This document shows positions 1 to 64,000 of a stretch of DNA of 64,000 nt, one piece after another; within the stretch, counting starts at the first letter, position 1, and each line of letters opens with the position of its first letter. The stretch covers positions 69,375-133,374 of the forward strand of contig MFGB01000023.1 of the NCBI GenBank assembly GCA_001780275.1, written 5' to 3'. The position numbers were made by a program, and so were the translations under genes. The notes below the pieces were generated by a model. That model saw nothing but the letters and a program-made list of their open reading frames with translations, ran no database searches and had not been told where the DNA came from. This DNA is from Candidatus Falkowbacteria bacterium RIFOXYA2_FULL_47_19. GTDB lineage: Bacteria; Patescibacteriota; Patescibacteriia; Patescibacteriales; UBA12075.

Positions 1-3000
1 TTACCATTTTTATCAATCGGAATTACAATTTTTATATCTTTAATAATATTTACCGTAATTCTTTTGTTTTGCTCTCCACGCGCATATTGCTTAAGATTTT
101 CTTTTAAAAAAGAATAAACAAAATCTAAAGAAATATTTTTTATAGATTTTTTAGGGATCAACGCACCACAATGCGTAGTCATGCTAAATTTATTTCTCCT
201 TAAAAAAACTGTCCCTGCATGCACGCCGTCAGTTGTCCAGGTTATACAATTACAATCATAATCATATGTATTTATATTTCCTATTATTCCTTCGTCAACA
301 GTTTGCGAGGAATAAAGAGGATATTGGCCTCCATTATTTTGTATATATTTATTTGTATATTTTGATTTTCCTTTTTCAATATCAAATATATCTTTGATGC
401 GTTCTGTCTTATTGTTTCCTGAAGGAGCTTTTATTTCTATATTTAAATCATTAATTTTTTTCTTATATTCTTCGATCCGTGCTTTTGTTTCCTCTACAAA
501 TACTAGCTTTTCAACTATTTGATTTTGAGAAATTATATCAATTTCACCATACGTATCAACAGGAAAATCAATTTCAATATCAGCCAACATCGAAGGATAA
601 ACTTTTGTAAATTCATCCTCGCCATTTTCTCCCTTACGACCTTTTGCCAAATTTCTTAAAATAGGTTCTAGCTTATGCTTAACATATTTTATATTGATAT
701 TATCTTTTTTTGGTTTTAACAGTCCTCTATCACCATTTATTGAAAATTTTCCTGAAATTATTTTTATATACCCAGCAAAACCGTTCGTTGCCCAAGTAAG
801 AAATTCGCCATCAAAGTCATAAGCATTAATATGTGTTAATGGGGCATTATTAGAAGCAGAATAAACTGCGAATTTACCCTTATTTTTATCCCCATATTTC
901 TTTGTGTATTTTGAGAGGCCTTTTTCAATATCAAATAATTCTTTGAGCAAAAAAGGTTTATTATTTATTTTAGTCTTTTTTTTTTCTGAAATTTCCTTTA
1001 TTTCATCTTGAAATTCTTTAATTGAATTTCCAACATCACTGATTATTGAAGCAAACTCTAAAAGCGTTACCTTTTCTTTCTTTTCTCTTATACCAATTTC
1101 AATTTTTTCTTTTTCTGTCCACCAATTATCAATTATCCAACTTTCTTCAATATTATCAGTAAATTTACTTAGAGGTTGCAATTTACATCTTTTGTCAGTA
1201 TTAATTTTTTCAAACCCCTTTTTATTTCCTTTAAAAAATGAGTACAAAGCAACAGCTTCCTGCAGATCATTCTGATCAATATCAAAGCGGTAAATATTTC
1301 TCGATTCCCCTATCTCGCTTACTAAATACGTAAATATTGGATCTTTTTGAAAATCTTTTTTATCAATTTTTTTTGTAATAGCTAAAATGTATGTCTTTTT
1401 ATTAGTTGTAAAAAAGGTATTTAACGGCAAAGAAATTATTCCATCAATATAACACTCGTCTAAAATAAACTCTCTTAAATTTCTATCGTTTTGACGATTT
1501 AAGATTCCGTCTGGAATAACTACAAATGCCTTCCCTCCTGGTTTAAGGGCACGTATTACCCACTCCATAAAAAGCCCTTCTACCCCCATGGCATTTACTT
1601 TATAGTAATTGATTAAATCGCCGTCTTTTTTGATTTCATCCTTTAAATTACCGCTTCCACTCGTAACATATGGGGGGTTAGTTAGAATTAAATCATATTC
1701 ATTTTCTACAGGATCAGATAATGTTCCCAGAATGGAATTTGTTTTTAATGTAAAACTATCATTAAACAGTTTTGCAAATTCTTTCGTATATGTAGGGTTA
1801 TCTTTAATCAAATCAGAAAAATAAATTAACATATTTGCTTTTGCTAATATGATTGTCTTTTGTTCATCCTTGTCAAAACCTTTATCAAAACCATGAATAA
1901 TAATTTTGGGAGTAATCCCATTTTTATTAATTTTATAAAATTCATCCAGCCTTGTAACTAATGGCTCAAGAAGAAATTTGCCAACACCACAAGCAGGATC
2001 ACAAATTTTTATCCCTTCTTTAATATTGTCTTTCGCCATTTCTATAATTGGCCGAATTACTTTCAACGGAGTAAAAAACTGTCCCCAATTTTTTTTACTA
2101 ATACTTTCTTTTAAGAAGCTTTCAAAAAGCTGACTTTTAAAGTCATAGTCTATATGTTCCAATTTTCCATATTTGTTAAATTTATCTAAAACGGTTTTGA
2201 ATGTTGTACTATAACCCTTTACTGCTTTCTGGTCTTTGCTTACAAAAATTGTACCATTGATAATTGTTGTCTTATCATCTATATTTTGTGGAAACAATTC
2301 TTTAATTTTTGGACGAACGGTGTTTGCATAATACTCTAAAACAAACCCCTGATCTCTTTTGTCATATAGATTCATCAAATACTCAAAATTTTCAGGCTCT
2401 TGTAGTACTTCAAGGTCACTAAGATACTTAAAAATAAATAACTCAACAAAAGTATAAAGACAATTTTCAGGGGTAGCACCACTTACCGACCAAATGTCTT
2501 GCCAAATACTTTTTGCTAAATTAGTTGGGTTTATTAATTTTTTGGGCTTAATATTATCATTTTGCTCATTAATTGATTCGTTAATCTTTTGAATCATTTC
2601 TGCTAACTTATCGTCTTTAGGATCAAACAAATATTTTATTTCTTTTCCCTCTTCGTCTTTAATTCTATTATTTGTTAGAGCATTAACCCACACGGATTCT
2701 TTTGTGTCTGTTGCAATAAATATTTTGGCTCCAAGTTTTTTTGCTACTTCAATTTCTTGTTTTATAGCTTTATTTTTCTGAGCTTCTGTTTTGAATTCCT
2801 GAGGAGTCTTATACTCAATAACTGCAATAACTTGTTTTTTTTGTATTACAAGCGCGTCTGGTTTTTTCTTTTCTAAAATACCATAATCAGTATCACGAAT
2901 TTTTTTATATCTTTTTAAGGCCTTTACAGTCGTAGCGCCTATATTATAAAAATCCCACTTTCCGATTTTAGGTGGGTTTTCAACAAGATCTTTTTGTAAT

Positions 3001-3013
3001 AATTCTTCGCTCA
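1..3013 (-). CDS. Single-chain type IIB/IIG restriction-modification-specificity fusion (PD-(D/E)XK nuclease + gamma-class N6-adenine methyltransferase + two HsdS-like target recognition domains); C-terminus runs off the window start
   Basis: Absent from the ORF track because there is no stop in the window. My minus-strand translation from the ATG at 3011-3013 stays open for >1000 codons (MSEELLQKDLVENPPKIGKWDF...). Motifs in order: KPDALVIQKKQVIAVIEYK (PD...ExK); ICDPACGVGKFLLEP (AdoMet motif I); LILTNPPYV (NPPY motif IV); then two paralogous TRD starts, LFDIEKGLSKYTKKYG and IFDIEKGKSKYTNKYI, separated by a charged helical spacer. This architecture matches AloI/PpiI/TstI-type enzymes. Confidence 0.8.
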
Positions 3014-3083
3014 TAATAATATCATTATTTTTTGCTTATTTCTGCCAATTTTTCAGTATTTTTTTTACTGTGTATAACAGTAA

Positions 3084-3138
3084 TATTATACCATAGAAAA
3101 TATATGAAAGCCAACTTGGGGGTGCGTATTATACCATA
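3084..3138 (-). promoter_or_regulatory. Two copies of a 12-bp direct repeat that read TGGTATAAT (extended -10 like) on the minus strand, upstream of the RM gene
   Basis: tattataccata occurs at 3084-3095 and 3127-3138. The reverse complement TATGGTATAATA contains TGnTATAAT. The nearer copy is ~70-80 nt upstream of the RM ATG. Confidence 0.35.
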
Positions 3139-3348
3139 AAACCTCTTTTTTTAAAATTATTTTATCCACACTTTCTTTTCCTCGGTAAAAAATGTATAAT
3201 TAAAAATATGTTAATGTCAAATAAAGCTACCTATGAAATCAATTTGTTTAATAAAAACAAAAATAAAATTACATGTTTATTCAATACCGAAAACTTAAAA
3301 TCATTGGAGTAAGAGCCGGTTTTATTGTCAACAAAGTTATATATTAAG

Positions 3349-3374
3349 CTCGGGTTTATTGCCCGGGTTTTTTT
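3349..3374 (+). terminator. Hairpin plus T-run immediately before the first gene of the phage-like element
   Basis: The sequence is gctcgggtttattgcccgggttttttt: a short GC stem followed by T7. Confidence 0.45.
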
Positions 3375-3382
3375 AAATCAAA

Positions 3383-4192
3383 ATGCCAGTCCAGAGATTA
3401 AAAGAAAAGATACTCGAATTGACCGGACTTTTGTGCGCCGAAACCGGGATATTCCAGAAACTTGTAATCATTTACAAGTATATCCGCCTGCTCAATACTG
3501 ATCCGCTGGCAAAAAACATCCTGCAGGGCATTTTTGACGAAACCACGGCCACCATGGGCGAATTGTGCAAGGGTGTAACAGACGAAAAGGAATTCATCAA
3601 CGTTAGCGGAGAAGCGCTGTTCACAAACGAATTCTGGCTTTACTTTTCTAACTTGCAAAAAATCCACGACCGGATGAAAAAACTGAAGCAAGAGCCGACC
3701 TGCAACCGGCAGGAAGTCAGGGATTTATGCAATCTGTTTTCAAAGCCGTATTCCGGCGAAATGCTTGAATTATCCGTTAAGATCGTGAACAGCAACGTCT
3801 TTGAACGGCTCGATCAAGAGGGGTTCGTCAATGGCCACGAACTCGAGGGCAAAACATACTTCGACCAGAAGCGGAGCATTTTGTATATAAAGGGGCAAAA
3901 GGTTTTGATCAATATCCAGGACAAGATCACGAACGCCCACAAGATACTAAAATACATCTTCATCGACAACAAGAAAAACCTGGAAGACGATTTTTTCTAT
4001 TCGGAAATAGCCGAAGACGAATTTCAGGATACGGAATACAAGAGCAATCAGAAAGCCTGGGAAACTTACCACATCGCCTGCCGGTATATAAACAAGAAAG
4101 TCATGGAGCAGACCAATAACAAAGTAACGAATTTTCTGATCTACAACACCGGCAAAACCGGAAAAGTAAAATTGAATAAAATCTATCTGTAA
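3383..4192 (+). CDS. Hypothetical protein, first gene of the phage-like element
   Basis: 269-aa ORF followed by a clean terminator. I recognise no motif. Confidence 0.5.
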   Translation: MPVQRLKEKILELTGLLCAETGIFQKLVIIYKYIRLLNTDPLAKNILQGIFDETTATMGELCKGVTDEKEFINVSGEALFTNEFWLYFSNLQKIHDRMKKLKQEPTCNRQEVRDLCNLFSKPYSGEMLELSVKIVNSNVFERLDQEGFVNGHELEGKTYFDQKRSILYIKGQKVLINIQDKITNAHKILKYIFIDNKKNLEDDFFYSEIAEDEFQDTEYKSNQKAWETYHIACRYINKKVMEQTNNKVTNFLIYNTGKTGKVKLNKIYL

Positions 4193-4220
4193 GCCGTTTT
4201 GACATAAATCGTCTCAATAA

Positions 4221-4247
4221 AGCCTCGAATATTCGGGGCTTTTTTTG
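4221..4247 (+). terminator. Rho-independent terminator
   Basis: The stem is agcctcgaa / ttcggggct, followed by T7. It is flanked by two copies of tttgacataaatc (4198-4210 and 4248-4260). Confidence 0.7.
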
Positions 4248-4328
4248 TTTGACATAAATCTTTACATAAACTTTTGTCAAACCCGTTTTTATATGATGAA
4301 GACATAATCCGCAAAATAAAGGTCGATT

Positions 4329-4625
4329 GTGGAAAAATTAATTCATCAGTCAAAAAAACAAATGTTCAAGATCACAGGCACGCTCAAAAAAGAGGAAATA
4401 AGGGAATTTACCCGCAAGGACGGCACGCCCGGCAAAAGCCGGACTCTCTACGTCGAACCGGCGGGAAGCGTTTATCCGATCAAGGTCAATTGCTCCGATC
4501 TGGAAACTAAAATCGGCAAGCAGGGCGACACGGTAACGCTCGAAGTTGAAGCTTTCCCTTACGTCATCCAAGACGGCAAGCGCAAAAAAGCCTTTCTCGA
4601 CATCTACATTCCTAACAAAAAATAA
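4329..4625 (+). CDS. Candidate ssDNA-binding protein (g5p-like by size and position)
   Basis: The ORF has a GTG start at 4329. An internal ATG at 4362 gives 87 aa (MFKITGTLKK...), the size of Ff gVp. The sequence looks beta-rich and sits at the head of the structural module. No direct motif proof. Confidence 0.45.
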   Translation: MEKLIHQSKKQMFKITGTLKKEEIREFTRKDGTPGKSRTLYVEPAGSVYPIKVNCSDLETKIGKQGDTVTLEVEAFPYVIQDGKRKKAFLDIYIPNKK

Positions 4626-4627
4626 AT

Positions 4628-4780
4628 ATGGATTTTCTTATCGAAAACCACGGAACATTAGTTCTTACCGATGAGGCATTGGATTTAATCAATTTTTTCA
4701 GCCAATTGCTCACGGTATCATTCGCTATTCTGTCCGGACTCATTTCGATATTGATCGTCATAATTATTTTTAAGAAATGA
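4628..4780 (+). CDS. 50-aa single-TM protein (minor virion protein candidate)
   Basis: Hand-translated: MDFLIENHGTLVLTDEALDLINFFSQLLTVSFAILSGLISILIVIIIFKK. It starts 2 nt after the previous stop. Below the ORF-track size cutoff. Confidence 0.5.
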   Translation: MDFLIENHGTLVLTDEALDLINFFSQLLTVSFAILSGLISILIVIIIFKK

Positions 4781-4781
4781 T

Positions 4782-4892
4782 ATGGCCGGCATGGTAAACA
4801 ATTTATTCCTGGGCTTTGGCCTTTCCCTCGTTCTCCCGCTCGCGCTCTTAATCATCATAAGCATTTTTTTGACGTTTATCTCGGGCAAGTAG
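4782..4892 (+). CDS. 36-aa single-TM protein (g7/g9-like candidate)
   Basis: Hand-translated: MAGMVNNLFLGFGLSLVLPLALLIIISIFLTFISGK. There is a 1-nt gap to the previous ORF. Confidence 0.45.
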   Translation: MAGMVNNLFLGFGLSLVLPLALLIIISIFLTFISGK

Positions 4893-4893
4893 T

Positions 4894-5046
4894 ATGTGTT
4901 CTGAATTCATAACCCTCGCTAGCTCCTGTTATCTCGACAACTTCGCTTTAATCGCCGAAGTGTTCGAAAGGGCTTTCACTTTGGGGATCGTGATCGGGAC
5001 AGTGGTCGGCGTACTGCTGTTATTCGTCAATAAAATTAACAGGTAA
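4894..5046 (+). CDS. 50-aa single-TM protein (minor virion protein candidate)
   Basis: Hand-translated: MCSEFITLASSCYLDNFALIAEVFERAFTLGIVIGTVVGVLLLFVNKINR. There is a 1-nt gap to the previous ORF. Confidence 0.45.
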   Translation: MCSEFITLASSCYLDNFALIAEVFERAFTLGIVIGTVVGVLLLFVNKINR

Positions 5047-5052
5047 AAACTT

Positions 5053-5325
5053 ATGATTAACAAAATGACAAGCGCATTGTCCAAGGGAAAAACGGCGGTT
5101 CTCGCCTTTGTCCTGGCTCTCGTCGGCGGTCTGCTCTCTTTCGGAGGTTCCGCATTGGCCGCGGTCGATCCGTCAGTGTCTTCCACCACGGGAATGGTTG
5201 TTGACACCATGAAAGAGAACGTAACCGGCGTAATCACCGCCAACATCGCGAATATCGTGATCGTCGGCGTGATCATCTTCTCAATCGGTTTCGTTTGGAA
5301 GCTGGCCCGCAGATTCATGAAATAG
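5053..5325 (+). CDS. Inovirus-type major coat protein
   Basis: 90 aa. It has a signal peptide ending GGSALA|AVDPS, an acidic/amphipathic N-part, a hydrophobic helix (ITANIANIVIVGVIIFSIGFVW) and a basic tail (KLARRFMK). This is the canonical g8p layout. Confidence 0.75.
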   Translation: MINKMTSALSKGKTAVLAFVLALVGGLLSFGGSALAAVDPSVSSTTGMVVDTMKENVTGVITANIANIVIVGVIIFSIGFVWKLARRFMK

Positions 5326-5384
5326 GCGCGGAAAGGGGCCGGGGCTAATTCGGCTCCGGCTCCTTTCTTAATTCTAAAATCAAT

Positions 5385-6995
5385 ATGAAAAAATATTTGA
5401 CTACAATTATCCTGCTATTCGGGCTGTTCGGAATCAAAACAGTATTTGCCAAGGAATACAGTATTTCAGTCCCCATAATAACAGATACGGCCAATTGGCC
5501 CCCGCCTTACGAAATATCCTGGGGCGGTGATACTTCCGCGAGCAAACAGTTTTTCGGTCAAGAATTCCGCACCGCTTCGACCCAGAATATCATCGACGGA
5601 ATCGAAGTATATATGAAAGTGGATAACGGCTGTCCGTCTTCGCCGACTTACGATCTGGCGCTTAGCCTGTTCAAAGGCCACCCGGACGAAACCGATATTC
5701 TCGTGGCGACGGCGGAAATGTCCTTGTCGGACTGCCAGGAAATTCTTAATACCGGCTATGTTTGGTACGACTTCCTGTTTCCGGAAACCGTAAGCATTAC
5801 CCCGAGCGCCTATCACCATTTCCGCCTATACTCCGGCGACCGGACTGATGGCGAAAGATACGCCCACGCCACATACTCAGACTACCGCGCCAGTGCCGGT
5901 TATTACTACTATTCAACAACCGAAGGCTTTGTGGAAAGCCCTTACGATATGGCTTTTCGGACGTATTCAGGCAGACCGTCATGGACGTTCGAAATTACTG
6001 ATCCATTGACCGGTTCGATGAAAATTAAAGACACGACGGTTCAGGTAAGCGGAACATGTATCACGAACGGCGCAAATCGGATCGCTTTAACCAACGATTG
6101 TTCGGATTTTTCAGGTCTTGATTATACCTTGGACTGTGTTGACCATACGTTCGCGGGCGAGATTTACTATGACGGCTTATCGGACTGGATCGTAGCGGTG
6201 GACATTGACAGCGTGGCCACGGATTGCGTCAATTACGACCTTTTAATGGACGTGGTGGATATTGACGGGATCGAAGTGATCGAAGGATACCCGGACGATT
6301 GGTATTTCAATTATGACTATTACGACGATTTCGATATTGTCATCAATTCCCCGGCATTTGTGGACGCGCTGACCCTACCGATCGGAAGCACGAACGTTGA
6401 TATTTCTTTCAAGTTCGTTTATCCAATGCCGTTATCGCCGAACGTAACATTCCACATTAGGCAATATGATCAAAACGGCAATCTGCTTAACGCCGATTAC
6501 CACGATGAAACGCTGATTAATATGACCGATACCAATAATTACATTGTTAATTTCACGGCTTCGACTTCGCCCCTGCATTACGTCGTCCAGCTATTCAACG
6601 GTTCCGAACTTTCCCGGCAGTTTCCGTTCGGGATTTACGTTTCCGATCTGGATTTCACGCATAATCCGGACGATTACAAGTTCTTCTTTCCCCGCCTGGT
6701 GGAAAAGCTAAGGCAGAAAATAATCTTCAATTATTTCTTCGGATTTTATGACAGCTTTTACAATCTTTTTTCAGCGACCGGAACGCCTGAATCGGCCGAG
6801 GCATTGGATGTCAGTTTTGTGGCCATGTCGGATGACGGCCAGTATGATCTGGAAGTCCCGATCTTAAAAGGCTCCGATCCGTCCGTCAAGTCGTTCGCCC
6901 AGGGCATGAGGCCGTACATAATCGCTTTTCTCTGGATCGGCTTCGCCGTTTATGTATTCCTAAGAGTCGCCAAGATGTTTGAAAGCGACGAATAA
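5385..6995 (+). CDS. Secreted, C-terminally anchored virion protein (g3p-like adsorption protein candidate)
   Basis: N-terminal signal peptide (MKKYLTTIILLFGLFGIKTVFA) and C-terminal TM anchor (YIIAFLWIGFAVYVFLRV). It is the largest ORF of the structural module and follows the coat gene. Confidence 0.5.
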   Translation: MKKYLTTIILLFGLFGIKTVFAKEYSISVPIITDTANWPPPYEISWGGDTSASKQFFGQEFRTASTQNIIDGIEVYMKVDNGCPSSPTYDLALSLFKGHPDETDILVATAEMSLSDCQEILNTGYVWYDFLFPETVSITPSAYHHFRLYSGDRTDGERYAHATYSDYRASAGYYYYSTTEGFVESPYDMAFRTYSGRPSWTFEITDPLTGSMKIKDTTVQVSGTCITNGANRIALTNDCSDFSGLDYTLDCVDHTFAGEIYYDGLSDWIVAVDIDSVATDCVNYDLLMDVVDIDGIEVIEGYPDDWYFNYDYYDDFDIVINSPAFVDALTLPIGSTNVDISFKFVYPMPLSPNVTFHIRQYDQNGNLLNADYHDETLINMTDTNNYIVNFTASTSPLHYVVQLFNGSELSRQFPFGIYVSDLDFTHNPDDYKFFFPRLVEKLRQKIIFNYFFGFYDSFYNLFSATGTPESAEALDVSFVAMSDDGQYDLEVPILKGSDPSVKSFAQGMRPYIIAFLWIGFAVYVFLRVAKMFESDE

Positions 6996-7245
6996 ATTTA
7001 TGCTAAATTTTATCGAAAAAATCTTGATTGCCATTTTCTCGCTTCTGCCGGACGCCGATCCGGAAAATAACGTGCTGGCTATGGTCGCAAGCGCGATTGA
7101 AACGGTCAAGCCCTCTTTCTACAACATCGATCTGATCTTTCCGATCTTGACTTTGTTTAAAATATTAATGCTTGCCATTTTTGTTGAAGCCACGATCTTC
7201 CTGATTACTCTGGTCATCAAAGTGGCGGTATTTTTCCGAGGATGA
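6979..7245 (+). CDS. Small polytopic membrane protein (g6p-like, or membrane partner of the ATPase)
   Basis: 88 aa with two hydrophobic segments. It overlaps the previous ORF, and its stop overlaps the ATPase start (ATGA at 7242-7245). Confidence 0.4.
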   Translation: MKATNKFMLNFIEKILIAIFSLLPDADPENNVLAMVASAIETVKPSFYNIDLIFPILTLFKILMLAIFVEATIFLITLVIKVAVFFRG

Positions 7246-7967
7246 TAACTATAATAACCGGCAAGCCGGGAGCGGGCAAAACTTTATTTCTGACATACCA
7301 GGCCTTTGAGATGTTAAAGCGGGGCTATGACGTTTACGCCAATTGGAAACTTGATTTTAACACCTACATCGAAAAGAAGAAACTGAACACGGACAAATTC
7401 GGACAAGTCTATTTCTGGTCGGAGATCGCCGAACTTCTGCACATCAAGGGCGGACAGATATTCATTGACGAAGCACAAGGCTATTTCGATTCCCGCGAAT
7501 GGCAGGAAATGCCCCCGAGCGCAAAGCAGAAATTTTCCGCCCACAGGCACGACGTCAGAAAGGACGAAGACGGCACGATCATTCCTTTAGACATTTGGGC
7601 GGGCGTTCAGCACACCTCAAACATCGACAAGCGGATCCGAGATTTGGGACAGCACTTTGCCGAAATACGCAATATCTGGAAAAAAGTATTCATGATTTCC
7701 TACTTTGAGTTAAAGGATTTAAAGGACGATATGGTCAGCCGGAAAGCCGTAAAAAGAAGATTGTTTTTATTCAGCAAGGCAAAAGCCGAGTGCTACAACA
7801 CGCACGAAGCCGTCAATTTCATCGAATATCCGGAATTCCCGTATCATCGGGAATATGAAAACCGGTTTTCAAACAACAATACCGGCCTGATTCCCGACTC
7901 TCCGGATATTCCGCCCTTTTCCCGCAAGTCCCTTGGCGAATACAAAAAAAGGGAGCGAACCCGGTAA
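7242..7967 (+). CDS. Zot / pI-like filamentous-phage assembly ATPase
   Basis: N-terminus MITIITGKPGAGKTLFLTYQAFEMLKRGYDVYAN carries a Walker A motif in the position typical of the Zot family. Walker B is IFIDEAQ. I see no TM segment within this ORF. Confidence 0.8.
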   Translation: MITIITGKPGAGKTLFLTYQAFEMLKRGYDVYANWKLDFNTYIEKKKLNTDKFGQVYFWSEIAELLHIKGGQIFIDEAQGYFDSREWQEMPPSAKQKFSAHRHDVRKDEDGTIIPLDIWAGVQHTSNIDKRIRDLGQHFAEIRNIWKKVFMISYFELKDLKDDMVSRKAVKRRLFLFSKAKAECYNTHEAVNFIEYPEFPYHREYENRFSNNNTGLIPDSPDIPPFSRKSLGEYKKRERTR

Positions 7968-7987
7968 GGCTCGCTCCCTTGATTTGT

Positions 7988-8278
7988 TTATTCGGTCGCA
8001 ATGACCTGCACGTCGAAGAAAAGGTTGATCGTTTTGGGAAATTTTTTCACGACCTCGCCGTTCTTGTCCTTCTTCTCGATTACGACGAAAGACTTGATGG
8101 CTTTTTCGCCCGATTTGACCCGGTAGCCGATCTTGTTCCACTGCCTGATAGTCATGCAGTTGATCTTCGGGTCGTAACGGTTGGCTTCGTCCGAACCCCA
8201 CCGCTCCTTGATCTGTTTGCGAACCAGTGTTTCGGTTGTTTCCGAACCGGTCCAGTTTGTAGTGATTTTCTTTTCCAT
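7988..8278 (-). CDS. Small protein, possible ArdC-N-like ssDNA-binding domain
   Basis: MTIRQWNKIGYRVKSGEKAIKSFVV resembles the ArdC N-terminal pattern (Q..lG..VkKGEk). It is the only minus-strand gene in the element. Assigned by motif memory only. Confidence 0.3.
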   Translation of the reverse strand: MEKKITTNWTGSETTETLVRKQIKERWGSDEANRYDPKINCMTIRQWNKIGYRVKSGEKAIKSFVVIEKKDKNGEVVKKFPKTINLFFDVQVIATE

Positions 8279-8500
8279 AAGAATAAATCACGGCCGATTT
8301 TTTAAAAACCGATCTGGCAAGGCCGTTTGTTGCCACATCAGGATATGGCCTACATAGCGTCTGATAGCTTGCCTTAGTCAAGGTGGAGACTTGTACTACC
8401 TTGATAAAGGAAAAGCTGACGCTAAAATGGACTACCCTGATGAAGTCAAAAACGCCTCCGCTTCGGCTTATTCCTTGTCTTTTAAATTTCTTTCGTGCGG

Positions 8501-8550
8501 GCAAATATTTTGGCGGACGAGTCTGCCCGACCGGCCGCCAAAATATTTGC
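8501..8550. repeat. Perfect 16-bp inverted repeat with an 18-nt spacer in the 360-bp non-coding region upstream of Rep (origin candidate)
   Basis: gcaaatattttggcgg (8501-8516) pairs with ccgccaaaatatttgc (8535-8550). Confidence 0.8.
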
Positions 8551-8641
8551 AAACAGGATTTCAAGGCAAAGTAAATCCGCGGGCGGATTGCTTCTCTTAA
8601 CTTGATTATATTCACACATCTAACGAAAACAATCATCGTTT

Positions 8642-9442
8642 ATGGCTTATACCTACGACTTCAAGGTCGTGGTTTCCGGCAAGCAAGTGGAAGTGTTTAA
8701 GTACAAGAAAAATATTTGGCGCGAATATGACAGCCCAAAGGACGAGCAGGTAAAAAAGCCAAAACAATTAAATATATTCGAACAACAAAAATTAAAAGAA
8801 CAGCAAATTAAGTCTTCTATAAACCGGACAAAAACTGAACTACGCAGGTTGATCAATTCAAATCCGGGTTTAAACAAATTTATGACTCTCACTTTTGCCA
8901 AATCCACGACTGACATCGCGCAAGCGAATTACATCTTTAATCAGTTCATCAAACGGATATCTTACCGATATCCGGATTTTCAGTATATTGCCGTTCCGGA
9001 ATTTCAAAAGGACACGGATTTTTACGGGCGCAAAAAGGAAAATGGCGGATCGGTTCATTATCATCTGCTTTGTAATCTGCCTTATATCGAAATGAGCGCT
9101 TTGGAATGGCTCTGGGGGCAAGGCATGGTAAACATCCGGGAAACCGGCCAGGTCAACAACCTGGGGGCGTATATGTGCAAATACCTGGGCAAGGAATTGT
9201 TTACCGGCCGGATGTTCGGTAAGAAAAAATATTTCCGATCGCAAAGCCTGTCCGAATCGGTCGAACTGATCGGCTGGTACGCGATGAAATTCGTGGAAAA
9301 ATTTTTGTCCTTGATTTCGCCGGTGTTCGAAAAAACTTTTTATTCCGAATGGGTCGGCATGGTCGATTACAAGGCTTTTACGCTGGGGTTTGTGCCGTTT
9401 AAAAACGGCTATGAGCGGTCGATAATTTTTAATTCAGCCTGA
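8642..9442 (+). CDS. Rolling-circle replication initiator (HUH endonuclease superfamily)
   Basis: Motif 1 is FMTLTF, motif 2 is VHYHLLC (HUH), and motif 3 is GAYMCKYLGKE (catalytic Tyr). Confidence 0.8.
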   Translation: MAYTYDFKVVVSGKQVEVFKYKKNIWREYDSPKDEQVKKPKQLNIFEQQKLKEQQIKSSINRTKTELRRLINSNPGLNKFMTLTFAKSTTDIAQANYIFNQFIKRISYRYPDFQYIAVPEFQKDTDFYGRKKENGGSVHYHLLCNLPYIEMSALEWLWGQGMVNIRETGQVNNLGAYMCKYLGKELFTGRMFGKKKYFRSQSLSESVELIGWYAMKFVEKFLSLISPVFEKTFYSEWVGMVDYKAFTLGFVPFKNGYERSIIFNSA

Positions 9443-9612
9443 TGAAATTCACCAAAGAACAATTAAACGGTTTTATCGCCTTATACCAAAATGAATTCGG
9501 CGAAAAACTAAGTCCGGCCGAAGCGGAAAAACAAGCCTCCGCCTTGGTATCTTTGGTTAAAGCGACATATAAGCCGATGAGCAGGGAAGAGTTTAAAAAA
9601 TACGCTAATTGA
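9442..9612 (+). CDS. 56-aa hypothetical protein translationally coupled to Rep
   Basis: The ATG overlaps the Rep TGA (ctgATGa). Hand-translated: MKFTKEQLNGFIALYQNEFGEKLSPAEAEKQASALVSLVKATYKPMSREEFKKYAN. Confidence 0.4.
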   Translation: MKFTKEQLNGFIALYQNEFGEKLSPAEAEKQASALVSLVKATYKPMSREEFKKYAN

Positions 9613-9657
9613 CAATCCGTAACTTGCAAAAATGAATATTTGTGGTAGGATAATATT

Positions 9658-9761
9658 GAGACCTAACAGAATTGAATACAGCAAAAGCTTTTATCTATTT
9701 GTACCCGAAAGGGGCGGCTCCTGCCGACAAATAGGGCTTTTGCTTTATTCTGTTGGGTCTC
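9658..9761. repeat. ~104-nt nested imperfect hairpin (candidate packaging signal or complementary-strand origin)
   Basis: Three nested arm pairs: gagacctaacagaat (9658-9672) with attctgttgggtctc (9747-9761); gcaaaagc with gcttttgc; tatttgt with acaaata. Confidence 0.7.
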
Positions 9762-9780
9762 CAGGGCCGTCCCTTTTGTT

Positions 9781-10002
9781 ATGGAAAAAGAAAGAATCCA
9801 AAAACTTAAATTCCACGTAAAAAGCGAAGACTATTTCGGCACTTTGGCCACGATTTTGGATTTGTTCAGATTGGATGTTCTGGAAAAGAAATTTATTTTT
9901 GACAAAGACAAAGTCTTGAAGCAGATAGTAAAGGATTTGAAATATCTGCAAGATAATTTCGTAATCGTTAAGAAAAATGAGCGACACACAGACACAAAAT
10001 AA
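9781..10002 (+). CDS. Hypothetical 73-aa protein upstream of the integrase (RDF or regulator is possible but unsupported)
   Basis: The ORF overlaps the integrase start by 26 nt. No motif recognised. Confidence 0.35.
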   Translation: MEKERIQKLKFHVKSEDYFGTLATILDLFRLDVLEKKFIFDKDKVLKQIVKDLKYLQDNFVIVKKNERHTDTK

Positions 10003-11584
10003 ATATTTCGCTTATGTCCGCAAGTCTACCGAGGGCGAAGAACGGCAGGCGCTTTCGATTGAGAGCCAAAGGGATAAGGTGATCGAACAATTCCCCCATT
10101 TGGAAATCGTCGACACTTTGGAAGAAAGGCACTCCGCCTTTAAGCCGTACAACCGGCCCGCTTTTGAAGATATGATCCGGCGAATCAAGAAAGGCGAAGC
10201 CAACGGCATTATCGCCTGGCACCCGGACAGACTATCAAGAAACGAGATCGACGCGTCCACTCTCACCTATCTCGTGCGGACGGACGTTATCAAAGACTTA
10301 AAATTCGGATCGTACAATTTCGACAACAGCCCGGAAGGAATCATGATGTTGCAATTGGCACTTTCACAGTCGCAATATTTTTCTTCCAAACTCGGCAAGG
10401 ATGTAAAAAGAGGTTTGCAGAAAAAAATCCAAATGGGCTGGCGCCCCGGCCTGGCTCCGGAAGGTTATTTGAACATAATCGCGCAACAGCAAGGACTTAA
10501 AGAAATAAAGATCGATAAAAAACGCTTTTTCCTTTTGCGCCGGGCAATCGATAAATTTCTGACTGGCGCTTATACGGCTATGGAAGTACTGAATATCCTG
10601 AACAATGAATGGGGCTATAAGACGGTTAAACGGCGCAAGCTAGGCGGGAACGAATTATCAAAAAGCACCTGGTACAAGATTTTAACGAATCCTTTTTATG
10701 CCGGTGTAGTCGTTTTCAACGGAGTCGAAACCAAAGGCAAGCACAAGCCAATGATCACGATCAGCGAATACAACCGTATCCAGGAACTGCTCGGACTTCA
10801 TGGGGCCAAAAGACGGCCAAAGGAAAAGAATTTCATCTATTCCGGCATATTCAAGTGCGGAAACTGCGGATGTTCGATCACCGCCGAACACAAGACCAAA
10901 TTCATCAGAAGCAAGAAAAAAGTCAAAGATTACAGCTATTACCATTGCACCCGCAAAAAGAAAAACAACCCTTGCAAAGAAGGGTCGATCGAAGAAAAAA
11001 ACCTTGAAAGCCAGATCAAGAAGAACCTTAAAAAGCTGAAAATGCACCCCAAATTCCTGGAATGGGCTTTGGAGTACCTGGACGGCCAAAAAGGCCGGGA
11101 AAGGGTCGAGGAAAAGCAAATAAAGGATAACAAGGAAATGGAAGCCAAGGAACTGGAAAAGCAGATTTCCGCCCTGACAATGATGAGGGCGAAAGATTTA
11201 TTAAGCGACGAGGAGTATTTGAGCGAAAAGAAAAAATTACAGGACAAGGCCAAAAAATTGACGGAAAAAGAAGAAGACAAATTGACCGGCGATGAGCTGA
11301 TCGAGCTGACAAAGGAAAATTTCGTGTTTTCCGCTTACGCCTTAAAAGAGTTTGAAACCGGCGGAAAAGAGGGCAAAAGAGAGGTGCTTGCCAAGTTAGG
11401 TTCGAACCACGAAATAATCGACAGAAACCCTTGTATTTCAATCTATAAATGGCTTTTGCCGATCTACGAGTCCATGGAATCGTATAACGCCGAAATGGCA
11501 AGGTTAGAACCAAAGGAAACCCCGATAAACACAACACAAAAAGAGGCTTACGCCTCTCTTCGTCTACGATGGCACGGGTGGTAG
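9977..11584 (+). CDS. Large serine recombinase (integrase)
   Basis: N-terminal resolvase-type catalytic domain (YVRKSTEGEERQALSIESQRD, GIIAWHPDRLSRN). It also has a recombinase domain, a Cys-rich zinc ribbon (CGNCGCSITAEH...YYHCTRKKKNNPC) and a long charged coiled-coil. The last 15 nt overlap the 3' end of tRNA-Trp. Confidence 0.9.
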   Translation: MSDTQTQNKYFAYVRKSTEGEERQALSIESQRDKVIEQFPHLEIVDTLEERHSAFKPYNRPAFEDMIRRIKKGEANGIIAWHPDRLSRNEIDASTLTYLVRTDVIKDLKFGSYNFDNSPEGIMMLQLALSQSQYFSSKLGKDVKRGLQKKIQMGWRPGLAPEGYLNIIAQQQGLKEIKIDKKRFFLLRRAIDKFLTGAYTAMEVLNILNNEWGYKTVKRRKLGGNELSKSTWYKILTNPFYAGVVVFNGVETKGKHKPMITISEYNRIQELLGLHGAKRRPKEKNFIYSGIFKCGNCGCSITAEHKTKFIRSKKKVKDYSYYHCTRKKKNNPCKEGSIEEKNLESQIKKNLKKLKMHPKFLEWALEYLDGQKGRERVEEKQIKDNKEMEAKELEKQISALTMMRAKDLLSDEEYLSEKKKLQDKAKKLTEKEEDKLTGDELIELTKENFVFSAYALKEFETGGKEGKREVLAKLGSNHEIIDRNPCISIYKWLLPIYESMESYNAEMARLEPKETPINTTQKEAYASLRLRWHGW

Positions 11585-11643
11585 GAATCGAACCCACGCA
11601 AAGGGTTTTGGAAACCCTTGTACTACCATTATACTACACCCGC
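11570..11643 (-). tRNA. tRNA-Trp (anticodon CCA), CCA end encoded
   Basis: Hand-folded, 74 nt: acceptor GCGGGTG/CACCCGT; D-arm GTAT/GTAC; anticodon arm AGGGT-TTCCAAA-ACCCT; T-arm GTGGG-TTCGATT-CCTAC; discriminator G, then CCA. Confidence 0.9.
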
Positions 11644-11735
11644 CTACGTCCCGAAGCCTCGGGACTTCGGCGCCTGTCCGCCTTTGGAGGAGGCAATGCC
11701 CGCAAAAACCCCGTGGCAAACGGCAATATTTAAAT

Positions 11736-12608
11736 TTAAATTTTTTTTAACCTCTTCGCTTTCTCTCCCGGTTCCAGATAATTCTCCCTGTTCACCACCC
11801 TCTTCCCTGTCTGTTTTTCAAGTTGTTTTCTCGCCTCGCCGGAAATCCGGCCGCCCTTATGCGCCGCTTTTTCGTTCGGGTCATATCCGACAGCCTTATC
11901 TGTTTCCGCGATCTGGCGGGTGGACATCTCGGCTAAAGCCGTGAAGATCAATTCCGCCTCGCTCATGTGATCGCGCAGATTCTCCTGTTTTAAATTTTTT
12001 AACCGCTTGTGCGACCCGACCGATAATCCGCTCCATTCCCGATGGATAATATTCGTTAAAGCCGCGTACTCGTCCGGTTTCTCGACGCCGTGGTCAGACC
12101 AATAGTCGGTCAGCTTATTCCGCGTTTCAACCCCAAGCATCCTTTGTTCTATCCACTTCTTGCTCCGCCCGAGTATTTGCCAATTCTGGCGGCCCCTATT
12201 GACCGCCAACTCAGGATCAACCGTCTCCCGCATCCGCTCATATCCTACTTTGGCCAGCCATAATTTTATCGGCTCCGCCTTGGGTGAAGGCACGGATTGG
12301 ACTAAACGCAAAATTCCTTCAACATCCGCGACGTCCGTGCTGTATTTTTTACCATCTTTAGCTTTTAATTTCAGTTGGTGACAATTTGTCACCGACTGGT
12401 TTCCCTCTCGCCTAAGCCTTTCCTTGAGTTTATTCCAATATTTTCTCGCCTTTTGAAAATCGGGTTGTTCCGTCAAAATAACAATAATATCCACCACGCT
12501 AAAATACCATTTTTCTTCCTTTTTGTTCCAGTCGCGGCGCACGGGATGATCTTCAAATATCACTATCAATCTGTTGTTTTTTTCCTCCTTCATAAAATCA
12601 GTTATCAA
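11736..12608 (-). CDS. Bro-N domain / DinD-like DNA-binding protein
   Basis: The N-terminus (FEDHPVRRDWNKKEEKWYFSVVDIIVILTE) fits the Bro-N pattern. The C-terminal half loosely resembles DNA-damage-inducible protein D. Confidence 0.5.
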   Translation of the reverse strand: MITDFMKEEKNNRLIVIFEDHPVRRDWNKKEEKWYFSVVDIIVILTEQPDFQKARKYWNKLKERLRREGNQSVTNCHQLKLKAKDGKKYSTDVADVEGILRLVQSVPSPKAEPIKLWLAKVGYERMRETVDPELAVNRGRQNWQILGRSKKWIEQRMLGVETRNKLTDYWSDHGVEKPDEYAALTNIIHREWSGLSVGSHKRLKNLKQENLRDHMSEAELIFTALAEMSTRQIAETDKAVGYDPNEKAAHKGGRISGEARKQLEKQTGKRVVNRENYLEPGEKAKRLKKI

Positions 12609-13107
12609 TTATCTTGAAAACCTCCGGCCTTTTCTTCAATATATAATCGAACCGATCGATCGCTTCTCCGGTCATTTCGTTGAATAGGGGCGTGCCGCCG
12701 GCGTAATAAGTTCCGATCGGATCGCCGTAACGGTTGAGATCATTGGCGATAAGCCAGGCGTCGATCGCGTCCTTGGCCTCCCGCGTCAGGTCTTTCGCGT
12801 CTATGACCGCCGCTTCCAGTTTTTCCCTGTCAAAAGTGGAAGTGGCTGCGGATTCAGTTGAAGTACTGCTCTCCGGAAAAAACCTGTTCTTTAGATCGAT
12901 TACCGACTGCCCGATCTTTACGAGATCGATATCCGGAAGCTTTATCCCGGTCGACGTTCCCGTTTCGGTTTCGATCCCGAATTCAGCGAACAGCTCCCCC
13001 GCTTTATCATCCGCCTTCTTAAGTCCGTCCGTAACCGCGCAGCCGGAAAGCAAAAAAAGCAGCACCGCCGCCAGCACCAATCTATACTGTTTCACCGCCT
13101 TACCCAT
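12598..13107 (-). CDS. Lipoprotein, unknown function
   Basis: An internal start gives MGKAVKQYRLVLAAVLLFLLSGC, a signal peptide plus lipobox (LSGC). Confidence 0.6.
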   Translation of the reverse strand: MGKAVKQYRLVLAAVLLFLLSGCAVTDGLKKADDKAGELFAEFGIETETGTSTGIKLPDIDLVKIGQSVIDLKNRFFPESSTSTESAATSTFDREKLEAAVIDAKDLTREAKDAIDAWLIANDLNRYGDPIGTYYAGGTPLFNEMTGEAIDRFDYILKKRPEVFKIIDN

Positions 13108-13176
13108 AAAAACAATATAGTTAAAAAAACAAAACACCAAACGCAAAATTTCCCCGAAACAGGATATTCCCACCCG

Positions 13177-13218
13177 TCGACTTCAATCGACAATCGAAAA
13201 TCGTCAATCGAAAATCAC
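13177..13218. repeat. AATCGAAA-type word repeat
   Basis: The sequence is tcgacttcaatcgacaatcgaaaatcgtcaatcgaaaatcac. It overlaps the rpmG stop codon. Confidence 0.7.
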
Positions 13219-13370
13219 TTCGTTTCTTTGTGCTTGACGTGCTTCTTGCAGTACTTGCAGTACTTGTTCATCTCCAGGCGGCCCTTCAGGGTCTTTTTGT
13301 TCTTGCGCGAAAAATAATTGACGCGCTTGCACTCCGTACACTCTAATTTTATCATGTTATCCTGCGACAT
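13215..13370 (-). CDS. rpmG: 50S ribosomal protein L33
   Basis: Below the ORF-track cutoff. Hand-translated: [51 protein letters not shown]. It shows the CxxC...CxxC zinc-ribbon L33 signature and ends with TGA. Confidence 0.9.
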
Positions 13371-13476
13371 ACAATTCGATAACAGAAAACAGACTTACGG
13401 TGTCTGCCTTATGTTAATTTAATATTTACTTAATTATAGTAATATAAAGAGGAAAAAAAGTCAATAACCGCGAATA

Positions 13477-13499
13477 TAAAAAAACATCCCCCCGGGATG
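13477..13499 (-). terminator. Rho-independent terminator after the glutaredoxin-like gene
   Basis: The minus strand reads CATCCC-GGG-GGGATG followed by a T-run. Confidence 0.6.
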
Positions 13500-13530
13500 C
13501 TTCCGCCATGCATATATTATTCACTTTCCC

Positions 13531-13812
13531 TTAACCTTTAAAAATAGCCTCTAATAAGATCTCGCGGTCATAACCTACATGAAAATCCTTTTTGCCGTTT
13601 TTTACGATGACAATTACCGGGATGCCTGATTGGCCGGATACGCTGATCATTTCCTTGGCCCGTCCGTAATCCGAGAGCACGTTATATTCGGTAAAAACAA
13701 TATTATGTTCAATTAAAAAATCCTTTGCCATTCGGGAATACCTGCACGCAGGGCTCGAATACAGAATTACCTCGATTATATTCTTCTTTCCGTTAATACT
13801 GACCTCGTTCAT
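13531..13812 (-). CDS. Glutaredoxin-like (NrdH/Grx family) protein
   Basis: ILYSSPACRYSRMAKDFLIEHNIVFTEYNV carries a CxxS motif and the thioredoxin-fold layout, including GIPVIVI. Confidence 0.7.
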   Translation of the reverse strand: MNEVSINGKKNIIEVILYSSPACRYSRMAKDFLIEHNIVFTEYNVLSDYGRAKEMISVSGQSGIPVIVIVKNGKKDFHVGYDREILLEAIFKG

Positions 13813-14035
13813 AAGCGATACGGCAGATTAATTTTATATTTTCATAATTAATCCGTTTTTCCCAAAATTAAACAGAGAATCCCTAAAGGCGGCGGATTCC
13901 CCGCGGCTTTTAAAAACTCTCCGGGTATTTAAATCAAACAAATCAAATATGGTCTTACAATATAATAGTAATATTAAAATAGTGTTAAAACCTGATAATC
14001 TAAAGATTAAATTTTTGAATAAATCATCCAGTAAA

Positions 14036-14064
14036 CAAAAAAACGGGAATTTCTCCCGTTTTTT
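14036..14064 (-). terminator. Rho-independent terminator after desulfoferrodoxin
   Basis: The minus strand reads ACGGGAGAAATTCCCGT followed by T7. Confidence 0.65.
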
Positions 14065-14090
14065 GCCGTTATTAGGTAAAAAATGATTGT

Positions 14091-14465
14091 TCAGACCTTC
14101 CATAATCCGTGCAAATTGCAATATTCCCTGGCCTCCGCGCTCTCCGCCTTGATCAAAAATTCCGCCACTGCCGGTTCCCCGGGTTTAAGCGTCTGCCGGT
14201 AAGACCGGCCGTCGGCTATTAATTCTATCCATTCTATGTAATGGGACGCTTCCATCGGATGCGGCACCGACCCGATCTTTACCCGGAAACCGCCCTCGAT
14301 TCTCTCGATTACCGGCACGTGCTTTTCTTCGGCCGCGTCTTCGGTATTCTCCTGCCGGAGTTTCATCGGCTGTCCGCAGCAAACAAGTTCGCCGGCTCCC
14401 GTATGGAGCACCTCAACGATATTGCCGCAAATCTCGCATTTATAGATTTGTTTTAATTGAGTCAT
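14091..14465 (-). CDS. dfx: Desulfoferrodoxin (superoxide reductase)
   Basis: N-terminal desulforedoxin motif ([14 protein letters not shown]...LVCCGQPM) plus a neelaredoxin-type C-terminal domain. Confidence 0.9.
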
Positions 14466-14468
14466 ATT

Positions 14469-14568
14469 TTAGGCGTTAGGCTCTAGGATGTTAGGCGTTA
14501 GGATGTTAGGCCTTAGGGTGTTAGGCGTTAGGATATTAGGCGTTAGGGTGTTAGGCGTTAGGATGTTA
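14469..14568. repeat. Tandem array of ~15-bp units built from TTAGG(C/A) words
   Basis: The units are gttaggcgttaggat / gttaggccttagggt / gttaggcgttaggat / attaggcgttagggt / gttaggcgttaggat. There are no unique spacers. Confidence 0.85.
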
Positions 14569-14596
14569 TAAATTCTAAAAGCCTAGAGCCAAGAGC

Positions 14597-14950
14597 TTAT
14601 ATGTTATTATAGATTAACTTATTTAATATTCTCATAACTTCATTCAATAAACCATCAACCGAACCGTAATCATTGATAGTGCGGTAATGCAATCTTTTCG
14701 CGATTTCTATTTGCGTTTCCAATTCGGATCCGGACGCATATGCGATCAATAAAAAACGTCTAAACTCCCCTTTTGCGCCCCTCATTTTACCTTCAGCGAT
14801 GTTTGATGGCAGAGACACAGCCGCTCTTCTTATTTGCGAACTTAATCCGTATTTCTCGCATTCGGGAAATTTTCCGGTCAACGCATACACGGCCACAACT
14901 AAATCCATCGATTTTTGCCATACAACCAAATCTTTGTATGTAGTACTCAT
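14597..14950 (-). CDS. Four-helix-bundle protein ('23S rRNA intervening sequence protein' family)
   Basis: Family-typical motifs are present: YKDLVVWQKSMDLVVAVYALTGKFP..EKYGLSSQIRRAAVSLPSNIAEG and ASGSELETQ. Confidence 0.85.
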   Translation of the reverse strand: MSTTYKDLVVWQKSMDLVVAVYALTGKFPECEKYGLSSQIRRAAVSLPSNIAEGKMRGAKGEFRRFLLIAYASGSELETQIEIAKRLHYRTINDYGSVDGLLNEVMRILNKLIYNNI

Positions 14951-14977
14951 AGATATCTAAAGCCTAAGGCCTAGAGC

Positions 14978-15559
14978 CTAATAAACTTCCGCCTTCACCT
15001 GATAATATCCCTGAGGGTGGCCGCAGGCCGGACAGGCCGCGGGCGCGGATTTGCCACGGTGCTCGTAACCACACTGACGGCAGACCCAGACCGTTTCCTC
15101 ATCCTTCTGAAAAAGCGTTCCGCTTTCGAATTCGGCTAAAAGCTTTTTATAACGCTCTTCGTGGTGGGCCTCCGCCCGGGCGATCGAGCGCAGGCGGCCG
15201 GCGATCTCCGGCAGATTCTCCTTATTCGCTTCGTCAGCGAAATCCGGGTACATTTTCGTGTATTCGTGGTTTTCTCCCGCAATCGCCGCTCTGAGATTTT
15301 CCGCTGTCGTTCCGATCACGGTCGGCACTTCGGCCTCAACCTTGATATCGGCTTTTTTCCCATTTTGCTCTTCGAGTCCGTTGATCAGGCGCATGAGCCA
15401 TTTGGCGTGCTCCCGCTCCTGCTCGGCGGTTTCCAATAAAACAGCCGAAATCTGCTCATAACCTTCCTTTTTGGCGATCTTAGCATAGATCGTGTAACGA
15501 TTCCTGGCCATCGATTCGCCGATAAAAGCCTTCGCCAGATTGTTGATGGTATTTTGCAT
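14978..15559 (-). CDS. rbr: Rubrerythrin
   Basis: A ferritin-like di-iron domain (ARNRYTIYA...EQEREHAKW...AEAHHEERY) plus a C-terminal rubredoxin motif (CRQCG...CPACG). Confidence 0.9.
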   Translation of the reverse strand: MQNTINNLAKAFIGESMARNRYTIYAKIAKKEGYEQISAVLLETAEQEREHAKWLMRLINGLEEQNGKKADIKVEAEVPTVIGTTAENLRAAIAGENHEYTKMYPDFADEANKENLPEIAGRLRSIARAEAHHEERYKKLLAEFESGTLFQKDEETVWVCRQCGYEHRGKSAPAACPACGHPQGYYQVKAEVY

Positions 15560-15711
15560 ATTTTTTGATACGCTTAATATTAATATAAAAACAAAAATTA
15601 AAATTAATTTAAAATCGGACCAATCCCGGACATCTTCAAATCACCCTCCTTAAAACTTGAAGATGACCCCTGTTTATATCTGTCATTATAACAGACTGAA
15701 TAAATTTTATC

Positions 15712-15752
15712 AAAAAATAAAAAATCCCCGTTTATAAAACGAGGGGATTGTT
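15712..15752 (-). terminator. Terminator after ilvE (symmetric, flanked by A- and T-runs)
   Basis: The stem is aatcccc...ggggatt, flanked by an A-run and a T-run. Confidence 0.6.
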
Positions 15753-15754
15753 TT

Positions 15755-16831
15755 TTATATCTTTACTTCTTCTACCCATCCGAACAGGTCCGGATATTTG
15801 CCGTATTGCATGCTGACCAGGATGTCGTAGAGCTGTTCCGTTACCGGTCCGGCTTTTTTATTGTCCAGGACGTACTTCTTCCTTTGATAATAGAGTTCGC
15901 CCACCGGCGCGATCACCGCGGCCGTGCCGCTGCCGAAAATTTCCGTTATCTCCCCGCCTTTTATCTGGCCGATGATATCGTTGATGTCGAAATAGGCCTC
16001 AATTACGGCCAGGCCCAGGCTGTCCGCCAGCTTTAATACCGAATCCCGGGTGATTCCCGGCAGAATATTGCCGTTCAGGCGCGGGGTAAACAGGGCTTTT
16101 TCCCGGCACGCGAAAAAAATATTCATGGCCCCCACTTCTTCGACAAAACGGTGTTCTTTGGCGTCAAGCCACAAAACCTGGTCATAACCGGCATTCTTGG
16201 CCTTTTGGAGGGCGGGCAGGCTGCCGGCGTAATTGGCGGACGCCTTGATGTCGCCCAGGCCGCCCGCGGGCACCCTGGACATTTTTTCCTCCACGTATAT
16301 CCGGGAAGGTTTGAAACCGGAAGCGAAATACGCCCCCACCGGACTTAGGATAATCCCGAAAAGATATTCTTTGGCGACCCTGACCCCCAGCCCCGGTTCT
16401 GTCGCTATCATGAAAGGACGGATATAAAGGGAAGAGCCCGGAGATCGCGGGATCCAGCGGATATCAGTTTTAATAAGCTCGAGCATCGCCTGCTGAAAAA
16501 CGGCCGGATGTACCGTTGGCATCTCCAGACGCCGGGCGCTCGCGTTAAAACGGCCGATATTGTCCTTGTGCCGAAACAAGGCGAATTTATCCGGTCCCCG
16601 GTAATAGGCCTTAAGCCCCTCGAATATTCCCTGGGCGTAATGGAGCATCATGCCGGCCGGACTGATCGCCAGGTCGCGGCAAGGGGTAATCGCGGCCCCG
16701 TGCCATTTATCCGGCTCGTTCCATTTCATGGTGAACATATGGTCCGTAAAATACCGCCCGAAACCCAAGCTGTTTTCATCCGGCAACGGACGCAGATCTT
16801 TCTCTGGAATTCTTTCGATCGTGATATCCAT
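15755..16831 (-). CDS. ilvE: Branched-chain amino acid aminotransferase
   Basis: Class IV aminotransferase similarity is evident by eye (FEGLKAYY..., LYIRPF..., GDIKASANYA). The start is moved to MDITIER, which is preceded by GGAGG. Confidence 0.85.
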   Translation of the reverse strand: MDITIERIPEKDLRPLPDENSLGFGRYFTDHMFTMKWNEPDKWHGAAITPCRDLAISPAGMMLHYAQGIFEGLKAYYRGPDKFALFRHKDNIGRFNASARRLEMPTVHPAVFQQAMLELIKTDIRWIPRSPGSSLYIRPFMIATEPGLGVRVAKEYLFGIILSPVGAYFASGFKPSRIYVEEKMSRVPAGGLGDIKASANYAGSLPALQKAKNAGYDQVLWLDAKEHRFVEEVGAMNIFFACREKALFTPRLNGNILPGITRDSVLKLADSLGLAVIEAYFDINDIIGQIKGGEITEIFGSGTAAVIAPVGELYYQRKKYVLDNKKAGPVTEQLYDILVSMQYGKYPDLFGWVEEVKI

Positions 16832-16988
16832 TTTATCCTCCAAATTTAAAATGTGCAAAATTTAATTTTATTAACCTAAAACGATAATTATAAATTTGTA
16901 AAAGATATCTCTCGCTCTTTATTTTTAAGAAAGCGGGATCCCGCCGTGGCGGTGATAAATTCGTGGGTTTTTATTAATTATGGCGCAT

Positions 16989-17849
16989 TTAAATCTGGCA
17001 AACCGGGCAATAACTCGTTCCCCGCCCCGCCACTTTCTTTTTCCGGATCGCCCCGCCGCAACGCCGGCATTTTTCCCCGGCCCGGCCGTAAACTTTAAGG
17101 CGACGCACGAAATCGCCCTTATGCCCGTCCGCGTCCACGTAACTATTGAACGTGGTGCCGCGGTATTTTATCCCGGCCCGCAGCACCGCTTTGGCCGCTT
17201 TAACGATTTTCGCCGTTTCCTTATCGGTCAAAGTATCGGCCGCGCGGGCAGGGTCAACGCCGGCGATAAACAAGGTTTCATCGGCATAAATATTGCCCAA
17301 TCCGGCAACCAGGGCCTGGTTCAAGAGCAGAGCCTTGATATTCATCTTTCTTTTATTTAATAAATTTTTCAAAAAAACGCCGTCAAACCTCCTGTCCAGC
17401 GGCTCCGGACCGAATTTTTCTTTGATAGCCGCCAATTCTTCCGCGTTAACTATTTTCATATAGCCGAAAGTCCGCATATCGTTAAAAAACAATCTGCCGC
17501 CGTCCGAAAACTCCAAAAAGACCCGCGTGTGCTTATCGGGCAGCTCCCGGATCGCCTTCCGGTCGCTATGCCCCCCGGCTATCACGAGGCCGCTATTCCG
17601 GTAGATAAGCTGTCCGGTCATTTTTAAATGCACCAGCAAAAACCCGCCGCCCCGCGCCAATTTTAATATCAAAAGCTTTCCCACCCTCCCGATATCCGTA
17701 AATTTATTTTTCAGTAAAATTTTCTTAAAATCCGACCGCTTATTCTTGACCGTTCTGGCCAATAAAATACCGATATCCGCTATTCCGATATAGAGTATCC
17801 GTTTTTTCAGATCATTTCTAATTGTCTCCACTTCGGGTAATTCCGGCAT
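16989..17849 (-). CDS. mutM: Formamidopyrimidine-DNA glycosylase
   Basis: The true start is MPELPEVETIRNDL (catalytic Pro2). The C-terminal zinc finger is CRRCGG...CPVCQ. Confidence 0.9.
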   Translation of the reverse strand: MPELPEVETIRNDLKKRILYIGIADIGILLARTVKNKRSDFKKILLKNKFTDIGRVGKLLILKLARGGGFLLVHLKMTGQLIYRNSGLVIAGGHSDRKAIRELPDKHTRVFLEFSDGGRLFFNDMRTFGYMKIVNAEELAAIKEKFGPEPLDRRFDGVFLKNLLNKRKMNIKALLLNQALVAGLGNIYADETLFIAGVDPARAADTLTDKETAKIVKAAKAVLRAGIKYRGTTFNSYVDADGHKGDFVRRLKVYGRAGEKCRRCGGAIRKKKVAGRGTSYCPVCQI

Positions 17850-17910
17850 AATTTTTGCGATTCTAATTAAACGCCTAAAGCCTAAAAACAGCATATCACT
17901 TTTCCCAAAA

Positions 17911-17938
17911 ATAAAAAACCCCGTTTTTCAAACAGGGC
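17911..17938 (-). terminator. Rho-independent terminator
   Basis: The minus strand reads CCCTGTTTGAAAAACGGGG followed by TTTTTTATTTTT. Confidence 0.55.
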
Positions 17939-17951
17939 TGTTTTTGTTTTT

Positions 17952-18710
17952 TCAATGGAAATCAGAGAGAAAAATATTTTTTTTGTCCAAGGCGTTAACC
18001 AGGCTTTGGCCGGAAATGATCCGGGTTTCAATTTCCGCTCCGGTAAAATGCGTCTTTAAAAAATCGTCCAGTCCGTCCGGAACGTTGATAATTTCATTCC
18101 CCAGCCAGGGATAAAAATGGAAACCGTGTTTTTCGCCAAAAACAGTGCCGACGATCCGGCGCGATATTTCGTCCAGATGATCGGCGGTATTGTGTTCCGC
18201 GCAAACCGTAAAATGGCCGTTAACGACGAGCCTTGATCCGCCTCTTTTAAGAAAATCGAAACAGGCCAGCTCCGACTCGTAATATTTCGATCTCTCCCGG
18301 ATATTGCGCGGAGCGTTATTCTCTATGCTTTCAAAAACCCTTCTTTCTTTGTCCTTGTCCCAGGGGACCCGGAACTCGAAATAACGGATAAAATAATCCG
18401 CGGTCGGCAGGATCAGGACGGATTCCCGCGTCAGATAACGCGTATACTCCTCGAAACGCTCGACCTGGAAACTTAAGACCCCGAAACGCCTTTCTTCACA
18501 TAAAAGGCAAAGCCGCGCCCAAGCGAGCTCTTCCTCGATTTTAGGTTCGGCTATCCCCGCCATTATCGGCGGCAGATTCTCCTCTAAAACAAACCAACGG
18601 CCGTTATGGAAATGCTCCTTCGCTTTTTTGTGCGGACATTCCAGACTGTTAATGAGCAGCCGGCTCATCTTATGATCCCGCTTTGCCGCCGACTTCCTGC
18701 TGATAGCCAT
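17952..18710 (-). CDS. Hypothetical protein
   Basis: A long ORF in the operon orientation. No motif recognised. Confidence 0.5.
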   Translation of the reverse strand: MAISRKSAAKRDHKMSRLLINSLECPHKKAKEHFHNGRWFVLEENLPPIMAGIAEPKIEEELAWARLCLLCEERRFGVLSFQVERFEEYTRYLTRESVLILPTADYFIRYFEFRVPWDKDKERRVFESIENNAPRNIRERSKYYESELACFDFLKRGGSRLVVNGHFTVCAEHNTADHLDEISRRIVGTVFGEKHGFHFYPWLGNEIINVPDGLDDFLKTHFTGAEIETRIISGQSLVNALDKKNIFLSDFH

Positions 18711-18858
18711 TTTCTCCTCCTCGGTTTCAGCCTAAAAAAACGAATCTGCGCGTTTTAATCCTGTTTATCTCGACCTCTACCAGGAACATATTAAGGGGCC
18801 CGGCCTGTGTATGCCCGCTCTAAGCATCCGTCCTCCCGTCAATCCCTTCTTCCGGCCG

Positions 18859-19650
18859 TTATTTTAATCCGATAGTGGCGACGACCGGTTTGTGGTCCGA
18901 AACCTTGATTTCCGATAATATGCGGTAAGACAGGAATTCAAGTTCCGGGGACACGAGGATCCAGTCGACCCGGCGCCCGATCTTGGGGCAGGTCGGTATT
19001 CTCATTTCCGGAGCGTAGGTTTTAAGGTCCAGCCGGTCGCACAAGCGGCGCAAGGACGATTTTTTATGGTGCCATTCACAGTTAAAATCCCCCATGACGA
19101 CCATGGGCCGCCGCCGCGGATAAAAAAAGTCCATGATCTCGTCGGCTTGCCGGGAACGGATCCGGCTCCGGTAGCAATCGAGGTGAAGGGAAACGATATC
19201 CACTTCGGTTTCCGGCCGTCCGGGCCAGACGATCGTGCCGGTTACGAACCCTTTGCGGAACATGGGCGGGGACGGATCGAAGCTTACCGATCGCGAATCG
19301 CTCATGGGCAACCGGGAGAGCAGGGCCGTGCCGTAAAGCAGGTTCAAGCTCAGTTTCGGCGCGAGCTTCGGCCGGTTCACGTGCTCCCCCTGGATAGCTT
19401 CGCGGTAACCGGCTTTAGCGGCCAGATACGCGATATGGTTGAATTTTCCGCTCCAGAGAGCGCATCGGTCCGCCTCCTGCAGGGCCACGATATCGGCTTC
19501 CTCCGTCCGGTGGAGGAATGCGATCTCGTCAAGATTCTTCTCTATCCTTGTCCGGCCTTGAAAGACATTCCTCCGAAAAGGGTTTTTTTGCCCGATCTTC
19601 CACCCATGGCGGATATTCAACGTCATGAGCTTTAATGCTTGTTTATCCAT
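18859..19650 (-). CDS. Endonuclease/exonuclease/phosphatase (EEP) family protein
   Basis: Motifs LMTLNIRHG, IVALQEAD, VVMGDFN and SDHKPV. The start is placed at MDKQ, 10 nt after GGAGGTG. Confidence 0.8.
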   Translation of the reverse strand: MDKQALKLMTLNIRHGWKIGQKNPFRRNVFQGRTRIEKNLDEIAFLHRTEEADIVALQEADRCALWSGKFNHIAYLAAKAGYREAIQGEHVNRPKLAPKLSLNLLYGTALLSRLPMSDSRSVSFDPSPPMFRKGFVTGTIVWPGRPETEVDIVSLHLDCYRSRIRSRQADEIMDFFYPRRRPMVVMGDFNCEWHHKKSSLRRLCDRLDLKTYAPEMRIPTCPKIGRRVDWILVSPELEFLSYRILSEIKVSDHKPVVATIGLK

Positions 19651-19741
19651 AAAAAAATGCCACCTCCGGCGCATATAGCTTTAATAATATTTTTATCATA
19701 CCTCGCCGCCGCTGTCAACCTGGAAAAAGGTTAAAATAACA

Positions 19742-19770
19742 TAAAAAAACGGTTAAATGAATAACCGTTT
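19742..19770 (-). terminator. Rho-independent terminator after nadE
   Basis: The minus strand reads AACGGTTA-TTCATT-TAACCGTT followed by T7. Confidence 0.7.
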
Positions 19771-19821
19771 ATTTTCGCGTTTTACATATTGGTCTGGCTT
19801 TTTAACGCTCTGCGCAGCCGG

Positions 19822-20793
19822 TCAATCGACCAAACCCTCTGCCCGCAGGATGTCTCGCGACAAGCCGGGAGCGGGTTCGACCTTATGGCGGGTTTTTTCT
19901 TCGATCAGGCGCAGAAAGGCGATCAGTTCCGCCTGTTCCCGGTCAAACCCGAGTTCGGCCATCATGCGCTCACGGGGCCAATCCTTTTTCTTGCCCGTGA
20001 TAACGCCCTCGGCAAGATTAGCTTTAAGCGCCCAGGCGATATTACCTTCGGTCGAAGCCGTACCATAGGATAAGGCTATATTAAAGCCTTCCCTCTGCGC
20101 CCAACCGGTAAGTTCATTCTCGTCGTTATGAGCATCGCCGCGCGCTAAAAGATCGGCGGAAGGAAGTTTATTGGCGATACGTTCCAGAATCGGAGCAGAC
20201 ATCTCTCCGGCCAGATAAACGGCGATTTGGCGCACTTCCGACTTAGTCAGGCCGTTTAAGATATTATTATCGACGGCTCCGTCGCCGAACTTATCGAAAT
20301 ACCGCAGCAGATCGTCTTCTTCCATGTTGCCGGTCCCGAAAATCCTTCCCCCGCCGTTATCGATCGCCTTGGCGATAAAACCGGCCATAGGCGTTGTTAG
20401 ACGTGATTTCAGGGAGGCGTATGCGTTGTCCCAGCCGGCCGCGGCCGCATCGGGCGTATTCTCGTCGTGCCATGGTAATCCGGCGGCCGCGAATTGACTG
20501 AAGCATTGCCGGAGAAATTCGTCATAAATCGGGTTGCCGTCGATCTCGATCAGCTTAAAGCCGAGAGCGTCGCGCAAGGCGCGGATATCGTTCCGGTGTT
20601 TCGGATCGGAACGGACATCGCGGTAAAGGACTGCGGTATTGTCCGGACCGAACGCACGGACGAGGATCGCCGCTATAACCGAAGAGTCGACCCCTCCGGA
20701 GCCGGCCACGAAAACCTTTGAACAGCAGCTACCCAGTTCCAACGCCCGACTTTCGAGTTTTTGCACGATTTTAGAGATTGGTGCTTTGAACAT
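19822..20793 (-). CDS. nadE: NAD+ synthetase-like PP-loop ATPase
   Basis: A PP-loop (VAGSGGVDSSV) and NadE-like downstream blocks (GTGNMEEDDL..., KSEVRQIA). At 323 aa it is longer than typical NH3-dependent NadE. Confidence 0.75.
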   Translation of the reverse strand: MFKAPISKIVQKLESRALELGSCCSKVFVAGSGGVDSSVIAAILVRAFGPDNTAVLYRDVRSDPKHRNDIRALRDALGFKLIEIDGNPIYDEFLRQCFSQFAAAGLPWHDENTPDAAAAGWDNAYASLKSRLTTPMAGFIAKAIDNGGGRIFGTGNMEEDDLLRYFDKFGDGAVDNNILNGLTKSEVRQIAVYLAGEMSAPILERIANKLPSADLLARGDAHNDENELTGWAQREGFNIALSYGTASTEGNIAWALKANLAEGVITGKKKDWPRERMMAELGFDREQAELIAFLRLIEEKTRHKVEPAPGLSRDILRAEGLVD

Positions 20794-20873
20794 AATTTTT
20801 CTCCTTGGGTTATTTTCTATATGAACCTGGTTATCGACAAAAGACGGCGGGATAAATTCCTGCCGCGGGTTGT

Positions 20874-21836
20874 TTACGACAGCAAGGGCCTGATGGCGTT
20901 CGCGTAAAGGCCGCTTATATCCGCTCCGATGAACTTATCCATATTAGCGACCAGCGGGTTCCGGCTCATCGGGTGCGAATTCGTATGCACTACCCATTTT
21001 AAAGGCGAAGCGATGATCTTTTTTATCACCTCATCGCTATTCGGGGCCAGATGGCTCAAAACGGCCGAAACGCTTCGCGCGCCTTTGCTCAGGTAGGCAT
21101 TGGCGGCATCGATCAAAGTCTTGAAGCTGCGGCTCATGTCGTCGTAAATGATGACGTTTTTTCCGTCCACGTCTCCGATCACGAGGTCAACTTCCGTTTC
21201 TTCCCCCCGCCTGGTTTTATGGACGAAAGCCATGTCCGGAACCTTGAACCGTTCGGCGAAATACTTGACCCAGAGCGGTCGCCCGAGATCGGCGGAGGCG
21301 AACATGAAATCATTGAACCGTATCTTTTCGAGGGCGCCGACCAGAAGGTCGCCGCCGTAAAGCTCAAAGCGCAGGCAATCCCCCTCGTAATAATGCACCA
21401 GGCCGCCGACATGCAGATCAAAGTGGAAAAAAGCGTTGCCTAATCCGGTGTTGGGAATACTGGACAATATCCTGATATTCGCTTTAGCTGTGACGATCTC
21501 GCCGGGAAGCACCGCCCGCTCCATGGTCGAATAACCCATGAACGGGATCAAGAATATCCGCCTGGCGGTACCGTAACCGGCCAAAGCGCAACCCACCCGG
21601 TAAAGCTCGTGAAAATCCTCGTCGGTATTGGTACTGCCGACAAAGATCGCGGTCCGGCCGAATAATTCGGCGCGGTCATCGATGCTTAAGCGGTAATACC
21701 TCTCGCCGCCGCCGAAGATCTTTCTTTCAACGCGTCCCACCGTCGGAATGCCGAGTCTAGCGGCTACCAATTCGGCGAAATACAAAGAAGCTTCGGTGGA
21801 AAATATCGCTATCTTCTTCCTGTCGGACTTTTTCAT
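20874..21836 (-). CDS. prs: Ribose-phosphate pyrophosphokinase (PRPP synthetase) homologue, divergent
   Basis: The layout is Prs-like (IFSTEASLYFAELVAARLG..., IPFMGYSTMERA, VIIYDDMSRSFKTL). The flexible-loop motif reads GYSTMERA where canonical Prs has GYARQDRK. Confidence 0.7.
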   Translation of the reverse strand: MKKSDRKKIAIFSTEASLYFAELVAARLGIPTVGRVERKIFGGGERYYRLSIDDRAELFGRTAIFVGSTNTDEDFHELYRVGCALAGYGTARRIFLIPFMGYSTMERAVLPGEIVTAKANIRILSSIPNTGLGNAFFHFDLHVGGLVHYYEGDCLRFELYGGDLLVGALEKIRFNDFMFASADLGRPLWVKYFAERFKVPDMAFVHKTRRGEETEVDLVIGDVDGKNVIIYDDMSRSFKTLIDAANAYLSKGARSVSAVLSHLAPNSDEVIKKIIASPLKWVVHTNSHPMSRNPLVANMDKFIGADISGLYANAIRPLLS

Positions 21837-21875
21837 GCCGCACCTCCGATAAAATATTAATTTACAAAGAACGCT

Positions 21876-21962
21876 CCCTTATTATAAACGCCCGGATGAG
21901 CGGTTATAATAAGGGGGCGGCGGGACGCAGGGACGATCATCCGTCTCTGCGTTCCCGCCGCC
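21876..21962 (-). promoter_or_regulatory. Two adjacent strong hairpins in the leader of prs
   Basis: The first is a 12-bp perfect stem: cccttattataa (21876-21887) with ttataataaggg (21904-21915). The second is a ~15-bp GC stem: ggcggcgggacgcag (21916-21930) with ctgcgttcccgccgcc (21947-21962). The RBS GGAGGTG and the ATG follow on the minus strand. Confidence 0.6.
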
Positions 21963-21970
21963 GTTTAATA

Positions 21971-22414
21971 TTACTCCGGCAAATTTAACAATTTCTCCCG
22001 CCGGTCCTTTATCTTTTTCCTGAGTTTTCGGGCCTCGTCCCTGGTAAGCGCGGCCGCGCGGGCCATATCCGCTTCCAGCTGATAGATTTTCTTCCAACCG
22101 TTACCGCGGCGGCCTTGCGTAATACGGGCCTCTTTAATGCTGGCTTTGGCCCGCTCTAATTCAGCTTGGGCGGAAGTGAATTCGCCCTCTGCCCGCCAGT
22201 GGACCGCCTGTTTGATCCGGACGGAAGCTTCGATCAGATAAGGTTCGGCATTCGCTTCCCGCCGATAAGACGGCCAGAAAAAAATCCCGACCAGCATAAA
22301 GATCGCCAAAAGCGCCAGAACCATGCACTTTAAATCTTTCCGCCAGTCAAACCACGCTTCGCCGTTGTAGTCTGATCCTTCCGGACCGTGATTGCAATCG
22401 TTTTCGTCGTACAT
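21971..22414 (-). CDS. Membrane-anchored coiled-coil protein, unknown function
   Basis: One TM segment (MVLALLAIFMLVGIFFW) followed by charged helices. The RBS GGAGGTGA overlaps the upstream TGA stop. Confidence 0.5.
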   Translation of the reverse strand: MYDENDCNHGPEGSDYNGEAWFDWRKDLKCMVLALLAIFMLVGIFFWPSYRREANAEPYLIEASVRIKQAVHWRAEGEFTSAQAELERAKASIKEARITQGRRGNGWKKIYQLEADMARAAALTRDEARKLRKKIKDRREKLLNLPE

Positions 22415-22418
22415 ATGA

Positions 22419-22871
22419 TCACCTCCCGAAAATTCTCGTTTCTATCTTCCCCTGGACTAATTCCAGGTCCTTCTCCTTCAGGCCGGCGTTTATTTCCCGG
22501 CGATAAAAAGATGAACTGCGCCAATATTTTCTTTCGTCGTATTTAAGCGGCGCCGGCCGAAACGGGCGCCAATAACGGCTGACCCTGAAAGCGGCGCGTA
22601 TTCCGAATTCATCCAGCAAAAAACCGTAATAAGTCGTGCGGTTTCCGACCGGATGCCCTCCGCCCTGGATAAAAAGCCTGTCGCCGGAAGATCTTATTCC
22701 GTCCGCTTCTTCCCGGAAAATATGCCAAATCTCATCCCGGGCCTCTTTTTTCAGAAAAAAATATTTTTGCCTTTCGCTTAAGAATCTCCCGCCGCGCCTG
22801 GATAGGCGGTGGCAGGCGGATAAAATCTCGCGACCCGCCGTCAAACACGGCAAAATAATTTTCGCTTCCAT
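22419..22871 (-). CDS. Hypothetical protein within the NAD cluster
   Basis: 150-aa ORF with an AAGGAG RBS. No motif recognised. Confidence 0.45.
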   Translation of the reverse strand: MEAKIILPCLTAGREILSACHRLSRRGGRFLSERQKYFFLKKEARDEIWHIFREEADGIRSSGDRLFIQGGGHPVGNRTTYYGFLLDEFGIRAAFRVSRYWRPFRPAPLKYDERKYWRSSSFYRREINAGLKEKDLELVQGKIETRIFGR

Positions 22872-22993
22872 GATAACTCCTTGAAATTTTACTTGTTTTT
22901 GGTTTAAAGAACGTCTCCTCGCTGCAAACGCTTAAATATTTTAAGTGTTTATAGTAAGGGGCGGAAAAAGTTTTCTCCGCCTTTTTTTATTTT

Positions 22994-24247
22994 TTAATAC
23001 TTGCAATCTTCCTTAAAAGTTACGTTATAGCCGATCTCGGCTTTTACTTCTTCAATATCGGCCGGCGCGCCGATGGCTTTGGCGATATTATCGGAAGTTT
23101 TGACCGTGCCGCGTCCGTTGGACCAAACCGCTTTCGAAACGATCGACGGCGTCGGAATCCCGACGTCGTTAGTAAGGTCCGTCCCCCAGCCGTAGCCGTA
23201 ATTCATAAGGCTTGTCACGTACTGGGCGTACTCGGCCATAGCTTCAACCGTCAGACCATCGGAAAAGATCACGCCCGTCTTCATCGGATCCAGGCCTGTT
23301 TCCCGGCATTTACGGAGAACCTTCCAGACGTATTCGTCGGCCGGACCGGAATCATGCCGGAAAAAATTCCACCAGGCGAACATCTCCGCGTTCATATTCT
23401 GAAATGCGAAATCCGTGGAATAGGTATCGGTCAGGGCGGTCATAAGAGCGGGCGCGAAAAGTTCGTGCCACTGTTCATAGACCTTATTCTGGGAAAAGGC
23501 CACCCGGTTATCCCGATCATGATAGACCCCGAAAAGAACCTGGAAAAGCGAGTGTGCCATCGTGCCTTGCGGAACCTCCCCTCTCTCCAGGGCCAGCGCC
23601 ACGTTAGAGGTGCCGATGACCTGATCGGGCAAGATCCTGCGCAGGCGGTAATACACTTCCCTTTGCCACCAGAGGCCATGGAAGCGCCGCCGGGTGCCGA
23701 ACTCAACGATATTTTTGATCTCCGGATGCTTCTTTAAAAAAACTATCTTGGCATCCAGATTATCCAAGCCCTCGAAGGCCACATCCGCGACATCAAGCTT
23801 GTATTTCGCCATATATCCCCGGCCGAAAAGGCTGGAAACGATGGATAGCTTCAGGGTTTCCCAAAGCTCCACTTCCGTCCATTTTCCCTGAGCTTCGATC
23901 TTCGGGTTGTCGCCGTCAGCACTGATAGCGAGTTGTCCGAAGTCCAGCTTGAGATCTCCCAGAAATTCCATGAAATCAGGAAAACGCCCGAAGATATTGA
24001 CGCCCTTGATATTGATCTGCGCGAGCTTCGTCAAATCGGCCTTGTCGATCCGGAGCGTGGAAACGTGATGCAGTTCCTCGGCCAACTGATCCGGATCAAT
24101 ATATTCAAGCAGAGGCAGGCTCTTGGTCCGGTTCTTGAAAGCATACCTGACCGGCACGTCCGGATAGTACCGAAAGGCGAAAAGAAGCATGAAAAGCTTA
24201 TAAGCGTCCAAATCTAAAAGCGAATTAATGATCCATTTCTTTTTCAT
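22994..24247 (-). CDS. pncB: Nicotinate phosphoribosyltransferase (PncB type)
   Basis: Blocks align by eye with E. coli PncB: SLLDLDAYKL, GKWTEVELWET, EFGTRRRF, GTSN, GTMAHSLF, ALTDTYSTD, RHDSGP, VIFSDGL. Confidence 0.85.
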   Translation of the reverse strand: MKKKWIINSLLDLDAYKLFMLLFAFRYYPDVPVRYAFKNRTKSLPLLEYIDPDQLAEELHHVSTLRIDKADLTKLAQINIKGVNIFGRFPDFMEFLGDLKLDFGQLAISADGDNPKIEAQGKWTEVELWETLKLSIVSSLFGRGYMAKYKLDVADVAFEGLDNLDAKIVFLKKHPEIKNIVEFGTRRRFHGLWWQREVYYRLRRILPDQVIGTSNVALALERGEVPQGTMAHSLFQVLFGVYHDRDNRVAFSQNKVYEQWHELFAPALMTALTDTYSTDFAFQNMNAEMFAWWNFFRHDSGPADEYVWKVLRKCRETGLDPMKTGVIFSDGLTVEAMAEYAQYVTSLMNYGYGWGTDLTNDVGIPTPSIVSKAVWSNGRGTVKTSDNIAKAIGAPADIEEVKAEIGYNVTFKEDCKY

Positions 24248-24257
24248 GAATCACCCC

Positions 24258-25283
24258 CTACGAGTATAATTCACGGCTGAATTCATCAGCCAGGGTAAAT
24301 ACCTCGTCCCGGTTACTAAGTCCGTCCGCGAGGCGCGCCGGGAATAACCTATCTCCGTTAAGCGCGCCGAGCATGGAGGCCAGGATCGATCCGTTCGTGT
24401 CCGTATCGCCGCCGGCCGACACTACGTCGTAAAGCGATTTAATGGAATACGGGTTCCGCAGGAAAAAGGCGTAAATAAAAGGCAGGCAGTCGTAAATATA
24501 GGCTTGACCGCCACCGAAACCGTTTATAATCTCTTCGTCGGTCAAACGGTTGTTGTCAAGTCTGATGCGTGACGCCAAATCCTCCAGCCGGGAGAACAGA
24601 CTATCTTTGATCTTAGGTACTCCGTATAAGCCGGCACAATAATATCCGTCATCACAGCCGTCCAAAATAGCGGCCAGAAATTCCAGATGGCTGAAGTCCG
24701 CGGCCCTCTCCAGATTCAAAAGATAAACCAGAGCATAAAGCTGAGTAAAAGTAGCCGCTACCGCCATATCGGAGTTATGCGTCATGACCGTGAACCTGAT
24801 CAGGTTATCCCGATCTTTTTCTTCCAGTCGGCCGAAAACGGACAGAGCCGGATAGTGGCGCGCGAAATAAGCCGCCACCGGACCGGTTTTCATAAGCACG
24901 CCGTTCCCGCCGCTCCCCTTAACTCCGGCTTCGCGCCAGAGCGAGCCTTTGACCATGTTTTTCATCGCCTGCCTGGTAGTGCGGCCCCAGCCGAAAGTTT
25001 TACCGTCCCAATAAGCTTCCAAAAGCCGGCTGGCGATATGTTCCGGATCAAAGCATCCGCAACCGATGATCGACCGGGCGACAATAGCGCTTTGCTGCCA
25101 ATCGTCCGTTATGCCGGACTTAAGACCCTTGAACCATTTGTGATCCGCGTCCGGATCGATATAGCCGGTTATCCGGCCGTGTCGACCGCGGATCTTGGCC
25201 GCGTCGTAGGTTTCGACCGCCATCCCGAGCTGGTCGCCGATGGCGACGCCCTTAATAAGGCCTCGAATCTTATCCTCTCTCAT
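24258..25283 (-). CDS. ADP-ribosylglycohydrolase family protein
   Basis: N-terminal GVAIGDQLGMAVE and C-terminal GGDTDTNGSILASMLGA, both hallmark ARH/DraG motifs. Confidence 0.85.
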   Translation of the reverse strand: MREDKIRGLIKGVAIGDQLGMAVETYDAAKIRGRHGRITGYIDPDADHKWFKGLKSGITDDWQQSAIVARSIIGCGCFDPEHIASRLLEAYWDGKTFGWGRTTRQAMKNMVKGSLWREAGVKGSGGNGVLMKTGPVAAYFARHYPALSVFGRLEEKDRDNLIRFTVMTHNSDMAVAATFTQLYALVYLLNLERAADFSHLEFLAAILDGCDDGYYCAGLYGVPKIKDSLFSRLEDLASRIRLDNNRLTDEEIINGFGGGQAYIYDCLPFIYAFFLRNPYSIKSLYDVVSAGGDTDTNGSILASMLGALNGDRLFPARLADGLSNRDEVFTLADEFSRELYS

Positions 25284-25307
25284 GATTCCTCCAGGTTAAC
25301 CGTTCGT

Positions 25308-26336
25308 TTATTGGTTCATAAGTTCGTAACCGCGCGCGAAATCATCGTTATTCATGCCCATGGCCCGTTTGATCAGGATATCGCGGTCGAATGGATTCTT
25401 CGTGTCCCGGAATTCTTCCAGAAGCCCGGCAGCCTTAAGTTCGGTCAGAAATGGCCTGGAGCTTACCCGGATCGGATAATCCGAACCATAAACGATCCGG
25501 GAATGGATAATTTCATCGGCCAAAGACGCTTTAAGGCGCGCTTTCCGGTGCACAGAAGACATGCCGGCCGTATCAAAATAAAGATTGGCCCGCGCTTTTA
25601 CCATAATTTTCATCAAATTAAATTGCCCGGATCGATTAACGTAAGGCGTTCCGCCGGCTAAGTGAGCCGCGCAAAGACTTACGTTTTTGGAAAGCGGCAA
25701 CCCGAGTCTTTCTAAACGGGCGTATAACCTCTTTAAAACCGGCAAGGCAAACTCAAACCCGACGTGGGTCAAAATCGTAATACCGGCATCCCGGGTCAGA
25801 TCATAAAACTCGTTGATATGCGAAGAATATTCTTCAACGCGCCGGACCGGGAAATAAGCGCCTCCGTCCGGGCTGAAGCTCATGACAGAAGGCAGCCATT
25901 TCATAATCTTAATTCCGCGCTCAATGCATTTAGCGAGCTCTTCCCGCCAATCGGCGCGGACCGGGTTGATCGAGGCCGCCGGGATGATCTTGTCCGGACT
26001 TAAACGGTGTAATTCCCAGACCGCGTCATTACTTACGTATAGTGATGTATGTGTTTTATCCAGCTTTCCGTCGAGATCATAAACGCCGTCAAAGGGCAGC
26101 ACCACGACATGGGACAAGGCGGATTCTTCGATATGGCGAAGCATCGCGTTGCGGTATTCCTCGTGCAGCCTTTCAATGTTATAAAAATAGGGGTCGTTCA
26201 AGTCGTACGGATCAACGCCGATCCCTTTAAGATAAGAATTCATCCGAAGACTTCTGATAAACTGGGTGTTTACAAAGCCGTCTTTGAGATCAAATGCAAA
26301 AAGGTGGCAGTGCACATCTATGATATTTCCGGCCAT
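25308..26336 (-). CDS. Metal-dependent amidohydrolase (TIM-barrel, amidohydrolase_2-like)
   Basis: N-terminal IIDVHCHLF metal-binding motif and a late GSDYP motif. Confidence 0.65.
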   Translation of the reverse strand: MAGNIIDVHCHLFAFDLKDGFVNTQFIRSLRMNSYLKGIGVDPYDLNDPYFYNIERLHEEYRNAMLRHIEESALSHVVVLPFDGVYDLDGKLDKTHTSLYVSNDAVWELHRLSPDKIIPAASINPVRADWREELAKCIERGIKIMKWLPSVMSFSPDGGAYFPVRRVEEYSSHINEFYDLTRDAGITILTHVGFEFALPVLKRLYARLERLGLPLSKNVSLCAAHLAGGTPYVNRSGQFNLMKIMVKARANLYFDTAGMSSVHRKARLKASLADEIIHSRIVYGSDYPIRVSSRPFLTELKAAGLLEEFRDTKNPFDRDILIKRAMGMNNDDFARGYELMNQ

Positions 26337-26442
26337 TTATTCTCCCTTCGCTTTTTAGTTGTTTCTATTTAAAGAGCTATCCATAATGTCCGAAGATCTG
26401 ATTTACCTCCAAACCACATCTCTGAACACTAAAAAGTTACGA

Positions 26443-26518
26443 GCCTGCCCCGTGATCCCGACGCTTCGGGATTTTACGGTGCCTGCCCCGTGATCCCGAC
26501 GCTTCGGGATTTTACGGG
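26443..26518. repeat. Two tandem 38-bp copies of a nested hairpin, starting 1 nt after the nadD-nadK stop
   Basis: The unit is gcctgccccgtgatcccgacgcttcgggattttacgg(t/g), at 26443-26480 and 26481-26518. The two copies are identical except for the last base. On the minus strand the first copy folds CCCCGU-AAA-AUCCCGA-AGCG-UCGGGAU-C-ACGGGG; in the second copy the outer stem is shorter (CCGU with ACGG). Confidence 0.9.
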
Positions 26519-26519
26519 G

Positions 26520-27896
26520 TTATGAGATAAGATACGGCAGATTGAGCCTGGTGTGCTTAGCCACAATATCCGATTCCCGCAAAAACGCCAATTCGACCGC
26601 GGCGACACGACTCTGACTTACGCGCATGCTCTCTATGTCTCCTAAAGGCACGCCGTCCACGAATCCGCGCACCGGGCGCTTTTTACCGCCGATGGTTTTA
26701 AATTCTACTGCCGCGTCCCGGGAAATAACCGAATTCTTCCAGTTGGCCGGCTCGGCTATGTTCATGCCGGCAAGGATCAGATGCGAGGCGTAAGGCGGCA
26801 GGGAAAAACCGGCGATATGGCGCGCATAGCCGGTCGAACCGGCCGCGGTCGCGACCAAAAGGCCGTCTCCGGCCACCTTCGGAATAAAGCAGCCGTCAAG
26901 CTTTACCTCGAACCAGGCCGACTGCCCCCCGCGGCGCTCCGCCCAGGCATCGGCGAAACCGACCGTTTGGATCCGTTCGCCCTTCGAATTTTTTATAAGA
27001 ACGGACAAAAGCGGCAGTTGATAAACGACGAAAGGCTTATTTAAAATATCCGGATCCCCCTCGTTCAATAAAAATCCCTGGTGCCCGGCGTTAACCCCGA
27101 TAAAGGGCAGGCGAAGAGCCCAGTATTTCCGGATCGCCCGGAGCATTGTCCCGTCGCCGCCGATAACGACGATCGCGTTCGCCTCCTTAAGGCCGGCGCT
27201 CTCGCCCGATCTATTTTTAATTTCGACGGCCTTGCCGTTTTTTTCGTCCGCCACGAAAAAAGGCTTTAAGCGGTTTAGTTCAAGGATCGCTTTCTGCTGG
27301 GGGAAAATACCCCGGTAAAGGTTATACCGCTTGATGTACGCGGCCACTTCCGGGGCAACCAGATCATCGACCGGCTTATGGTTAAAGACCCGGTTCCTGA
27401 TCTCCGTGCTCGACCCCGAGTGATCGGGACTTATTACTGTATGGCGCGGCGGCAGATCGGCTTCGTTCCATTCGTAGCCGGAACGTTTCACGACGACAAA
27501 ATTACTTTCTTTCCAGAGCTCTTCTCCGCGCTCCCATTCCCTCTGGATCGCCGCACGGCCCTCCGATCCTCCCTGGACAAGGTCGAAGCCGATAACGTGC
27601 CAGACCTCTCCCCTGATCCCGTATCTTTTTTCGAGTTCGTGCGTCCGCGTAAAGACATTATTGCTAAGATCGGCGTGATCCACTCTCACTTTTTCAGGCA
27701 ATCCCCTGAGGGCCAGATCGGCCATGGCCGCCCGGTGCACCGGCTCGATATCGTTGGTCGTGGCCTTGTCCGGCCGCGGGCCGCAGAGCACGACAATAAT
27801 CTCGTCGAATTCCGGCAAGAGTTTCTTGATAATATTTATGTGATGCGTCCCCAGGGGATTGAAACTTCCCCCGAAAAGCGCGACTTTTCTTTTCAT
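26520..27896 (-). CDS. Fusion of nicotinate/nicotinamide mononucleotide adenylyltransferase (N-terminal) and NAD kinase (C-terminal)
   Basis: The N-terminus is VALFGGSFNPLGTHHINI, the (H/T)xGH nucleotidyltransferase motif. The C-terminus has VVIGGDGTMLRAIRKY (GGDG), NAGHQGFL and VATAAGSTGYARHIAG, which are NAD-kinase motifs. Confidence 0.8.
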   Translation of the reverse strand: MKRKVALFGGSFNPLGTHHINIIKKLLPEFDEIIVVLCGPRPDKATTNDIEPVHRAAMADLALRGLPEKVRVDHADLSNNVFTRTHELEKRYGIRGEVWHVIGFDLVQGGSEGRAAIQREWERGEELWKESNFVVVKRSGYEWNEADLPPRHTVISPDHSGSSTEIRNRVFNHKPVDDLVAPEVAAYIKRYNLYRGIFPQQKAILELNRLKPFFVADEKNGKAVEIKNRSGESAGLKEANAIVVIGGDGTMLRAIRKYWALRLPFIGVNAGHQGFLLNEGDPDILNKPFVVYQLPLLSVLIKNSKGERIQTVGFADAWAERRGGQSAWFEVKLDGCFIPKVAGDGLLVATAAGSTGYARHIAGFSLPPYASHLILAGMNIAEPANWKNSVISRDAAVEFKTIGGKKRPVRGFVDGVPLGDIESMRVSQSRVAAVELAFLRESDIVAKHTRLNLPYLIS

Positions 27897-27910
27897 GACC
27901 TTTTGATCGT

Positions 27911-27942
27911 CCGGTAGAGACGTGGCATTGCCACGTCTCTGC
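27911..27942. repeat. Hairpin CCGGTAGAGACG-N-CGTCTCTGC (copy 1)
   Basis: The sequence is ccggtagagacgtggcattgccacgtctctgc. It lies 14 nt upstream of the nadD-nadK ATG. Confidence 0.8.
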
Positions 27943-28056
27943 TAAGCGCGACGGTTATAAAAAATTTTCCTAAAAAACTTAATCCCAATCGCTTCGGATA
28001 AAATTTTTTAGAAGCGAGGAGAATGGCTTTCTCCTCGCTTGTTTTTCTCAAACTCT

Positions 28057-28611
28057 TTAAACGATCTTCGCTCCGTAGAGTTTTTCCATGCGCTTCAGAG
28101 AGAATTCATGCGCATGGTTGTCAAAGTCAGCTACCCCCAAGCGCGGCACGACGATCCCGTAGTCCCGATTGGCGAGTCCGCCGACCGTATCCATAACGCA
28201 GATAGAGGTACAAACTCCGACCACCTCCACCTCTGTCGCTCCCCCCGGGACGCTCAAATGCTTCATGAGAATATGCAGCGAAGTGTTAAAAAATCCGCTG
28301 TAACGCTGTTTATTTATAATGTACTCAAAACTGCCGCCGGATCTCCAGGCCTGAGTGTCCGGCCACAGCTCGCCAACAATATTCGCGCCCCATGTGCCAG
28401 TCACGCAATGCTCAGGAAAACGCCGGAATTCCAAATCGTTTTTTTTGTGATTGTCGCAGAGAAAAACGATCAGGTCTTTTTGCACCCTGGCTTTTTCCAG
28501 CTCGCTTTTGACAAACGGAATTATGTGGCGGCCACTTTCAAAATACAGCGCCCCACCCGGAGTTATAAAATCATTGAGCATATCCACTATGATCAAAGCT
28601 CTGTGTTCCAT
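28057..28611 (-). CDS. pncA: Nicotinamidase / isochorismatase-family hydrolase
   Basis: ALIIVDMLNDF carries the catalytic Asp, and VVGVCTSICV carries the catalytic Cys. The gene sits next to pncB and nadD. Confidence 0.75.
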   Translation of the reverse strand: MEHRALIIVDMLNDFITPGGALYFESGRHIIPFVKSELEKARVQKDLIVFLCDNHKKNDLEFRRFPEHCVTGTWGANIVGELWPDTQAWRSGGSFEYIINKQRYSGFFNTSLHILMKHLSVPGGATEVEVVGVCTSICVMDTVGGLANRDYGIVVPRLGVADFDNHAHEFSLKRMEKLYGAKIV

Positions 28612-28644
28612 CTTTTCCCCCTTTCTTATCCGTGATCAATAGGA

Positions 28645-29103
28645 TTAAACCCGGCGGCGCTGATACGCGCGCCGTGTTCTGATCAAGCTTTCCATGCCGG
28701 CCTTGAATTTATCCCTGATCTTTTTCGGCCGGGTTTCCGCCTCCTTGGCTGGTACGCGCAGATGAGCGTCAAATTCGTCGCCGGGATAATTTTGAATGGC
28801 GATTTGCAATTCCCGAATTATCTCAACCGGTATTTCCGGTCCGGCGGACAATGCCCCGCTATTACGGCGCGTGTCGTCATCCAGAAAAATCATCGGCCAC
28901 TCTCTGGCTCCAGCGCCTGACCCGACAAACAGAATTTTGGATCTTTCATCTTTTTCATCAGCACCCATGCTCTCCGCGATCACCGGGCACTGAAAAATAT
29001 TCAGGACATCCTGCAATTCGCCCAAAGACAAACCGCTGATGTCCAGGATCGGCAACCCGTCCTCGAAATAAATGATCAGGCACATATTTTTCTTCTCGCG
29101 CAT
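28645..29103 (-). CDS. Hypothetical protein
   Basis: 152-aa ORF with a GGGGGTGA RBS. No motif recognised. Confidence 0.45.
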   Translation of the reverse strand: MREKKNMCLIIYFEDGLPILDISGLSLGELQDVLNIFQCPVIAESMGADEKDERSKILFVGSGAGAREWPMIFLDDDTRRNSGALSAGPEIPVEIIRELQIAIQNYPGDEFDAHLRVPAKEAETRPKKIRDKFKAGMESLIRTRRAYQRRRV

Positions 29104-29214
29104 AGAATCACCCCCCTTTTCAATCTTTTAAAGAGTTATTCGGCTAAAAAGAACCATTAAAATAAAAAATTTTATCTCAAAAAAATTTTTCAGGTAAAAT
29201 TTTCTGTTTTATAA

Positions 29215-29235
29215 TTTTACTTATATTAAGTAAAA
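29215..29235. promoter_or_regulatory. 21-bp perfect palindrome in the AT-rich gap downstream of the NrtR-like gene (candidate operator)
   Basis: The palindrome is ttttactta-tat-taagtaaaa. It lies ~110 nt upstream of the 152-aa ORF start. Confidence 0.4.
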
Positions 29236-29381
29236 ATTAAAATCTGGGTTTTTTCTTCGAAATTCATTAAACTTTAACACAAAAATTTTAATTTGTCAAG
29301 TGCAAAACACCCCACCACTCTCTCTTCCGGTCCGATCATCTTATTATTGTATTTTATACACTAACTAAAGACAAAAAAATA

Positions 29382-30056
29382 TCAGAGTATCTCGATATTT
29401 TCCGGACGGTGGGAAAGGAAGCGGTAAAGGGCGGCCGGACGGTTGGCCTCGCCGATCGTCTTTTTTTCGGTCGCCTTAAGAATCTTAAGGGCCAGGATCT
29501 TTTTCCGGAAATTGCGCTTGTCGAGTTCCCTGTCCAGTATTATTTCGTAGGTTTTCTGCATATCGCCCAAGGTGAACTCTTCCGGGAGAAGGCTATAAAC
29601 GACATTCGTGTACTCCAGTTTCACGCGCAAGCGCTTGACGGCGCAGCCGATTATTTCCTGGTGGTCGTAAGCGAGCTCGGGCAGTTTATCGACCGGATGC
29701 CACTCCACTCCACCGTATTCCGCGCTCGTCTTTAATTTAAGGCCGGCGTTGGGGATAAGCGCGTAATAAGCGACGGACACCACCCGGCCGAAAGGGTCCC
29801 GATCCACCCGGCCGAAAGTATAGAGCTGTTCCAGGAAAACGTCCGTGACGCCGGTTTTCTCCTTAAGTATCCGGCGAGCGGCATTATCCACTGATTCAAG
29901 CGGCCGGACAAGACCGCCGGGAGCGGCCCACATATCCAAAAACGGCTTTTTCTTCATCTTAATGAGTAAAACCTGAAGTTTTCCGTCCTTAACGGTAAAG
30001 ATAACGATATCGGCGGCGATCACGGCGAACTTGTATTTCGGCTGTATTTTGGGCAT
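29382..30056 (-). CDS. nrtR: NrtR-like regulator (Nudix domain with degenerate Nudix box plus C-terminal winged-helix domain)
   Basis: The Nudix fold has an incomplete box (APGGLVRPLESVDNAARRILKEKTGV). The C-terminal ~90 aa (EYTNVVYSLLPEEFTLGDMQKTYEIIL...FRKKIL) is typical of NrtR. The gene sits in an NAD-gene context. Confidence 0.7.
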   Translation of the reverse strand: MPKIQPKYKFAVIAADIVIFTVKDGKLQVLLIKMKKKPFLDMWAAPGGLVRPLESVDNAARRILKEKTGVTDVFLEQLYTFGRVDRDPFGRVVSVAYYALIPNAGLKLKTSAEYGGVEWHPVDKLPELAYDHQEIIGCAVKRLRVKLEYTNVVYSLLPEEFTLGDMQKTYEIILDRELDKRNFRKKILALKILKATEKKTIGEANRPAALYRFLSHRPENIEIL

Positions 30057-30156
30057 ACTCGTGTCTTAGAATTAAAAACGTCAAATGTCTGGTGCTGGGT
30101 GTTTGTGTATATCTAACACTATTATAGCATTGCGGAAAACCCTGTCAAGACCCCGC

Positions 30157-30181
30157 AAAAAAAGACGGTACTAAGTACCGC
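30157..30181 (-). terminator. Rho-independent terminator after the ABC exporter
   Basis: The minus strand reads CGGTAC-TTA-GTACCG followed by TCTTTTTTT. Confidence 0.7.
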
Positions 30182-30205
30182 CCCATGATTTTAAAAATAT
30201 TTTTC

Positions 30206-32062
30206 CTATTCCCTCGATAGCTGTTGTTTCGCCATTCCGTAATAAAGGCCTTTTTGCGATAGCAATCCGCTATGCGTGCCCTTTTCGGCTACTTTTCCCC
30301 CGGAAAGTATATAGATCGTGTCCGCGTCCCTGATGGTAGCCAGCCGGTGCGCCACGACGATCTTGGTGAAAAAGTACCTTTCCCTGAGTATTTTAAGGTT
30401 GATCTGGATCGCCTCTTCCGTTTTCGGATCCAATTGCGACGTCGGTTCGTCCAAAACAAGCACCTTGGCGCCTTTCATTATTACAAGTATCGCCCGGGCC
30501 AGTTCAAGTCTTTGTCTTTGTCCGCCGGAAAGACGAGCTCCCCGCTCCCCTACTATCGTGTCTATCCCGTCGGGAAAATGCTTCGCCTCTTCGATGTTGG
30601 CGATCCTTAAGGCCATATCCCTTTCCCCTTTGGTGGCCGAACAGATTATTTTGCGGCTCCAGCCGTCGATATAACGGCAGGCGAAAGTGATATTGTCATC
30701 GATGCTGCGGTCGAAAATGAAAGGATTCTGGAGAACAACCGCGAAATGGCTCAAATACCACGGGCGGTCGATACGGCCGATATCGGTTCCGTCAAGCCTG
30801 ACCAGGCCTCCATCCGGTTCGTACATGCGAAAGAGAAGATTTAAAAGCGTGGTCTTTCCGACGCCGGTGGCGCCGGCGATAGCCGTCGTCTTTCCCGCCT
30901 CGATCGTCATGTCCAGGCCGCGGAGTATCGCGGCGGATTTGCCGGTTTCCTTGTTGTAGTAAGAAAAATCCACTTTTTCCAGATCAAAACGGCCGTGGAA
31001 CTCTTTCGGAACAGTTACGTCCGGTCCGATCAAATTCTCTTCCGGTTCGTCCAGAAGATCCTTCATCCGGTTGACGGCCACCAGGTTTTTTAATACCCGC
31101 GCGTATATATAGATGAACATCGACAAAGTGTTGAAAGTGGTCGCGCCGGTCGAATAGATATAAACGACCGTGCCCAGATCGACCTTGCTCTTAAGCACGA
31201 AGTCGAAACAAAACCAGAGGGTCACGTAAAAAAACAAATACAGGATGCCGGAAACGGCGGATTGGTAATACTGGAGCCTTTTGATCGTCTTGATGTCGAT
31301 ATCCTTGATCTCGCCGCGCATCCGGGCGTACTCGAGGTTCGAAACCTCTTCCTGTCCGTAGATCTTAACCGTAAAGACGCCGATGATCGACTGGCAGAAA
31401 ATATCGCTGGCCTGCTCCTTTTTCGATTGGATCTTGTCCCAGATCGGACCGAATTTCACGTAACTAAGGTAATTTATGTAACCGGCCGGAATGAAGGGCA
31501 GGAGAAAAATAAGGCCGAGCCGCCAATCCATGAAAAGGATGAGGCCGATATTAAGTACCAGAAACATGAACTGCCCGACCAGTGCGGACATAGTATCGCC
31601 GACGACGTTTACCAGGGTTTTGGAGCCGTTGTCTATCCGGGCGATCTTGGCTCCCGTATTGTTGTGGTTATGATAATCAAGGGAAAGCGCCAGAAGCTTG
31701 GCGTGAGCGATGACCGGAAAGTGGTTTTCCAAAAATATAAGTATCTTCTGGGCTCTGACCTCTTTAAAGAACCGGAACAGGATATTGACTACCGTTAAGC
31801 CGGCCATGACCCAAAAAAGACAGATAACCGCATTGCTCCAATAAGTTACTTCGGTGCCGGGCTTTAAATTCACGAATAATTTAAAAAGAAACGGGAACGA
31901 CAAATCGATCGATCTGATCACGACTATCCAGAAAACCACGGTTAAAACCGCTTTCCGCTGGCCCTTCAGAAGAGACCAAAGATTCCGCATGCTTTTCGCG
32001 AAATAACCGGCGCCGCTCTCGGCGATGCCGCCTAACTTGCTCATAGCCCTCATAGCGATCAT
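30206..32062 (-). CDS. ABC exporter, fused permease and ATPase (MsbA/ABCB-like)
   Basis: Six predicted TM helices. Walker A is GATGVGKTT, the signature is LSGGQRQRLELARA, and Walker B is VLVLDEPTS. The true start may be one of the nearby internal Met codons (32053 or 32044). Confidence 0.85.
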   Translation of the reverse strand: MIAMRAMSKLGGIAESGAGYFAKSMRNLWSLLKGQRKAVLTVVFWIVVIRSIDLSFPFLFKLFVNLKPGTEVTYWSNAVICLFWVMAGLTVVNILFRFFKEVRAQKILIFLENHFPVIAHAKLLALSLDYHNHNNTGAKIARIDNGSKTLVNVVGDTMSALVGQFMFLVLNIGLILFMDWRLGLIFLLPFIPAGYINYLSYVKFGPIWDKIQSKKEQASDIFCQSIIGVFTVKIYGQEEVSNLEYARMRGEIKDIDIKTIKRLQYYQSAVSGILYLFFYVTLWFCFDFVLKSKVDLGTVVYIYSTGATTFNTLSMFIYIYARVLKNLVAVNRMKDLLDEPEENLIGPDVTVPKEFHGRFDLEKVDFSYYNKETGKSAAILRGLDMTIEAGKTTAIAGATGVGKTTLLNLLFRMYEPDGGLVRLDGTDIGRIDRPWYLSHFAVVLQNPFIFDRSIDDNITFACRYIDGWSRKIICSATKGERDMALRIANIEEAKHFPDGIDTIVGERGARLSGGQRQRLELARAILVIMKGAKVLVLDEPTSQLDPKTEEAIQINLKILRERYFFTKIVVAHRLATIRDADTIYILSGGKVAEKGTHSGLLSQKGLYYGMAKQQLSRE

Positions 32063-32254
32063 CCTCAGTTGGCTGTTTATATTTTAAACGAACGAATCAA
32101 TATACCTTAACACGTTTTCCGTGAAACGGCAAGCCTTATCCGCAAGTGCGTTCGAATTGACTTTAACCGGCATTTTTGCTAAGGTGCAAATAGATTCTAT
32201 CGAATAAAATATAGCGTTCTTTAATATTCTCTGGCGGCTAACAAGGGGGTTATC

Positions 32255-33646
32255 ATGGGAAAACCGCAAATTATCGAAAAATTCGATCGTGAAAAGATTT
32301 TAGGAATAATGAGGGAAAATGTCCGACCCGGCATGACGATTGCCATCCCGACTTTTTTTTCTGTCGGAGTGGCTCTTGATCTGGTCCATCTACTCTCGGA
32401 GACCGGCACAAACGGCCTCAAGGTCATAAGCAACGACACCGGCCTTCCCGGCCTGAGCGTCGGACGGCTCATAGCGAACGGGCAGATCGAGAAACTGCTG
32501 ATTTCCTATATCGCCACCAACCCGGAGGCCATGAAAATGTTCCAGGCGGGCAAGATCAATATCGACCTGTACCCGCAGGGCACGCTCATAGAGATGCTCG
32601 ATTGCGGCGGAAAGGGATTGGGGGGTTTCTACACGCCGACCGGCGTCGGTACGGCCGTGGAAGAGGGCCGGGAAACAAAGATGATCAGCGGAAGAAAGCA
32701 GATATTTTTCGAGGCTCTCCGCGCCCGGGTCGGGCTTATCAAGGCCCACAAAGCCGACCGCTACGGAAACGTCGTATTCCATAAAACCGCCCGCAACTTC
32801 AACGAAGCCGCGGCCCAGGCTTCCGACTTTACGATCATAGAGGTCGACAAAATTGTCGATCGCCTGGATCCCAACCGAATCCATCTGCAATGCGCTTACA
32901 CCGATGTCATCGTAAAAAGTTCCGGGGCCTGGAAAAAGCTTCTAACCGTAAAACGGAAGGAGCTCTCCGGTCTTGGTCCGGCCCGCCAAATGGTCGTTAA
33001 ACAGGCCGCGCGCCTCATAAAAAGGCTTTTTCCGGACGGGGCGATCGTCAATCTCGGCATCGGAACGCCCCTGGAAATAGCGTCCCTGCTCAAGAGAGAG
33101 GACAATATCATGCTCATGTCGGAAAACGGCCTTCTGGGCATGGGTCCCCCGCCCGATATGATCGATAATGAGATAGTGAACGCGGGACGCGGTCCGGCTT
33201 CCGTCTCCCCCGGCGGATCATTCTTCGACAGTGTCCGCGCCTTCGGCATGATCCGCGGGGGCCGGGTCGACGCGACCGTCCTCGGAGGCTACGAAGTGAG
33301 CGCCACCGGCGATCTCGCCAATTACACGATCCCGGGAAAAAGCTTTCCGGGTATCGGCGGAGGAATGGATCTCGTGACCGGAGCGAAAACGGTCATTATC
33401 GCCACGGAGCATACGGCCGGAGGCAAACCTAAAATACTCGAAAAATGCACCCTGCCTCTGACCGGCCAAGGGGTCGTTAAATGGATCGTAACCGATCTGG
33501 CCCTGATCGAGATCACCCCCGAAGGGCTCGTACTTCACGAAGTGGCGCCCATTGCGGACGATCTGGCCGCGTCCATCGAAAAGATCAGATCCTTAACAGG
33601 CGCCGACCTGCGCCTCTCCCCCAGCGTAAGATTTTTTTCAAACTAA
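32255..33646 (+). CDS. Family I CoA-transferase with fused A and B subunits (3-oxoacid/acetate CoA-transferase type)
   Basis: The N-half is ScoA/AtoD-like. The C-half carries LMSENGLLGMGP, which contains the catalytic Glu motif of the B subunit. Confidence 0.85.
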   Translation: MGKPQIIEKFDREKILGIMRENVRPGMTIAIPTFFSVGVALDLVHLLSETGTNGLKVISNDTGLPGLSVGRLIANGQIEKLLISYIATNPEAMKMFQAGKINIDLYPQGTLIEMLDCGGKGLGGFYTPTGVGTAVEEGRETKMISGRKQIFFEALRARVGLIKAHKADRYGNVVFHKTARNFNEAAAQASDFTIIEVDKIVDRLDPNRIHLQCAYTDVIVKSSGAWKKLLTVKRKELSGLGPARQMVVKQAARLIKRLFPDGAIVNLGIGTPLEIASLLKREDNIMLMSENGLLGMGPPPDMIDNEIVNAGRGPASVSPGGSFFDSVRAFGMIRGGRVDATVLGGYEVSATGDLANYTIPGKSFPGIGGGMDLVTGAKTVIIATEHTAGGKPKILEKCTLPLTGQGVVKWIVTDLALIEITPEGLVLHEVAPIADDLAASIEKIRSLTGADLRLSPSVRFFSN

Positions 33647-33681
33647 AAACGGATAAACCGATCATCGCTTATTAAATAAAC

Positions 33682-33715
33682 CCCCTAACCGCGGAAAAGT
33701 TAGGGGTCTTTTTTT
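33682..33715 (+). terminator. Rho-independent terminator
   Basis: The stem is cccctaac / gttagggg, followed by tcttttttt. Confidence 0.75.
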
Positions 33716-33833
33716 GCCGCCATGCATTTCCCGCTCCGCTCTCTGGCAAGTTCCGGACAAACGCGCCGATAGAAATTCCCGGGCAATAAAAAAAGAACTC
33801 ATGGTTCTTTTGATTTGGCGCGTCTGTTTTCGT

Positions 33834-34631
33834 TTAACTTTCTTTCGTATTAGAAGCAGAGGCCAGCTTTCTCTGTACGTCTCTTATCAGAAAACCGAAA
33901 GAAAATAAGCTATACGAAAAAAATAAATAAGCCAACCCCCAAAAAAAATCAAGTCCCCGATACGGCCAGATGCCTTCCATATATAGAGAATAATTGGCGG
34001 CGTACGCGATATCCGCGACCACGAATAATGTCATGCCTATAAGCATATGGAGCCAGGGAAAAAATATTTTTCCGCCCCTGTATTCTCTGATGATCAATAT
34101 TATCAATACCGTCATTATCGCCAGTATGATATCGCCGACACCGTAAAAAATATTGATCGCATTATTGAGCCAGGGCAGCCCCTTGTCATAACCGGCGATC
34201 ACGCCGTAATGCGCGGCCAGATAAACCGACAAAACCGAAAAAACAGCGGTTATGATTATCCTTTTAAAGGTCCAGGCTATCTTCCCTTTTTTTATTTCAA
34301 ACAAAAATCCCGCGGCCAAAAAAGGATACCCGAGCAAATAGAAAAAATCCCATAAAAACGTCTGGCGATCCTCAAAAAAACCCGACACGACCCACATGGC
34401 CTCTGCTATAAACCAGCCGGTTAAACCCAGGACGATCAGGAATATGGAAAAATTCCTTACGCCGCTGAACTTAACTGCGTAAAAACCGCCGATAACGCAC
34501 ATTAAGGGGGGTAATAAATAAGCGATACCGCTTACTCTGCTCCCCAGGGCCTCTTCTTTTATAAATAAATACGAAGCCAGCAGAATTACATAGATAATCG
34601 ATAATAAAATGATCAGATGTCCCTTCTTCAT
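33834..34631 (-). CDS. Polytopic integral membrane protein, unknown function
   Basis: About 8 hydrophobic segments. Confidence 0.55.
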   Translation of the reverse strand: MKKGHLIILLSIIYVILLASYLFIKEEALGSRVSGIAYLLPPLMCVIGGFYAVKFSGVRNFSIFLIVLGLTGWFIAEAMWVVSGFFEDRQTFLWDFFYLLGYPFLAAGFLFEIKKGKIAWTFKRIIITAVFSVLSVYLAAHYGVIAGYDKGLPWLNNAINIFYGVGDIILAIMTVLIILIIREYRGGKIFFPWLHMLIGMTLFVVADIAYAANYSLYMEGIWPYRGLDFFWGLAYLFFSYSLFSFGFLIRDVQRKLASASNTKES

Positions 34632-34828
34632 AAATTTAAAAATGGTTCGATTTGCTTTTTAGCATTATCAGGACCTACGATTTCTGATAATAATTCCTCC
34701 AGAGTCTGCATGATCATGGGCTCCGGAATAACCATAAAATGCTTTTCATACATCTTCGCGGTCGTATCTCCTAAATAATTCGAAATCAGTCCGGTTGCCT
34801 TTGATATAATCGCATCTTTTTTCGTCAT
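34628..34828 (-). CDS. Hypothetical 66-aa protein
   Basis: The ORF overlaps the downstream membrane protein gene by 4 nt. Confidence 0.4.
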   Translation of the reverse strand: MTKKDAIISKATGLISNYLGDTTAKMYEKHFMVIPEPMIMQTLEELLSEIVGPDNAKKQIEPFLNL

Positions 34829-34874
34829 AGTGTTGTACTGAATTCATTATAGCATTATCGGCATAACATGGAAA

Positions 34875-35369
34875 TTAACCAAGGAGCTTATCGACAACAG
34901 TAACGGTTTTGTCCAAAATAACATCGCCTTCGCCAAACCGAAAAACCGCCTTCACTAATTTACCATTCATTACCGCCGGCACCCAAAATTCATCATCCGG
35001 CCACATCTCGCTAAAAGGAAGTTCGGATACTTCGAACCATTCCGGCCTCATCTCCTCCGACTCAGAGGGTTCCCCCTCCCACTTTTCGGCGAAAAACACG
35101 TGCACCGCCTGGTCCCAGTCCGGATTATGCGGAAAACAAAATTCCAGGATCGCCCTTTTATCGAGATCGCGCACGCGCACGCCGATCTCTTCTTCCGTTT
35201 CCCGGACCGCGGCTTCTTCAATGCTTTCTCCCGGATTAAGCTTGCCGCCGACGCCGTTCCACCGGTTTACCCCGAAGCCGCGCTTTTTCATGGCCAAACA
35301 GACCCGGTCTATTTTATCCCCGGATCTCTTTATCAGGAATACGAGAGTGGCATTTCTTAGTTGAGGCAT
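34875..35369 (-). CDS. Nudix hydrolase (MutT-like)
   Basis: An intact Nudix box (GGKLNPGESIEEAAVRETEEEIGV). The start is moved to MPQLRN so that the ORF does not overlap the tRNA. Confidence 0.8.
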   Translation of the reverse strand: MPQLRNATLVFLIKRSGDKIDRVCLAMKKRGFGVNRWNGVGGKLNPGESIEEAAVRETEEEIGVRVRDLDKRAILEFCFPHNPDWDQAVHVFFAEKWEGEPSESEEMRPEWFEVSELPFSEMWPDDEFWVPAVMNGKLVKAVFRFGEGDVILDKTVTVVDKLLG

Positions 35370-35380
35370 ATTTTTCAGGG

Positions 35381-35467
35381 CGGAGGGAGTGGGATTTGAA
35401 CCCACGGTAGGCGTTAACCCACAACAGTTTTCAAGACTGTCGCCTTAAACCGCTCAGCCATCCCTCC
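35381..35467 (-). tRNA. tRNA-Ser (anticodon UGA)
   Basis: Hand-folded: acceptor GGAGGGA/TCCCTCC; anticodon arm ACAGT-CTTGAAA-ACTGT; long variable arm; T-arm GTGGG-TTCAAAT-CCCAC. Confidence 0.85.
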
Positions 35468-35517
35468 ATTCTAAATATCGAGTGTCAAATCACCGTTCAA
35501 CACTCGACATTTGATTG

Positions 35518-35607
35518 CGGAGAGGGAGGGATTCGAACCCTCGAGAGGCTTTTAAGACCCCTAGCACGTTAGCACCGTGTCGCTTTCGACCACTCAGCCA
35601 CCTCTCC
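35518..35607 (-). tRNA. tRNA-Ser (anticodon GCU)
   Basis: Hand-folded, 90 nt: acceptor GGAGAGG/CCTCTCC; anticodon loop GTGCTAA; long variable arm; T-arm GAGGG-TTCGAAT-CCCTC. Confidence 0.8.
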
Positions 35608-35637
35608 GAAGTATCATTATTTTTTATTTTTCGCGAT

Positions 35638-35784
35638 GGATTCGCCCAGTCATCCGACTGGACGCCGGGTCGGATGACCCGGCGAACCCTCGAGAGGCTT
35701 TTAAGACCCCTAGCACGTTAGCACCGTGTCGCTTTCGACCACTCCCCGCCCGAGGCGGGTCCGCCTTGGGCGGAAGCCACCTCT
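35638..35784 (-). pseudogene. tRNA-Ser(GCU)-derived pseudo-copy, truncated at both ends, with a 30-nt insert in the D-loop and a 40-nt insert in the T-loop
   Basis: It is identical to the neighbouring tRNA from position 3 through the T-loop, apart from two GC-rich inserts. The D-loop insert is cccgcccgaggcgggtccgccttgggcgga (35745-35774). The T-loop insert is gcccagtcatccgactggacgccgggtcggatgacccggc (35644-35683). The 3' acceptor strand is missing. Confidence 0.8.
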
Positions 35785-35797
35785 TTATAAAATATTA

Positions 35798-36049
35798 TTA
35801 TTTAATCGTATCACGCAAAAGATATTTTATCCTTTCTCTGCCCTGACCAGACTTTAAAAATTTCTCTTCCGTTCTAGCATCTTTTTCTGATTTGAAAACT
35901 TCATAATAGACCAAAACCCAGGGTCCATTATTGTTTGTAAAATCTGATTTTCGAAAATTATGTTCTTTTATCCGTCTTTTTAAATCAGAAGTAAATCATT
36001 TATATAACTTATTGTTTTTTTCGCTTTTTAGTATGTAAACATAGAACAT
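35798..36049 (-). pseudogene. Small GIY-YIG nuclease-domain gene (83 codons) with an in-frame TGA at the conserved YIG glycine; AT-rich
   Basis: Hand-translated: MFYVYILKSEKNNKLYK*FTSDLKRRIKEHNFRKSDFTNNNGPWVLVYYEVFKSEKDARTEEKFLKSGQGRERIKYLLRDTIK. The TGA is the complement of 35996-35998. It aligns with the Gly in the LY-x-G-x-T-x-D-L motif of the UPF0213/GIY-YIG family. Confidence 0.75.
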
Positions 36050-36061
36050 AACGAATTCAGC

Positions 36062-36109
36062 CCACTCCCCGCCCGAGGCGGGTCCGCCTTGGGCGGAAGC
36101 CACCTCTCC
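36062..36109 (-). repeat. Second copy of the tRNA-Ser 5' segment carrying the same 30-nt D-loop insert (direct repeat flanking the GIY-YIG gene)
   Basis: ccactccccgcccgaggcgggtccgccttgggcggaagccacctct is repeated at 35739-35784 and 36062-36107. This copy also includes the complete 5' end GGAGAGG. Confidence 0.85.
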
Positions 36110-36182
36110 ATGCCTATATTTTATTATTTCCCTGATTTATGCTATAATTACTATATAAAAATAATCAAAAAAAGTCAAATAT

Positions 36183-36683
36183 ATGGAGGATAATATTAAA
36201 ACCATAGATTCCGGCCGGGAATTATTCGGCTGGAGAGTGGATGAATTCATTAAACACGACCGCTCCCGCTCCTGGTATGCGAAAGCGATCATCATCGCTT
36301 TTTTAATGCTCCTTTTCGCCTTTTTGACATCTAACTTTCTTTTTGCTATTATTATAATAATTTTTGCGTTGATAATTATTCTGCACCATGACCGCGAACC
36401 GGAAAGAATCAGGGTCGGCGTAACCGACCAGGGAATTATTATCGGCCAAAGGTTTTATGATTATGATGAAATGAGGAATTTCGCCATTGTCTATAAACCC
36501 GGGCAGGGCATCAAAAACCTGTATTTCGAATTTAAAAGCGTTGTAAGGCAAAGGCTGTCGATTCCTCTGGAAGGCGAGAACCCCTTGCCAATCCGGGAAA
36601 ATCTGCTAAAATATTTACCGGAAGACAAAGAGCGGACCGATATACCGTTATCCGAACTGCTGTCAAAAATATTTAAATTATAA
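36183..36683 (+). CDS. Membrane protein, unknown function
   Basis: A TM hairpin (AIIIAFLMLLFAFLTSNFLFAIIIIIFALIIIL) followed by a soluble C-terminal domain. Confidence 0.55.
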   Translation: MEDNIKTIDSGRELFGWRVDEFIKHDRSRSWYAKAIIIAFLMLLFAFLTSNFLFAIIIIIFALIIILHHDREPERIRVGVTDQGIIIGQRFYDYDEMRNFAIVYKPGQGIKNLYFEFKSVVRQRLSIPLEGENPLPIRENLLKYLPEDKERTDIPLSELLSKIFKL

Positions 36684-36703
36684 TCTTTGATTCTTAAATA
36701 GAG

Positions 36704-36730
36704 GCAGGTGTCTTCTACCTGCTTTTTATT
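36704..36730 (+). terminator. Rho-independent terminator
   Basis: The stem is gcaggt / acctgc, followed by tttttattt. Confidence 0.7.
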
Positions 36731-36736
36731 TAACTC

Positions 36737-36808
36737 GCACCCGTCGTTCAACGGATAGGACACAAGATTGCGGATCTTGTAATCGAAGTTCGATTCTTCG
36801 CGGGTGCA
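36737..36808 (+). tRNA. tRNA-Arg (anticodon GCG)
   Basis: Hand-folded, 72 nt: acceptor GCACCCG/CGGGTGC; anticodon arm CAAGA-TTGCGGA-TCTTG; T-arm CGAAG-TTCGATT-CTTCG. Confidence 0.85.
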
Positions 36809-36928
36809 CATCTAAAAACAGGAACCTTTTGGTTTCTGTTTTTGTTTTAACTTGACACAATACAAAAAATATGCTAAATTTAAATATTAAAATTAAGCTT
36901 AAAATTGCTCTTAAAAAAGGAGGGGGCC

Positions 36929-37372
36929 ATGATAATTAAATTGCCCGGACAGTATTCCGGCGAAAAGATCATCGCGGCTTTCGACGAAGCCGCAACGTTT
37001 CAAGAAAATCCCGAAAAAAAATGGGAAACGGAAAAATTCGTCAAAGAATATCAATACGAACCCGGCTCCGTCAGGCAAACTGTCAGAAGCCTGGGCGTAC
37101 GTGCCCAGCCCTACTTTTTAAAAAAGAAATGGGGGCTTTGGGGCAAAAAAATCTGGAAGCTGTTTTACGACCTAAAGTTCACCTTAAAACCGGTAACTAT
37201 TTCCGAACTCTACGATGAGATTGATTTGTCTGTTCGCTACGTTTATGATGGCGATCAATACTTTGAATACGTGGCTACCGACCCCAGTAGTCCGGCGTTT
37301 GAGGATATCCGTCCGCAACTGGAAATGATTCTACAAAGATTCTACGACTTTCTCAAAACGCAAACCTCCTAA
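36929..37372 (+). CDS. Hypothetical protein
   Basis: The ATG is preceded by AAGGAGGGGG. The TTG start given in the ORF track is less likely. Confidence 0.5.
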   Translation: MIIKLPGQYSGEKIIAAFDEAATFQENPEKKWETEKFVKEYQYEPGSVRQTVRSLGVRAQPYFLKKKWGLWGKKIWKLFYDLKFTLKPVTISELYDEIDLSVRYVYDGDQYFEYVATDPSSPAFEDIRPQLEMILQRFYDFLKTQTS

Positions 37373-37397
37373 AATCGTAAAAAAATACCAAAAAAAT

Positions 37398-37421
37398 ACG
37401 GACACACCCTGTCCGTTTTTT
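37398..37421 (+). terminator. Rho-independent terminator
   Basis: The stem is acggaca / tgtccgt, followed by tttttt. Confidence 0.7.
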
Positions 37422-37462
37422 AATTCATAGAAATATCATTTATTTTATGCTAAAATATAATT

Positions 37463-39559
37463 ATGCTAACTTTAGATACTGACATAACTAAAATAAACCG
37501 TATCGGAGCGACTACCGCCAAACGCCTCTATTCACTCGGCATAAAAACGGCCCGGGACCTGCTTTTATATTTCCCTTATCGGTATGAGGATTTCCGGGCT
37601 CCGGCTCCGATCGGGGGGCTCTCAGCCGGACAATCCGCCAATGTGGTCGGGCAAATCGAGCATATTCACGGCCGGAGAAGTTTTCGCCGCCGCCTGTCCG
37701 TAACCGAAGCGATAGTTAACGACGGGACGGACAGCCTCAGGGTTATCTGGTTTAATCAGCCGTTTATCGCCCGTTCGCTCGCGGTCGGCGACCGGGTCTC
37801 TTTGGCCGGAAAGATCGAGGGCGATTACGGCGGCTTTATGATGAAATCGCCGGTTTACGAGAAAATAACCGCCGGGGGAGGCCTCCATACCCAGGGGCTT
37901 GTCCCGGATTACCATCTGACCTTTGGGCTTACGCAAAAGCAGATCCGGTTCCTCGTCAAAGAGGTAATCGATCTGGCTGATAAATTTCCGGACTATTTGC
38001 CCCCGGAAATCGTCCGCGGCCAGAACCTGCTTACCCTTGATAAAACCATAAAAAAAATCCACTTTCCCGATGACCTTAACGATATCGAACTCGCCAAAAA
38101 ACGTTTAGCCTGGGATGAGCTTTTTTTGGTTCAGGCGCGGTCGCAGCTGACGCGCCGGGAGCTAATGCTTACCCGGGCGAAAGCGGTAAAATTCAGGGAA
38201 AAAGACACAAAAACCTTCGTGGATTCCCTGCCTTTCCGCCTGACCGACGACCAGAAGAAAGCCGCCTGGGCGATACTTAATGATATGGAAAAAACCGAAC
38301 CGATGGCGCGCCTTTTGGAAGGAGACGTAGGCAGCGGCAAAACCCTGGTCGCCGTTATCGCCATGCTTAATGCCGCCCTGAACAAAAAACAATCAGTTCT
38401 TATGGTACCGACCGAGATCCTCGCGCATCAGCATTTTGCGGTTATTTCCAGGCTGCTTTCCGCCATGAAAATATCCGTCGGACTGATCACTAGAAGTAAA
38501 AAAGCCATTTTCCCGGAACAAACGGATAAAAAAATAAATTCTTCATTCATCATTCAAAATTCAAAAATCATCATCGGCACCCATTCCCTGATCCAGGAAA
38601 AAATCGAATTCAATGATCTATCTCTGGTAATAATAGACGAACAGCATCGCTTCGGCGTCGATCAACGCCGAATGCTGATGCAAAAAACATCTTCCCGATC
38701 GGCAACCGAAAACCGACAATCAAAAATCGAAAATCTCCCCCATTTATTATCCATGACCGCCACCCCGATCCCCCGGTCTCTGGCCCTGGCCTTATTCGGC
38801 GACCTTAACCTGTCCGTCATCCGGGAAATGCCCAAAGGCAGGAAGCCGATTACGACCAAGGTCGTACCGGAGGAAAAACGCGAAGCTGCCTATAAATTCA
38901 TCCGCGATCAGGTTAAAGAGGGCAGACAGGTATTCGTGATCTGCCCCTTGATCGATCCTTCGGACAAGCTCGGAGTTAAATCCGTCAAAGAAGAATTCGA
39001 AAAACTCGACAAAACGATATTTCCCGATCTACCTGTCGGACTGCTACATGGCCGCCTCAAACCGAAAGAAAAAGAAAAAATCATGGCGGATTTTCTCGAT
39101 AAAAAAACAAAGATCCTCGTGTCCACTTCGGTCGTCGAAGTCGGCGTGGATGTGCCCAACGCCACAATCATGATGATCGAGGGCGCCGACCGTTTTGGGT
39201 TGGCGCAACTGCACCAATTCCGCGGGCGGGTCGGCCGGGGAGAGAACCAGTCTTATTGTTTCCTCTTTGCCGAAAGCCGGGCTTTGAGAACCGCGCAAAG
39301 GCTTAGCGCGATGGAGAAATATTCGAGCGGCTTCGATCTGGCCAAGGTCGACCTTAAATTCCGCGGTCCGGGAGAGATTTACGGCACGGTCCAGAAAGGC
39401 TTTCCGGAATTCAGGATCGCGTCCCTCTTTGATCACGAGCTCATCGAAAAAACCAGCCAAGCCGCCGCCGCTCTCATAAAAAAAGATCCGGAGCTTAAGG
39501 AGTATCCGGAGCTTAAGGAAAAATTAGGGGAGTATGAGAAACGAGTGCATTTGGAGTAA
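37463..39559 (+). CDS. recG: ATP-dependent DNA helicase RecG
   Basis: Wedge/OB N-domain. Helicase motifs are GDVGSGKT, IIDEQHRFGV, MTATPIPR and QLHQFRGRVGRG. Confidence 0.9.
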   Translation: MLTLDTDITKINRIGATTAKRLYSLGIKTARDLLLYFPYRYEDFRAPAPIGGLSAGQSANVVGQIEHIHGRRSFRRRLSVTEAIVNDGTDSLRVIWFNQPFIARSLAVGDRVSLAGKIEGDYGGFMMKSPVYEKITAGGGLHTQGLVPDYHLTFGLTQKQIRFLVKEVIDLADKFPDYLPPEIVRGQNLLTLDKTIKKIHFPDDLNDIELAKKRLAWDELFLVQARSQLTRRELMLTRAKAVKFREKDTKTFVDSLPFRLTDDQKKAAWAILNDMEKTEPMARLLEGDVGSGKTLVAVIAMLNAALNKKQSVLMVPTEILAHQHFAVISRLLSAMKISVGLITRSKKAIFPEQTDKKINSSFIIQNSKIIIGTHSLIQEKIEFNDLSLVIIDEQHRFGVDQRRMLMQKTSSRSATENRQSKIENLPHLLSMTATPIPRSLALALFGDLNLSVIREMPKGRKPITTKVVPEEKREAAYKFIRDQVKEGRQVFVICPLIDPSDKLGVKSVKEEFEKLDKTIFPDLPVGLLHGRLKPKEKEKIMADFLDKKTKILVSTSVVEVGVDVPNATIMMIEGADRFGLAQLHQFRGRVGRGENQSYCFLFAESRALRTAQRLSAMEKYSSGFDLAKVDLKFRGPGEIYGTVQKGFPEFRIASLFDHELIEKTSQAAAALIKKDPELKEYPELKEKLGEYEKRVHLE

Positions 39560-39578
39560 GGCTTAATGGCATTCCACT

Positions 39579-39667
39579 GATTCGTGATTCGTGTAAATTC
39601 GTCGGTTATTCGTATTATTCGTCGCATAAACGAATTTCACGAATTTATAACGAATCTACACGAATCG
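39579..39667. repeat. ATTCGT / ACGAAT word array forming a long imperfect hairpin between convergent recG and mpg
   Basis: The sequence is gattcgtgattcgtgtaaattcgtcggttattcgtattattcgtcgcataaacgaatttcacgaatttataacgaatctacacgaatc. Confidence 0.85.
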
Positions 39668-39687
39668 ATTGGTCGCAACTGCCATAT

Positions 39688-40263
39688 CTATTTCTTAGAA
39701 ACAAACCCGTCCCCCTTAACATAGAACCGCCACAATTTTTCCTTATACTCGCCGGCATAGTCCACGCCTATCCTTGCGGCCCGCGCGACAAGCGGTTTTA
39801 TCCCTCCCTCCCGGTCTTCGATCCAAAGGCCGTGTTTTTTTACGAAAACCGGCAAACCGTTGAATGACTTATCTATCCGCAAGGCTTTGGTCAAGCGTGC
39901 CGGCCCGTCGAAACGACATTTGATATTTGACCGTTGATATTTAACATACGGTTCAACCGCCCTAATAAGCACGGCCGCCGGGTAACCCTCTTCTCCGGTA
40001 ACAATATTAAGCATGTAGTGCATCCCATAAGTGAAATAAACGTATATCATTCCGGGAGCGCCGAACATGACGGCATTGCGCGGAGTGCATCCCCGACTGG
40101 CGTGGCTGGCCAGGTCGCGGGGACCGTGATAAGCTTCGGTTTCCACTATCTTAAACCGTCCTATCGTTCCATCGGGAAGCGACCGCGCTAAAAAACAACC
40201 CAGAAGGTCCCGGGCGATTTTTAATGTATCTCGATTGTAAAATGATTGAGGCAGTATTTTCAT
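39688..40263 (-). CDS. mpg: DNA-3-methyladenine glycosylase (Mpg/AAG family)
   Basis: Motifs ARDLLGCFL, IVETEAYHGP.D.ASHA, GMIYVYFTYGMHYMLN and LIRAVEP. Confidence 0.85.
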   Translation of the reverse strand: MKILPQSFYNRDTLKIARDLLGCFLARSLPDGTIGRFKIVETEAYHGPRDLASHASRGCTPRNAVMFGAPGMIYVYFTYGMHYMLNIVTGEEGYPAAVLIRAVEPYVKYQRSNIKCRFDGPARLTKALRIDKSFNGLPVFVKKHGLWIEDREGGIKPLVARAARIGVDYAGEYKEKLWRFYVKGDGFVSKK

Positions 40264-40272
40264 TGCTACGAC

Positions 40273-40305
40273 GGGCAGAGACGCGATTAATCGCGTCTCT
40301 ACCGG
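40273..40305. repeat. Hairpin CCGGTAGAGACG-N-CGTCTCTGC (copy 2, opposite orientation); it overlaps the radA stop
   Basis: The sequence is gggcagagacgcgattaatcgcgtctctaccgg. On the minus strand the radA codons ACC CGG TAG form the start of the motif. The mpg ATG is ~10 nt downstream. Confidence 0.8.
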
Positions 40306-41642
40306 GTTATCTTCTTAACGATCTCTTCCAGTTTTTTCACTTTCGTCAATTCAATTCCATCGACTTTGGCGTTAAAGTCAGGAATTATCGCTTTAGTAAA
40401 ACCGAGCTTCCGGGCTTCATCAAGCCTGGCCTTAAGCTTACCTATGTTGCGAACCTCCCCGCCCAGGCCGACCTCGCCCAAAACGATCGTCTTGCGGTCA
40501 ATCGTCTGGTTTAAAAGAGAAGAGCTGATCGCTAAACAGACGGCAAGGTCCAGGGCGGGGTCGCTTACCTTAAGCCCGCCGACAATATTTAAAATAATAT
40601 CCTGGTTGCTTAAATTTATCTTGGCGCGTTTAGTAAGGACGGCCGACAAAACCTGCAGCCGGTTAAGATCGAAGCCGGAGGCTTTCCTCTGAGGGTAGCC
40701 GAAAACGGTCTTAGTAACCAAGGCCTGAATCTCGACTAAAAACGGCCGCGTACCTTCCATTACGGAGCTTATGACCGTACCGGATATCGATTCCCCTTCC
40801 CCTAAAAAAATTCCGGCCGGATTCTTTATTTCCTTGAATCCTTCTCCGGTCATTTCGAATATCCCGAGCTCATTGACCGAGCCGAACCGGTTCTTAGTCG
40901 CCCGCAATATCCGGAAATCCCTGGCCGGATCGCTTTCCAGGTAGATTACCGTATCCACCACGTGCTCCAGCTGCTTAGGACCGGCGACGCCGCCGTCCTT
41001 GGTAATGTGGCCGACCAGTATCACGGCGATATTTCTCCGCTTGGCTATCTCGAGGAATTTTACGGCCGCCGCCCTGATCTGGTTTATGCCCCCGGCCTCT
41101 CCCGGCAGTTCGGAGGAATAGACCGTTTGCACGGAATCTATCACCGCTACCGACGGTTTAAGATCGATCAGGCCGGCGACTACTTTATCGACGTCGGTTT
41201 CGCCGATGAATTTGATGTTGCCGAGGCGACATCCGAGACGCTCCATCCGGTCCTTGACCTGTCCGGCCGATTCTTCGCCGCTAACGTAAACCGCTCCGCC
41301 CTGGCCGCTTGATCCGGCGATCGCGTCGGCTATCTGAGCGAGTATCGTCGACTTTCCTATGCCCGGTTCGCCGGAAATAAGCGTCAGCGACCCCCTGACC
41401 AAGCCTCCGCCCAAACAGCGGTCAACCTCTCCTATCCCGGTAGGGATCCGAATGAGCCCGCCCTCTTTTATCTTATCCAAATCGATCGCTGGCGCCGGTT
41501 CCGCCCGTATTTCTCCGTTTTCTCCGGTGTTTCCGGCCGAAAGCGTTCCCCAGCCGCCGCATTCCAAACAACGCCCATTCCACTTAGAGAATTGGGCGCC
41601 GCATTTATTGCAGGAATAAATTGTTTGGGTGTTGTTGGACAT
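40299..41642 (-). CDS. radA: DNA repair protein RadA/Sms
   Basis: N-terminal zinc ribbon (CNKCGAQF..CLECG), Walker A (GEPGIGKST), the KNRFG motif and a Lon-like C-terminal domain. Confidence 0.9.
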   Translation of the reverse strand: MSNNTQTIYSCNKCGAQFSKWNGRCLECGGWGTLSAGNTGENGEIRAEPAPAIDLDKIKEGGLIRIPTGIGEVDRCLGGGLVRGSLTLISGEPGIGKSTILAQIADAIAGSSGQGGAVYVSGEESAGQVKDRMERLGCRLGNIKFIGETDVDKVVAGLIDLKPSVAVIDSVQTVYSSELPGEAGGINQIRAAAVKFLEIAKRRNIAVILVGHITKDGGVAGPKQLEHVVDTVIYLESDPARDFRILRATKNRFGSVNELGIFEMTGEGFKEIKNPAGIFLGEGESISGTVISSVMEGTRPFLVEIQALVTKTVFGYPQRKASGFDLNRLQVLSAVLTKRAKINLSNQDIILNIVGGLKVSDPALDLAVCLAISSSLLNQTIDRKTIVLGEVGLGGEVRNIGKLKARLDEARKLGFTKAIIPDFNAKVDGIELTKVKKLEEIVKKITR

Positions 41643-41831
41643 GACTATTTAGATATCTATCACTTGCGAATTGTAACCGCGATATTGAATATTATAATTT
41701 TAGTTAATACGGATCTTCACGTTTAGCGAAGGTTATATGTTTTTCTTTTCTATATTCTCCGTTGATAATGGATATTGGGATATTATTAGCGGCCTGAGCA
41801 TTTAATATAAAACGATACAACTTAAAATTGT

Positions 41832-41862
41832 AGCATAATATCCAATATCTAATATCCAATAT
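41832..41862. repeat. 31-bp exact repeat (copy 1) of the GATATTGG word family
   Basis: agcataatatccaatatctaatatccaatat is identical to 48480-48510. The inverted partner ggatattgggatattat lies at ~41770. Confidence 0.85.
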
Positions 41863-41890
41863 CCGACATCAATAACGCTCAAGATAACGA

Positions 41891-42670
41891 TTATTCCGCC
41901 GGGACATTCTTGTCCGCCTTCTCCAATTCTATTTTAACCATCTTCTCCAGATCTTCATAGCTTATCTCTCCCATCACCTCCTGATCGTTGACATACATGA
42001 ACGGAATGCCGTTGATCCCGAGCGCGTCGGCTTCTTCTATGTTGTCGTATATCGCTTTTTTCGGCCGGGACGCGTCCAGGCATTCGTCGAAATTACCCCG
42101 GTCAATGGATATCGTGTCGGCTATCTTATCGAAAGTTTCCCGGCTGAAATCGGCGTTATATTCATAAAGGAAATCGTGATAGGGCCAGAACGCTCCCTGC
42201 TCGAAGGCGCATCTGGCGGCCAGGGCGGCCCGGAAAGAAGCGGAGCCCTGGTCATTCTCGGGATAGTCTTTCCAGACCAACTTTGTCTTGTATTTATAAT
42301 TCTGGAGTATTCGCTTTAAAATCTGCTCCTGTTTCCGGCAAAAATCGCATTCAAAATCGGCAAAATAGACGATCACGACCGGGGCGTATTTGTCTCCCGT
42401 GCTGGGGTCCAGGTCGGTTATTATCGGCCCGGCAAGCATGTCTTTAAGCGACGGATTTTTAGTGATGTAGGGATCGTCTTCGGTGTAATCCGTGTTGATA
42501 TAGATTTTTTCCGATGACGGCTGGCTCATCGCGATGTTCGCCTCCATATTACGGTAGCCCCACTCGAGCTTCCAGAACAGCAGCAAGACACCGATCACCA
42601 AAAACGTTCCTAATGACGCGGACACGAAAAGCGGAACTGTATATTTATTACCTTTAGATGATTTTAACAT
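41891..42670 (-). CDS. Membrane-anchored DsbA-family thiol:disulfide oxidoreductase
   Basis: An N-terminal TM segment, a CxxC motif (FADFECDFCRKQ), a thioredoxin-fold length and GINGIPFMYV. Confidence 0.7.
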   Translation of the reverse strand: MLKSSKGNKYTVPLFVSASLGTFLVIGVLLLFWKLEWGYRNMEANIAMSQPSSEKIYINTDYTEDDPYITKNPSLKDMLAGPIITDLDPSTGDKYAPVVIVYFADFECDFCRKQEQILKRILQNYKYKTKLVWKDYPENDQGSASFRAALAARCAFEQGAFWPYHDFLYEYNADFSRETFDKIADTISIDRGNFDECLDASRPKKAIYDNIEEADALGINGIPFMYVNDQEVMGEISYEDLEKMVKIELEKADKNVPAE

Positions 42671-42724
42671 AAAATATAATTTAACCTTAATTATCCGCTT
42701 ATAATGGATTAAATCCGATCAAGG

Positions 42725-43390
42725 CTACTTAGCCTGCCAATTGGCGCTGTCCACTTTCCAGGCGCCCATTTCTTTCGTGAAATTTATTATTATATCCTGG
42801 TCGAAGGACCGGGAAACGTTACTGGTCGAACTGGCGGCCTCCCGCCGGATAGTTCTAACGAGGACGCTCGCTTCCCCGGTGTAATCATCAAGATCCATGA
42901 TCTCCTGGGTAACCGCCTTAGTGACGATGCCGTAATACAGGCTGTTATCGATCCCCTTTTTTTGTTCGCCGGCGACAAAGGTATCGGCCCAATTCTTCAT
43001 GCGCTGACTCATGAATATTTTAAGATCGGTAACATTGCTGAAATTCGACTGGTTGGAGTAACTGCCGAATCGTTCGGAAAAAGAAGCCGCCATCCGCAGA
43101 AGATCATATTTACCGGCGTAATCGTCCCCCGGTTCTTTCGTTATCACCACTTCTTTTTCCCCGGTCTTCTCGACCGGATTTTCGGTAACGACTATCTTTT
43201 TGGGCTCTTTTACGACCTGGACGGTATTTTCCACCGGGATGACGGTATTCGTTACGCTTGCCGGCTGCTTCCTCCACCTGCCTAAAAAATCATAGAAAGA
43301 AAACCCGTCGAAAAAAATAACGTAAACCACTCCGCCAAGAAGCAGGATACCTAATAATATTATGATAACGCCTATTAACCGTCTTTTCAT
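42725..43390 (-). CDS. N-terminally anchored protein, possible VirB8-like (NTF2-fold) T4SS component
   Basis: A single N-terminal TM segment (LIGVIIILLGILLLGGVVYVIFF) plus a ~130-aa C-terminal domain. It lies directly downstream of the VirB4-like gene. The assignment is positional and topological only. Confidence 0.3.
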   Translation of the reverse strand: MKRRLIGVIIILLGILLLGGVVYVIFFDGFSFYDFLGRWRKQPASVTNTVIPVENTVQVVKEPKKIVVTENPVEKTGEKEVVITKEPGDDYAGKYDLLRMAASFSERFGSYSNQSNFSNVTDLKIFMSQRMKNWADTFVAGEQKKGIDNSLYYGIVTKAVTQEIMDLDDYTGEASVLVRTIRREAASSTSNVSRSFDQDIIINFTKEMGAWKVDSANWQAK

Positions 43391-43431
43391 ATTAGTGAGC
43401 TTTAAACAGGATCGTATTTACGCTTCCCGGC

Positions 43432-45354
43432 CTATATTTCCGCGCCGCCCGCTTTGCCGGATTTATCGCTTTCATTTCCCATCTCCGCGGCAAATTCTTT
43501 TTTTGCTTCCTCGATCTCGAGAAGCTGCCTGGGGTCGGAAGTGATAAGCTGATCTTCAGTATATGAAGCCACGACTTTAATGGCCGCGTGTTTGCTGCCG
43601 GCGAAAAATATGCCTTCTCCCACGCCGCATTCCAAAAGCAGGTATTTTTCCCCTTCGGTCAAAACGAACACTTTCTGTATCAAGTCGATCGCGGCGGTCG
43701 ATTGCTTAAGAAGGAGCTGCAGGGACGAATTGGTCACGATCGCCTGCCCGTAAGGCGAAACCAGAAAGTCGTTCACGTCCTGCGTGATCGTGGTTACTCC
43801 CAGATAATATTTACGGCAGCGTTTTACCAGGGCATAAATGAATTTCGCGCTGTCTTCGTGCTGCATGAGCCACCAGGCTTCGTCTATTACCAGTATTCTT
43901 TGCTTGGTTTCGCTCCTGACAACGTTCCAGATATAATTTATGACCATATAGATAGCGATCGGCCGAAGCTCGTCTTCAAGGTCCCGGACCGAAAAGCATA
44001 CCAGCTGGTTATCCATTTTGACGTTCGTGGGATTATTGAAAAGCCCGGAAAATGTGCCCTGGGTATATTTACGGAGACGAAGAGCCAGGTCGTTGCCGCC
44101 CTCCATGCCCTCAAGAATGTCCTGAAAATCCTGCATGATCGGGGGTTCCACTTTGGATAGATCGCAGTCGGGGGTTACATCCTTCTTGGCATAGGTTTCC
44201 AATAGCGCCCGATCAACCACGGAATCTTCTTCATGGGTAAGATCACCGAGCATGAGCCGGATAAGCCCCTTAACCGTTATTACGGCGCTTCTGATGATAT
44301 CGCCCGGTTTGGCGTCGCCTTCGATGGCGCGCGGCAGATCGAAGGGGTTGATCTTATTTTCGCTGGACAGGGAAACATTTATATAAGTGCCGCCGACGGC
44401 GTCCGACAAATGCTTATACTCGTATTCCGGATCAATAATGATAACTTCCGTACCAAGCATCAAGGAACGCAGGACCTCCAGCTTTATGGCATAGCTTTTG
44501 CCGGCGCCGGAAGTGGCGAATACGACCGTATTGGCGTTTTGCAGGCTGAAACGATCGAAGAGGATCAGGCTGTTGTTGTGGCGGTTTATGCCGTACAATA
44601 TACCGTTATCGGTGGTAAGCTCGCTGGAAATAAAAGGAAAGGACGAAGCGATGGGAGAAGAATTCATGTTGAATGTTATGTAAAGCTCGTCGTTGCCTAA
44701 AGGCAAGGTCGAATTAAATCCCTGCTCCGACTGATAAAAGACTTTTTTCGAATAAACCAGGCGGGAGCCGAAAATATTCTCTATTTCCCCGGTCATTTTT
44801 TCCAGTTCTTCCCTGGAATCGGAATAGATCGTGACATAAAGCGCGAATTGGAAGAATTTTTCTATTCCCTGGGTTAAAGCGTCGCGCAAGGCCTCTATAT
44901 CCCTTAAGGCCGTTTCCCTTAGGGGGTCGCGCGCGGCGCCTTTCTCGGCGTCGGATATGATCTGCGCCTCCAGGGCGCCGACTTTCTTTTTTAACTGTTT
45001 TAGAATTATCGAGCTTTCAACCGGATAGAAAAACATGGCGACGTCAAAAGTAGAATTCAGATTGATGATCGGCGCGAACCAGCCGACGCTTATGTAGCGG
45101 GGATAAGTGATGACAAAGAGGGTTCGGACGAATTTACCCCCCAATATCACGTGATTGGGGTTGATCTTCATGCTGGCCGGGGCGATCAGATCCTTGATGG
45201 ATACGATGCCGCGGCGGTATGTTTTTTCCTCTTCGATATATTCTTCGGTGATCTCTATCGAACGGCTTTCTTCCCTGATCCTGCGCTTTTCGGTTTCTTC
45301 TTTTTCCCGAACCAATTTTTCTTCATTTTTTTGTGCTTGTTGGGGTTGGAACAT
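43432..45354 (-). CDS. VirB4/TrsE-like type IV secretion ATPase (middle and ATPase portion)
   Basis: Walker A is VFATSGAGKSYAIK and Walker B is ILVIDEAWWLM. The upstream region (LIAPASMKINPNHVILGGKFVRTLFVITYPRY) is typical of VirB4. Confidence 0.8.
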   Translation of the reverse strand: MFQPQQAQKNEEKLVREKEETEKRRIREESRSIEITEEYIEEEKTYRRGIVSIKDLIAPASMKINPNHVILGGKFVRTLFVITYPRYISVGWFAPIINLNSTFDVAMFFYPVESSIILKQLKKKVGALEAQIISDAEKGAARDPLRETALRDIEALRDALTQGIEKFFQFALYVTIYSDSREELEKMTGEIENIFGSRLVYSKKVFYQSEQGFNSTLPLGNDELYITFNMNSSPIASSFPFISSELTTDNGILYGINRHNNSLILFDRFSLQNANTVVFATSGAGKSYAIKLEVLRSLMLGTEVIIIDPEYEYKHLSDAVGGTYINVSLSSENKINPFDLPRAIEGDAKPGDIIRSAVITVKGLIRLMLGDLTHEEDSVVDRALLETYAKKDVTPDCDLSKVEPPIMQDFQDILEGMEGGNDLALRLRKYTQGTFSGLFNNPTNVKMDNQLVCFSVRDLEDELRPIAIYMVINYIWNVVRSETKQRILVIDEAWWLMQHEDSAKFIYALVKRCRKYYLGVTTITQDVNDFLVSPYGQAIVTNSSLQLLLKQSTAAIDLIQKVFVLTEGEKYLLLECGVGEGIFFAGSKHAAIKVVASYTEDQLITSDPRQLLEIEEAKKEFAAEMGNESDKSGKAGGAEI

Positions 45355-45413
45355 GCTTGTTGGATCGCTCTTAAAGATTTTAATAAGGTTTATACGGACT
45401 TATCGCCCAGACG

Positions 45414-46103
45414 CTAGTTATTGAACCTTAGCTGGTTCACGTCCGCGAGGTTCTGATTGGCCGAGGTGGTCGGATTATACGAATTATAATATAGCTCAAT
45501 AAGACCTTGGGTGTCCAGCTGGATCGCGTTTAAGCCGACGGAGTTCAAGCCTCCGATTATGTGCTCGACCCGGTGCGTCAGGTCTATACGGCGGCGAAGA
45601 AATTTTTCCTCTTTCATCTTGATAAGGGTTGTCGGCTTGAAAACATCGATGAAACGGGAAAAAAATCCCTTTTGCGTATCGGAAAAAAGATTATAAGGCA
45701 CAACGATATAAAAACGCTTATTCATGATCTTGCTCATGGATATGAGCTCGCTTATGTACTGGATATACTCCGCCGTTTGCATCTTTAAAAGCTCATTGGT
45801 CTGTTCTTTCTCTTTCTGTTTTAAAGTTTCCATATAGTTTTCGATGTTGAGCTCGCGGGACTGAATGACTATCTGCAGGGGGAAGCTTATATTGTTCAGA
45901 AAGCTTACGTAAGCCGAAATTATAGCGTTCTGCTCTTCTTCGCTTTTTAGGGCGAAATTAATGCTGGAAACCAGGATAACCGCCCGGAGGCTCCCGTCGC
46001 GTAAGATCACCGTGTCTTCCTTGATCTCGGCTATATCAAGATATTTCTGGGTGGAGATGCTTATTTTGTGCCTGGCTAAATTTGGCGCCTTTTTTTGGGG
46101 CAT
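45414..46103 (-). CDS. Protein resembling the N-terminal domain of Gram-positive VirB4 proteins (split VirB4?)
   Basis: IAEIKEDTVILRDGSLRAVILVSSINFALKSEEEQNAIISAYVSFLNN matches the N-terminal pattern of Tn916 Orf16-type VirB4 as I recall it. It is a separate ORF 59 nt upstream of the ATPase. Confidence 0.45.
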   Translation of the reverse strand: MPQKKAPNLARHKISISTQKYLDIAEIKEDTVILRDGSLRAVILVSSINFALKSEEEQNAIISAYVSFLNNISFPLQIVIQSRELNIENYMETLKQKEKEQTNELLKMQTAEYIQYISELISMSKIMNKRFYIVVPYNLFSDTQKGFFSRFIDVFKPTTLIKMKEEKFLRRRIDLTHRVEHIIGGLNSVGLNAIQLDTQGLIELYYNSYNPTTSANQNLADVNQLRFNN

Positions 46104-46135
46104 ATCTGAATAGGATTACGAATTACTTATAAAAT

Positions 46136-46612
46136 TTAAATTTTGATGTCCAGCTCCGATTTTATCTTAGACATCTTGTTTTGGGGTCCGTTTTCGCCGC
46201 GATAAGCTCCCTGAGTATCCACGATCAATGACAATTCCGTCAAACGCGAACTGCTCCACATCTTACTCTGCGTCTTGGGAGCCTCTTCCACGATCTTTAT
46301 CTCTTTTTCCGGCGACAGCGTTTCCTGCCCGGTAGCGTTGTTCCAAACCCTCAAAAACGGCCGTTTGGAGGTCTGTAGGAAATTCAGGACGAAAAAATGG
46401 AACGGCATGCCGTTGATCTTCAGAAAAGCGACTACGCCGCCCATAAAAAATATCACGATGGCCATGGTTAAAAACAGCGAAAAATCGAAAAGCTTATAAC
46501 AAGCGCCGATTATGACAAAACTCGTGAGCATTATAACGAATTGCCGGCTGGTTATGGGGCCGAAGATCTTATCCTCGACATCGATAAATTGCGGGACGGT
46601 GAACTGTTGCAT
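46136..46612 (-). CDS. PrgI-family (VirB3-analogue) membrane protein
   Basis: The start is moved to MQQFTVPQFIDVEDKIFGPITSRQFVIML, followed by two TM helices. This is the PrgI family signature. Confidence 0.65.
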   Translation of the reverse strand: MQQFTVPQFIDVEDKIFGPITSRQFVIMLTSFVIIGACYKLFDFSLFLTMAIVIFFMGGVVAFLKINGMPFHFFVLNFLQTSKRPFLRVWNNATGQETLSPEKEIKIVEEAPKTQSKMWSSSRLTELSLIVDTQGAYRGENGPQNKMSKIKSELDIKI

Positions 46613-46626
46613 ATTATAAGCGACGC

Positions 46627-46730
46627 GTTTTCGTTTGTTTCGTAATTTTTCGTTATATTCGTGTTTGGTGTTATTATAACAAAAACACGAAAATAACGAA
46701 TATCCGCGAAACAAAACGAACAATTAAAAT
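46627..46730. repeat. TTCGT / ACGAA word array forming a ~100-nt imperfect hairpin upstream of the PrgI-like gene
   Basis: ttcgttatattcgtgttt pairs with aaacacgaaaataacgaa (one mismatch). The outer arms are tcgtttgtttcg and cgaaacaaaacga. Confidence 0.8.
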
Positions 46731-46737
46731 CCTTTGT

Positions 46738-48261
46738 TTAAAACCTCAAATCCTTATTTAAATCCATAATAGCGTTGAATTCTTCCTGGGTCAAATATTC
46801 CGCGTTCGCTTTTAAGCGGTCGATAATAACGGCTTCTATGCTTTTATGCTCTCCGATACTCTCCTGTCCGATGGAAAGATAAAGTTTGTAGAGCGGGCTT
46901 TCGCGCCAGGCTTTTATTCCTAATAACCTCTGGCTGTAATTATCTTCTTCCAATAATTTTATCTTTCCCTTGATACTGGTAGCGGCAACGGCCGGATCGT
47001 CGCTTAAACGTCGAAAATCAATAAGGCTCATTTCCCCTAATTCGTCTACCGGCCCGGTCAATTTGGTTTTAGGGACATACTTGATGTCATCCATCCTGGT
47101 TTTTCCGGGGAGCGAGGCCTCGCTTCTGGCCTGAGCCATACTTACCCGTCCCGGAACGGCCGTTTCTTTCGGTTTTTCGATGATCGGTGCCGGTGCCATA
47201 GGGCGGATAATCGGCGGGGACGGCGGCGGCAAATCCGGGATCGGCTTATAAATGCCGGCGGTTTTCGGCGCGGATACACCGCTCGCCAAGGGCAATACGG
47301 ATTCTTCTTTTTTCTTAAGGTCGATCACGGCGGCTTTTTCCGGCGACATCTGTCTGACAGCGGAATCGGTTTTTAAATCGATGGCCGGAGGCAATATTAC
47401 GGGAGCCGTTCCTTTATCCTTCTGCTGGTCGTTTTTCGGTTTCACCGCCAATTTGCTGAAATCATAAGCCGGATCGGCGGATCCGCCGAGATCCTTGGCG
47501 ATTTCGGCTTTCTTCGCGGGCGCGTCTTCGGGTAATTTCATCTTAACCGGCGGTTTTATCTTTTCCGCCTGTTTGAGCTTCTGTTTTTCATTTTCCGCCG
47601 CGGCCATAATGCCGTCGACCGACTTTTCGTCGAGCTCCAATCCGCCTGAATTTACCGGCCGCATCAAGGCCAGCTTCGCGTCTATCTTGTTCCGCGTGCC
47701 GCGCAGATACGTTTTTAATACCGACCGCAAGCGATTGACGAGGTCCTCCGAACTTAAATTTATCTTCGCGGCCGTTATGACGCCGTTAATAGCCTCTTCG
47801 ACGCGTTCAGCCGTCACTTCGACCTGTTCGCCTGCCCGCTCCAATGTCTTGGTAAGCATCTTCACCTCTTCCTCGTCCTCCGGCGAAAAGAAAAAATTAG
47901 AACTGCGCACGGCCGCTTCGCTGGCCCGTTCTTTCGCCCATTTATCAAGCTCATCCCCAGCCGCGGCGACCGCTTCGCCGGCTTTAAACCCCAAATAATC
48001 AGCTACACCTGCAAACACCCTTGTTTTTAGTTCTTGCACCAGCTGTTCCGCGTGGCGTCCGTCCAGATTGTATTCAAAGACGAAATATTTATTCAGGTCC
48101 AAAAGTGCGATATCCCTGACCATAACCCTCATTACGACGCTTGCCAGATTGACGCTGTGCTTCTTTTCCATTTCCGCGACCGCCCGCAGCGTTTCCGGGG
48201 AAGATATTTTCGCCCGAAGTTCCCGGGGAAGCTGATTGTATTTTTGTAAGTATGTGATCAT
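46738..48261 (-). CDS. Hypothetical protein, low-complexity Pro/Ala/Lys-rich centre
   Basis: 507-aa ORF in the T4SS-like operon. No motif recognised. Confidence 0.5.
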   Translation of the reverse strand: MITYLQKYNQLPRELRAKISSPETLRAVAEMEKKHSVNLASVVMRVMVRDIALLDLNKYFVFEYNLDGRHAEQLVQELKTRVFAGVADYLGFKAGEAVAAAGDELDKWAKERASEAAVRSSNFFFSPEDEEEVKMLTKTLERAGEQVEVTAERVEEAINGVITAAKINLSSEDLVNRLRSVLKTYLRGTRNKIDAKLALMRPVNSGGLELDEKSVDGIMAAAENEKQKLKQAEKIKPPVKMKLPEDAPAKKAEIAKDLGGSADPAYDFSKLAVKPKNDQQKDKGTAPVILPPAIDLKTDSAVRQMSPEKAAVIDLKKKEESVLPLASGVSAPKTAGIYKPIPDLPPPSPPIIRPMAPAPIIEKPKETAVPGRVSMAQARSEASLPGKTRMDDIKYVPKTKLTGPVDELGEMSLIDFRRLSDDPAVAATSIKGKIKLLEEDNYSQRLLGIKAWRESPLYKLYLSIGQESIGEHKSIEAVIIDRLKANAEYLTQEEFNAIMDLNKDLRF

Positions 48262-48345
48262 GGGTTGGATATTATTTTTTCGTGTTAGTGCGGATTTTGA
48301 TATTTATTGAATATCCCATATCTTTCTTTATTTATATTGTTCTTT

Positions 48346-48510
48346 GATATTGGATATTAGATATTGTGATACAGGAAAAAATTGTTTCTATGATATAAAA
48401 ATATCATGGCCGCTAAATTCGGAAATCAGATACGGAATATTAGATATCTATTTTATTAGAGTGCGTAATTTAAAACTGCAGCATAATATCCAATATCTAA
48501 TATCCAATAT
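48346..48510. repeat. MITE-like unit: 20-bp perfect terminal inverted repeats ~125 bp apart; includes 31-bp exact repeat copy 2
   Basis: atattggatattagatattg (47-66) pairs with caatatctaatatccaatat (48491-48510). The segment 48480-48510 is identical to 41832-41862. Confidence 0.75.
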
Positions 48511-48525
48511 TCCGGTTTCGATTAT

Positions 48526-49260
48526 TTAACCCCTGACAATTCTCTTTTCCATCTTCCTTATCTCCTCATCCAGTGCTTTGCGCTCAAGGCTGCCGGCCGG
48601 ATATTTATTCGCTTCAATGCGCAGATCTTCTATTTTTGCTTCCTCACTGATCTCTTCTTCGATGGCCATGCGCTCAAGTCCGCCGGCCTCGTAATTCTCC
48701 TCTTCTTTCTTTAATTCGTCTATTTCCTTTTCTTCCTCCGTTCTGGGGGCGCCGGCGACGGAACGCGCCTTGCTTAGATCCTCCTCGCGTTCGATCGGGA
48801 TTATCTCCCACTTTTCTACCGGCACGCCATTAAGGCTCTCCGGAAAGAACTTAAGATTCCGGTAAAGGGATAAAAGCTTCCTGACCATCTCTTTCTCAAA
48901 GTCGTCAAGGCGCTGGCAGTTCGGCGAGTAAGTAACGTACTTCGTCAAAGCGACATTATCGAAGATCCCGCTGCCATTCGTCCTGATAAAATCCCGAAGC
49001 CAGTTCCGGACGCTCGGGGCATGCGGAGATCCGTCCAGTATAAAAGTCTTATGCGTCAGTTTTTCCGGGTTCTTATAAAGCGCGTATTCCAGTTCGTTTT
49101 TGAACTTAACATCTACGGCTATAAAATCTATGATATCGTCGTTTAATTCTTCCAGTAACGTATAATCATCCAACTCGAACACATCGCCCAAATTTCCTTC
49201 AAAAAGTTCCAATGTATCCTGTTTCGCCCCTTGGTTGGTATTGTTGTTAATATTCTCCAT
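48526..49260 (-). CDS. Hypothetical protein with an acidic C-terminal repeat
   Basis: 244-aa ORF. The C-terminus contains the repeated AGGLERMAIEEEI / AGSLERKALDEEI. Confidence 0.5.
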   Translation of the reverse strand: MENINNNTNQGAKQDTLELFEGNLGDVFELDDYTLLEELNDDIIDFIAVDVKFKNELEYALYKNPEKLTHKTFILDGSPHAPSVRNWLRDFIRTNGSGIFDNVALTKYVTYSPNCQRLDDFEKEMVRKLLSLYRNLKFFPESLNGVPVEKWEIIPIEREEDLSKARSVAGAPRTEEEKEIDELKKEEENYEAGGLERMAIEEEISEEAKIEDLRIEANKYPAGSLERKALDEEIRKMEKRIVRG

Positions 49261-49267
49261 AAAGATT

Positions 49268-51697
49268 TTACGCCCTGCCCTCGTGGATGGATTTTAATGT
49301 ATTATTCTTGTTCAAAGCTTCCATGAATTTAGAGTGATCGCTGCGAGTTGTAGCATTTGCGGCAGCATCCACCATCTGTTTCAGGACCAAGGGATCTACC
49401 TTGCCCATCTTCTGCATGGAATCAAGTTTTTGTATGCTGATATTATTGGCGAACGCCCGCGCGAAATCGGCATTCAAGAAATTGTCAGACTTGATCTTGG
49501 ACAAATGCTCCGGTTTGGCCTCGCTTATCAATCTCTCCATTTGAGCCGGAACGCCGTCCATGGCCTTAACCACATTGCCGGTCATGCCGGCATAGAATTT
49601 ACGGTGTACCCGGGCGTTATCGGTAAAATCGCCGCTGGCATTCAAAGCCGCCAACCTGCTATCGGCCGCGGCCTCTACCTTGTTGCGGTCATCCTGCGTC
49701 CGTATCATGCCCTCCACCGAATCCGCGAATTTAAGATTGCCGACCGTATCCCTGATAAGCTCCAGCGTCTCTCCCGTAATCTGGGAAGTATCGAGGTTAT
49801 CGACCCTGATAGTGCCGTCCTTGACCTTGGCCTGGAAAGCGGCGCTGGAATTGTTCCATAAACCGAAACGCCTATCGGCCGTATCATTGAATTCTTTCAT
49901 CAGGGTGGGCAATCCTTCAATATTGGATTTGGCCTGTTCGAGCTGTTCTTTATTCTTGAATTCGCTCATGGCGTTAAGCATCATGGAGGCGGTCTGCTTT
50001 TCATTCTTCGAGGCGCTCTTGTTGTCCAATATCCTTCTTAACTCGGCCGCGGACAAGTTCCCGAAATCCTGCTTCAGGCTGTTGATCTTCTTGGCGGCGG
50101 TCTCGTCAAGCGCGCGCCGGGCCGGACTATAAGCTTTCCGGAATTCCGCCTTGGTTTCGAGAGCCCGATGTTTGGCGACCACTTTGCCGCTAAGATCTTT
50201 AACGGTAATACCCGCCATATTGTTCCTTTCATACACTAAATCGCCGTGTCTTTGCGTAGCGCCCGTATTAAGGTCTTTCAGATCTTCCCATGCCTCGAAT
50301 ATCTTTTCCTTGGCTTCGCTCTTCTGCCGTCTCTTTTCACGGTATGTTTTGCGATCAGCTTCCGACCGGAACAGGTCCATGCTAACCTTACTGGTAAGCT
50401 TGCCGACTGTTTGGTTTTTAACCGCCTGCAGCGCAGCCCCGGCGGTCGCGGTCGTGGCCTTATACCGTCCGAACCACTTATCCCCGCTTTCCTCGACTTT
50501 GCGCTTCCGCTCGCTTTCGCGGCGCGCCGCGAAGGCGCCGTAGCGCTCGCGCACCCGGCGCACGCCCGTGTATTTCTGGGCCCAGCCGAGCCCCTTACCG
50601 GCCATACTGCCGGCGAGTCCTCCGGCCTGCTGGGTAATGATAAGCCCGCCGACTAAAAGGGCCAAGGTAACGGAGTAAGTCTGGAAAGAGGCGACGCTCC
50701 AGAAATCCGAGGGTATGTTGCTGATAAATTCCCCCTCAAGCATGTCCGCCCTGAGCGTGCTCATCGAAGATTGAGCGGTCGATAGGGCCAGCCAGTAGAA
50801 AAACGCCAATATCGGCCCCGTTACCACCTGCTTAGTGAACTCGCTCCACCATTGTCCCGCATATTTCTGCCCGCCGGGAAACGCCGAGCATAAATAAGCG
50901 ATCGGCGAAAGAATAATATAGATCCAAAGCATTACTATGCGAAAAAGCAGGATTAAAAATAAAACGACTACAACCACGAACGCAACGATGGCGGCCGCCA
51001 ATCCGGCCAAAAGAGCCCCGAACATCGACGAAAGATCGATTGGTAAGTTCGGATTTCTCGCGGCCGCTCTGGCCATCGTAAGCATATCTTCCATGCCCAA
51101 TAGATCGACAAGCCTATTTGATCCAGTGCCCAATCCTTGCACGAAGGTGAGCATGATAAGCTGGGAAAAATCTATGATCAATCCGCAGATCATCTTGGAA
51201 AAATTTATGAGTACGGCCATGATGATAAGTTTCCCTAAAAGCCTTTTAGCGCTGTAGCTCTCCTGCCTTAAGATCGTGGCGAAGGCGATCACTAAAAGGA
51301 TCAGGACGAAGAACATATTGCACAGGTCCCGGACTATTACCCAGCCCCGGTTAACGGTCTCCACGTTGATGAAATGATTCCATTCGAACACGTCCTGCAT
51401 TACGCTGGTCACTAAAATAAATAAAAGACCGATGCCCCTCACTATCTCATACACGATCCTGGTCATGGCTAGCATCAATTTTTCCGTTATGGAATTGCCC
51501 TCTATATTAATTCCGTTATTCCTTAAGCACTCCTGGTAAGCGGCTATTTGCTCGTCGGTAGCGTTTAGGCCGGGATTGTTGCATATAGGGGTCTCGGCGT
51601 TACTTACGGAAGGAAACAACAAAAAAACCAAAAAACAGCCCGATAGGACCAGGGTAACAGACTTCCAATCCTTAATTTTCTTGAATTTTTTTTCCAT
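49268..51697 (-). CDS. Polytopic membrane protein with a long soluble C-terminal domain (VirB6/TrbL-like candidate)
   Basis: A signal peptide, at least 6 TM segments in the first ~370 aa, and a charged C-terminal half. The assignment rests on position in the VirB4/PrgI cluster and on topology only. Confidence 0.45.
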   Translation of the reverse strand: MEKKFKKIKDWKSVTLVLSGCFLVFLLFPSVSNAETPICNNPGLNATDEQIAAYQECLRNNGINIEGNSITEKLMLAMTRIVYEIVRGIGLLFILVTSVMQDVFEWNHFINVETVNRGWVIVRDLCNMFFVLILLVIAFATILRQESYSAKRLLGKLIIMAVLINFSKMICGLIIDFSQLIMLTFVQGLGTGSNRLVDLLGMEDMLTMARAAARNPNLPIDLSSMFGALLAGLAAAIVAFVVVVVLFLILLFRIVMLWIYIILSPIAYLCSAFPGGQKYAGQWWSEFTKQVVTGPILAFFYWLALSTAQSSMSTLRADMLEGEFISNIPSDFWSVASFQTYSVTLALLVGGLIITQQAGGLAGSMAGKGLGWAQKYTGVRRVRERYGAFAARRESERKRKVEESGDKWFGRYKATTATAGAALQAVKNQTVGKLTSKVSMDLFRSEADRKTYREKRRQKSEAKEKIFEAWEDLKDLNTGATQRHGDLVYERNNMAGITVKDLSGKVVAKHRALETKAEFRKAYSPARRALDETAAKKINSLKQDFGNLSAAELRRILDNKSASKNEKQTASMMLNAMSEFKNKEQLEQAKSNIEGLPTLMKEFNDTADRRFGLWNNSSAAFQAKVKDGTIRVDNLDTSQITGETLELIRDTVGNLKFADSVEGMIRTQDDRNKVEAAADSRLAALNASGDFTDNARVHRKFYAGMTGNVVKAMDGVPAQMERLISEAKPEHLSKIKSDNFLNADFARAFANNISIQKLDSMQKMGKVDPLVLKQMVDAAANATTRSDHSKFMEALNKNNTLKSIHEGRA

Positions 51698-51718
51698 TGG
51701 AATTGATCACTGATCAAA

Positions 51719-52231
51719 TTATAATCCCGCGTATAACTTGGCGAACCACCCGAATATCCCCGTGGTAAAATCTATTATAATAATGACTGCCGCTATGATC
51801 GCGATGATACATACGAATAAAACTACATCGAAAACTACCAAGGCTATCTTCTCTACTAAATTTATCCCCTTGCTTTCTGATTGGCCGAAAGCGTTAGCGA
51901 CGCCGCCGAAAGCCGATTGCCATTCGCTCCCGAGTTTTCCGAAAAATTTTTCTCCCAGGGTCATACCTCCTAAAACATGCAGGTTTATGTAAGGCAGACC
52001 CAGGAAAACGAATCCCCAGACCGTCGAGATCGATTCCCAAGCGGACCGGAGAAGCCAATCGGTCCCCTTCCGGGCCGGCGCGGTTATCGCTGTAGCCGCT
52101 TTATCCATAAAGCCGCCCTCTTCTTTTCCGGGGGCGCTCCGCAAGCGTTTAAGCTCACCGGCAATCGCCTCTTCGTCTCCGGATCCATCTTCGTCTTCTT
52201 GGTTTGTATCGAAATCTTCGTTCATATGCAA
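51719..52231 (-). CDS. Small membrane protein with an acidic N-terminus
   Basis: Two or three TM segments (VWGFVFLGLPYINLHVLGG and VVFDVVLFVCIIAIIAAVIIII). Confidence 0.5.
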   Translation of the reverse strand: MHMNEDFDTNQEDEDGSGDEEAIAGELKRLRSAPGKEEGGFMDKAATAITAPARKGTDWLLRSAWESISTVWGFVFLGLPYINLHVLGGMTLGEKFFGKLGSEWQSAFGGVANAFGQSESKGINLVEKIALVVFDVVLFVCIIAIIAAVIIIIDFTTGIFGWFAKLYAGL

Positions 52232-52249
52232 TGGTCGCTTTCCCCTTTA

Positions 52250-55200
52250 TTATCGTTCAGTTACCACTATCCAGGCGTTCGAAAATCCGTCCGTGTCCCA
52301 ATCGCCGTAGAGCTGGTAACCTTGCGCCGTTCCTCCCGGACAGGGAAAGCCGTCAGTGCCGTTATTGCACCATCCCCAATTATCCTTAACTTTTAAGCTC
52401 GGCCGAACCACGCAGCAATCGCTTTGCGAAGGACAGATAAAGCCGCTCGAAACGTTTTCGTAATTGCGGGCCAGGGCGTTGGCCGCGCCGCAATAGACCG
52501 TATTCTGCCCCGCGCCGTAATTCATGACCCGCTTAGCCCTAAGATCCCAATAGCTGTACAAATGGAACAAGGAATGGGGATTTTCCCAGTTTTTCCGGTC
52601 GCGCATCTCGACGCCGGACACGACCGTACCTTCGTTATCTCCCCAATCGACCGCGTACATGACGAGCGGCAGCTGATCGGCGTCCACGATGCTGTTGAAC
52701 GTCAGATTAACGAAGCCGTTGCCGTGTATCGCCGGAAAAGGCGGATTGCCCGGATTATTATCGACCGTGATATTCTCTATTCTCGGTTTTACGCCGCAAA
52801 AATCGCAGTGCTCGGAACCCAGGGTCGTGCCCGGACACTGGAAGCAGTCCCCGTCATTGCACTCCCCTTCCTGCGTACTGGGGTTGAGATCCCAGACCGG
52901 CCGTGCCCAGTCGTTTCCACCCGCGCTCTTGCAGGTATTTATCGGCGGATCCCAGAAGGTAACTTCTCCGGTCCCCATCGGTACCGCTGAATAGCGCCCG
53001 GCCCGGGTAGAGGCCAGGACGCAATAATCGTTAAGGCAGATCTGCCGGTCGTTGCATTGCCCGCCGACATTATCGCCCCCGACGCAGGTGTCCCACTCGC
53101 AAGTCGTATAATAAGCGCAATCCGCGTTAGAATTGCAGGTATCATGGGTTTCGTTGCATAACGCTTGCCCGGCAACGCCGTTCGGAGAGGGCAAGGTCCA
53201 ATAATTGACGCAGGTCTGCCGTTCCAGGGCCGTACAGCAATCGGCGCCGCAATCATCCGTACCGTCGGCATTGCCGTCGCCGCAACAAACCTCGCAGCAA
53301 TCGCTCGCGATACAATTCACTCCGCCGGCTCCGCAGACGGTGTTAAAGGCGCTGCAGGCGTTAGCTGTGCTTAATTGCGCCGCTGTCTGTCCTTCGAATA
53401 ATATATCATTGCATGGATCAGTCGTGGCTATCTGGCCGTTGACGCAATTCCGATAATTAACGGATACACCACTGGCATTAACGTTATACATCGGGGTGTC
53501 GTAAGTTCCGCTTTCCCTGTACATAACGCAGCGCGCCTGGCAGGCTCCGTTCGGACACTGGTTCATATCGTAAGAGCAGTCCGTGGCCGAGTTAGCGGCG
53601 CAATGCCCTTCCGTCCCCTGCCATTCCCAAACCCCATAGCTTTGGGCGAATATCCGCCTTAGCTTCTGGTGCGGATCGATCGTGGCTAATTCCACGTTAA
53701 AAAGATCCTGGTTACAGCGCTCGCCCGCCGGACAAGTCAAAAAAGTCTGCTGCCAATTTTCGTAACACGGATTGGTGTCGTCATTCGGACAATAATTTAT
53801 TACGCCAGTGGGCCGATTGACCGGTACGTTATAACAGACATCCCCGCTTATATCGCAGAGTCCCAGATGCCCGCACTGGCTGCCGACGCAGTCATACGGC
53901 GCTCCGGCCCGGGCCGCATCCGTCGATTCTCCGAGCATATAGAGGGGCTGAAGACCGCCCTGATCGCCGTCGCTGTCCCATTCATAAGGATTATTGACCG
54001 GAGCCGGCGGTACGGCGGAACCGTAAGGCGTGTCATCGGTGTCATAACGGTAACGGAGCTCCGCTATCTCGTAGGGACTGCCGGTGTTGACGCGGGCGGT
54101 CCAGGCTTTATTTTGTCCGGTCGCATTGACCGTTTGCCAGATCTTCTGGCAGGTCAGATTATAGTTTCGCGGATCGAACGGCGCCGAGTCTACGCCGGTG
54201 TCGTATATCCTGACTCCATCCCTGGTCTCATCCCAGCCGCCGTTATCCAACCCGTTGAATTTTACTAGGTTGCCGTTATAACGATACCACATGCCGGTAA
54301 CGAGGTGATCTTCGATCGGCGTGCAATAATAACGGATCGTTACCCGGCGTCTAAAAGCGTTGCCGCCGCTATGTCTGGTTATCCTTATACGATATCCGCC
54401 GTTCTGGATCCCCTCGTCTTCGGCCGGACAGACATTAGCCGCGCCCTCCATCTCTTCTTCGTCGGGGAAAAATACCTCTCCCGGTATTCCTACAAGTAAA
54501 ATTCCGGCTATATTGCCTAAAAGGGTCAGACCTGATTGCCTGATAGTCCTTAAAAGCCTCTCTTCGCGATGTTCGACCAAGATAAAATCGGCCCGGACAT
54601 TATCGCAGTAATAAACCGGGAATTTTCCGGAATAACCGCTATAAATATCCTCGTCCGAAACGCCGTCGCCCTTGACCCGGTCGACCGGCCACCAGGTTAC
54701 GCAATTCTCGGCCGACCCGGGATAACGGTCGTATTCAAGGCAATACCCCCAAAATCCTTTTTTTCGTATACCGGTGTCCTCTATATAATCGCAGCTTAAG
54801 GATTCATTTTCCGGATAAAGACGGCAAGTTTGCGGTACCCATTTTCCGGTTTGCGCGAACAGGGCCGGGCTTAATTTTATGTCATCCATATAATAATTGC
54901 CGTCCCCGGTCGTGGATAAAACAAGTCTTATTCTTTGAGCGGTGGACTGGACCTGGAATCTCTGATTTAAGAACGTCCAGGGATGGCCGTATTCCAGGGA
55001 TAGGCCTACCGCCGATTCGAGCAGGACGCCCTCGGCGTTGTACTGCTCGATCGTGATGTCGGCGGATTGAGTGCTTAAGTTCTGGGTGTCTATCATGGCC
55101 GAAATAATATAATGCAAACCGCTCATCGCTTCGATAAGATCGGATTCGATAGCGTAACCCTTGCCCGCTTTAAGGAAAGAACTGCCTTCGGGAGAGAACC

Positions 55201-58200
55201 CGACGCCTTCGTTTTGTGCCGCCACCGGATTATCGATCACTCGGAAAAAATCCGCGCTCCAGACGAGATCGCTCCGCGACAGATTCCAGCCGATCGGATA
55301 ACCGTTGTTTCCCGATATTTCAAAGTTGCCGTTATTAAGATAGATCACTTCGCCCTCCTGTGCCATGGCGCCGAAGGGGAAATAATCGGCTTCCTCCGAG
55401 CCGCCTATATAGCCCACCTTGCTGTAACCGGTCGTATTGGCATACAGATCCGCGTCCGCCGAGCCGGTATAGGTTTGATTCTCCTGCCTCGATATGATGA
55501 AATTATCGCAATCGCCGTTATCGTCAAGGCTGTCGCACAGGCCTGTGCCGAAACATACATTCGCCCCTTTTCTGTCTTTGATATAACTCCGGCAGGACAA
55601 CCATTCATTGCAAACCCTGTCCGGTTTTACCTTAAGAATGGCGTTGGCGTCGCAACTGTCCAGGCCGCAATTGCGAGGATTTCCGTTTTCCGGCACCGGA
55701 CTGTTATCAGCATCAAAAACGAGGGCGGCATAATTTACGTCGATATTATCGCCGCCGGTAATGGCGCGTTCGTTGAACAAAACGCATCCTTCCTCGTAAT
55801 TAATGACACCGTTGCAATCCGTTCTGTTAAGATCCCTTTTCAGCTGGTAGCTGACAACCGCCTTATTGATAATAACTTTAGTGCCGTTATTGACCGCCGC
55901 GTTACCGGCGTCCGCTATTATATCCGTATCGGTCCTCGATACGCCGTATTCGGTAAAAAATCTCAAACTGGCCCTTTCTCCGGCCGTAGACCCCAGGCTA
56001 AGAGTGGAAACCGGCGTCTGAAAACGATTATTATCCGCTAAGACGTAAAAAACCGTGATCGGATTGCCGTCCCCGTCCCGGGCCGTAACCGTTACGGAAT
56101 TAGCGCCTTCGACCGTCAATATGTAAAGCGTATTCGGATCCAGGTCGATTTCCTGGTTGCCGGTCGATATTTGCCAGCCATCGGCAGTGCCGTCCAGATC
56201 AACATCCTGGGAAAAATCGCCGTTATAGATCTCGTTAGTATTGAAATCAGACCGGGGATCGACGTATTCGCTGCAACCCGCCTGATCAGCGGAACAGAGC
56301 CCGGCCCAAAATCCGTAAGTATCGATCGTGGGCTGGTTTACGATATTGCCGTTGCCGCCGTAACCGATCGTTTTTATCGGACTGGCCGCGGATGTGCAAA
56401 GATAATCGTTCCTGTCCTGAATACAGCTATAGCGGCATTGGCCGGCCTCGCAGGTCATAAAAGATCCGCAGTCGGCGTTTTCCGAACAGGCCAGTCCGTT
56501 CGAACCGCAATCGGCGGCTTTAAGGCATAATCGGTTTTCCAAGGGCTGGAAGAAGCCTGCCGTCGAGGTGGCGTCGATTTCGCCATTAACCGCTGACAGC
56601 GGATCCGAACCGTCGTCGCAGCGGCTTACCTGTTTCTGGTACCATCCCCAGCTCAATTCGCTTGCTCCTAAACCGGCGCCCTGCTTCCATTCGCAGGTCT
56701 GGTCGCCGGGATCCTTAAAATATTCAACGCCGTCTTTAGCCGCCCAGGCTTCGCAACCGGCTGTATTTTCGTCGCACAATATGCGGTCATACTCATCCGG
56801 ATCGTTTTTCCGGAATATTTCGTCATAAACCGCCTGGCCGCTGAATTCATGAGGGAGACCCAGGCGGCTGCAGCCTTTGCCGGCCGGACCGCATTCCTTT
56901 TCCGGATCGGCCACGAGATAAACGAAACTATCCGCCAAAATCGATTCGCAATCCTCTCCGTCCGCCGGATCGCAAACCCCGTCGCCGCCGTCATTCCAGA
57001 AGGTCGCCCCGAAGTCGGTCGAATTGTGCGTATCGATCGCCAGCTCGCAATTAACGGCCGATTGGTCGCAAAGTTGGGTGAATCGGCGCAAATAATAAGT
57101 CAACCCCTCTTTGTCGCTCCAGGTGCCGCAACCCAGGTTATGGAGTTCGCCGGCCGGATTGCCGTTTATATCGTTAAAGCATGAATCCGGGATATTCCGG
57201 GAATTCTTCAGAAGATAATAGCGATCGACGATCTCCGTCAGCCGGATATCATCGATAAAAAAATTGCCGTTTGCCGTTATGACCAGGCTCTCGTCGGCCG
57301 CTACCGCGTGATCGACGGCTGTAAGATCGAGTTCATAAAGCCGCCACTCGGGAGTCAGGGTAAGCGACAGCAAAGGATCGGATGTAAAAGAAGACGCGTT
57401 GGAACTGTTGGAAATAACGATCGAATTGAATTGCGTGGCCGGAGAACCGCCGCCGGCGTTCTGTTTGGCGATAAAGCGGATATTATATGATTTTCCTTCG
57501 TTAATAAGGTTGCCTAAATTAAGGCTTGTCCCCACGGGAGCGGGACCGGAAACGGAAAGGGATTCCCCTCCCACAAAAAGAGATTCGCTGTCCGTCACGA
57601 CCGTAGCGCCTCCCGTCCCGCGCCAGCCCTGCGCGCTGCCTTCGAAATCGCTGGCGGCTATTACGCGGATATTGCTGCCGGTTGATCCGGTGTATTCACG
57701 GCAAGAGGCCTGGGAAGCCGAGCATTTCCTTCCTTCGCCCGGTATGGCCATATATATGCAGGCGCCATGGTCGTTGCGCCAGGTTCCTCCGTTCTTGCAG
57801 TAAACGCATTCCTGCTGAACCGCGTCGTAATGCATGCTGTTCGGATCGGGATCAAGGGCGGCACAAGCGGCCGCGCCGATATCAGCGCCCGTTACCGGGT
57901 CTCTGACTATATTCTGCTCGGTGCGGCGATACGGATGGCAATCTTCGCCACAGGTTATCGTCCGGCTGAAAAGATGGTAGGAAAGCTGTCCGCTCTGGTT
58001 ATAGTATTCCCGGCAATCGGGGTTATAACCCGGATCGGTCGGCGGCAGATTATAGATCGTAAGATTGCATTCGGTTCCGTCGGGAGAGGTTACGTCCGGC
58101 TCCGCGCCGGCGGCCTGGAAAAGATGCGCCTTTAACTGATAGCCTGTCTCCGATGATCCCTCCCATGTATAGAAATTGGCGCAATTCGCGCCCGGATCGT

Positions 58201-61048
58201 TGGGCCGGACGCATTGCTTTAGATAAGTATAGTATTCCTTGCTTTCGCCGCCTTGTCCGATCGTATCGAGATTGGTAAATTCGTCGCAACCGACCGAAGC
58301 CGCGCCGCAGCGTTTAGCGGTTTGCGGTATCAGGAAGGAAGGCTTTAGATCGTCAAAAGAAGTGGCTGACTGAAGGTAATCATCGTAACCGACGCATTCC
58401 GCCGGGCAATAATCGGCGGCTGATATCCTGGCCGGTATGGTTAATCCTCCTTTGGCGCTCGTGAACAGCTTGCACCCGACCTCGCTTTGGTTGCAAAGCC
58501 TGGTAAACTCGCCGCAAAGAGCGGGAGCGTCGCTCCTTAAGCTGTGATCGACTCCGGGATTAACGTAGCATTCCTGGGCCATATACTCCGGGATCAATTT
58601 AAAATAGCTGACCCCGTTCGCGCGATAATCGCTATAGGCGGTGGCGGCCGGCCCTCTCTCGACTTTGATCGCGTCTATCCGGCAACTGTCGCCTCCGACA
58701 TCGGTAGTGCCTTCAATACTTATAAGCACTTGGTCGCCTCCGGTAAAAACATGACTGACCGAAAATGACCGCCAATTGCCGGAAGTTGCCAACGGAGCGG
58801 AGCTATGGTTGACGGCCCAATTGTTATTGCTGCCGATATTGATAGTGCCGCCCTCCCCGCAGCCTTTGGCATAAATCGAAAAGGTTAAAACTTCGTTTGC
58901 CAGAGACATGGGCGAAGACAGGAATATCGGTACCGCGGCCGGACCGTAGTTAGCGGGCAAATGGACGCTGCAGCTACCGAAGGCCGCGTCCTGGTCGCAT
59001 CTCTGGTCGAATCCCGCGGCTGGATCCTCAAAACTTGAATTATTGAAAAAATTAGTGCCCTGGCCGGGTAAAGCGCGGATAAATTCATGGCATCCCTCGG
59101 TATCCGCGTCGCACTCTTCGGAATCGCCGTCAAGGAATAACTTCGACCCGGCGCTTGGGGTGCAGGTAAAGATCCCGGCGTTAGCGTCGTAATCCTGGCA
59201 ATACTCTTTGCAGCCGGCGTTATCGGCGTTGCAATTGCCGTAATTAAGGGTATTTTTAAGGTAAGATGCGGTTATACCTCCCTCGCCCCGGAAAGTTTCG
59301 CAACTGTTGTATACCGGATTACAGGTTTTAGAGCCGAAACTCCACCGCCTTCTTTCTTCCGTGCAGTAACCGTAGCTTTGGCAGGAGCCGTCGTAATCTT
59401 CGTTTATACAGGTCTGTTCGTCGGCGCAATATTTATCGTTGCGGTTGACGGTCAGTTCGCTGTCATCACCCGAACCGACCACGGTTTCGATGAGTAATTC
59501 CGGTCCCGGCCCCTCCCGTTTGCAGTAATTAAGGGGGGCTTTAAGGACCCAGTTGGGATCAACCAGGCCGGCGCACCACGATCTCGTATCGGCCGCGGAA
59601 CCGTAATCATCATCGGCCTCGTAGCAGTTGACCAGGTCCTCTAGATTCCTGGCTCCGTTGGTTCCGCCCAAACTCGGATCTCCGGGATGATCTTTTATGT
59701 ATTGGGCGGCTAATTCCCAGCCCACCGGCAAGATCCGGAATTTACGCAATATGATCATAGACCGATAAGGATAACCTTCGTTATAATTCGGCTCCAATCC
59801 GTCGGACGTGAAGCCGAATATTCCTCCGGGATTAAGAAAACCCTGATTCATCGCTTCCCCGACCGTTAACCGGTCCTCGACCGCCTTCCGGAATTTATTG
59901 GTAATAACGCAGTTGGTCGGGCCGGCCTTGGTAGGCTTCGGACAAGTAGTGAGTTCTCCCAGGATATTATAATCCCCTCTGATATTAAAATCCGGCTCAA
60001 CCAACTTCCGGAATTTTTCCTTGGCGGCCGCGATCCCGCCGACATTCGAACCGGAATAATAATCGGTCAGGCCGGAACCGGAAAGCCCATAGTCGCCCGA
60101 ATAGGGACTGGTGGTTTTCTTTCCCTGCCCGAGCTTCTCCATCATGCGGTTAAAGAGGGTTACCGCCAGTTGATTCAAAAAAACGTTGATCGCGTCTTCA
60201 AAAGGATTTTCGGTGGTTTGCGCGAATTGTATCCCCTGGACATTGCTCGCGAAATTCCGCCGGCGCTCCGCTTCTCCAGGGGGGGCGGTTCGGTCTCCAC
60301 TGATCAAACCGGTTACGTCAAGCCAGCCTCCGGTCTCGTTCCGGTCCCTTAATCCGGCTTCCGCGGCCGCGTCCTTGTCGGCCATAAAACCGGTATGAAG
60401 CGTCAAAACCTGGATAAAATCATTCCCGTACGGATCGAACATGGTCTGAAATTTATTCAAAAAATCCCCCTGGGACAATTCCGCTTCCCAATTCTCTTTC
60501 ATCTGAGTGAATGAGCAGCGGGGTTTTTCCGGCCTTTCAACGCGAACCAGGCCCAGTCCGATCCTAAGGCGAAGCTGTAGGTCGGGGTTGCACAAATTAA
60601 AATTCCGGCCGGCCATCTGTTCTATAAAAGTGCCGGCCGCGTTATCGGCGACATTAGTGAGATATTCCCCCCAGCCTTCCGTGATAAAAAGCGGTTTTTG
60701 CCCTTTGCCGCCGGATCCGAGCCAGGTGGCCGTATCGTAAGCTACCGTATTCATGGCGGTGCGGAGAGCCGACCAAAAAGCGGCCGACCCCGCCTTTTTC
60801 CAGGCGAAATCCTCGGCCTGTTTATACCATTCCTTTACCCAGCTGGCGAGATTCTTCGCTGTTTGCGTCACGGTAGCTTTTAGTCCAAGCTTATCCGATG
60901 TTTTAATGGAATTCGGGTCAATCCCGCCCATCCCCGTAAGATCAATTGATTCCGCCCGCGCCCGGTAGATTCCCAAAACAGGCATTAATAAAAAAATATT
61001 AACAATCAGTAAAATAAAAAATAATTTGAAACTAAATTTTAATTTCAT
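52250..61048 (-). CDS. Giant (2932 aa) secreted Cys-rich surface protein with four CBM4_9/jelly-roll-like modules
   Basis: N-terminal signal/anchor (MKLKFSFKLFFILLIVNIFLLMPVLG). There is very high Cys content, e.g. DCCEVCCGDGNADGTDDCGADCC. Four module starts of the NGxFE...GW type are present: FFNNSSFEDPAAGF, ASDFEGSAQGWRG, IYNGDFSQDVDLDGTADGWQ and LNNGNFEISGNNGYPIGWNL. Confidence 0.8.
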   Translation of the reverse strand: MKLKFSFKLFFILLIVNIFLLMPVLGIYRARAESIDLTGMGGIDPNSIKTSDKLGLKATVTQTAKNLASWVKEWYKQAEDFAWKKAGSAAFWSALRTAMNTVAYDTATWLGSGGKGQKPLFITEGWGEYLTNVADNAAGTFIEQMAGRNFNLCNPDLQLRLRIGLGLVRVERPEKPRCSFTQMKENWEAELSQGDFLNKFQTMFDPYGNDFIQVLTLHTGFMADKDAAAEAGLRDRNETGGWLDVTGLISGDRTAPPGEAERRRNFASNVQGIQFAQTTENPFEDAINVFLNQLAVTLFNRMMEKLGQGKKTTSPYSGDYGLSGSGLTDYYSGSNVGGIAAAKEKFRKLVEPDFNIRGDYNILGELTTCPKPTKAGPTNCVITNKFRKAVEDRLTVGEAMNQGFLNPGGIFGFTSDGLEPNYNEGYPYRSMIILRKFRILPVGWELAAQYIKDHPGDPSLGGTNGARNLEDLVNCYEADDDYGSAADTRSWCAGLVDPNWVLKAPLNYCKREGPGPELLIETVVGSGDDSELTVNRNDKYCADEQTCINEDYDGSCQSYGYCTEERRRWSFGSKTCNPVYNSCETFRGEGGITASYLKNTLNYGNCNADNAGCKEYCQDYDANAGIFTCTPSAGSKLFLDGDSEECDADTEGCHEFIRALPGQGTNFFNNSSFEDPAAGFDQRCDQDAAFGSCSVHLPANYGPAAVPIFLSSPMSLANEVLTFSIYAKGCGEGGTINIGSNNNWAVNHSSAPLATSGNWRSFSVSHVFTGGDQVLISIEGTTDVGGDSCRIDAIKVERGPAATAYSDYRANGVSYFKLIPEYMAQECYVNPGVDHSLRSDAPALCGEFTRLCNQSEVGCKLFTSAKGGLTIPARISAADYCPAECVGYDDYLQSATSFDDLKPSFLIPQTAKRCGAASVGCDEFTNLDTIGQGGESKEYYTYLKQCVRPNDPGANCANFYTWEGSSETGYQLKAHLFQAAGAEPDVTSPDGTECNLTIYNLPPTDPGYNPDCREYYNQSGQLSYHLFSRTITCGEDCHPYRRTEQNIVRDPVTGADIGAAACAALDPDPNSMHYDAVQQECVYCKNGGTWRNDHGACIYMAIPGEGRKCSASQASCREYTGSTGSNIRVIAASDFEGSAQGWRGTGGATVVTDSESLFVGGESLSVSGPAPVGTSLNLGNLINEGKSYNIRFIAKQNAGGGSPATQFNSIVISNSSNASSFTSDPLLSLTLTPEWRLYELDLTAVDHAVAADESLVITANGNFFIDDIRLTEIVDRYYLLKNSRNIPDSCFNDINGNPAGELHNLGCGTWSDKEGLTYYLRRFTQLCDQSAVNCELAIDTHNSTDFGATFWNDGGDGVCDPADGEDCESILADSFVYLVADPEKECGPAGKGCSRLGLPHEFSGQAVYDEIFRKNDPDEYDRILCDENTAGCEAWAAKDGVEYFKDPGDQTCEWKQGAGLGASELSWGWYQKQVSRCDDGSDPLSAVNGEIDATSTAGFFQPLENRLCLKAADCGSNGLACSENADCGSFMTCEAGQCRYSCIQDRNDYLCTSAASPIKTIGYGGNGNIVNQPTIDTYGFWAGLCSADQAGCSEYVDPRSDFNTNEIYNGDFSQDVDLDGTADGWQISTGNQEIDLDPNTLYILTVEGANSVTVTARDGDGNPITVFYVLADNNRFQTPVSTLSLGSTAGERASLRFFTEYGVSRTDTDIIADAGNAAVNNGTKVIINKAVVSYQLKRDLNRTDCNGVINYEEGCVLFNERAITGGDNIDVNYAALVFDADNSPVPENGNPRNCGLDSCDANAILKVKPDRVCNEWLSCRSYIKDRKGANVCFGTGLCDSLDDNGDCDNFIISRQENQTYTGSADADLYANTTGYSKVGYIGGSEEADYFPFGAMAQEGEVIYLNNGNFEISGNNGYPIGWNLSRSDLVWSADFFRVIDNPVAAQNEGVGFSPEGSSFLKAGKGYAIESDLIEAMSGLHYIISAMIDTQNLSTQSADITIEQYNAEGVLLESAVGLSLEYGHPWTFLNQRFQVQSTAQRIRLVLSTTGDGNYYMDDIKLSPALFAQTGKWVPQTCRLYPENESLSCDYIEDTGIRKKGFWGYCLEYDRYPGSAENCVTWWPVDRVKGDGVSDEDIYSGYSGKFPVYYCDNVRADFILVEHREERLLRTIRQSGLTLLGNIAGILLVGIPGEVFFPDEEEMEGAANVCPAEDEGIQNGGYRIRITRHSGGNAFRRRVTIRYYCTPIEDHLVTGMWYRYNGNLVKFNGLDNGGWDETRDGVRIYDTGVDSAPFDPRNYNLTCQKIWQTVNATGQNKAWTARVNTGSPYEIAELRYRYDTDDTPYGSAVPPAPVNNPYEWDSDGDQGGLQPLYMLGESTDAARAGAPYDCVGSQCGHLGLCDISGDVCYNVPVNRPTGVINYCPNDDTNPCYENWQQTFLTCPAGERCNQDLFNVELATIDPHQKLRRIFAQSYGVWEWQGTEGHCAANSATDCSYDMNQCPNGACQARCVMYRESGTYDTPMYNVNASGVSVNYRNCVNGQIATTDPCNDILFEGQTAAQLSTANACSAFNTVCGAGGVNCIASDCCEVCCGDGNADGTDDCGADCCTALERQTCVNYWTLPSPNGVAGQALCNETHDTCNSNADCAYYTTCEWDTCVGGDNVGGQCNDRQICLNDYCVLASTRAGRYSAVPMGTGEVTFWDPPINTCKSAGGNDWARPVWDLNPSTQEGECNDGDCFQCPGTTLGSEHCDFCGVKPRIENITVDNNPGNPPFPAIHGNGFVNLTFNSIVDADQLPLVMYAVDWGDNEGTVVSGVEMRDRKNWENPHSLFHLYSYWDLRAKRVMNYGAGQNTVYCGAANALARNYENVSSGFICPSQSDCCVVRPSLKVKDNWGWCNNGTDGFPCPGGTAQGYQLYGDWDTDGFSNAWIVVTER

Positions 61049-61071
61049 TTATTTATATAAATATTTAAAAA

Positions 61072-61755
61072 TCATTCCGCTAAAATCTCCTTGTAAATAT
61101 TCACAATCTCCTCGTCGCTGAATTGCCCGATCATGGCTTCATCGGCTCCGGAGCTTATGAGGAGCGTGCGCAGATCGGCCGCACTCATCTCTCCGCCGAA
61201 AACCTTGGCCGCGTCCGGTGTTTCGCCGCCGGAGCTTTCCGCGGCCGGAATCGCAGTATTGGCCCGGTTCAGTTGTTCAAGGATATCCGCCATGGAATCG
61301 GCCGGAGCGGGGGTCTTGCCCGCTTCATCAGCATCGGCTGACGCCTCAGTACCGTAACATTCCCGGTCTTCAGGGCAATTCGGATCATGCTCGGAATCTA
61401 TTTCGTTTTTATCCAAAAACCCGTCGCTGTCGCTATCTTCGAGATACGGAGAGGTTTTATAAAGATAAAGTTCGTCGCCATCGGACAAGCCGTCGCCGTC
61501 GGTATCTTTAGAGTATAGATCATCTTGTTCAGAGTTTGTATCAAGGGGGATTACACTATTAATTGCGCCGCTATTATTAATCCCGGACAGGTTATTTTTA
61601 AATTGCGCCGACCAGAGGAATATGATAAAAATAGTAAAAAAACCCAAAACCACCAGGGATATCTTCTGGTTCTTATTAAGGCCGGGCTGGATAGGCGCAT
61701 ATTCCGGCTCCCTGTTTTCCTGCTTGCTCTCAAAACCTTGTTCGTTGTTTAACAT
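61072..61755 (-). CDS. Membrane-anchored protein with thrombospondin type-3-like calcium-binding repeats
   Basis: One TM segment (ISLVVLGFFTIFIIFLW), then DTDGDGLSDGDE and DSDSDGFLDKNE (DxDxDG repeats). Confidence 0.65.
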   Translation of the reverse strand: MLNNEQGFESKQENREPEYAPIQPGLNKNQKISLVVLGFFTIFIIFLWSAQFKNNLSGINNSGAINSVIPLDTNSEQDDLYSKDTDGDGLSDGDELYLYKTSPYLEDSDSDGFLDKNEIDSEHDPNCPEDRECYGTEASADADEAGKTPAPADSMADILEQLNRANTAIPAAESSGGETPDAAKVFGGEMSAADLRTLLISSGADEAMIGQFSDEEIVNIYKEILAE

Positions 61756-61838
61756 TAATATATAAAAATAATTATATTTTATTCAGGTTGAACTTTTTAC
61801 CAGTTATACACAATACGGCAATTAAATTATAACATAAT

Positions 61839-62687
61839 TTACCTCAAAACACCAAATAATTTTAACCAACCATCAAGACTTAGTTCCTGGGCCCTGATCA
61901 TTTCGTCGAAACCGGCATCGCGAATCTTTTGCCCCGCTTCTTCATGTGTAATATGATACCCTGAGGCCAAATTATTCTTAAGCATCTTTCGTCGGGAGCT
62001 GAATCCGATCCTGACTAACTGAAAAAACTTTTTTTCGTTAATTTTCGTTCCGGTCCAGGGCTGGCCGCCCTCTCGGATGGATAATTTTATGATCGCGCTA
62101 TCCACTTCCGGCACCGGCCAAAATTTATCTTTCGTAACATAACCGATTATTTGCGGTTCGGCAAAGAATTGCACGGATACCGATAGTAGGCTCATTTTCC
62201 CCGGCTTGGCCGCGACCCGTTCCGCTACCTCTTTTTGCAGCATCAAAACCATCATCTCCGGCTTATTTTTTAATTCGTAAACCTTGCGCAAAAAAATTGA
62301 AGTGATGTTGTAAGGCAGATTAGCGACTATTTTAAAGTTTCCAATTTCCAATTTCCAATATCCAATTTCCGGTATGAAATCCAGAATATTGGTATTAATT
62401 ATTCTCACATTCTTCGCTTTACACTCTTTTAATCTATCGCCTAAAACCATAGCCAGTTTATCGTCCAGCTCCACGGCTATCACCTTTCCGGCCTTTTTAG
62501 CTAATCTTTCAGTTAAATATCCTAATCCCGGCCCTACTTCCAGAACCGTATCATCCTTGGATAACCCGGCTGCTTCAACGATCTTTTCATACGTCTCTTT
62601 ATCCACTAAAAAATTCTGCCCGCGCGAACGGGCAGGGATAATAGCGTGCGATTGGCACAGACTCTTGGTTTGCCGCAATAAATCCAT
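61839..62687 (-). CDS. rsmA: 16S rRNA (adenine1518/1519-N6)-dimethyltransferase
   Basis: Motifs GQNFL, VLEVGPGLGYLT and ANLPYNI. Confidence 0.9.
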   Translation of the reverse strand: MDLLRQTKSLCQSHAIIPARSRGQNFLVDKETYEKIVEAAGLSKDDTVLEVGPGLGYLTERLAKKAGKVIAVELDDKLAMVLGDRLKECKAKNVRIINTNILDFIPEIGYWKLEIGNFKIVANLPYNITSIFLRKVYELKNKPEMMVLMLQKEVAERVAAKPGKMSLLSVSVQFFAEPQIIGYVTKDKFWPVPEVDSAIIKLSIREGGQPWTGTKINEKKFFQLVRIGFSSRRKMLKNNLASGYHITHEEAGQKIRDAGFDEMIRAQELSLDGWLKLFGVLR

Positions 62688-62689
62688 AA

Positions 62690-63178
62690 TTATTCAACTA
62701 AATTTCGAAATCCGGCGATCACGAAATCAGCGGCCTCGACTAATCTCTGGATCCGAGAGGCGCCGGGCCCGGGAACGCCGATCACTTTCGGCAGGGTGTC
62801 TGATATTCCGCCAACGATAGTGTCCAGCCCCACAGTGGGCATGACCCCGCCGCCTTTATACACAAATCCCTGCATGGGGCAAATTTTCGTACCACCCCTC
62901 TGGCCGGTAAACTGGATTTCGGAATAGTCCGCGCAAACATAATTTCCCGTCACTGGTCCGCATTGAGGACAATTCTTGCAGACACCGTCCGGAGGCGTTG
63001 AAACGCAAACCGGCTGATACATCGTTACTCGTCCGCCATCCTGCCAGGGCAGAGCGGACAGGGCCTCGGCCGTGTTCCGGAATTCCAGATAATTTCTTAT
63101 ATCCAGACCCAGAAAGGCCGCGCCACAAAACAAAATAATTCCGCCAATCATTAAAATTTTCTTTTTTTTATTCAACAT
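62690..63178 (-). CDS. Secreted or anchored Cys-rich hypothetical protein
   Basis: An N-terminal TM segment (ILMIGGIILFCGAAFLGL) and multiple Cys residues (CVSTPPDGVCKNCPQCGP..YVC). Confidence 0.5.
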   Translation of the reverse strand: MLNKKKKILMIGGIILFCGAAFLGLDIRNYLEFRNTAEALSALPWQDGGRVTMYQPVCVSTPPDGVCKNCPQCGPVTGNYVCADYSEIQFTGQRGGTKICPMQGFVYKGGGVMPTVGLDTIVGGISDTLPKVIGVPGPGASRIQRLVEAADFVIAGFRNLVE

Positions 63179-63251
63179 ACTAAAAAATCCTAAAACCTAA
63201 AGCCTAATAACATTATAGCAAAAACCGAACAAAATTGGTATAATAAAAACA

Positions 63252-64000
63252 TGAATAAATATCAATACATTATTATCACGATCATCGGATTTACATCAGC
63301 GGCTTTATTTATGGCTAACTGCGGCTCAGCCTCGGAAAATCTGGCGCAAAAATTATCCGGCCGGATTCTTTTGCAGGTCGAACAGCATGGCGAAGCCTGG
63401 TACATAAGTCCCAAAGACCGAAAACGCTATTTTCTTTCCCGGCCGCTCGACTGCTTTAATATGATGCGCGGCGCCGGTACCGGCATCACCAACACTGATC
63501 TGAATAAAATTCCAGTGGGCTTTATTGAAGAAGTATGCGCCGCGGAGATGCATTGCCAAATCTCTGCCGATGCTGATCAGGATGGCATTGAAGATAACCT
63601 GGAGATCGCCCTGGGAACGGATCCGAATAATACCGATACCGACGGCGATGGCTATAGCGATAAAGAAGAGGTTAAAAACGGCTTCAATCCCTTCTCCACT
63701 GGTCCGTGGGCGATCGAACAAAGCTTTACCGAACAAAACAAGGGCAAAATCTTTCTGCAAATAGAGGGCGTGGGCGAAGCCTGGTATGTAAACCCGTCCG
63801 ATCTTAAGCGTTATTATCTTGGGCGTCCGGCTGACGCGTTTAGAGTTATGCGGAATCTCGGGTTAGGTATAAGCGACCGCGATCTTAATACTATCGCGAT
63901 CGGCGATAAGCTGGGGGCGCCCGAACCGGTTATCGTCCCGCCGCCAGCGCCGGAATTTTGTTCCGCTAAATTTTCCGCCAGCGCTGTTATGACGGACGCG
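63252..64000 (+). CDS. Lipoprotein/secreted protein with two GEAWY-type repeat domains and a DxDxDG calcium-binding linker; runs off the window end
   Basis: Absent from the ORF track because there is no stop in the window. Hand-translated: MNKYQYIIITIIGFTSAALFMANCGS...GRILLQVEQHGEAWYISPKDRKRYFLSRP...DTDGDGYSDKEE...GKIFLQIEGVGEAWYVNPSDLKRYYLGRP... Confidence 0.7.

Follow-up and report, generated by a model that had tools for sequence, protein, structure and literature searches.

The locus around tRNA-Ser(GCU) in the window (the whole 64-kb stretch of DNA analyzed) was probably generated by two nested insertions of very small selfish cassettes living in CPR/Patescibacteria tRNA genes, and it is now decaying; the feature in the window itself is non-functional debris. 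Two nested events rather than one gave the best reading of the locus, a point that had escaped the original prediction. Each cassette would be composed of a minimal (~80 aa) UPF0213/SLX1-like GIY-YIG gene plus a GC-rich strand-symmetric double hairpin (H30 or H40).

Structure of the tRNA-Ser(GCU) locus

The locus displayed, on the minus strand, the organization promoter–F1–GIY-YIG ORF–F2–30-nt spacer–intact tRNA-Ser(GCU) (Table 1), and F1–ORF–F2 had a period of 323 bp. The promoter-like site was presumably the original promoter of tRNA-Ser(GCU), which would now drive the cassette, while the intact tRNA-Ser(GCU), whose tRNA sequence was identical in the related contig L212, is presumably functional. 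A second tRNA-Ser(GCU) copy with truncated acceptor ends had been predicted beside the intact gene, and it was recovered as F2: a 62-nt stretch (35683–35744) matched the intact gene (35534–35595) at 100% identity, but F2 lacked the 5′ GG and the 3′ acceptor strand, beginning at tRNA nt 3 (35784) and stopping after AATCC (35638), and it was given no tRNA call by ARAGORN or Rfam. The repetition of the 5′ segment beyond the GIY-YIG gene was likewise found as predicted: a 46-nt stretch (35739–35784) had a 100% match at 36062–36107, and F1, starting at 36109, had its 5′ end complete (GG). The F1 flank was alignable to L212 as far as tRNA nt 12.

The D-loop insert H30 (TCCGCCCAAGGCGGACCCGCCTCGGGCGGG), a 30-nt double hairpin already recognized in the original prediction, was located precisely between tRNA nt 12 and 13 without target duplication; it was present in exactly two copies in 64 kb (35745–35774 and 36068–36097), with none expected by chance. 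The 40-nt T-loop insert H40 (35682–35643) had a single copy in the window, and no further copies of the inserts or the ORF were detected when the 64-kb window was searched. An Rfam scan of positions 34000–38000 (E ≤ 1) gave three tRNAs plus chance matches only, with no family in 35608–36110. Hairpin-like sequences upstream of tRNA-Trp (11650–11700) were also inspected and were not clearly related.

Table 1. Features of the tRNA-Ser(GCU) locus, in window coordinates
Feature	Position	Strand	Basis
Promoter-like site TTGACT-17-TATAGT	36150..36178	-	Consensus scan, 10/12 matches
F1, displaced 5′ fragment of tRNA-Ser(GCU): nt 1–12, H30, nt 13–18 (GAGTGG)	36062..36109	-	Sequence, 46-nt perfect repeat
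H30 copy 1, 30-nt strand-symmetric double hairpin TCCGCC-CAA-GGCGGA + CCCGCC-TCG-GGCGGG	36068..36097	.	Sequence
GIY-YIG nuclease pseudogene, UPF0213/SLX1-like type, 83 codons	35798..36049	-	Pfam PF01541, E = 3e-15
In-frame TGA, codon 18, replacing invariant Gly of Y-K-G motif	35996..35998	-	Comparison with relatives
F2, decorated truncated tRNA-Ser(GCU) copy: nt 3–12, H30, nt 13–57, H40, CGAATCC	35638..35784	-	Sequence, 62-nt + 46-nt perfect repeats
H30 copy 2 (same sequence as copy 1)	35745..35774	.	Sequence
H40, 40-nt double hairpin in T-loop: CCGGGTC-ATCC-GACCCGG, CG, TCCAGTC-GGAT-GACTGGG, CG	35643..35682	.	Sequence
AT-rich spacer, 30 nt, between F2 end and intact tRNA	35608..35637	-	Sequence
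Intact tRNA-Ser(GCU)	35517..35607	-	ARAGORN; Rfam tRNA, 52.9 bits
tRNA-Ser(UGA), downstream neighbor in the same transcription direction (context)	35378..35468	-	ARAGORN, Rfam

Inactivated GIY-YIG ORF and its family

The ORF product matched Pfam PF01541 (E = 3.1e-15; 56.7 bits, cut-off 22.6), and the GIY-YIG gene of the original prediction was real in this respect but was not intact, having an in-frame TGA that the prediction had missed. The closest solved relatives from a profile search of the PDB were 1zg2 (UPF0213, E = 2e-11), 1ywl (UPF0213), and SLX1 7wme/6seh. There were 354 homologues of the ORF product, with identity of up to 81%, and all of them were of CPR type wherever the source was named. 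Six residues were invariant in the ORF family, namely Y5, Y16, G18, R26, H30 (here a residue, not the hairpin), and E62, which indicates that this family of predicted nucleases is active. Compared to the family, the window ORF retained Y5, Y16, R26, H30, and E62, while its G18 codon was TGA. The Gly18 codons in relatives were GGA (15, the commonest), GGT (9), GGC (4), and GGG (4), and never TGA, and TGA was used as stop in 7 of the 43 long ORFs of the window; since the host reads TGA as stop, the window ORF with TGA at codon 18 is a pseudogene. Rescue of the ORF by UGA=Gly (code 25) was rejected, because long ORFs of the window stop at TGA and no relative has TGA at Gly18.

The ORF had a GC content of 28%, compared to 48% for the window, and the cassette is therefore foreign. 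A phage origin was rejected: two viral contigs had H30, none had H40, and one had an ORF relative. Pfam showed the catalytic domain alone in the 83-aa protein, with no DNA-binding module as in I-TevI and Seg proteins, unlike the characterized homing endonucleases.

Empty and occupied sites in related contigs

The nearest relative L212 (Ca. Falkowbacteria) had flanks 93% identical to those of the window and harbored the same leader/promoter, with a clean tRNA-Ser(GCU) immediately after it; because this site is empty, the window carries ~500 bp of inserted DNA. L216 was likewise empty, while the window and L214 were occupied, and the locus thus displayed presence/absence polymorphism with an empty allele at an otherwise conserved site, as free-standing homing endonuclease genes do. 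One of the readings offered in the original prediction, that a nuclease cassette had inserted into a tRNA-like target and caused a duplication, was supported by the empty site of L212 and by dozens of related ORFs around which the 5′ part of the adjacent tRNA was present in direct repeat.

The orthologous locus of L214 was composed of H40 plus cgaatcc, 14 nt, a GIY-YIG ORF, and complete tRNA-Ser(GCU), and L128 contained an ORF-less analogue. From the comparison with L214, the 30-nt spacer of the window was interpreted as the probable leftover of an older H40-type cassette that had lost its ORF. L214 was more distant than L212 and L216 yet occupied, and the H40-type insertion was therefore recurrent or precisely lost.

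Architecture of the tRNA-linked cassettes

The survey of cassette architecture was applied to 80 loci encoding ORF relatives. Most of the closest loci shared the layout 5′ tRNA fragment–H30–3 to 12 tRNA nt–ORF–complete co-oriented tRNA (usually Ser): (i) complete tRNA-Ser was found ≤60 nt downstream of the ORF in 28 of the first 34 relatives' loci; (ii) 56 of 57 tRNAs near ORFs were co-oriented with the ORF; (iii) about 30 of the closest 40 ORFs were preceded by H30 at ≤70 nt, with a distance of 6–41 nt to the ATG in about 30 loci, and H30 was rare elsewhere in those loci; and (iv) in 21 of 29 H30-type loci the 5′ tRNA fragment abutted H30, which was followed by 3–12 contiguous tRNA nt, the layout also displayed by F1. 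At tRNA-Ser(GCU), the canonical cassette was found with the two ORFs most similar to that of the window (79% aa identity). Tandem arrays of the unit were found elsewhere, and the array in L023 had a period of 323 nt, as in the window. The insertion points of the hairpins were D-loop 12/13, D-loop 21–23, anticodon loop 35/36, or T-loop. Other ORF subfamilies had different GC hairpins in a partial tRNA copy, with the architectural position unchanged.

These tRNA-linked nuclease-plus-hairpin cassettes, carried by many CPR bacteria, seem previously undescribed: neither tRNA-linked small GIY-YIG cassettes nor these hairpins were found for CPR in the full-text literature searched, which included few subscription journals, and absence is not proof.

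Conserved folds and dispersal of H30 and H40

H30 was found in at least 120 metagenomic contigs, constituting a dispersed strand-symmetric family. Covariation among 30 H30 copies found through the protein gave 99.3% paired for the double hairpin, with both sides changed in 8 of 12 pairs and none of 500 shuffles as good. H30 as one 30-bp palindrome (a double-stranded site or a single long hairpin) was not supported, being 80.8% paired and below shuffles. H40 belonged to a second double-hairpin family, of which L193, L133, and L214 carried homologous copies, likewise at that T-loop position; the conserved fold in four homologous copies was two 7-bp hairpins, which were 98.2% paired with both sides changed in 6 of 14 pairs. 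The original prediction of a 40-nt T-loop insert was thus upheld, while the 10-bp stem GTCATCCGAC/GTCGGATGAC proposed within it can form in the window copy but is not the conserved fold. These pairing patterns indicate that the H30 and H40 hairpins are under selection. H40 adjoined GIY-YIG ORFs twice, in L214 (the orthologous locus) and L133, and the best match of the L214 ORF was the L133 ORF; these two H40-linked cases at most suggest that hairpin types and ORF clades co-evolve.

Many H30 copies were solo. Among the matches listed, about 105 of 125 metagenomic H30 copies had no GIY-YIG ORF nearby on the same short contig, and 79 of 118 solo H30 copies were inside ORFs of ≥150 aa, with 59 in one frame. 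The in-frame H30 added about SAQGGPASGG (pattern SAQGG[SP]A[SL]G[GW]), and RecG provided an example of an exact 10-aa insert from H30. Insertion of H30 was precise and without target duplication, and the flanks preferred T at -2 and A at +2. The idea of hairpin mini-elements targeting tRNA loops, put forward in the original prediction, consequently gained support in a wider form, since H30 is also in frame in protein genes and H40 recurs at its T-loop position. Since the short contigs of most sampled copies lacked a GIY-YIG gene, H30 could be moved by a host process.

Proposed origin by nested insertion

Insertion of a cassette would leave the original promoter and the 5′ tRNA part as a fragment whose double hairpin is placed precisely within a tRNA loop; the hairpin would be followed by 3–12 tRNA nt and the ORF start, the ORF would be read from the tRNA promoter, and a complete tRNA would be reconstituted a few nt past the ORF, with the host keeping its tRNA. 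The order of events at the window locus may be reconstructed as follows: (i) the T-loop of tRNA-Ser(GCU) received an H40-type cassette, which would later have lost its ORF, with H40, 7 tRNA nt, and the 30-nt spacer before the intact tRNA as its remnant; (ii) an H30-type cassette entered the D-loop of the displaced, dead 5′ copy, which would have given F1–ORF–F2; and (iii) the H30-type ORF would have gained a GGA-to-TGA nonsense change.

The GIY-YIG protein may be a structure-specific nuclease acting at or next to hairpins or tRNA loops and, judging by the adjacency of ORF and hairpin, may recognize the hairpins. Spread may involve a donor copy, used in break repair or in recombination (homing, or a ~320-bp unit/circle that integrates), and the nuclease might mobilize solo H30 copies in trans. 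Since F2 has H30 while canonical partner tRNAs are clean, an extra step is needed: gene conversion, array collapse, or circle integration. The intact tRNA beside a canonical cassette should stay a target if the tRNA sequence itself is recognized.

Two further readings were considered. One, made tentatively and falling somewhat short of an even chance, is that CPR have a two-part mobile system not described before, in which the ~80-aa GIY-YIG protein is paired with strand-symmetric double hairpins (H30, H40, and others): the autonomous form would be the ~320-bp hairpin-plus-ORF unit inside tRNA genes, using tRNA promoters and rebuilding the tRNA, while solo hairpins would be non-autonomous copies that the same nuclease spreads genome-wide, with RecG and other housekeeping proteins receiving them in frame. 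In its boldest form, which is very improbable, a transcript of flank plus hairpin would serve as a guide-plus-scaffold RNA directing the nuclease to the uninterrupted allele (RNA-guided homing).

Alternative explanations

It is unlikely that the two hairpin types, H30 and H40, are independent of the nuclease, as autonomous palindromic mini-elements that host replication/repair spreads, likened to mitochondrial GC clusters, fungal double-hairpin elements, and Rickettsia palindromic elements, with the ORF keeping a hairpin for expression as RNA, e.g., as a 5′ stabilizer or a processing signal in the tRNA precursor. Such mini-elements would fit the location of most sampled H30 copies inside ordinary genes with no GIY-YIG ORF nearby, the precise insertion with its simple flank preference and no target duplication, the covariation (consistent with single-strand hairpins, possibly of RNA), and the position of the hairpin between tRNA promoter and ATG. 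However, H30 was concentrated just upstream of the closest ORFs and otherwise rare in their loci, ORF subfamilies with different hairpins kept the same architectural position, and no T-run or Shine-Dalgarno logic was evident; moreover, the tRNA fragment always ended 3–12 nt past the hairpin, at any tRNA position, and the hairpin is therefore tied to the DNA junction and not to expression alone.

It is extremely unlikely, and for the most part refuted, that the decorated copy encodes a structured, functional RNA derived from the tRNA, as the original prediction had entertained, or that it is a tRNA gene with D-/T-loop introns removed post-transcriptionally. Non-canonical archaeal tRNA introns lie in tRNA loops, and the inserts are exactly in such loops; in addition, the contig variant L004 had no other tRNA-Ser(GCU), and the region folded more stably than shuffled sequence (z = -4.9), but this stability is accounted for by the GC hairpins themselves. 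F2 lacked the first two nt and the whole 3′ acceptor strand, with neither acceptor strand complete; an identical intact tRNA was found 30 nt downstream, the copy was absent from the sister genome L212, no Rfam family was matched, and the same 30-mer was in frame in protein genes. In silico removal of H30 from 154 copies never restored a complete tRNA (0/154), and the sole junction call by ARAGORN started immediately after the element. An intron-containing tRNA (group I or archaeal bulge-helix-bulge) was rejected on this result together with the incomplete F2 and the lack of any Rfam intron/RNA match.

The direct repeats could hardly be att sites of an integrase-type integrative element in a tRNA gene. 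Integrative elements classically target tRNA genes, duplicate part of them, and regenerate a functional tRNA, and integration into a tRNA gene with partial tRNA duplication, as at this locus, is their classic signature; but the 323-bp unit held the GIY-YIG ORF only, with no integrase/recombinase between the repeats, no integrase was seen among the flanking ORFs examined, and the duplicated part was the 5′ end, not the 3′ end.

Several short contigs end inside repeats, and L004, with a 149-bp deletion, collapses the 62-nt repeat, as could be expected if the locus were a one-off rearrangement or if the repeat-rich tRNA locus had been misassembled, without any wider biology. This explanation has next to no probability and is refuted by comparative data, namely eight contigs of independent assemblies from different projects with 100% identical structure, and the same architecture with diverged sequence and compensatory hairpin changes in dozens of genomes. 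The original prediction had reserved a one-off rearrangement for unique inserts at a locus lacking any cassette-free variant; because the inserts recur and a cassette-free variant exists, a real mobile element is favored.

Significance of the cassette family

If the family picture drawn from nested selfish cassettes holds, CPR/Patescibacteria would have an abundant, unnoticed minimal selfish element, with a gene among the smallest known nuclease genes coupled to a 30–40-nt hairpin module; the elements would occupy tRNAs, the cell's most conserved genes, yet spare them, and would also scatter 10-residue inserts into essential proteins. It would further allow proper annotation of CPR tRNA pseudo-copies and "GIY-YIG family protein" calls, explain assembly breaks at tRNA loci and odd decapeptide insertions in CPR proteins, and provide cassette presence/absence as strain-level population-genetics markers. 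If the 80-aa nuclease recognizes a defined hairpin, it would be a compact and testable model for structure-specific DNA recognition and for the movement of palindromic mini-elements (REPs, RPEs, and mitochondrial GC clusters).

Comparison with known systems

Integrative elements targeting tRNA genes shared with the window locus the insertion into a tRNA gene, the partial duplication, and the retention of a functional tRNA, but the window unit was only ~320 bp, had no tyrosine/serine recombinase, and duplicated the 5′ instead of the 3′ part. The small UPF0213 (YazA/YhbQ-like) GIY-YIG proteins and the structure-specific endonuclease SLX1 matched the window family in size and catalytic motifs and were the closest to it by sequence profile. 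UPF0213 proteins are, to our knowledge, regarded as ordinary chromosomal genes of unknown role, whereas the window gene behaved as a mobile tRNA-linked cassette.

Free-standing GIY-YIG homing genes, such as phage T4 SegB in a tRNA cluster (PMC2330249), are nuclease genes among or next to tRNA genes, as here, and they shared with the window cassette presence/absence polymorphism, foreign base composition, and a gain–decay–loss life cycle. Compared to SegB, the window protein had a ~80-aa catalytic domain only and its host was a cell (one viral contig had the family); moreover, the window cassette duplicated part of the tRNA and carried a conserved double hairpin. GIY-YIG ORFs were also described in non-intron insertions of CPR rRNA genes, not group I/II and mostly at stem-loop tops/bases (PMC11270868); that study concerned rRNA, with no mention of tRNA, but shared with the window the same radiation and GIY-YIG ORFs within structural-RNA genes.

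REP/RAYT systems (PMC3733652) resembled the H30 system in having short dispersed palindromes plus a small gene that is flanked by copies and thought to mobilize them. The dispersed palindromes were found here as well, but the enzyme was a GIY-YIG nuclease, not an HUH (Y1) tyrosine transposase, the gene was embedded in a tRNA locus, and H30 was mostly inside genes, not between them as extragenic palindromes are. Rickettsia palindromic elements (RPEs), reportedly described by Ogata and colleagues in 2000, were similar to H30 in being selfish palindromes in frame in housekeeping genes and tolerated as an extra peptide. RPEs are roughly 100–150 nt, compared to 30 nt for H30, and they belong to another bacterial lineage and have no known associated nuclease; they are mentioned in PMC1779305.

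Mitochondrial GC clusters and Allomyces double-hairpin elements (DHEs) were, like H30/H40, short, GC-rich, composed of two adjacent stem-loops, genome-dispersed, and near tRNA genes, and both H30 and H40 displayed the two GC-rich stem-loops with compensatory changes that characterize the mitochondrial type. In 2000, Paquin and colleagues are said to have placed double-hairpin elements at the borders of mobile endonuclease ORFs. According to later papers, Allomyces DHEs (Paquin et al. 2000, cited in PMC2800124 and PMC4478555) cause no target duplication (PMC2800124), and GC-rich palindromes flank tRNA genes in Neurospora mitochondria (Yin et al. 1981, cited in PMC2800124). Compared to these mitochondrial elements by description, H30 and H40 were in bacterial (CPR) chromosomes as strand-symmetric 30-/40-mers; they were inserted precisely in tRNA loops, with H30 also in frame in protein genes, and they were consistently linked to one nuclease family.

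Structure of the tRNA-Ser(GCU) locus

F1 (displaced 5' fragment of tRNA-Ser(GCU)) and F2 (decorated, truncated copy) shared a 46-nt exact repeat at a spacing of 323 nt, and F2 and the intact tRNA-Ser(GCU) shared one of 62 nt; the repeats of the original prediction were thus exact. H30 (30-nt double-hairpin D-loop insert) was located between tRNA nt 12 and 13 with no bases gained or lost, and no further copies of H30 or H40 (40-nt T-loop insert) were found elsewhere in the 64-kb window. F2 was found in addition to lack both acceptor strands and thus could not be a tRNA, leaving the proposed structured, functional tRNA-derived RNA unsupported. The window also contained an imperfect H30-like hairpin TCCTCCAAAGGCGGA directly upstream of tRNA-Trp, a second GC hairpin GTCCCGA-GGCT-TCGGGAC in the same upstream stretch (both within 11650-11700, minus strand), and a very long, 2932-aa ORF (52250-61048, minus strand).

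Features of the locus, in minus-strand order from 36178 to 35378
Feature	Position	Strand	Composition or remark
Sigma-70-like promoter	36178-36150	minus	TTGACT-17-TATAGT
F1	36109-36062	minus	tRNA-Ser(GCU) nt 1-12 + H30 + nt 13-18 (GAGTGG)
H30 within F1	36097-36068		
Gap F1 to ORF			12 nt
GIY-YIG ORF	36049-35798	minus	83 codons; PF01541, E=3e-15
Gap ORF to F2			13 nt
F2	35784-35638	minus	tRNA nt 3-12 + H30 + nt 13-57 + H40 + AATCC
H30 within F2	35774-35745		same as in F1
H40 within F2	35682-35643		T-loop insert, 40 nt
Spacer	35637-35608		AT-rich, 30 nt
Intact tRNA-Ser(GCU)	35607-35517	minus	
tRNA-Ser(UGA)	35468-35378	minus	

Empty sites in related genomes

Related genomes were located via the 166-aa gene adjoining the locus. 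The neighbour protein was identical in nine contigs from several projects, eight of which harbored the window structure base for base. The exception was L004 (contig ERZ27254748 k141_422275, 3501-3562, versus window 35534-35744), from the window's own population: 149 bp were missing between its 62-nt repeats, so that its sole tRNA-Ser(GCU) was 5'-truncated and carried H30, the intact copy being absent. A genuine minority allele and a collapse during assembly are both conceivable here. These repeats were also where several short contigs broke off.

Of the genomes that differed from the window, L212 (Ca. Falkowbacteria) was the nearest, its neighbour protein being 94% and its flanking DNA 93% identical. 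It had the window's promoter and leader, and immediately after them came a clean tRNA-Ser(GCU) matching the intact window copy in sequence. Two window segments aligned to L212, overlapping at tRNA nt 1-12 and separated by 500 bp in the window, and the site was likewise empty in the more distant relative L216. The inserted DNA thus began with H30 of F1 and ended at nt 12 of the intact tRNA copy, and the window locus was an insertion relative to an empty site, with L212 and L216 as its cassette-free variants. Despite its empty tRNA-Ser(GCU) site, L212 carried ORF-less, hairpin-decorated debris of tRNA-Ser(UGA) just downstream of the tRNA-Ser(UGA) gene (2520-2660, minus strand): a 3' fragment whose T-arm contained a hairpin, plus a piece in which a hairpin replaced the anticodon loop.

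GIY-YIG ORF

A search with Gly restored at codon 18 yielded 354 homologues of the window ORF product, the closest being 75-81% identical and about 80 aa in length, and all came from Patescibacteria/CPR lineages wherever a name existed. Catalytic residues were invariant across 34 aligned family members (Y5, Y16, G18, R26, histidine H30, and E62), and thus the family was predicted to consist of active nucleases. The nearest solved structures in a profile search were UPF0213 proteins BH0048 and EF2693, followed by the structure-specific endonuclease SLX1. Codon 18 of the window ORF was an in-frame TGA replacing the invariant Gly, a point beyond the original prediction; GGA was the commonest codon 18 among relatives, TGA was used by none of them, and TGA terminated 7 of the 43 long ORFs of the window, which together point to a single-step nonsense change in a gene probably active until recently. 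The GC content was 28% for the ORF versus 48% for the window.

Cassette architecture across the family

A protein-alignment scan with one genome per species gave 80 loci. Of the first 34 loci, 28 had a complete tRNA-Ser (any anticodon) that started at most 60 nt 3' of the ORF stop, and more distant ORF relatives lay beside other tRNAs or directly 3' of a tRNA. ORF and tRNA were co-oriented for 56 of the 57 tRNAs within 150 nt, the single exception being a locus with ARAGORN calls on both strands. The 5' part of the adjacent tRNA typically recurred as a direct repeat on both sides of the ORF, this duplication ensuring that a complete tRNA persisted; together with the empty sites, these repeats supported the predicted insertion of a nuclease cassette into a tRNA target with duplication.

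H30 was a constant part of these loci: among the 40 closest ORFs, about 30 had two adjacent 15-nt hairpins (consensus YCNGCC-CNA-GGCNGR + YCNGCC-TNG-GGCNGR) 6-41 nt 5' of the ATG. The adjacent tRNA's 5' end abutted H30 on its left in 21 of the 29 H30 loci, with H30 placed after nt 12/13 (most), nt 21-23, or nt 35/36; 3' of H30, homology stopped after 3-12 further contiguous tRNA nt (21/29 loci). The two nearest relatives of the window ORF were canonical at tRNA-Ser(GCU), i.e., fragment, H30, few tRNA nt, ORF, and clean complete tRNA, and more distant ORF subfamilies had other GC hairpins within a partial tRNA copy.

Whole-unit tandem arrays (tRNA fragment, hairpin, and GIY-YIG ORF) were observed at four loci: L023 (507-1166, period 323 nt, equal to the F1-F2 spacing), L039 (1974-2414, 312 nt), L068 (2652-3615, 315 nt, three copies), and L080 (1821-2435, 302 nt). 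In the cassettes lying 3' of a tRNA at L040 (1452-1481) and L045 (3250-3279), H30 and the GIY-YIG ORF overlapped at the ORF's 3' end, where the stop codon TAG formed the loop of the second H30 hairpin, and a 3' tRNA fragment beginning in the T-loop came after H30. L021 (2808-2895) and L109 had, near cassettes and beside normal tRNA-Ser genes, an ARAGORN tRNA-Ser with the unusual anticodon ACT, which may be a mutated duplicate.

Folds of H30 and H40

For covariation, 30 H30 copies located via the protein and not via the DNA motif were used. Folded as two stems, they had 99.3% of cells paired with both-side changes in 8 of 12 pairs, a score matched by 0 of 500 shuffles; by this covariation, selection acts on H30 as two separate stems. 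As a single long palindrome, H30 paired no better than chance. H30 was nevertheless strand-symmetric, the order CNA hairpin, then TNG hairpin, being retained in its reverse complement.

Three further loci had an H40 homologue, in each case within a tRNA T-loop at TTCG|…|CGAAT, and on this comparison H40 is another element of H30's kind. Its two 7-bp hairpins were 98.2% paired with both-side changes in 6 of 14 pairs (four copies), and the 10-bp T-loop-insert stem originally predicted was not supported, being 87.5% paired in these four copies, equal to shuffles. The orthologous locus L214 (aligning with window 35638-35692 at 78%) displayed a degenerate 5' tRNA-Ser(GCU) copy, H40, cgaatcc, 14 nt, GIY-YIG ORF, about 290 nt, and a complete tRNA-Ser(GCU), and L133 had the mirror-image layout of complete tRNA-Ser(GCU), GIY-YIG ORF directly downstream, and then H40. 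At the unrelated locus L193 (11524-11745), decorated tRNA pieces formed an array devoid of ORFs beside intact tRNA-Arg(CCU): a 3' fragment with a single T-loop hairpin, a tRNA-like copy with a D-loop H30, and another T-arm with H40, so that the window's combination of D-loop H30 and T-loop H40 recurred there.

Solo H30 copies

A pattern scan of metagenomes gave H30 matches in at least 120 contigs. Among the matches listed, about 105 of 125 H30 copies had no tRNA nearby and no GIY-YIG ORF within 80 nt, and 79 of 118 solo copies were situated within ORFs of 150 aa or more (loci among L090-L211); in 59 of these 79 the frame was the one encoding S-A-Q-G-G-[S/P]-A-[S/L]-G-[G/W]. L137 (3812-3841) carried an exact 10-residue H30 insert in a RecG orthologue between GTHAVI and QQSIKF, as judged against the window's RecG (37463-39559). 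The flanks had T at -2 in 81% and A at +2 in 75%, and the flank analysis revealed no target duplication at H30 insertion sites; in-silico removal of H30 never left a complete tRNA (154 copies). The prediction of hairpin mini-elements was supported by this dispersal of H30 alone and by H40 at three other T-loops.

Proposed history and mechanism

The stretch from H40 onward (H40, 7 tRNA nt, 30-nt spacer, and intact tRNA) would, by its layout, be an H40-type cassette deprived of its ORF; L214 has that layout with the ORF, and L128 is an ORF-less H30 analogue. Later, an H30-type cassette would have entered the D-loop of the displaced, already dead tRNA copy; its displaced partner copy was dispensable, and thus there was no selection against its also gaining H30. 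F2 could have obtained H30 by (i) gene conversion from F1, (ii) collapse of a two-unit tandem array (cf. the two units of L023 with the 323-nt period), or (iii) insertion of a circular 323-bp unit, by recombination, into a fragment already bearing H30. The ORF nonsense mutation would be the latest step.

Compensatory change maintained the hairpins and the active site was conserved in the family; the window copy was decayed. ORF and tRNA were co-oriented, and a separate ORF promoter was not apparent. The small SLX1-like nuclease might act on the hairpin, an extruded cruciform, or the neighbouring tRNA loop; a copy bearing the cassette would then serve as repair template for the break (homing), or the ~320-bp unit would recombine via its tRNA segment, and solo H30 copies might be mobilised in trans. 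At any tRNA position, the fragment invariably stopped 3-12 nt past the hairpin. The hairpin was thereby coupled to the DNA junction, and this is the strongest clue that it sets the position of the event. The main rival explanation is that hairpins spread independently and the ORF retains one for expression only.

Comparison with known systems

The window copy itself is non-functional debris, and it gave entry to a widespread element family, apparently undescribed so far. The parts have precedents and the combination of a tRNA-linked GIY-YIG ORF with a double hairpin seems new, no published description of it being found in the full-text literature, whose coverage was incomplete. Rickettsia palindromic elements insert in frame, as does H30. 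UPF0213/SLX1 proteins are a precedent for the nuclease part. Free-standing GIY-YIG homing genes are known, including T4 SegB among tRNA genes (PMC2330249), and GIY-YIG ORFs occur in non-intron insertions of CPR rRNA genes in a study that did not treat tRNAs (PMC11270868). REP/RAYT pairs are a further precedent (PMC3733652). Mitochondrial GC clusters and double-hairpin elements flank tRNA genes with target duplications absent (PMC2800124, PMC4478555), and H30 resembles them in adjoining tRNA genes and inserting without target duplication.

Follow-up and report, generated by a model that had tools for sequence, protein, structure and literature searches.

A GIY-YIG nuclease cassette inserted in a tRNA-Ser(GCT) gene of a Candidatus Falkowbacteria genome, with a probable nonsense mutation at its conserved glycine codon

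Free-standing GIY-YIG homing endonuclease genes are found in T4-like phages, an example being SegB in the T4 tRNA gene cluster (PMC2330249). The cassette that we describe here resembles SegB in that a non-intronic GIY-YIG nuclease gene lies among tRNA genes, shows presence or absence between related genomes and is inherited with flanking sequence. Seg proteins have about 200 amino acids or more and include a DNA-binding domain, whereas the cassette protein has 83 and comprises the catalytic domain only. The cassette also differs from SegB in that it interrupts a tRNA gene and restores it through partial duplication, bears a double hairpin at the junction and resides in a cellular Patescibacteria genome rather than in a phage. 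In size and domain, its protein is the same as the stand-alone GIY-YIG proteins of UPF0213/COG2827.

For the hairpin, the closest described counterparts are the fungal mitochondrial double-hairpin elements (DHEs; PMC10085805). These DHEs and GC clusters are described there, on the authority of Paquin et al. 2000, as lying between genes and inside rRNA genes and as 'potentially mobile' (PMC10085805). They share with our element a short, GC-rich form with two adjacent hairpins, a dispersed distribution and suspected mobility. The cassette as a whole recalls an insertion in the atp6 gene of Allomyces, in that an endonuclease ORF arrives with a replacement copy of a gene end; in that case, reportedly described by Paquin et al. 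in 1994, the old end was left behind. Compared with the mitochondrial DHEs and with Allomyces, the system here is bacterial, has a hairpin of fixed length (30 nt, or 10 codons) and targets a tRNA gene, and the likeness considered here is one of form.

Small dispersed palindromic repeats, some of them in frame in protein-coding genes, are also a feature of the Rickettsia palindromic elements (RPEs) that Ogata et al. are said to have reported in 2000. RPEs measure roughly 100–150 nt, whereas the element here measures 30 nt and its mobilization by a nuclease is hypothetical. In REP/REPIN–RAYT systems, a single transposase gene is flanked by its cognate repeat (PMC3116915, PMC3333891). The cassette is similar in having one nuclease gene next to a repeat, but the associated enzyme is a GIY-YIG protein and not an HUH Y1 transposase, which sets it apart from REPIN/RAYT proper. 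Each ingredient therefore has a precedent, in T4 SegB, Allomyces atp6, mitochondrial DHEs, RPEs or RAYT/REPIN. Within the incomplete coverage of the searchable literature, we found no description of the cassette architecture or of a bacterial in-frame double hairpin, and a 2026 survey of tRNA introns in Patescibacteria mentions neither GIY-YIG genes nor hairpins. This kind of cassette is apparently undescribed.

We analysed a 64-kb stretch of a Candidatus Falkowbacteria metagenome-assembled genome (MAG), referred to here as the window. The nuclease gene and its interrupting codon are as follows.

35798-36049, minus strand: GIY-YIG ORF of 83 codons plus a TAA stop (translation, Pfam match and homologue alignment)
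35998-35996, minus strand: TGA in frame at codon 18, where the YIG motif has its Gly; the sole internal stop

Translation of 35798-36049 on the minus strand, from the reverse complement of the window, gives MFYVYILKSEKNNKLYK, the internal stop, FTSDLKRRIKEHNFRKSDFTNNNGPWVLVYYEVFKSEKDARTEEKFLKSGQGRERIKYLLRDTIK and the terminal stop. With Gly modelled at codon 18, the protein matched Pfam PF01541 (GIY-YIG) with a score of 56.7 bits against a cut-off of 22.6 (E = 3e-15). This match spans residues 1–68 of the 83 amino acids, and a domain search of the protein found no second convincing domain, for DNA binding or recognition or otherwise. The best matches of solved structure were BH0048 (PDB 1zg2, E = 9e-7) and EF2693 (PDB 1ywl, E = 2e-3), of UPF0213/COG2827. 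A database search returned 356 homologues with top identities of 76–81%; most relatives have 79–87 amino acids, and those with a named source came nearly all from Parcubacteria/Patescibacteria MAGs. No second GIY-YIG copy was found within the 64-kb window by tblastn. Among the database proteins, P0002, P0004, P0008 and P0007 bear extensions, which in P0002 and P0007 are, as judged by eye, a translated tRNA fragment and hairpin.

The earlier note on this DNA, made from the sequence without database searches, had described the 83-codon frame as otherwise intact, with its single in-frame stop on the invariant glycine of the YIG motif, and both observations held against 120 homologues. Position 18 is Gly in 118 of them (98%) and in all 25 of the closest. 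The residues Y3-V4-Y5, Y16, R26, H30 and E62, which are 96–100% conserved, are all kept in the ORF. Of 32 columns conserved at 90% or more, the ORF deviates, besides the stop, in just one, by K69Q, which also occurs in seven homologues; one deviation is the family median. No further decay beyond the stop was seen in these 32 columns and, because of this, the loss of function of the ORF rests on one codon. The earlier note had looked to further decay as support for a pseudogene; as the ORF is otherwise normal, the case for a pseudogene draws on the other evidence given below. By descent, the gene is an ordinary stand-alone member of the UPF0213/COG2827 type, one that, as written, would not yield the GIY-YIG domain.

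The ORF has a GC content of 28% compared with 49% for the window, which bears out the remark in the earlier note that the cassette is richer in AT than its surroundings, except that AT-richness is confined to the ORF and the immediate flanks consist of GC-rich hairpins and tRNA pieces. The GIY-YIG ORFs of relatives lie on average about 8 points of GC below their own flanks, making low GC a family trait. The remaining three Gly codons of the ORF, read from the sequence, are GGA, GGT and GGC. Elsewhere in the window, positions 1-3376 had been considered as a non-coding AT-rich island and were rejected as such, because a minus-strand ORF of 1011 codons occupies them and continues past the window edge.

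Around the ORF, the minus strand presents, in order, tRNA-Ser(GCT) nt 1–12, a double hairpin (HP), tRNA nt 13–18, the ORF, a degenerate tRNA copy (copy B) and an intact tRNA. The features are listed below in this order.

36150-36178, minus strand: putative sigma-70-like promoter (TTGACT, 17 nt, TATAGT; 10 of 12 matches in a promoter scan), preceding the displaced tRNA start
36098-36109, minus strand: fragment A, tRNA-Ser(GCT) nt 1–12, GGAGAGGTGGCT; identical to the intact tRNA and colinear with the empty site at locus L213
36068-36097, minus strand: HP, a 30-nt GC-rich double hairpin, TCCGCCCAAGGCGGACCCGCCTCGGGCGGG, between tRNA nt 12 and 13
36062-36067, minus strand: tRNA nt 13–18, GAGTGG, at the end of which homology to the tRNA stops (alignment to the tRNA)
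36050-36061, minus strand: 12-nt spacer before the ORF
35785-35797, minus strand: 13-nt spacer after the ORF
35638-35784, minus strand: copy B, a degenerate copy of tRNA-Ser(GCT), recognized by direct repeats D1 and D2
35745-35774, minus strand: second copy of HP, in copy B between nt 12 and 13
35643-35682, minus strand: HP2, a distinct 40-nt double hairpin, in the T loop of copy B
35608-35637, minus strand: 30-nt AT-rich spacer from copy B to the intact tRNA, without counterpart in the empty site
35517-35607, minus strand: intact tRNA-Ser(GCT), the functional copy (ARAGORN; Rfam RF00005, 52.9 bits)
35378-35468, minus strand: tRNA-Ser(TGA), a neighbour outside the cassette (ARAGORN, Rfam)

The cassette is flanked by exact copies of the host's own tRNA-Ser(GCT), and the distance from the displaced 5′ end down to the intact tRNA is 503 bp. 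The direct repeats D1 (62 nt) and D2 (46 nt) are each 100% identical. In copy B, nt 1–2 are mutated and the 3′ acceptor strand is gone after AATCC; neither ARAGORN nor Rfam calls copy B as a tRNA. The perfect identity of the 46-nt repeats suggests that copy B may have undergone gene conversion from fragment A. Several intron readings (group I, group II and archaeal-type bulge–helix–bulge) were considered and rejected. Rfam at gathering thresholds gives only four tRNAs in the window; the downstream gene by itself encodes a whole tRNA, which makes the upstream tRNA piece a duplicate and not an exon; and the position of the insert varies (nt 12/13, 21, 23, 36 or the T loop). Intron readings of the hairpin are countered as well by the hairpins found inside proteins, which are described below.

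An empty site was found in a related Falkowbacteria genome (GCA_043801965.1; locus L213), whose flanks are 83–93% identical to those of the window. There, the same promoter region directly abuts an intact tRNA-Ser(GCT), with neither hairpin nor ORF. The matching upstream sequence of the window leads into tRNA nt 1–12, the hairpin and nt 13–18, after which homology breaks. With one site empty and the other filled, the cassette is a 503-bp insertion in the 5′ part of a tRNA-Ser(GCT) gene, and the interruption is compensated by the duplicate. Such a presence/absence polymorphism is expected of a free-standing homing endonuclease gene. Fragment A, by its sequence and position, is the original 5′ end of the interrupted gene. 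What the earlier note had overlooked is the tRNA gene into which the cassette is inserted, and the conserved architecture of the cassette.

The same architecture recurs in relatives of the gene. Across 81 loci, 48 of 95 related copies lie no more than 130 nt upstream of a co-oriented tRNA. The tRNA is a tRNA-Ser in nearly every one of the closest relatives; farther out in the family, it is a tRNA for Tyr, His, Glu, Thr, Trp, Cys, Pro, Gln, Ala or Leu. In 26 of the 48 copies, nt 1–12 of the same tRNA reappear ahead of the ORF (allowing one mismatch). In alignments, the upstream tRNA fragment carries a 30-nt insert after nt 12–14, 21–23 or 34–36, and the distance from the insert to the end of tRNA homology is constantly 5–13 nt, whatever the position of the insert in the tRNA. 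Of the 15 copies that are at least 65% identical to the protein of the window, 13 have an upstream hairpin and 13 a downstream tRNA-Ser; among the 23 below 50% identity, the counts are 2 and 1, respectively. The hairpin of a relative with a 79% identical protein (L001) differs from that of the window by compensatory changes, and distant clades (L021, L030, L064 and L077) have other hairpin pairs at the same place. Conservation of the cassette architecture in the family is thereby shown at the level of sequence. In contrast to the UPF0213 proteins in the PDB, which are labelled 'Hypothetical UPF0213 protein', the stand-alone clade seen here is, in the genomes compared, multi-copy, linked to tRNA genes and polymorphic in location.

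Several loci show that the cassette moves as a unit. At two of them (L009 and L011), which otherwise have unrelated surroundings, 96% identity is limited to the cassette; a third (L019) holds two cassette units in tandem; and two others (L036 and L042) are mirror images, in which an intact tRNA is followed by the ORF and by a 3′ tRNA fragment with a hairpin in its T loop. We also considered whether duplication always starts at tRNA nt 1, which would have hinted at an RNA intermediate, and rejected this idea, as L009, L010 and L011 duplicate approximately 10–27 nt of upstream sequence too.

We interpret the TGA as a single-step nonsense mutation, GGA to TGA, and not as recoding, and the gene is very probably a fresh pseudogene of a tRNA-gene-invading, homing-type GIY-YIG cassette. 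The earlier note had set this reading beside a second one, in which the cassette stems from a lineage with a UGA=Gly code or is translated by such a code, and had held that one codon could not decide between them; the evidence added here decides for the GGA-to-TGA pseudogene, and the UGA=Gly reading is rejected. Recording the codon in homologues, a check that the earlier note had named, supports the point mutation. In 98 gene copies, which are the tblastn matches to relatives across 81 loci, codon 18 is GGT in 37, GGA in 30, GGC in 17, GGG in 12, GCT in one, GAC in one and TGA in none. GGA is common among the closest relatives, and its frequency at this codon means that a single G-to-T change suffices for TGA. 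Premature stops occur elsewhere in three relatives, as TGA at Trp44 (L040), TAA at Tyr16 (L053) and TAA at position 32 (L065); being different stops at different sites, they indicate that nonsense decay is routine in this GIY-YIG family. The cassette is 100% identical in seven contigs, drawn from as many assembly records (ENA and JGI), some of which may re-assemble the same reads, and the TGA is present in each; from this we conclude that the stop is real and fixed in the population. Only the prior expectation that attaches to any single-base difference favours a sequencing or assembly error with GGA as the true codon, and against these seven contigs we put its chance at close to negligible.

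An intact gene under translation table 25, the code of Gracilibacteria and Absconditabacteria, would account for a stop exactly on a near-invariant Gly in an ORF that is otherwise intact and far more AT-rich than its host. However, the host belongs to neither of these lineages, being a Candidatus Falkowbacteria MAG; RecG and a neighbouring protein in the window are identical to proteins of Candidatus Falkowbacteria bacterium RIFOXYB2_FULL_47_14. Under code 11, 80% of the window lies within 45 non-overlapping, uninterrupted ORFs with a length of 150 codons or more, one of which has 2933 codons. TGA terminates eight of these 45, including the ORF ending at 22419, as well as an L33-like ORF (rpmG; 13215-13370, minus strand); the earlier note had named both as host TGA stops, and both were confirmed. 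In the 64-kb window, TGA thus serves as a stop and the large ORFs run uninterrupted, at odds with table 25. Nor are frames around TGA more open than those around the other stops, as open frames flank 5.9% of TGA triplets in the window compared with 5.8% for TAA and 8.3% for TAG. ARAGORN found no UCA anticodon among the four tRNAs of the 64-kb window, which are Trp(CCA), Ser(TGA), Ser(GCT) and Arg(GCG). The closest relatives of the ORF live in code-11 Parcubacteria and none of the 98 copies has TGA at codon 18; AT-richness is family-wide; and the tRNA pieces flanking the cassette, being 100% identical to the host tRNA, argue that it is resident and recombining here. The position of the stop is the only point left that favours recoding or foreign origin, a reading that we regard as highly improbable. 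UGA is generally the leakiest bacterial stop, and leaky read-through might keep expression low and thereby throttle a toxic nuclease, in keeping with an ORF that is fully family-like apart from the stop and with a TGA fixed in seven contigs. Near-cognate decoding would, however, put Trp and not the conserved Gly into the active-site motif, and no relative among the 98 copies has this arrangement. TAA at other sites breaks other copies, which resembles ordinary decay, and the cassette's own tRNA copy is degenerate too, so that we consider read-through improbable.

A nonsense mutation of this kind fits a life cycle in which the cassette, by analogy, most likely spreads as free-standing homing endonuclease genes do. 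In this model, a cassette of about 0.5 kb, with the nuclease gene as cargo, would enter the 5′ part of the host tRNA-Ser(GCT) gene. The promoter and the first 18 nt of the tRNA would be left behind, with HP splitting the remnant at nt 12/13, and a duplicated downstream copy would provide a complete tRNA, so that the host keeps its tRNA. Transcription of the ORF probably starts at the captured tRNA promoter, to judge from the consensus match, and probably extends into the tRNA, because gaps of 3–30 nt leave scant room for another promoter. The nuclease may break an unoccupied tRNA gene in a homing-like manner, whereupon repair would copy the cassette in, with the flanking tRNA pieces serving as portable homology arms. 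Once the cassette is fixed in a population, selection for an active nuclease would cease and the gene would decay. Goddard and Burt are said to have described in 1999 such a life cycle of homing endonucleases, with degeneration after fixation. The copy in the window would be at the decay stage: its ORF carries a stop; the adjacent tRNA copy B appears to have been wrecked by the HP copy, by the second double hairpin HP2 and by 3′ truncation; and a third, intact tRNA copy presumably does the work.

A weak point of the homing model is that the protein is an 80-aa catalytic domain without a DNA-binding domain, which characterized homing endonucleases of the superfamily, such as I-TevI and the Seg proteins, possess. 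A weak point of simple homing is that the intact downstream tRNA would stay a target.

The hairpin at the junction has a wider distribution than the gene. HP folds into two hairpins, each with a 6-bp stem and a 3-nt loop (-13.4 kcal/mol, z = -3.7), and HP2 likewise into two adjacent hairpins (-16.2 kcal/mol, z = -4.6). HP occurs in the 64-kb window in two copies only, both inside the cassette, and no solo hairpin was found there. Across 44 distinct copies, with covariation counted only at positions left free by the hairpin search pattern, Watson–Crick pairing in the stems is 84–93% compared with 30–52% in cross-hairpin controls, with 2–3 pair types. The element thereby combines two adjacent stable hairpins with covariation, as expected of elements similar to DHE, REP and RPE. 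In a scan of metagenome contigs, more than 120 stretches (a lower bound) match the hairpin core. Among the matches listed, 37 of 85 hairpin sites lie inside long ORFs, mostly in one frame, and SAQGGPASGW is the commonest in-frame hairpin peptide. A RecG with the hairpin peptide shows a clean insertion relative to the RecG of the window itself, and in a TrpRS the peptide corresponds to an exact 10-residue gap relative to PDB 5dk4. The RecG and TrpRS inserts, of 9–10 residues, are thus clean against homologues, as expected of dispersed copies, and other conserved proteins with a hairpin insert include DnaJ and, as judged by eye, a ClpB-like ATPase. The hairpin is thus a dispersed, dyad-symmetric mini-insert of 30 bp.

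The idea that the hairpin marks GIY-YIG cassettes exclusively was rejected. In the hairpin-first scan, a GIY-YIG gene lies within 80 nt of 8 of 85 hairpin sites among the matches listed (80 loci), on contigs that are short. In the gene-anchored loci (241 kb), by contrast, 35 of 40 double hairpins lie 7–58 nt upstream of a GIY-YIG start. Enrichment of the hairpin upstream of GIY-YIG starts is far beyond chance, yet the hairpin is not exclusive to the gene.

This enrichment raises the possibility, which we put forward tentatively, that the nuclease and the 30-nt double hairpin make up a system of two parts similar to RAYT–REP/REPIN, in which the nuclease recognizes or mobilizes the hairpin as its cognate site. 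Consistent with this idea, the hairpin follows the protein clade (13 of 15 against 2 of 23 copies, at the identities given above), distant clades have different hairpin pairs at the same place, the hairpin keeps its constant 5–13 nt from the end of tRNA homology, and its dyad symmetry would suit a small dimeric nuclease. Against it, most of the listed hairpins have no nearby GIY-YIG gene, although their contigs are short; the association may reflect shared descent of the cassette or a shared preference for dispensable DNA; and the window is without a solo hairpin. We therefore regard it as possible but doubtful that a minimal 80-aa GIY-YIG nuclease and a 30-bp double hairpin together constitute one mobile system of Patescibacteria, with an autonomous form in tRNA genes and a hairpin that also spreads alone as an exact 10-codon insert. 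As to its role, the hairpin may serve a small dimeric nuclease as a site of recognition or cleavage, act as a mobile partner of the nuclease or be a spacer that splits a direct repeat.

The cassette, and not the codon, is the interesting part of this locus. Where an AT-rich island of a CPR genome has TGA at an invariant Gly codon, this mimics a code-25 signal, but here the TGA is best explained as a plain nonsense mutation; lone TGA-at-Gly cases of this kind are unfit as evidence of recoding. The empty-site comparison presents small stand-alone GIY-YIG genes of Patescibacteria as mobile insertions in tRNA genes, with the tRNA kept alive by partial duplication and its promoter probably used. 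These genes are linked to a double hairpin of 30 nt, which is also found as an in-frame insert in essential proteins. To our knowledge, no machinery for mobilizing such mini-palindromes is established, and if the link between nuclease and hairpin is functional, the nuclease would be a candidate enzyme. The link would also explain some tRNA pseudogenes of these genomes and ORF calls that cross a tRNA fragment and hairpin. Should the two-part system hold true, it would be a bacterial counterpart of the mitochondrial DHEs and a GIY-YIG analogue of RAYT/REPIN.

One sibling assembly of the window's contig (L087) lacks 149 bp, equivalent to window positions 35596-35744, and this loss is consistent with recombination between the two identical 62-nt direct repeats. 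The sequence remaining in L087 comprises a single tRNA-Ser(GCT) gene with a hairpin in its D arm and mutated nt 1-2, for which ARAGORN returned no tRNA call. The deletion could be a true variant, or it could be a collapse of the repeats during assembly.

We also observed variant architectures among the related loci. In L011 (approximately 1745-1865), a copy of tRNA nt 1-18 without the hairpin lies 3' of the GIY-YIG ORF. Next come 65 nt of AT-richer sequence, a second copy of the promoter region and finally the intact tRNA. Judged by eye, the 65-nt stretch could form two hairpins. This arrangement looks like an ORF-less insertion of the same logic, comparable to the degenerate tRNA copy of the window (copy B) with its own 40-nt double hairpin (HP2). 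L036 (1200-1500) and L042 (1500-1800) showed the mirror-image order, in which an intact tRNA (Leu or Glu) precedes the GIY-YIG ORF and a tRNA 3' fragment follows it. This fragment consists of GGGTT, a hairpin and CAAATCC..., and extends to a tRNA 3' end. In L042 it agrees with the upstream tRNA-Glu; in L036 it disagrees with the tRNA-Leu and looks like an import from a different tRNA.

The related Falkowbacteria genome with an empty site (L213) carries scars of its own beside tRNA-Ser(TGA), at approximately 2000-2170. The first consists of a duplicated 3' tRNA end whose T loop contains a hairpin, and the second is a decayed copy of tRNA-Ser(TGA) with a degenerate 30-nt hairpin in its anticodon loop. 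The GIY-YIG ORF is absent at these scars.

Four homologues of the GIY-YIG protein (P0002, P0004, P0008 and P0007) have N- or C-terminal extensions that were not seen in other family members. Read by eye, those of P0002 (MERWLRPGADQPRAG...) and P0007 (...GEVAEWPKAPHC) look like a translated tRNA fragment plus hairpin, or the downstream tRNA; they would then be gene-calling artefacts that arise because the hairpin is stop-free. Three other loci contain premature stops.

Premature stops in homologous ORFs
L040, 1630: TGA at Trp44
L053, 2300: TAA at Tyr16
L065, 1594: TAA at position 32

At the start of the window (1-3035, minus strand), a 1011-codon ORF of 28% GC carries an N6_Mtase domain and a type I specificity (Methylase_S) domain. 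It runs off the window start and is missing from the ORF listing because the window edge cuts it. Judging by its composition, it looks like a restriction-modification gene that was acquired.

Among the matches listed, solo 30-nt double hairpins occur at many unrelated sites in metagenome loci (L093-L172), and 37 of 85 hairpin sites lie inside long ORFs, where one frame predominates and the most frequent encoded peptide is SAQGGPASGW. We found no account of this solo hairpin in the searchable literature.

Examples of genes containing the hairpin
L104: RecG
L139: TrpRS
L117: DnaJ
L142: ClpB-like protein (assignment by eye only)
L138: MiaB-like protein (assignment by eye only)

Comparison with homologues revealed that, in RecG and TrpRS, the hairpin is a clean insertion of 9-10 residues.
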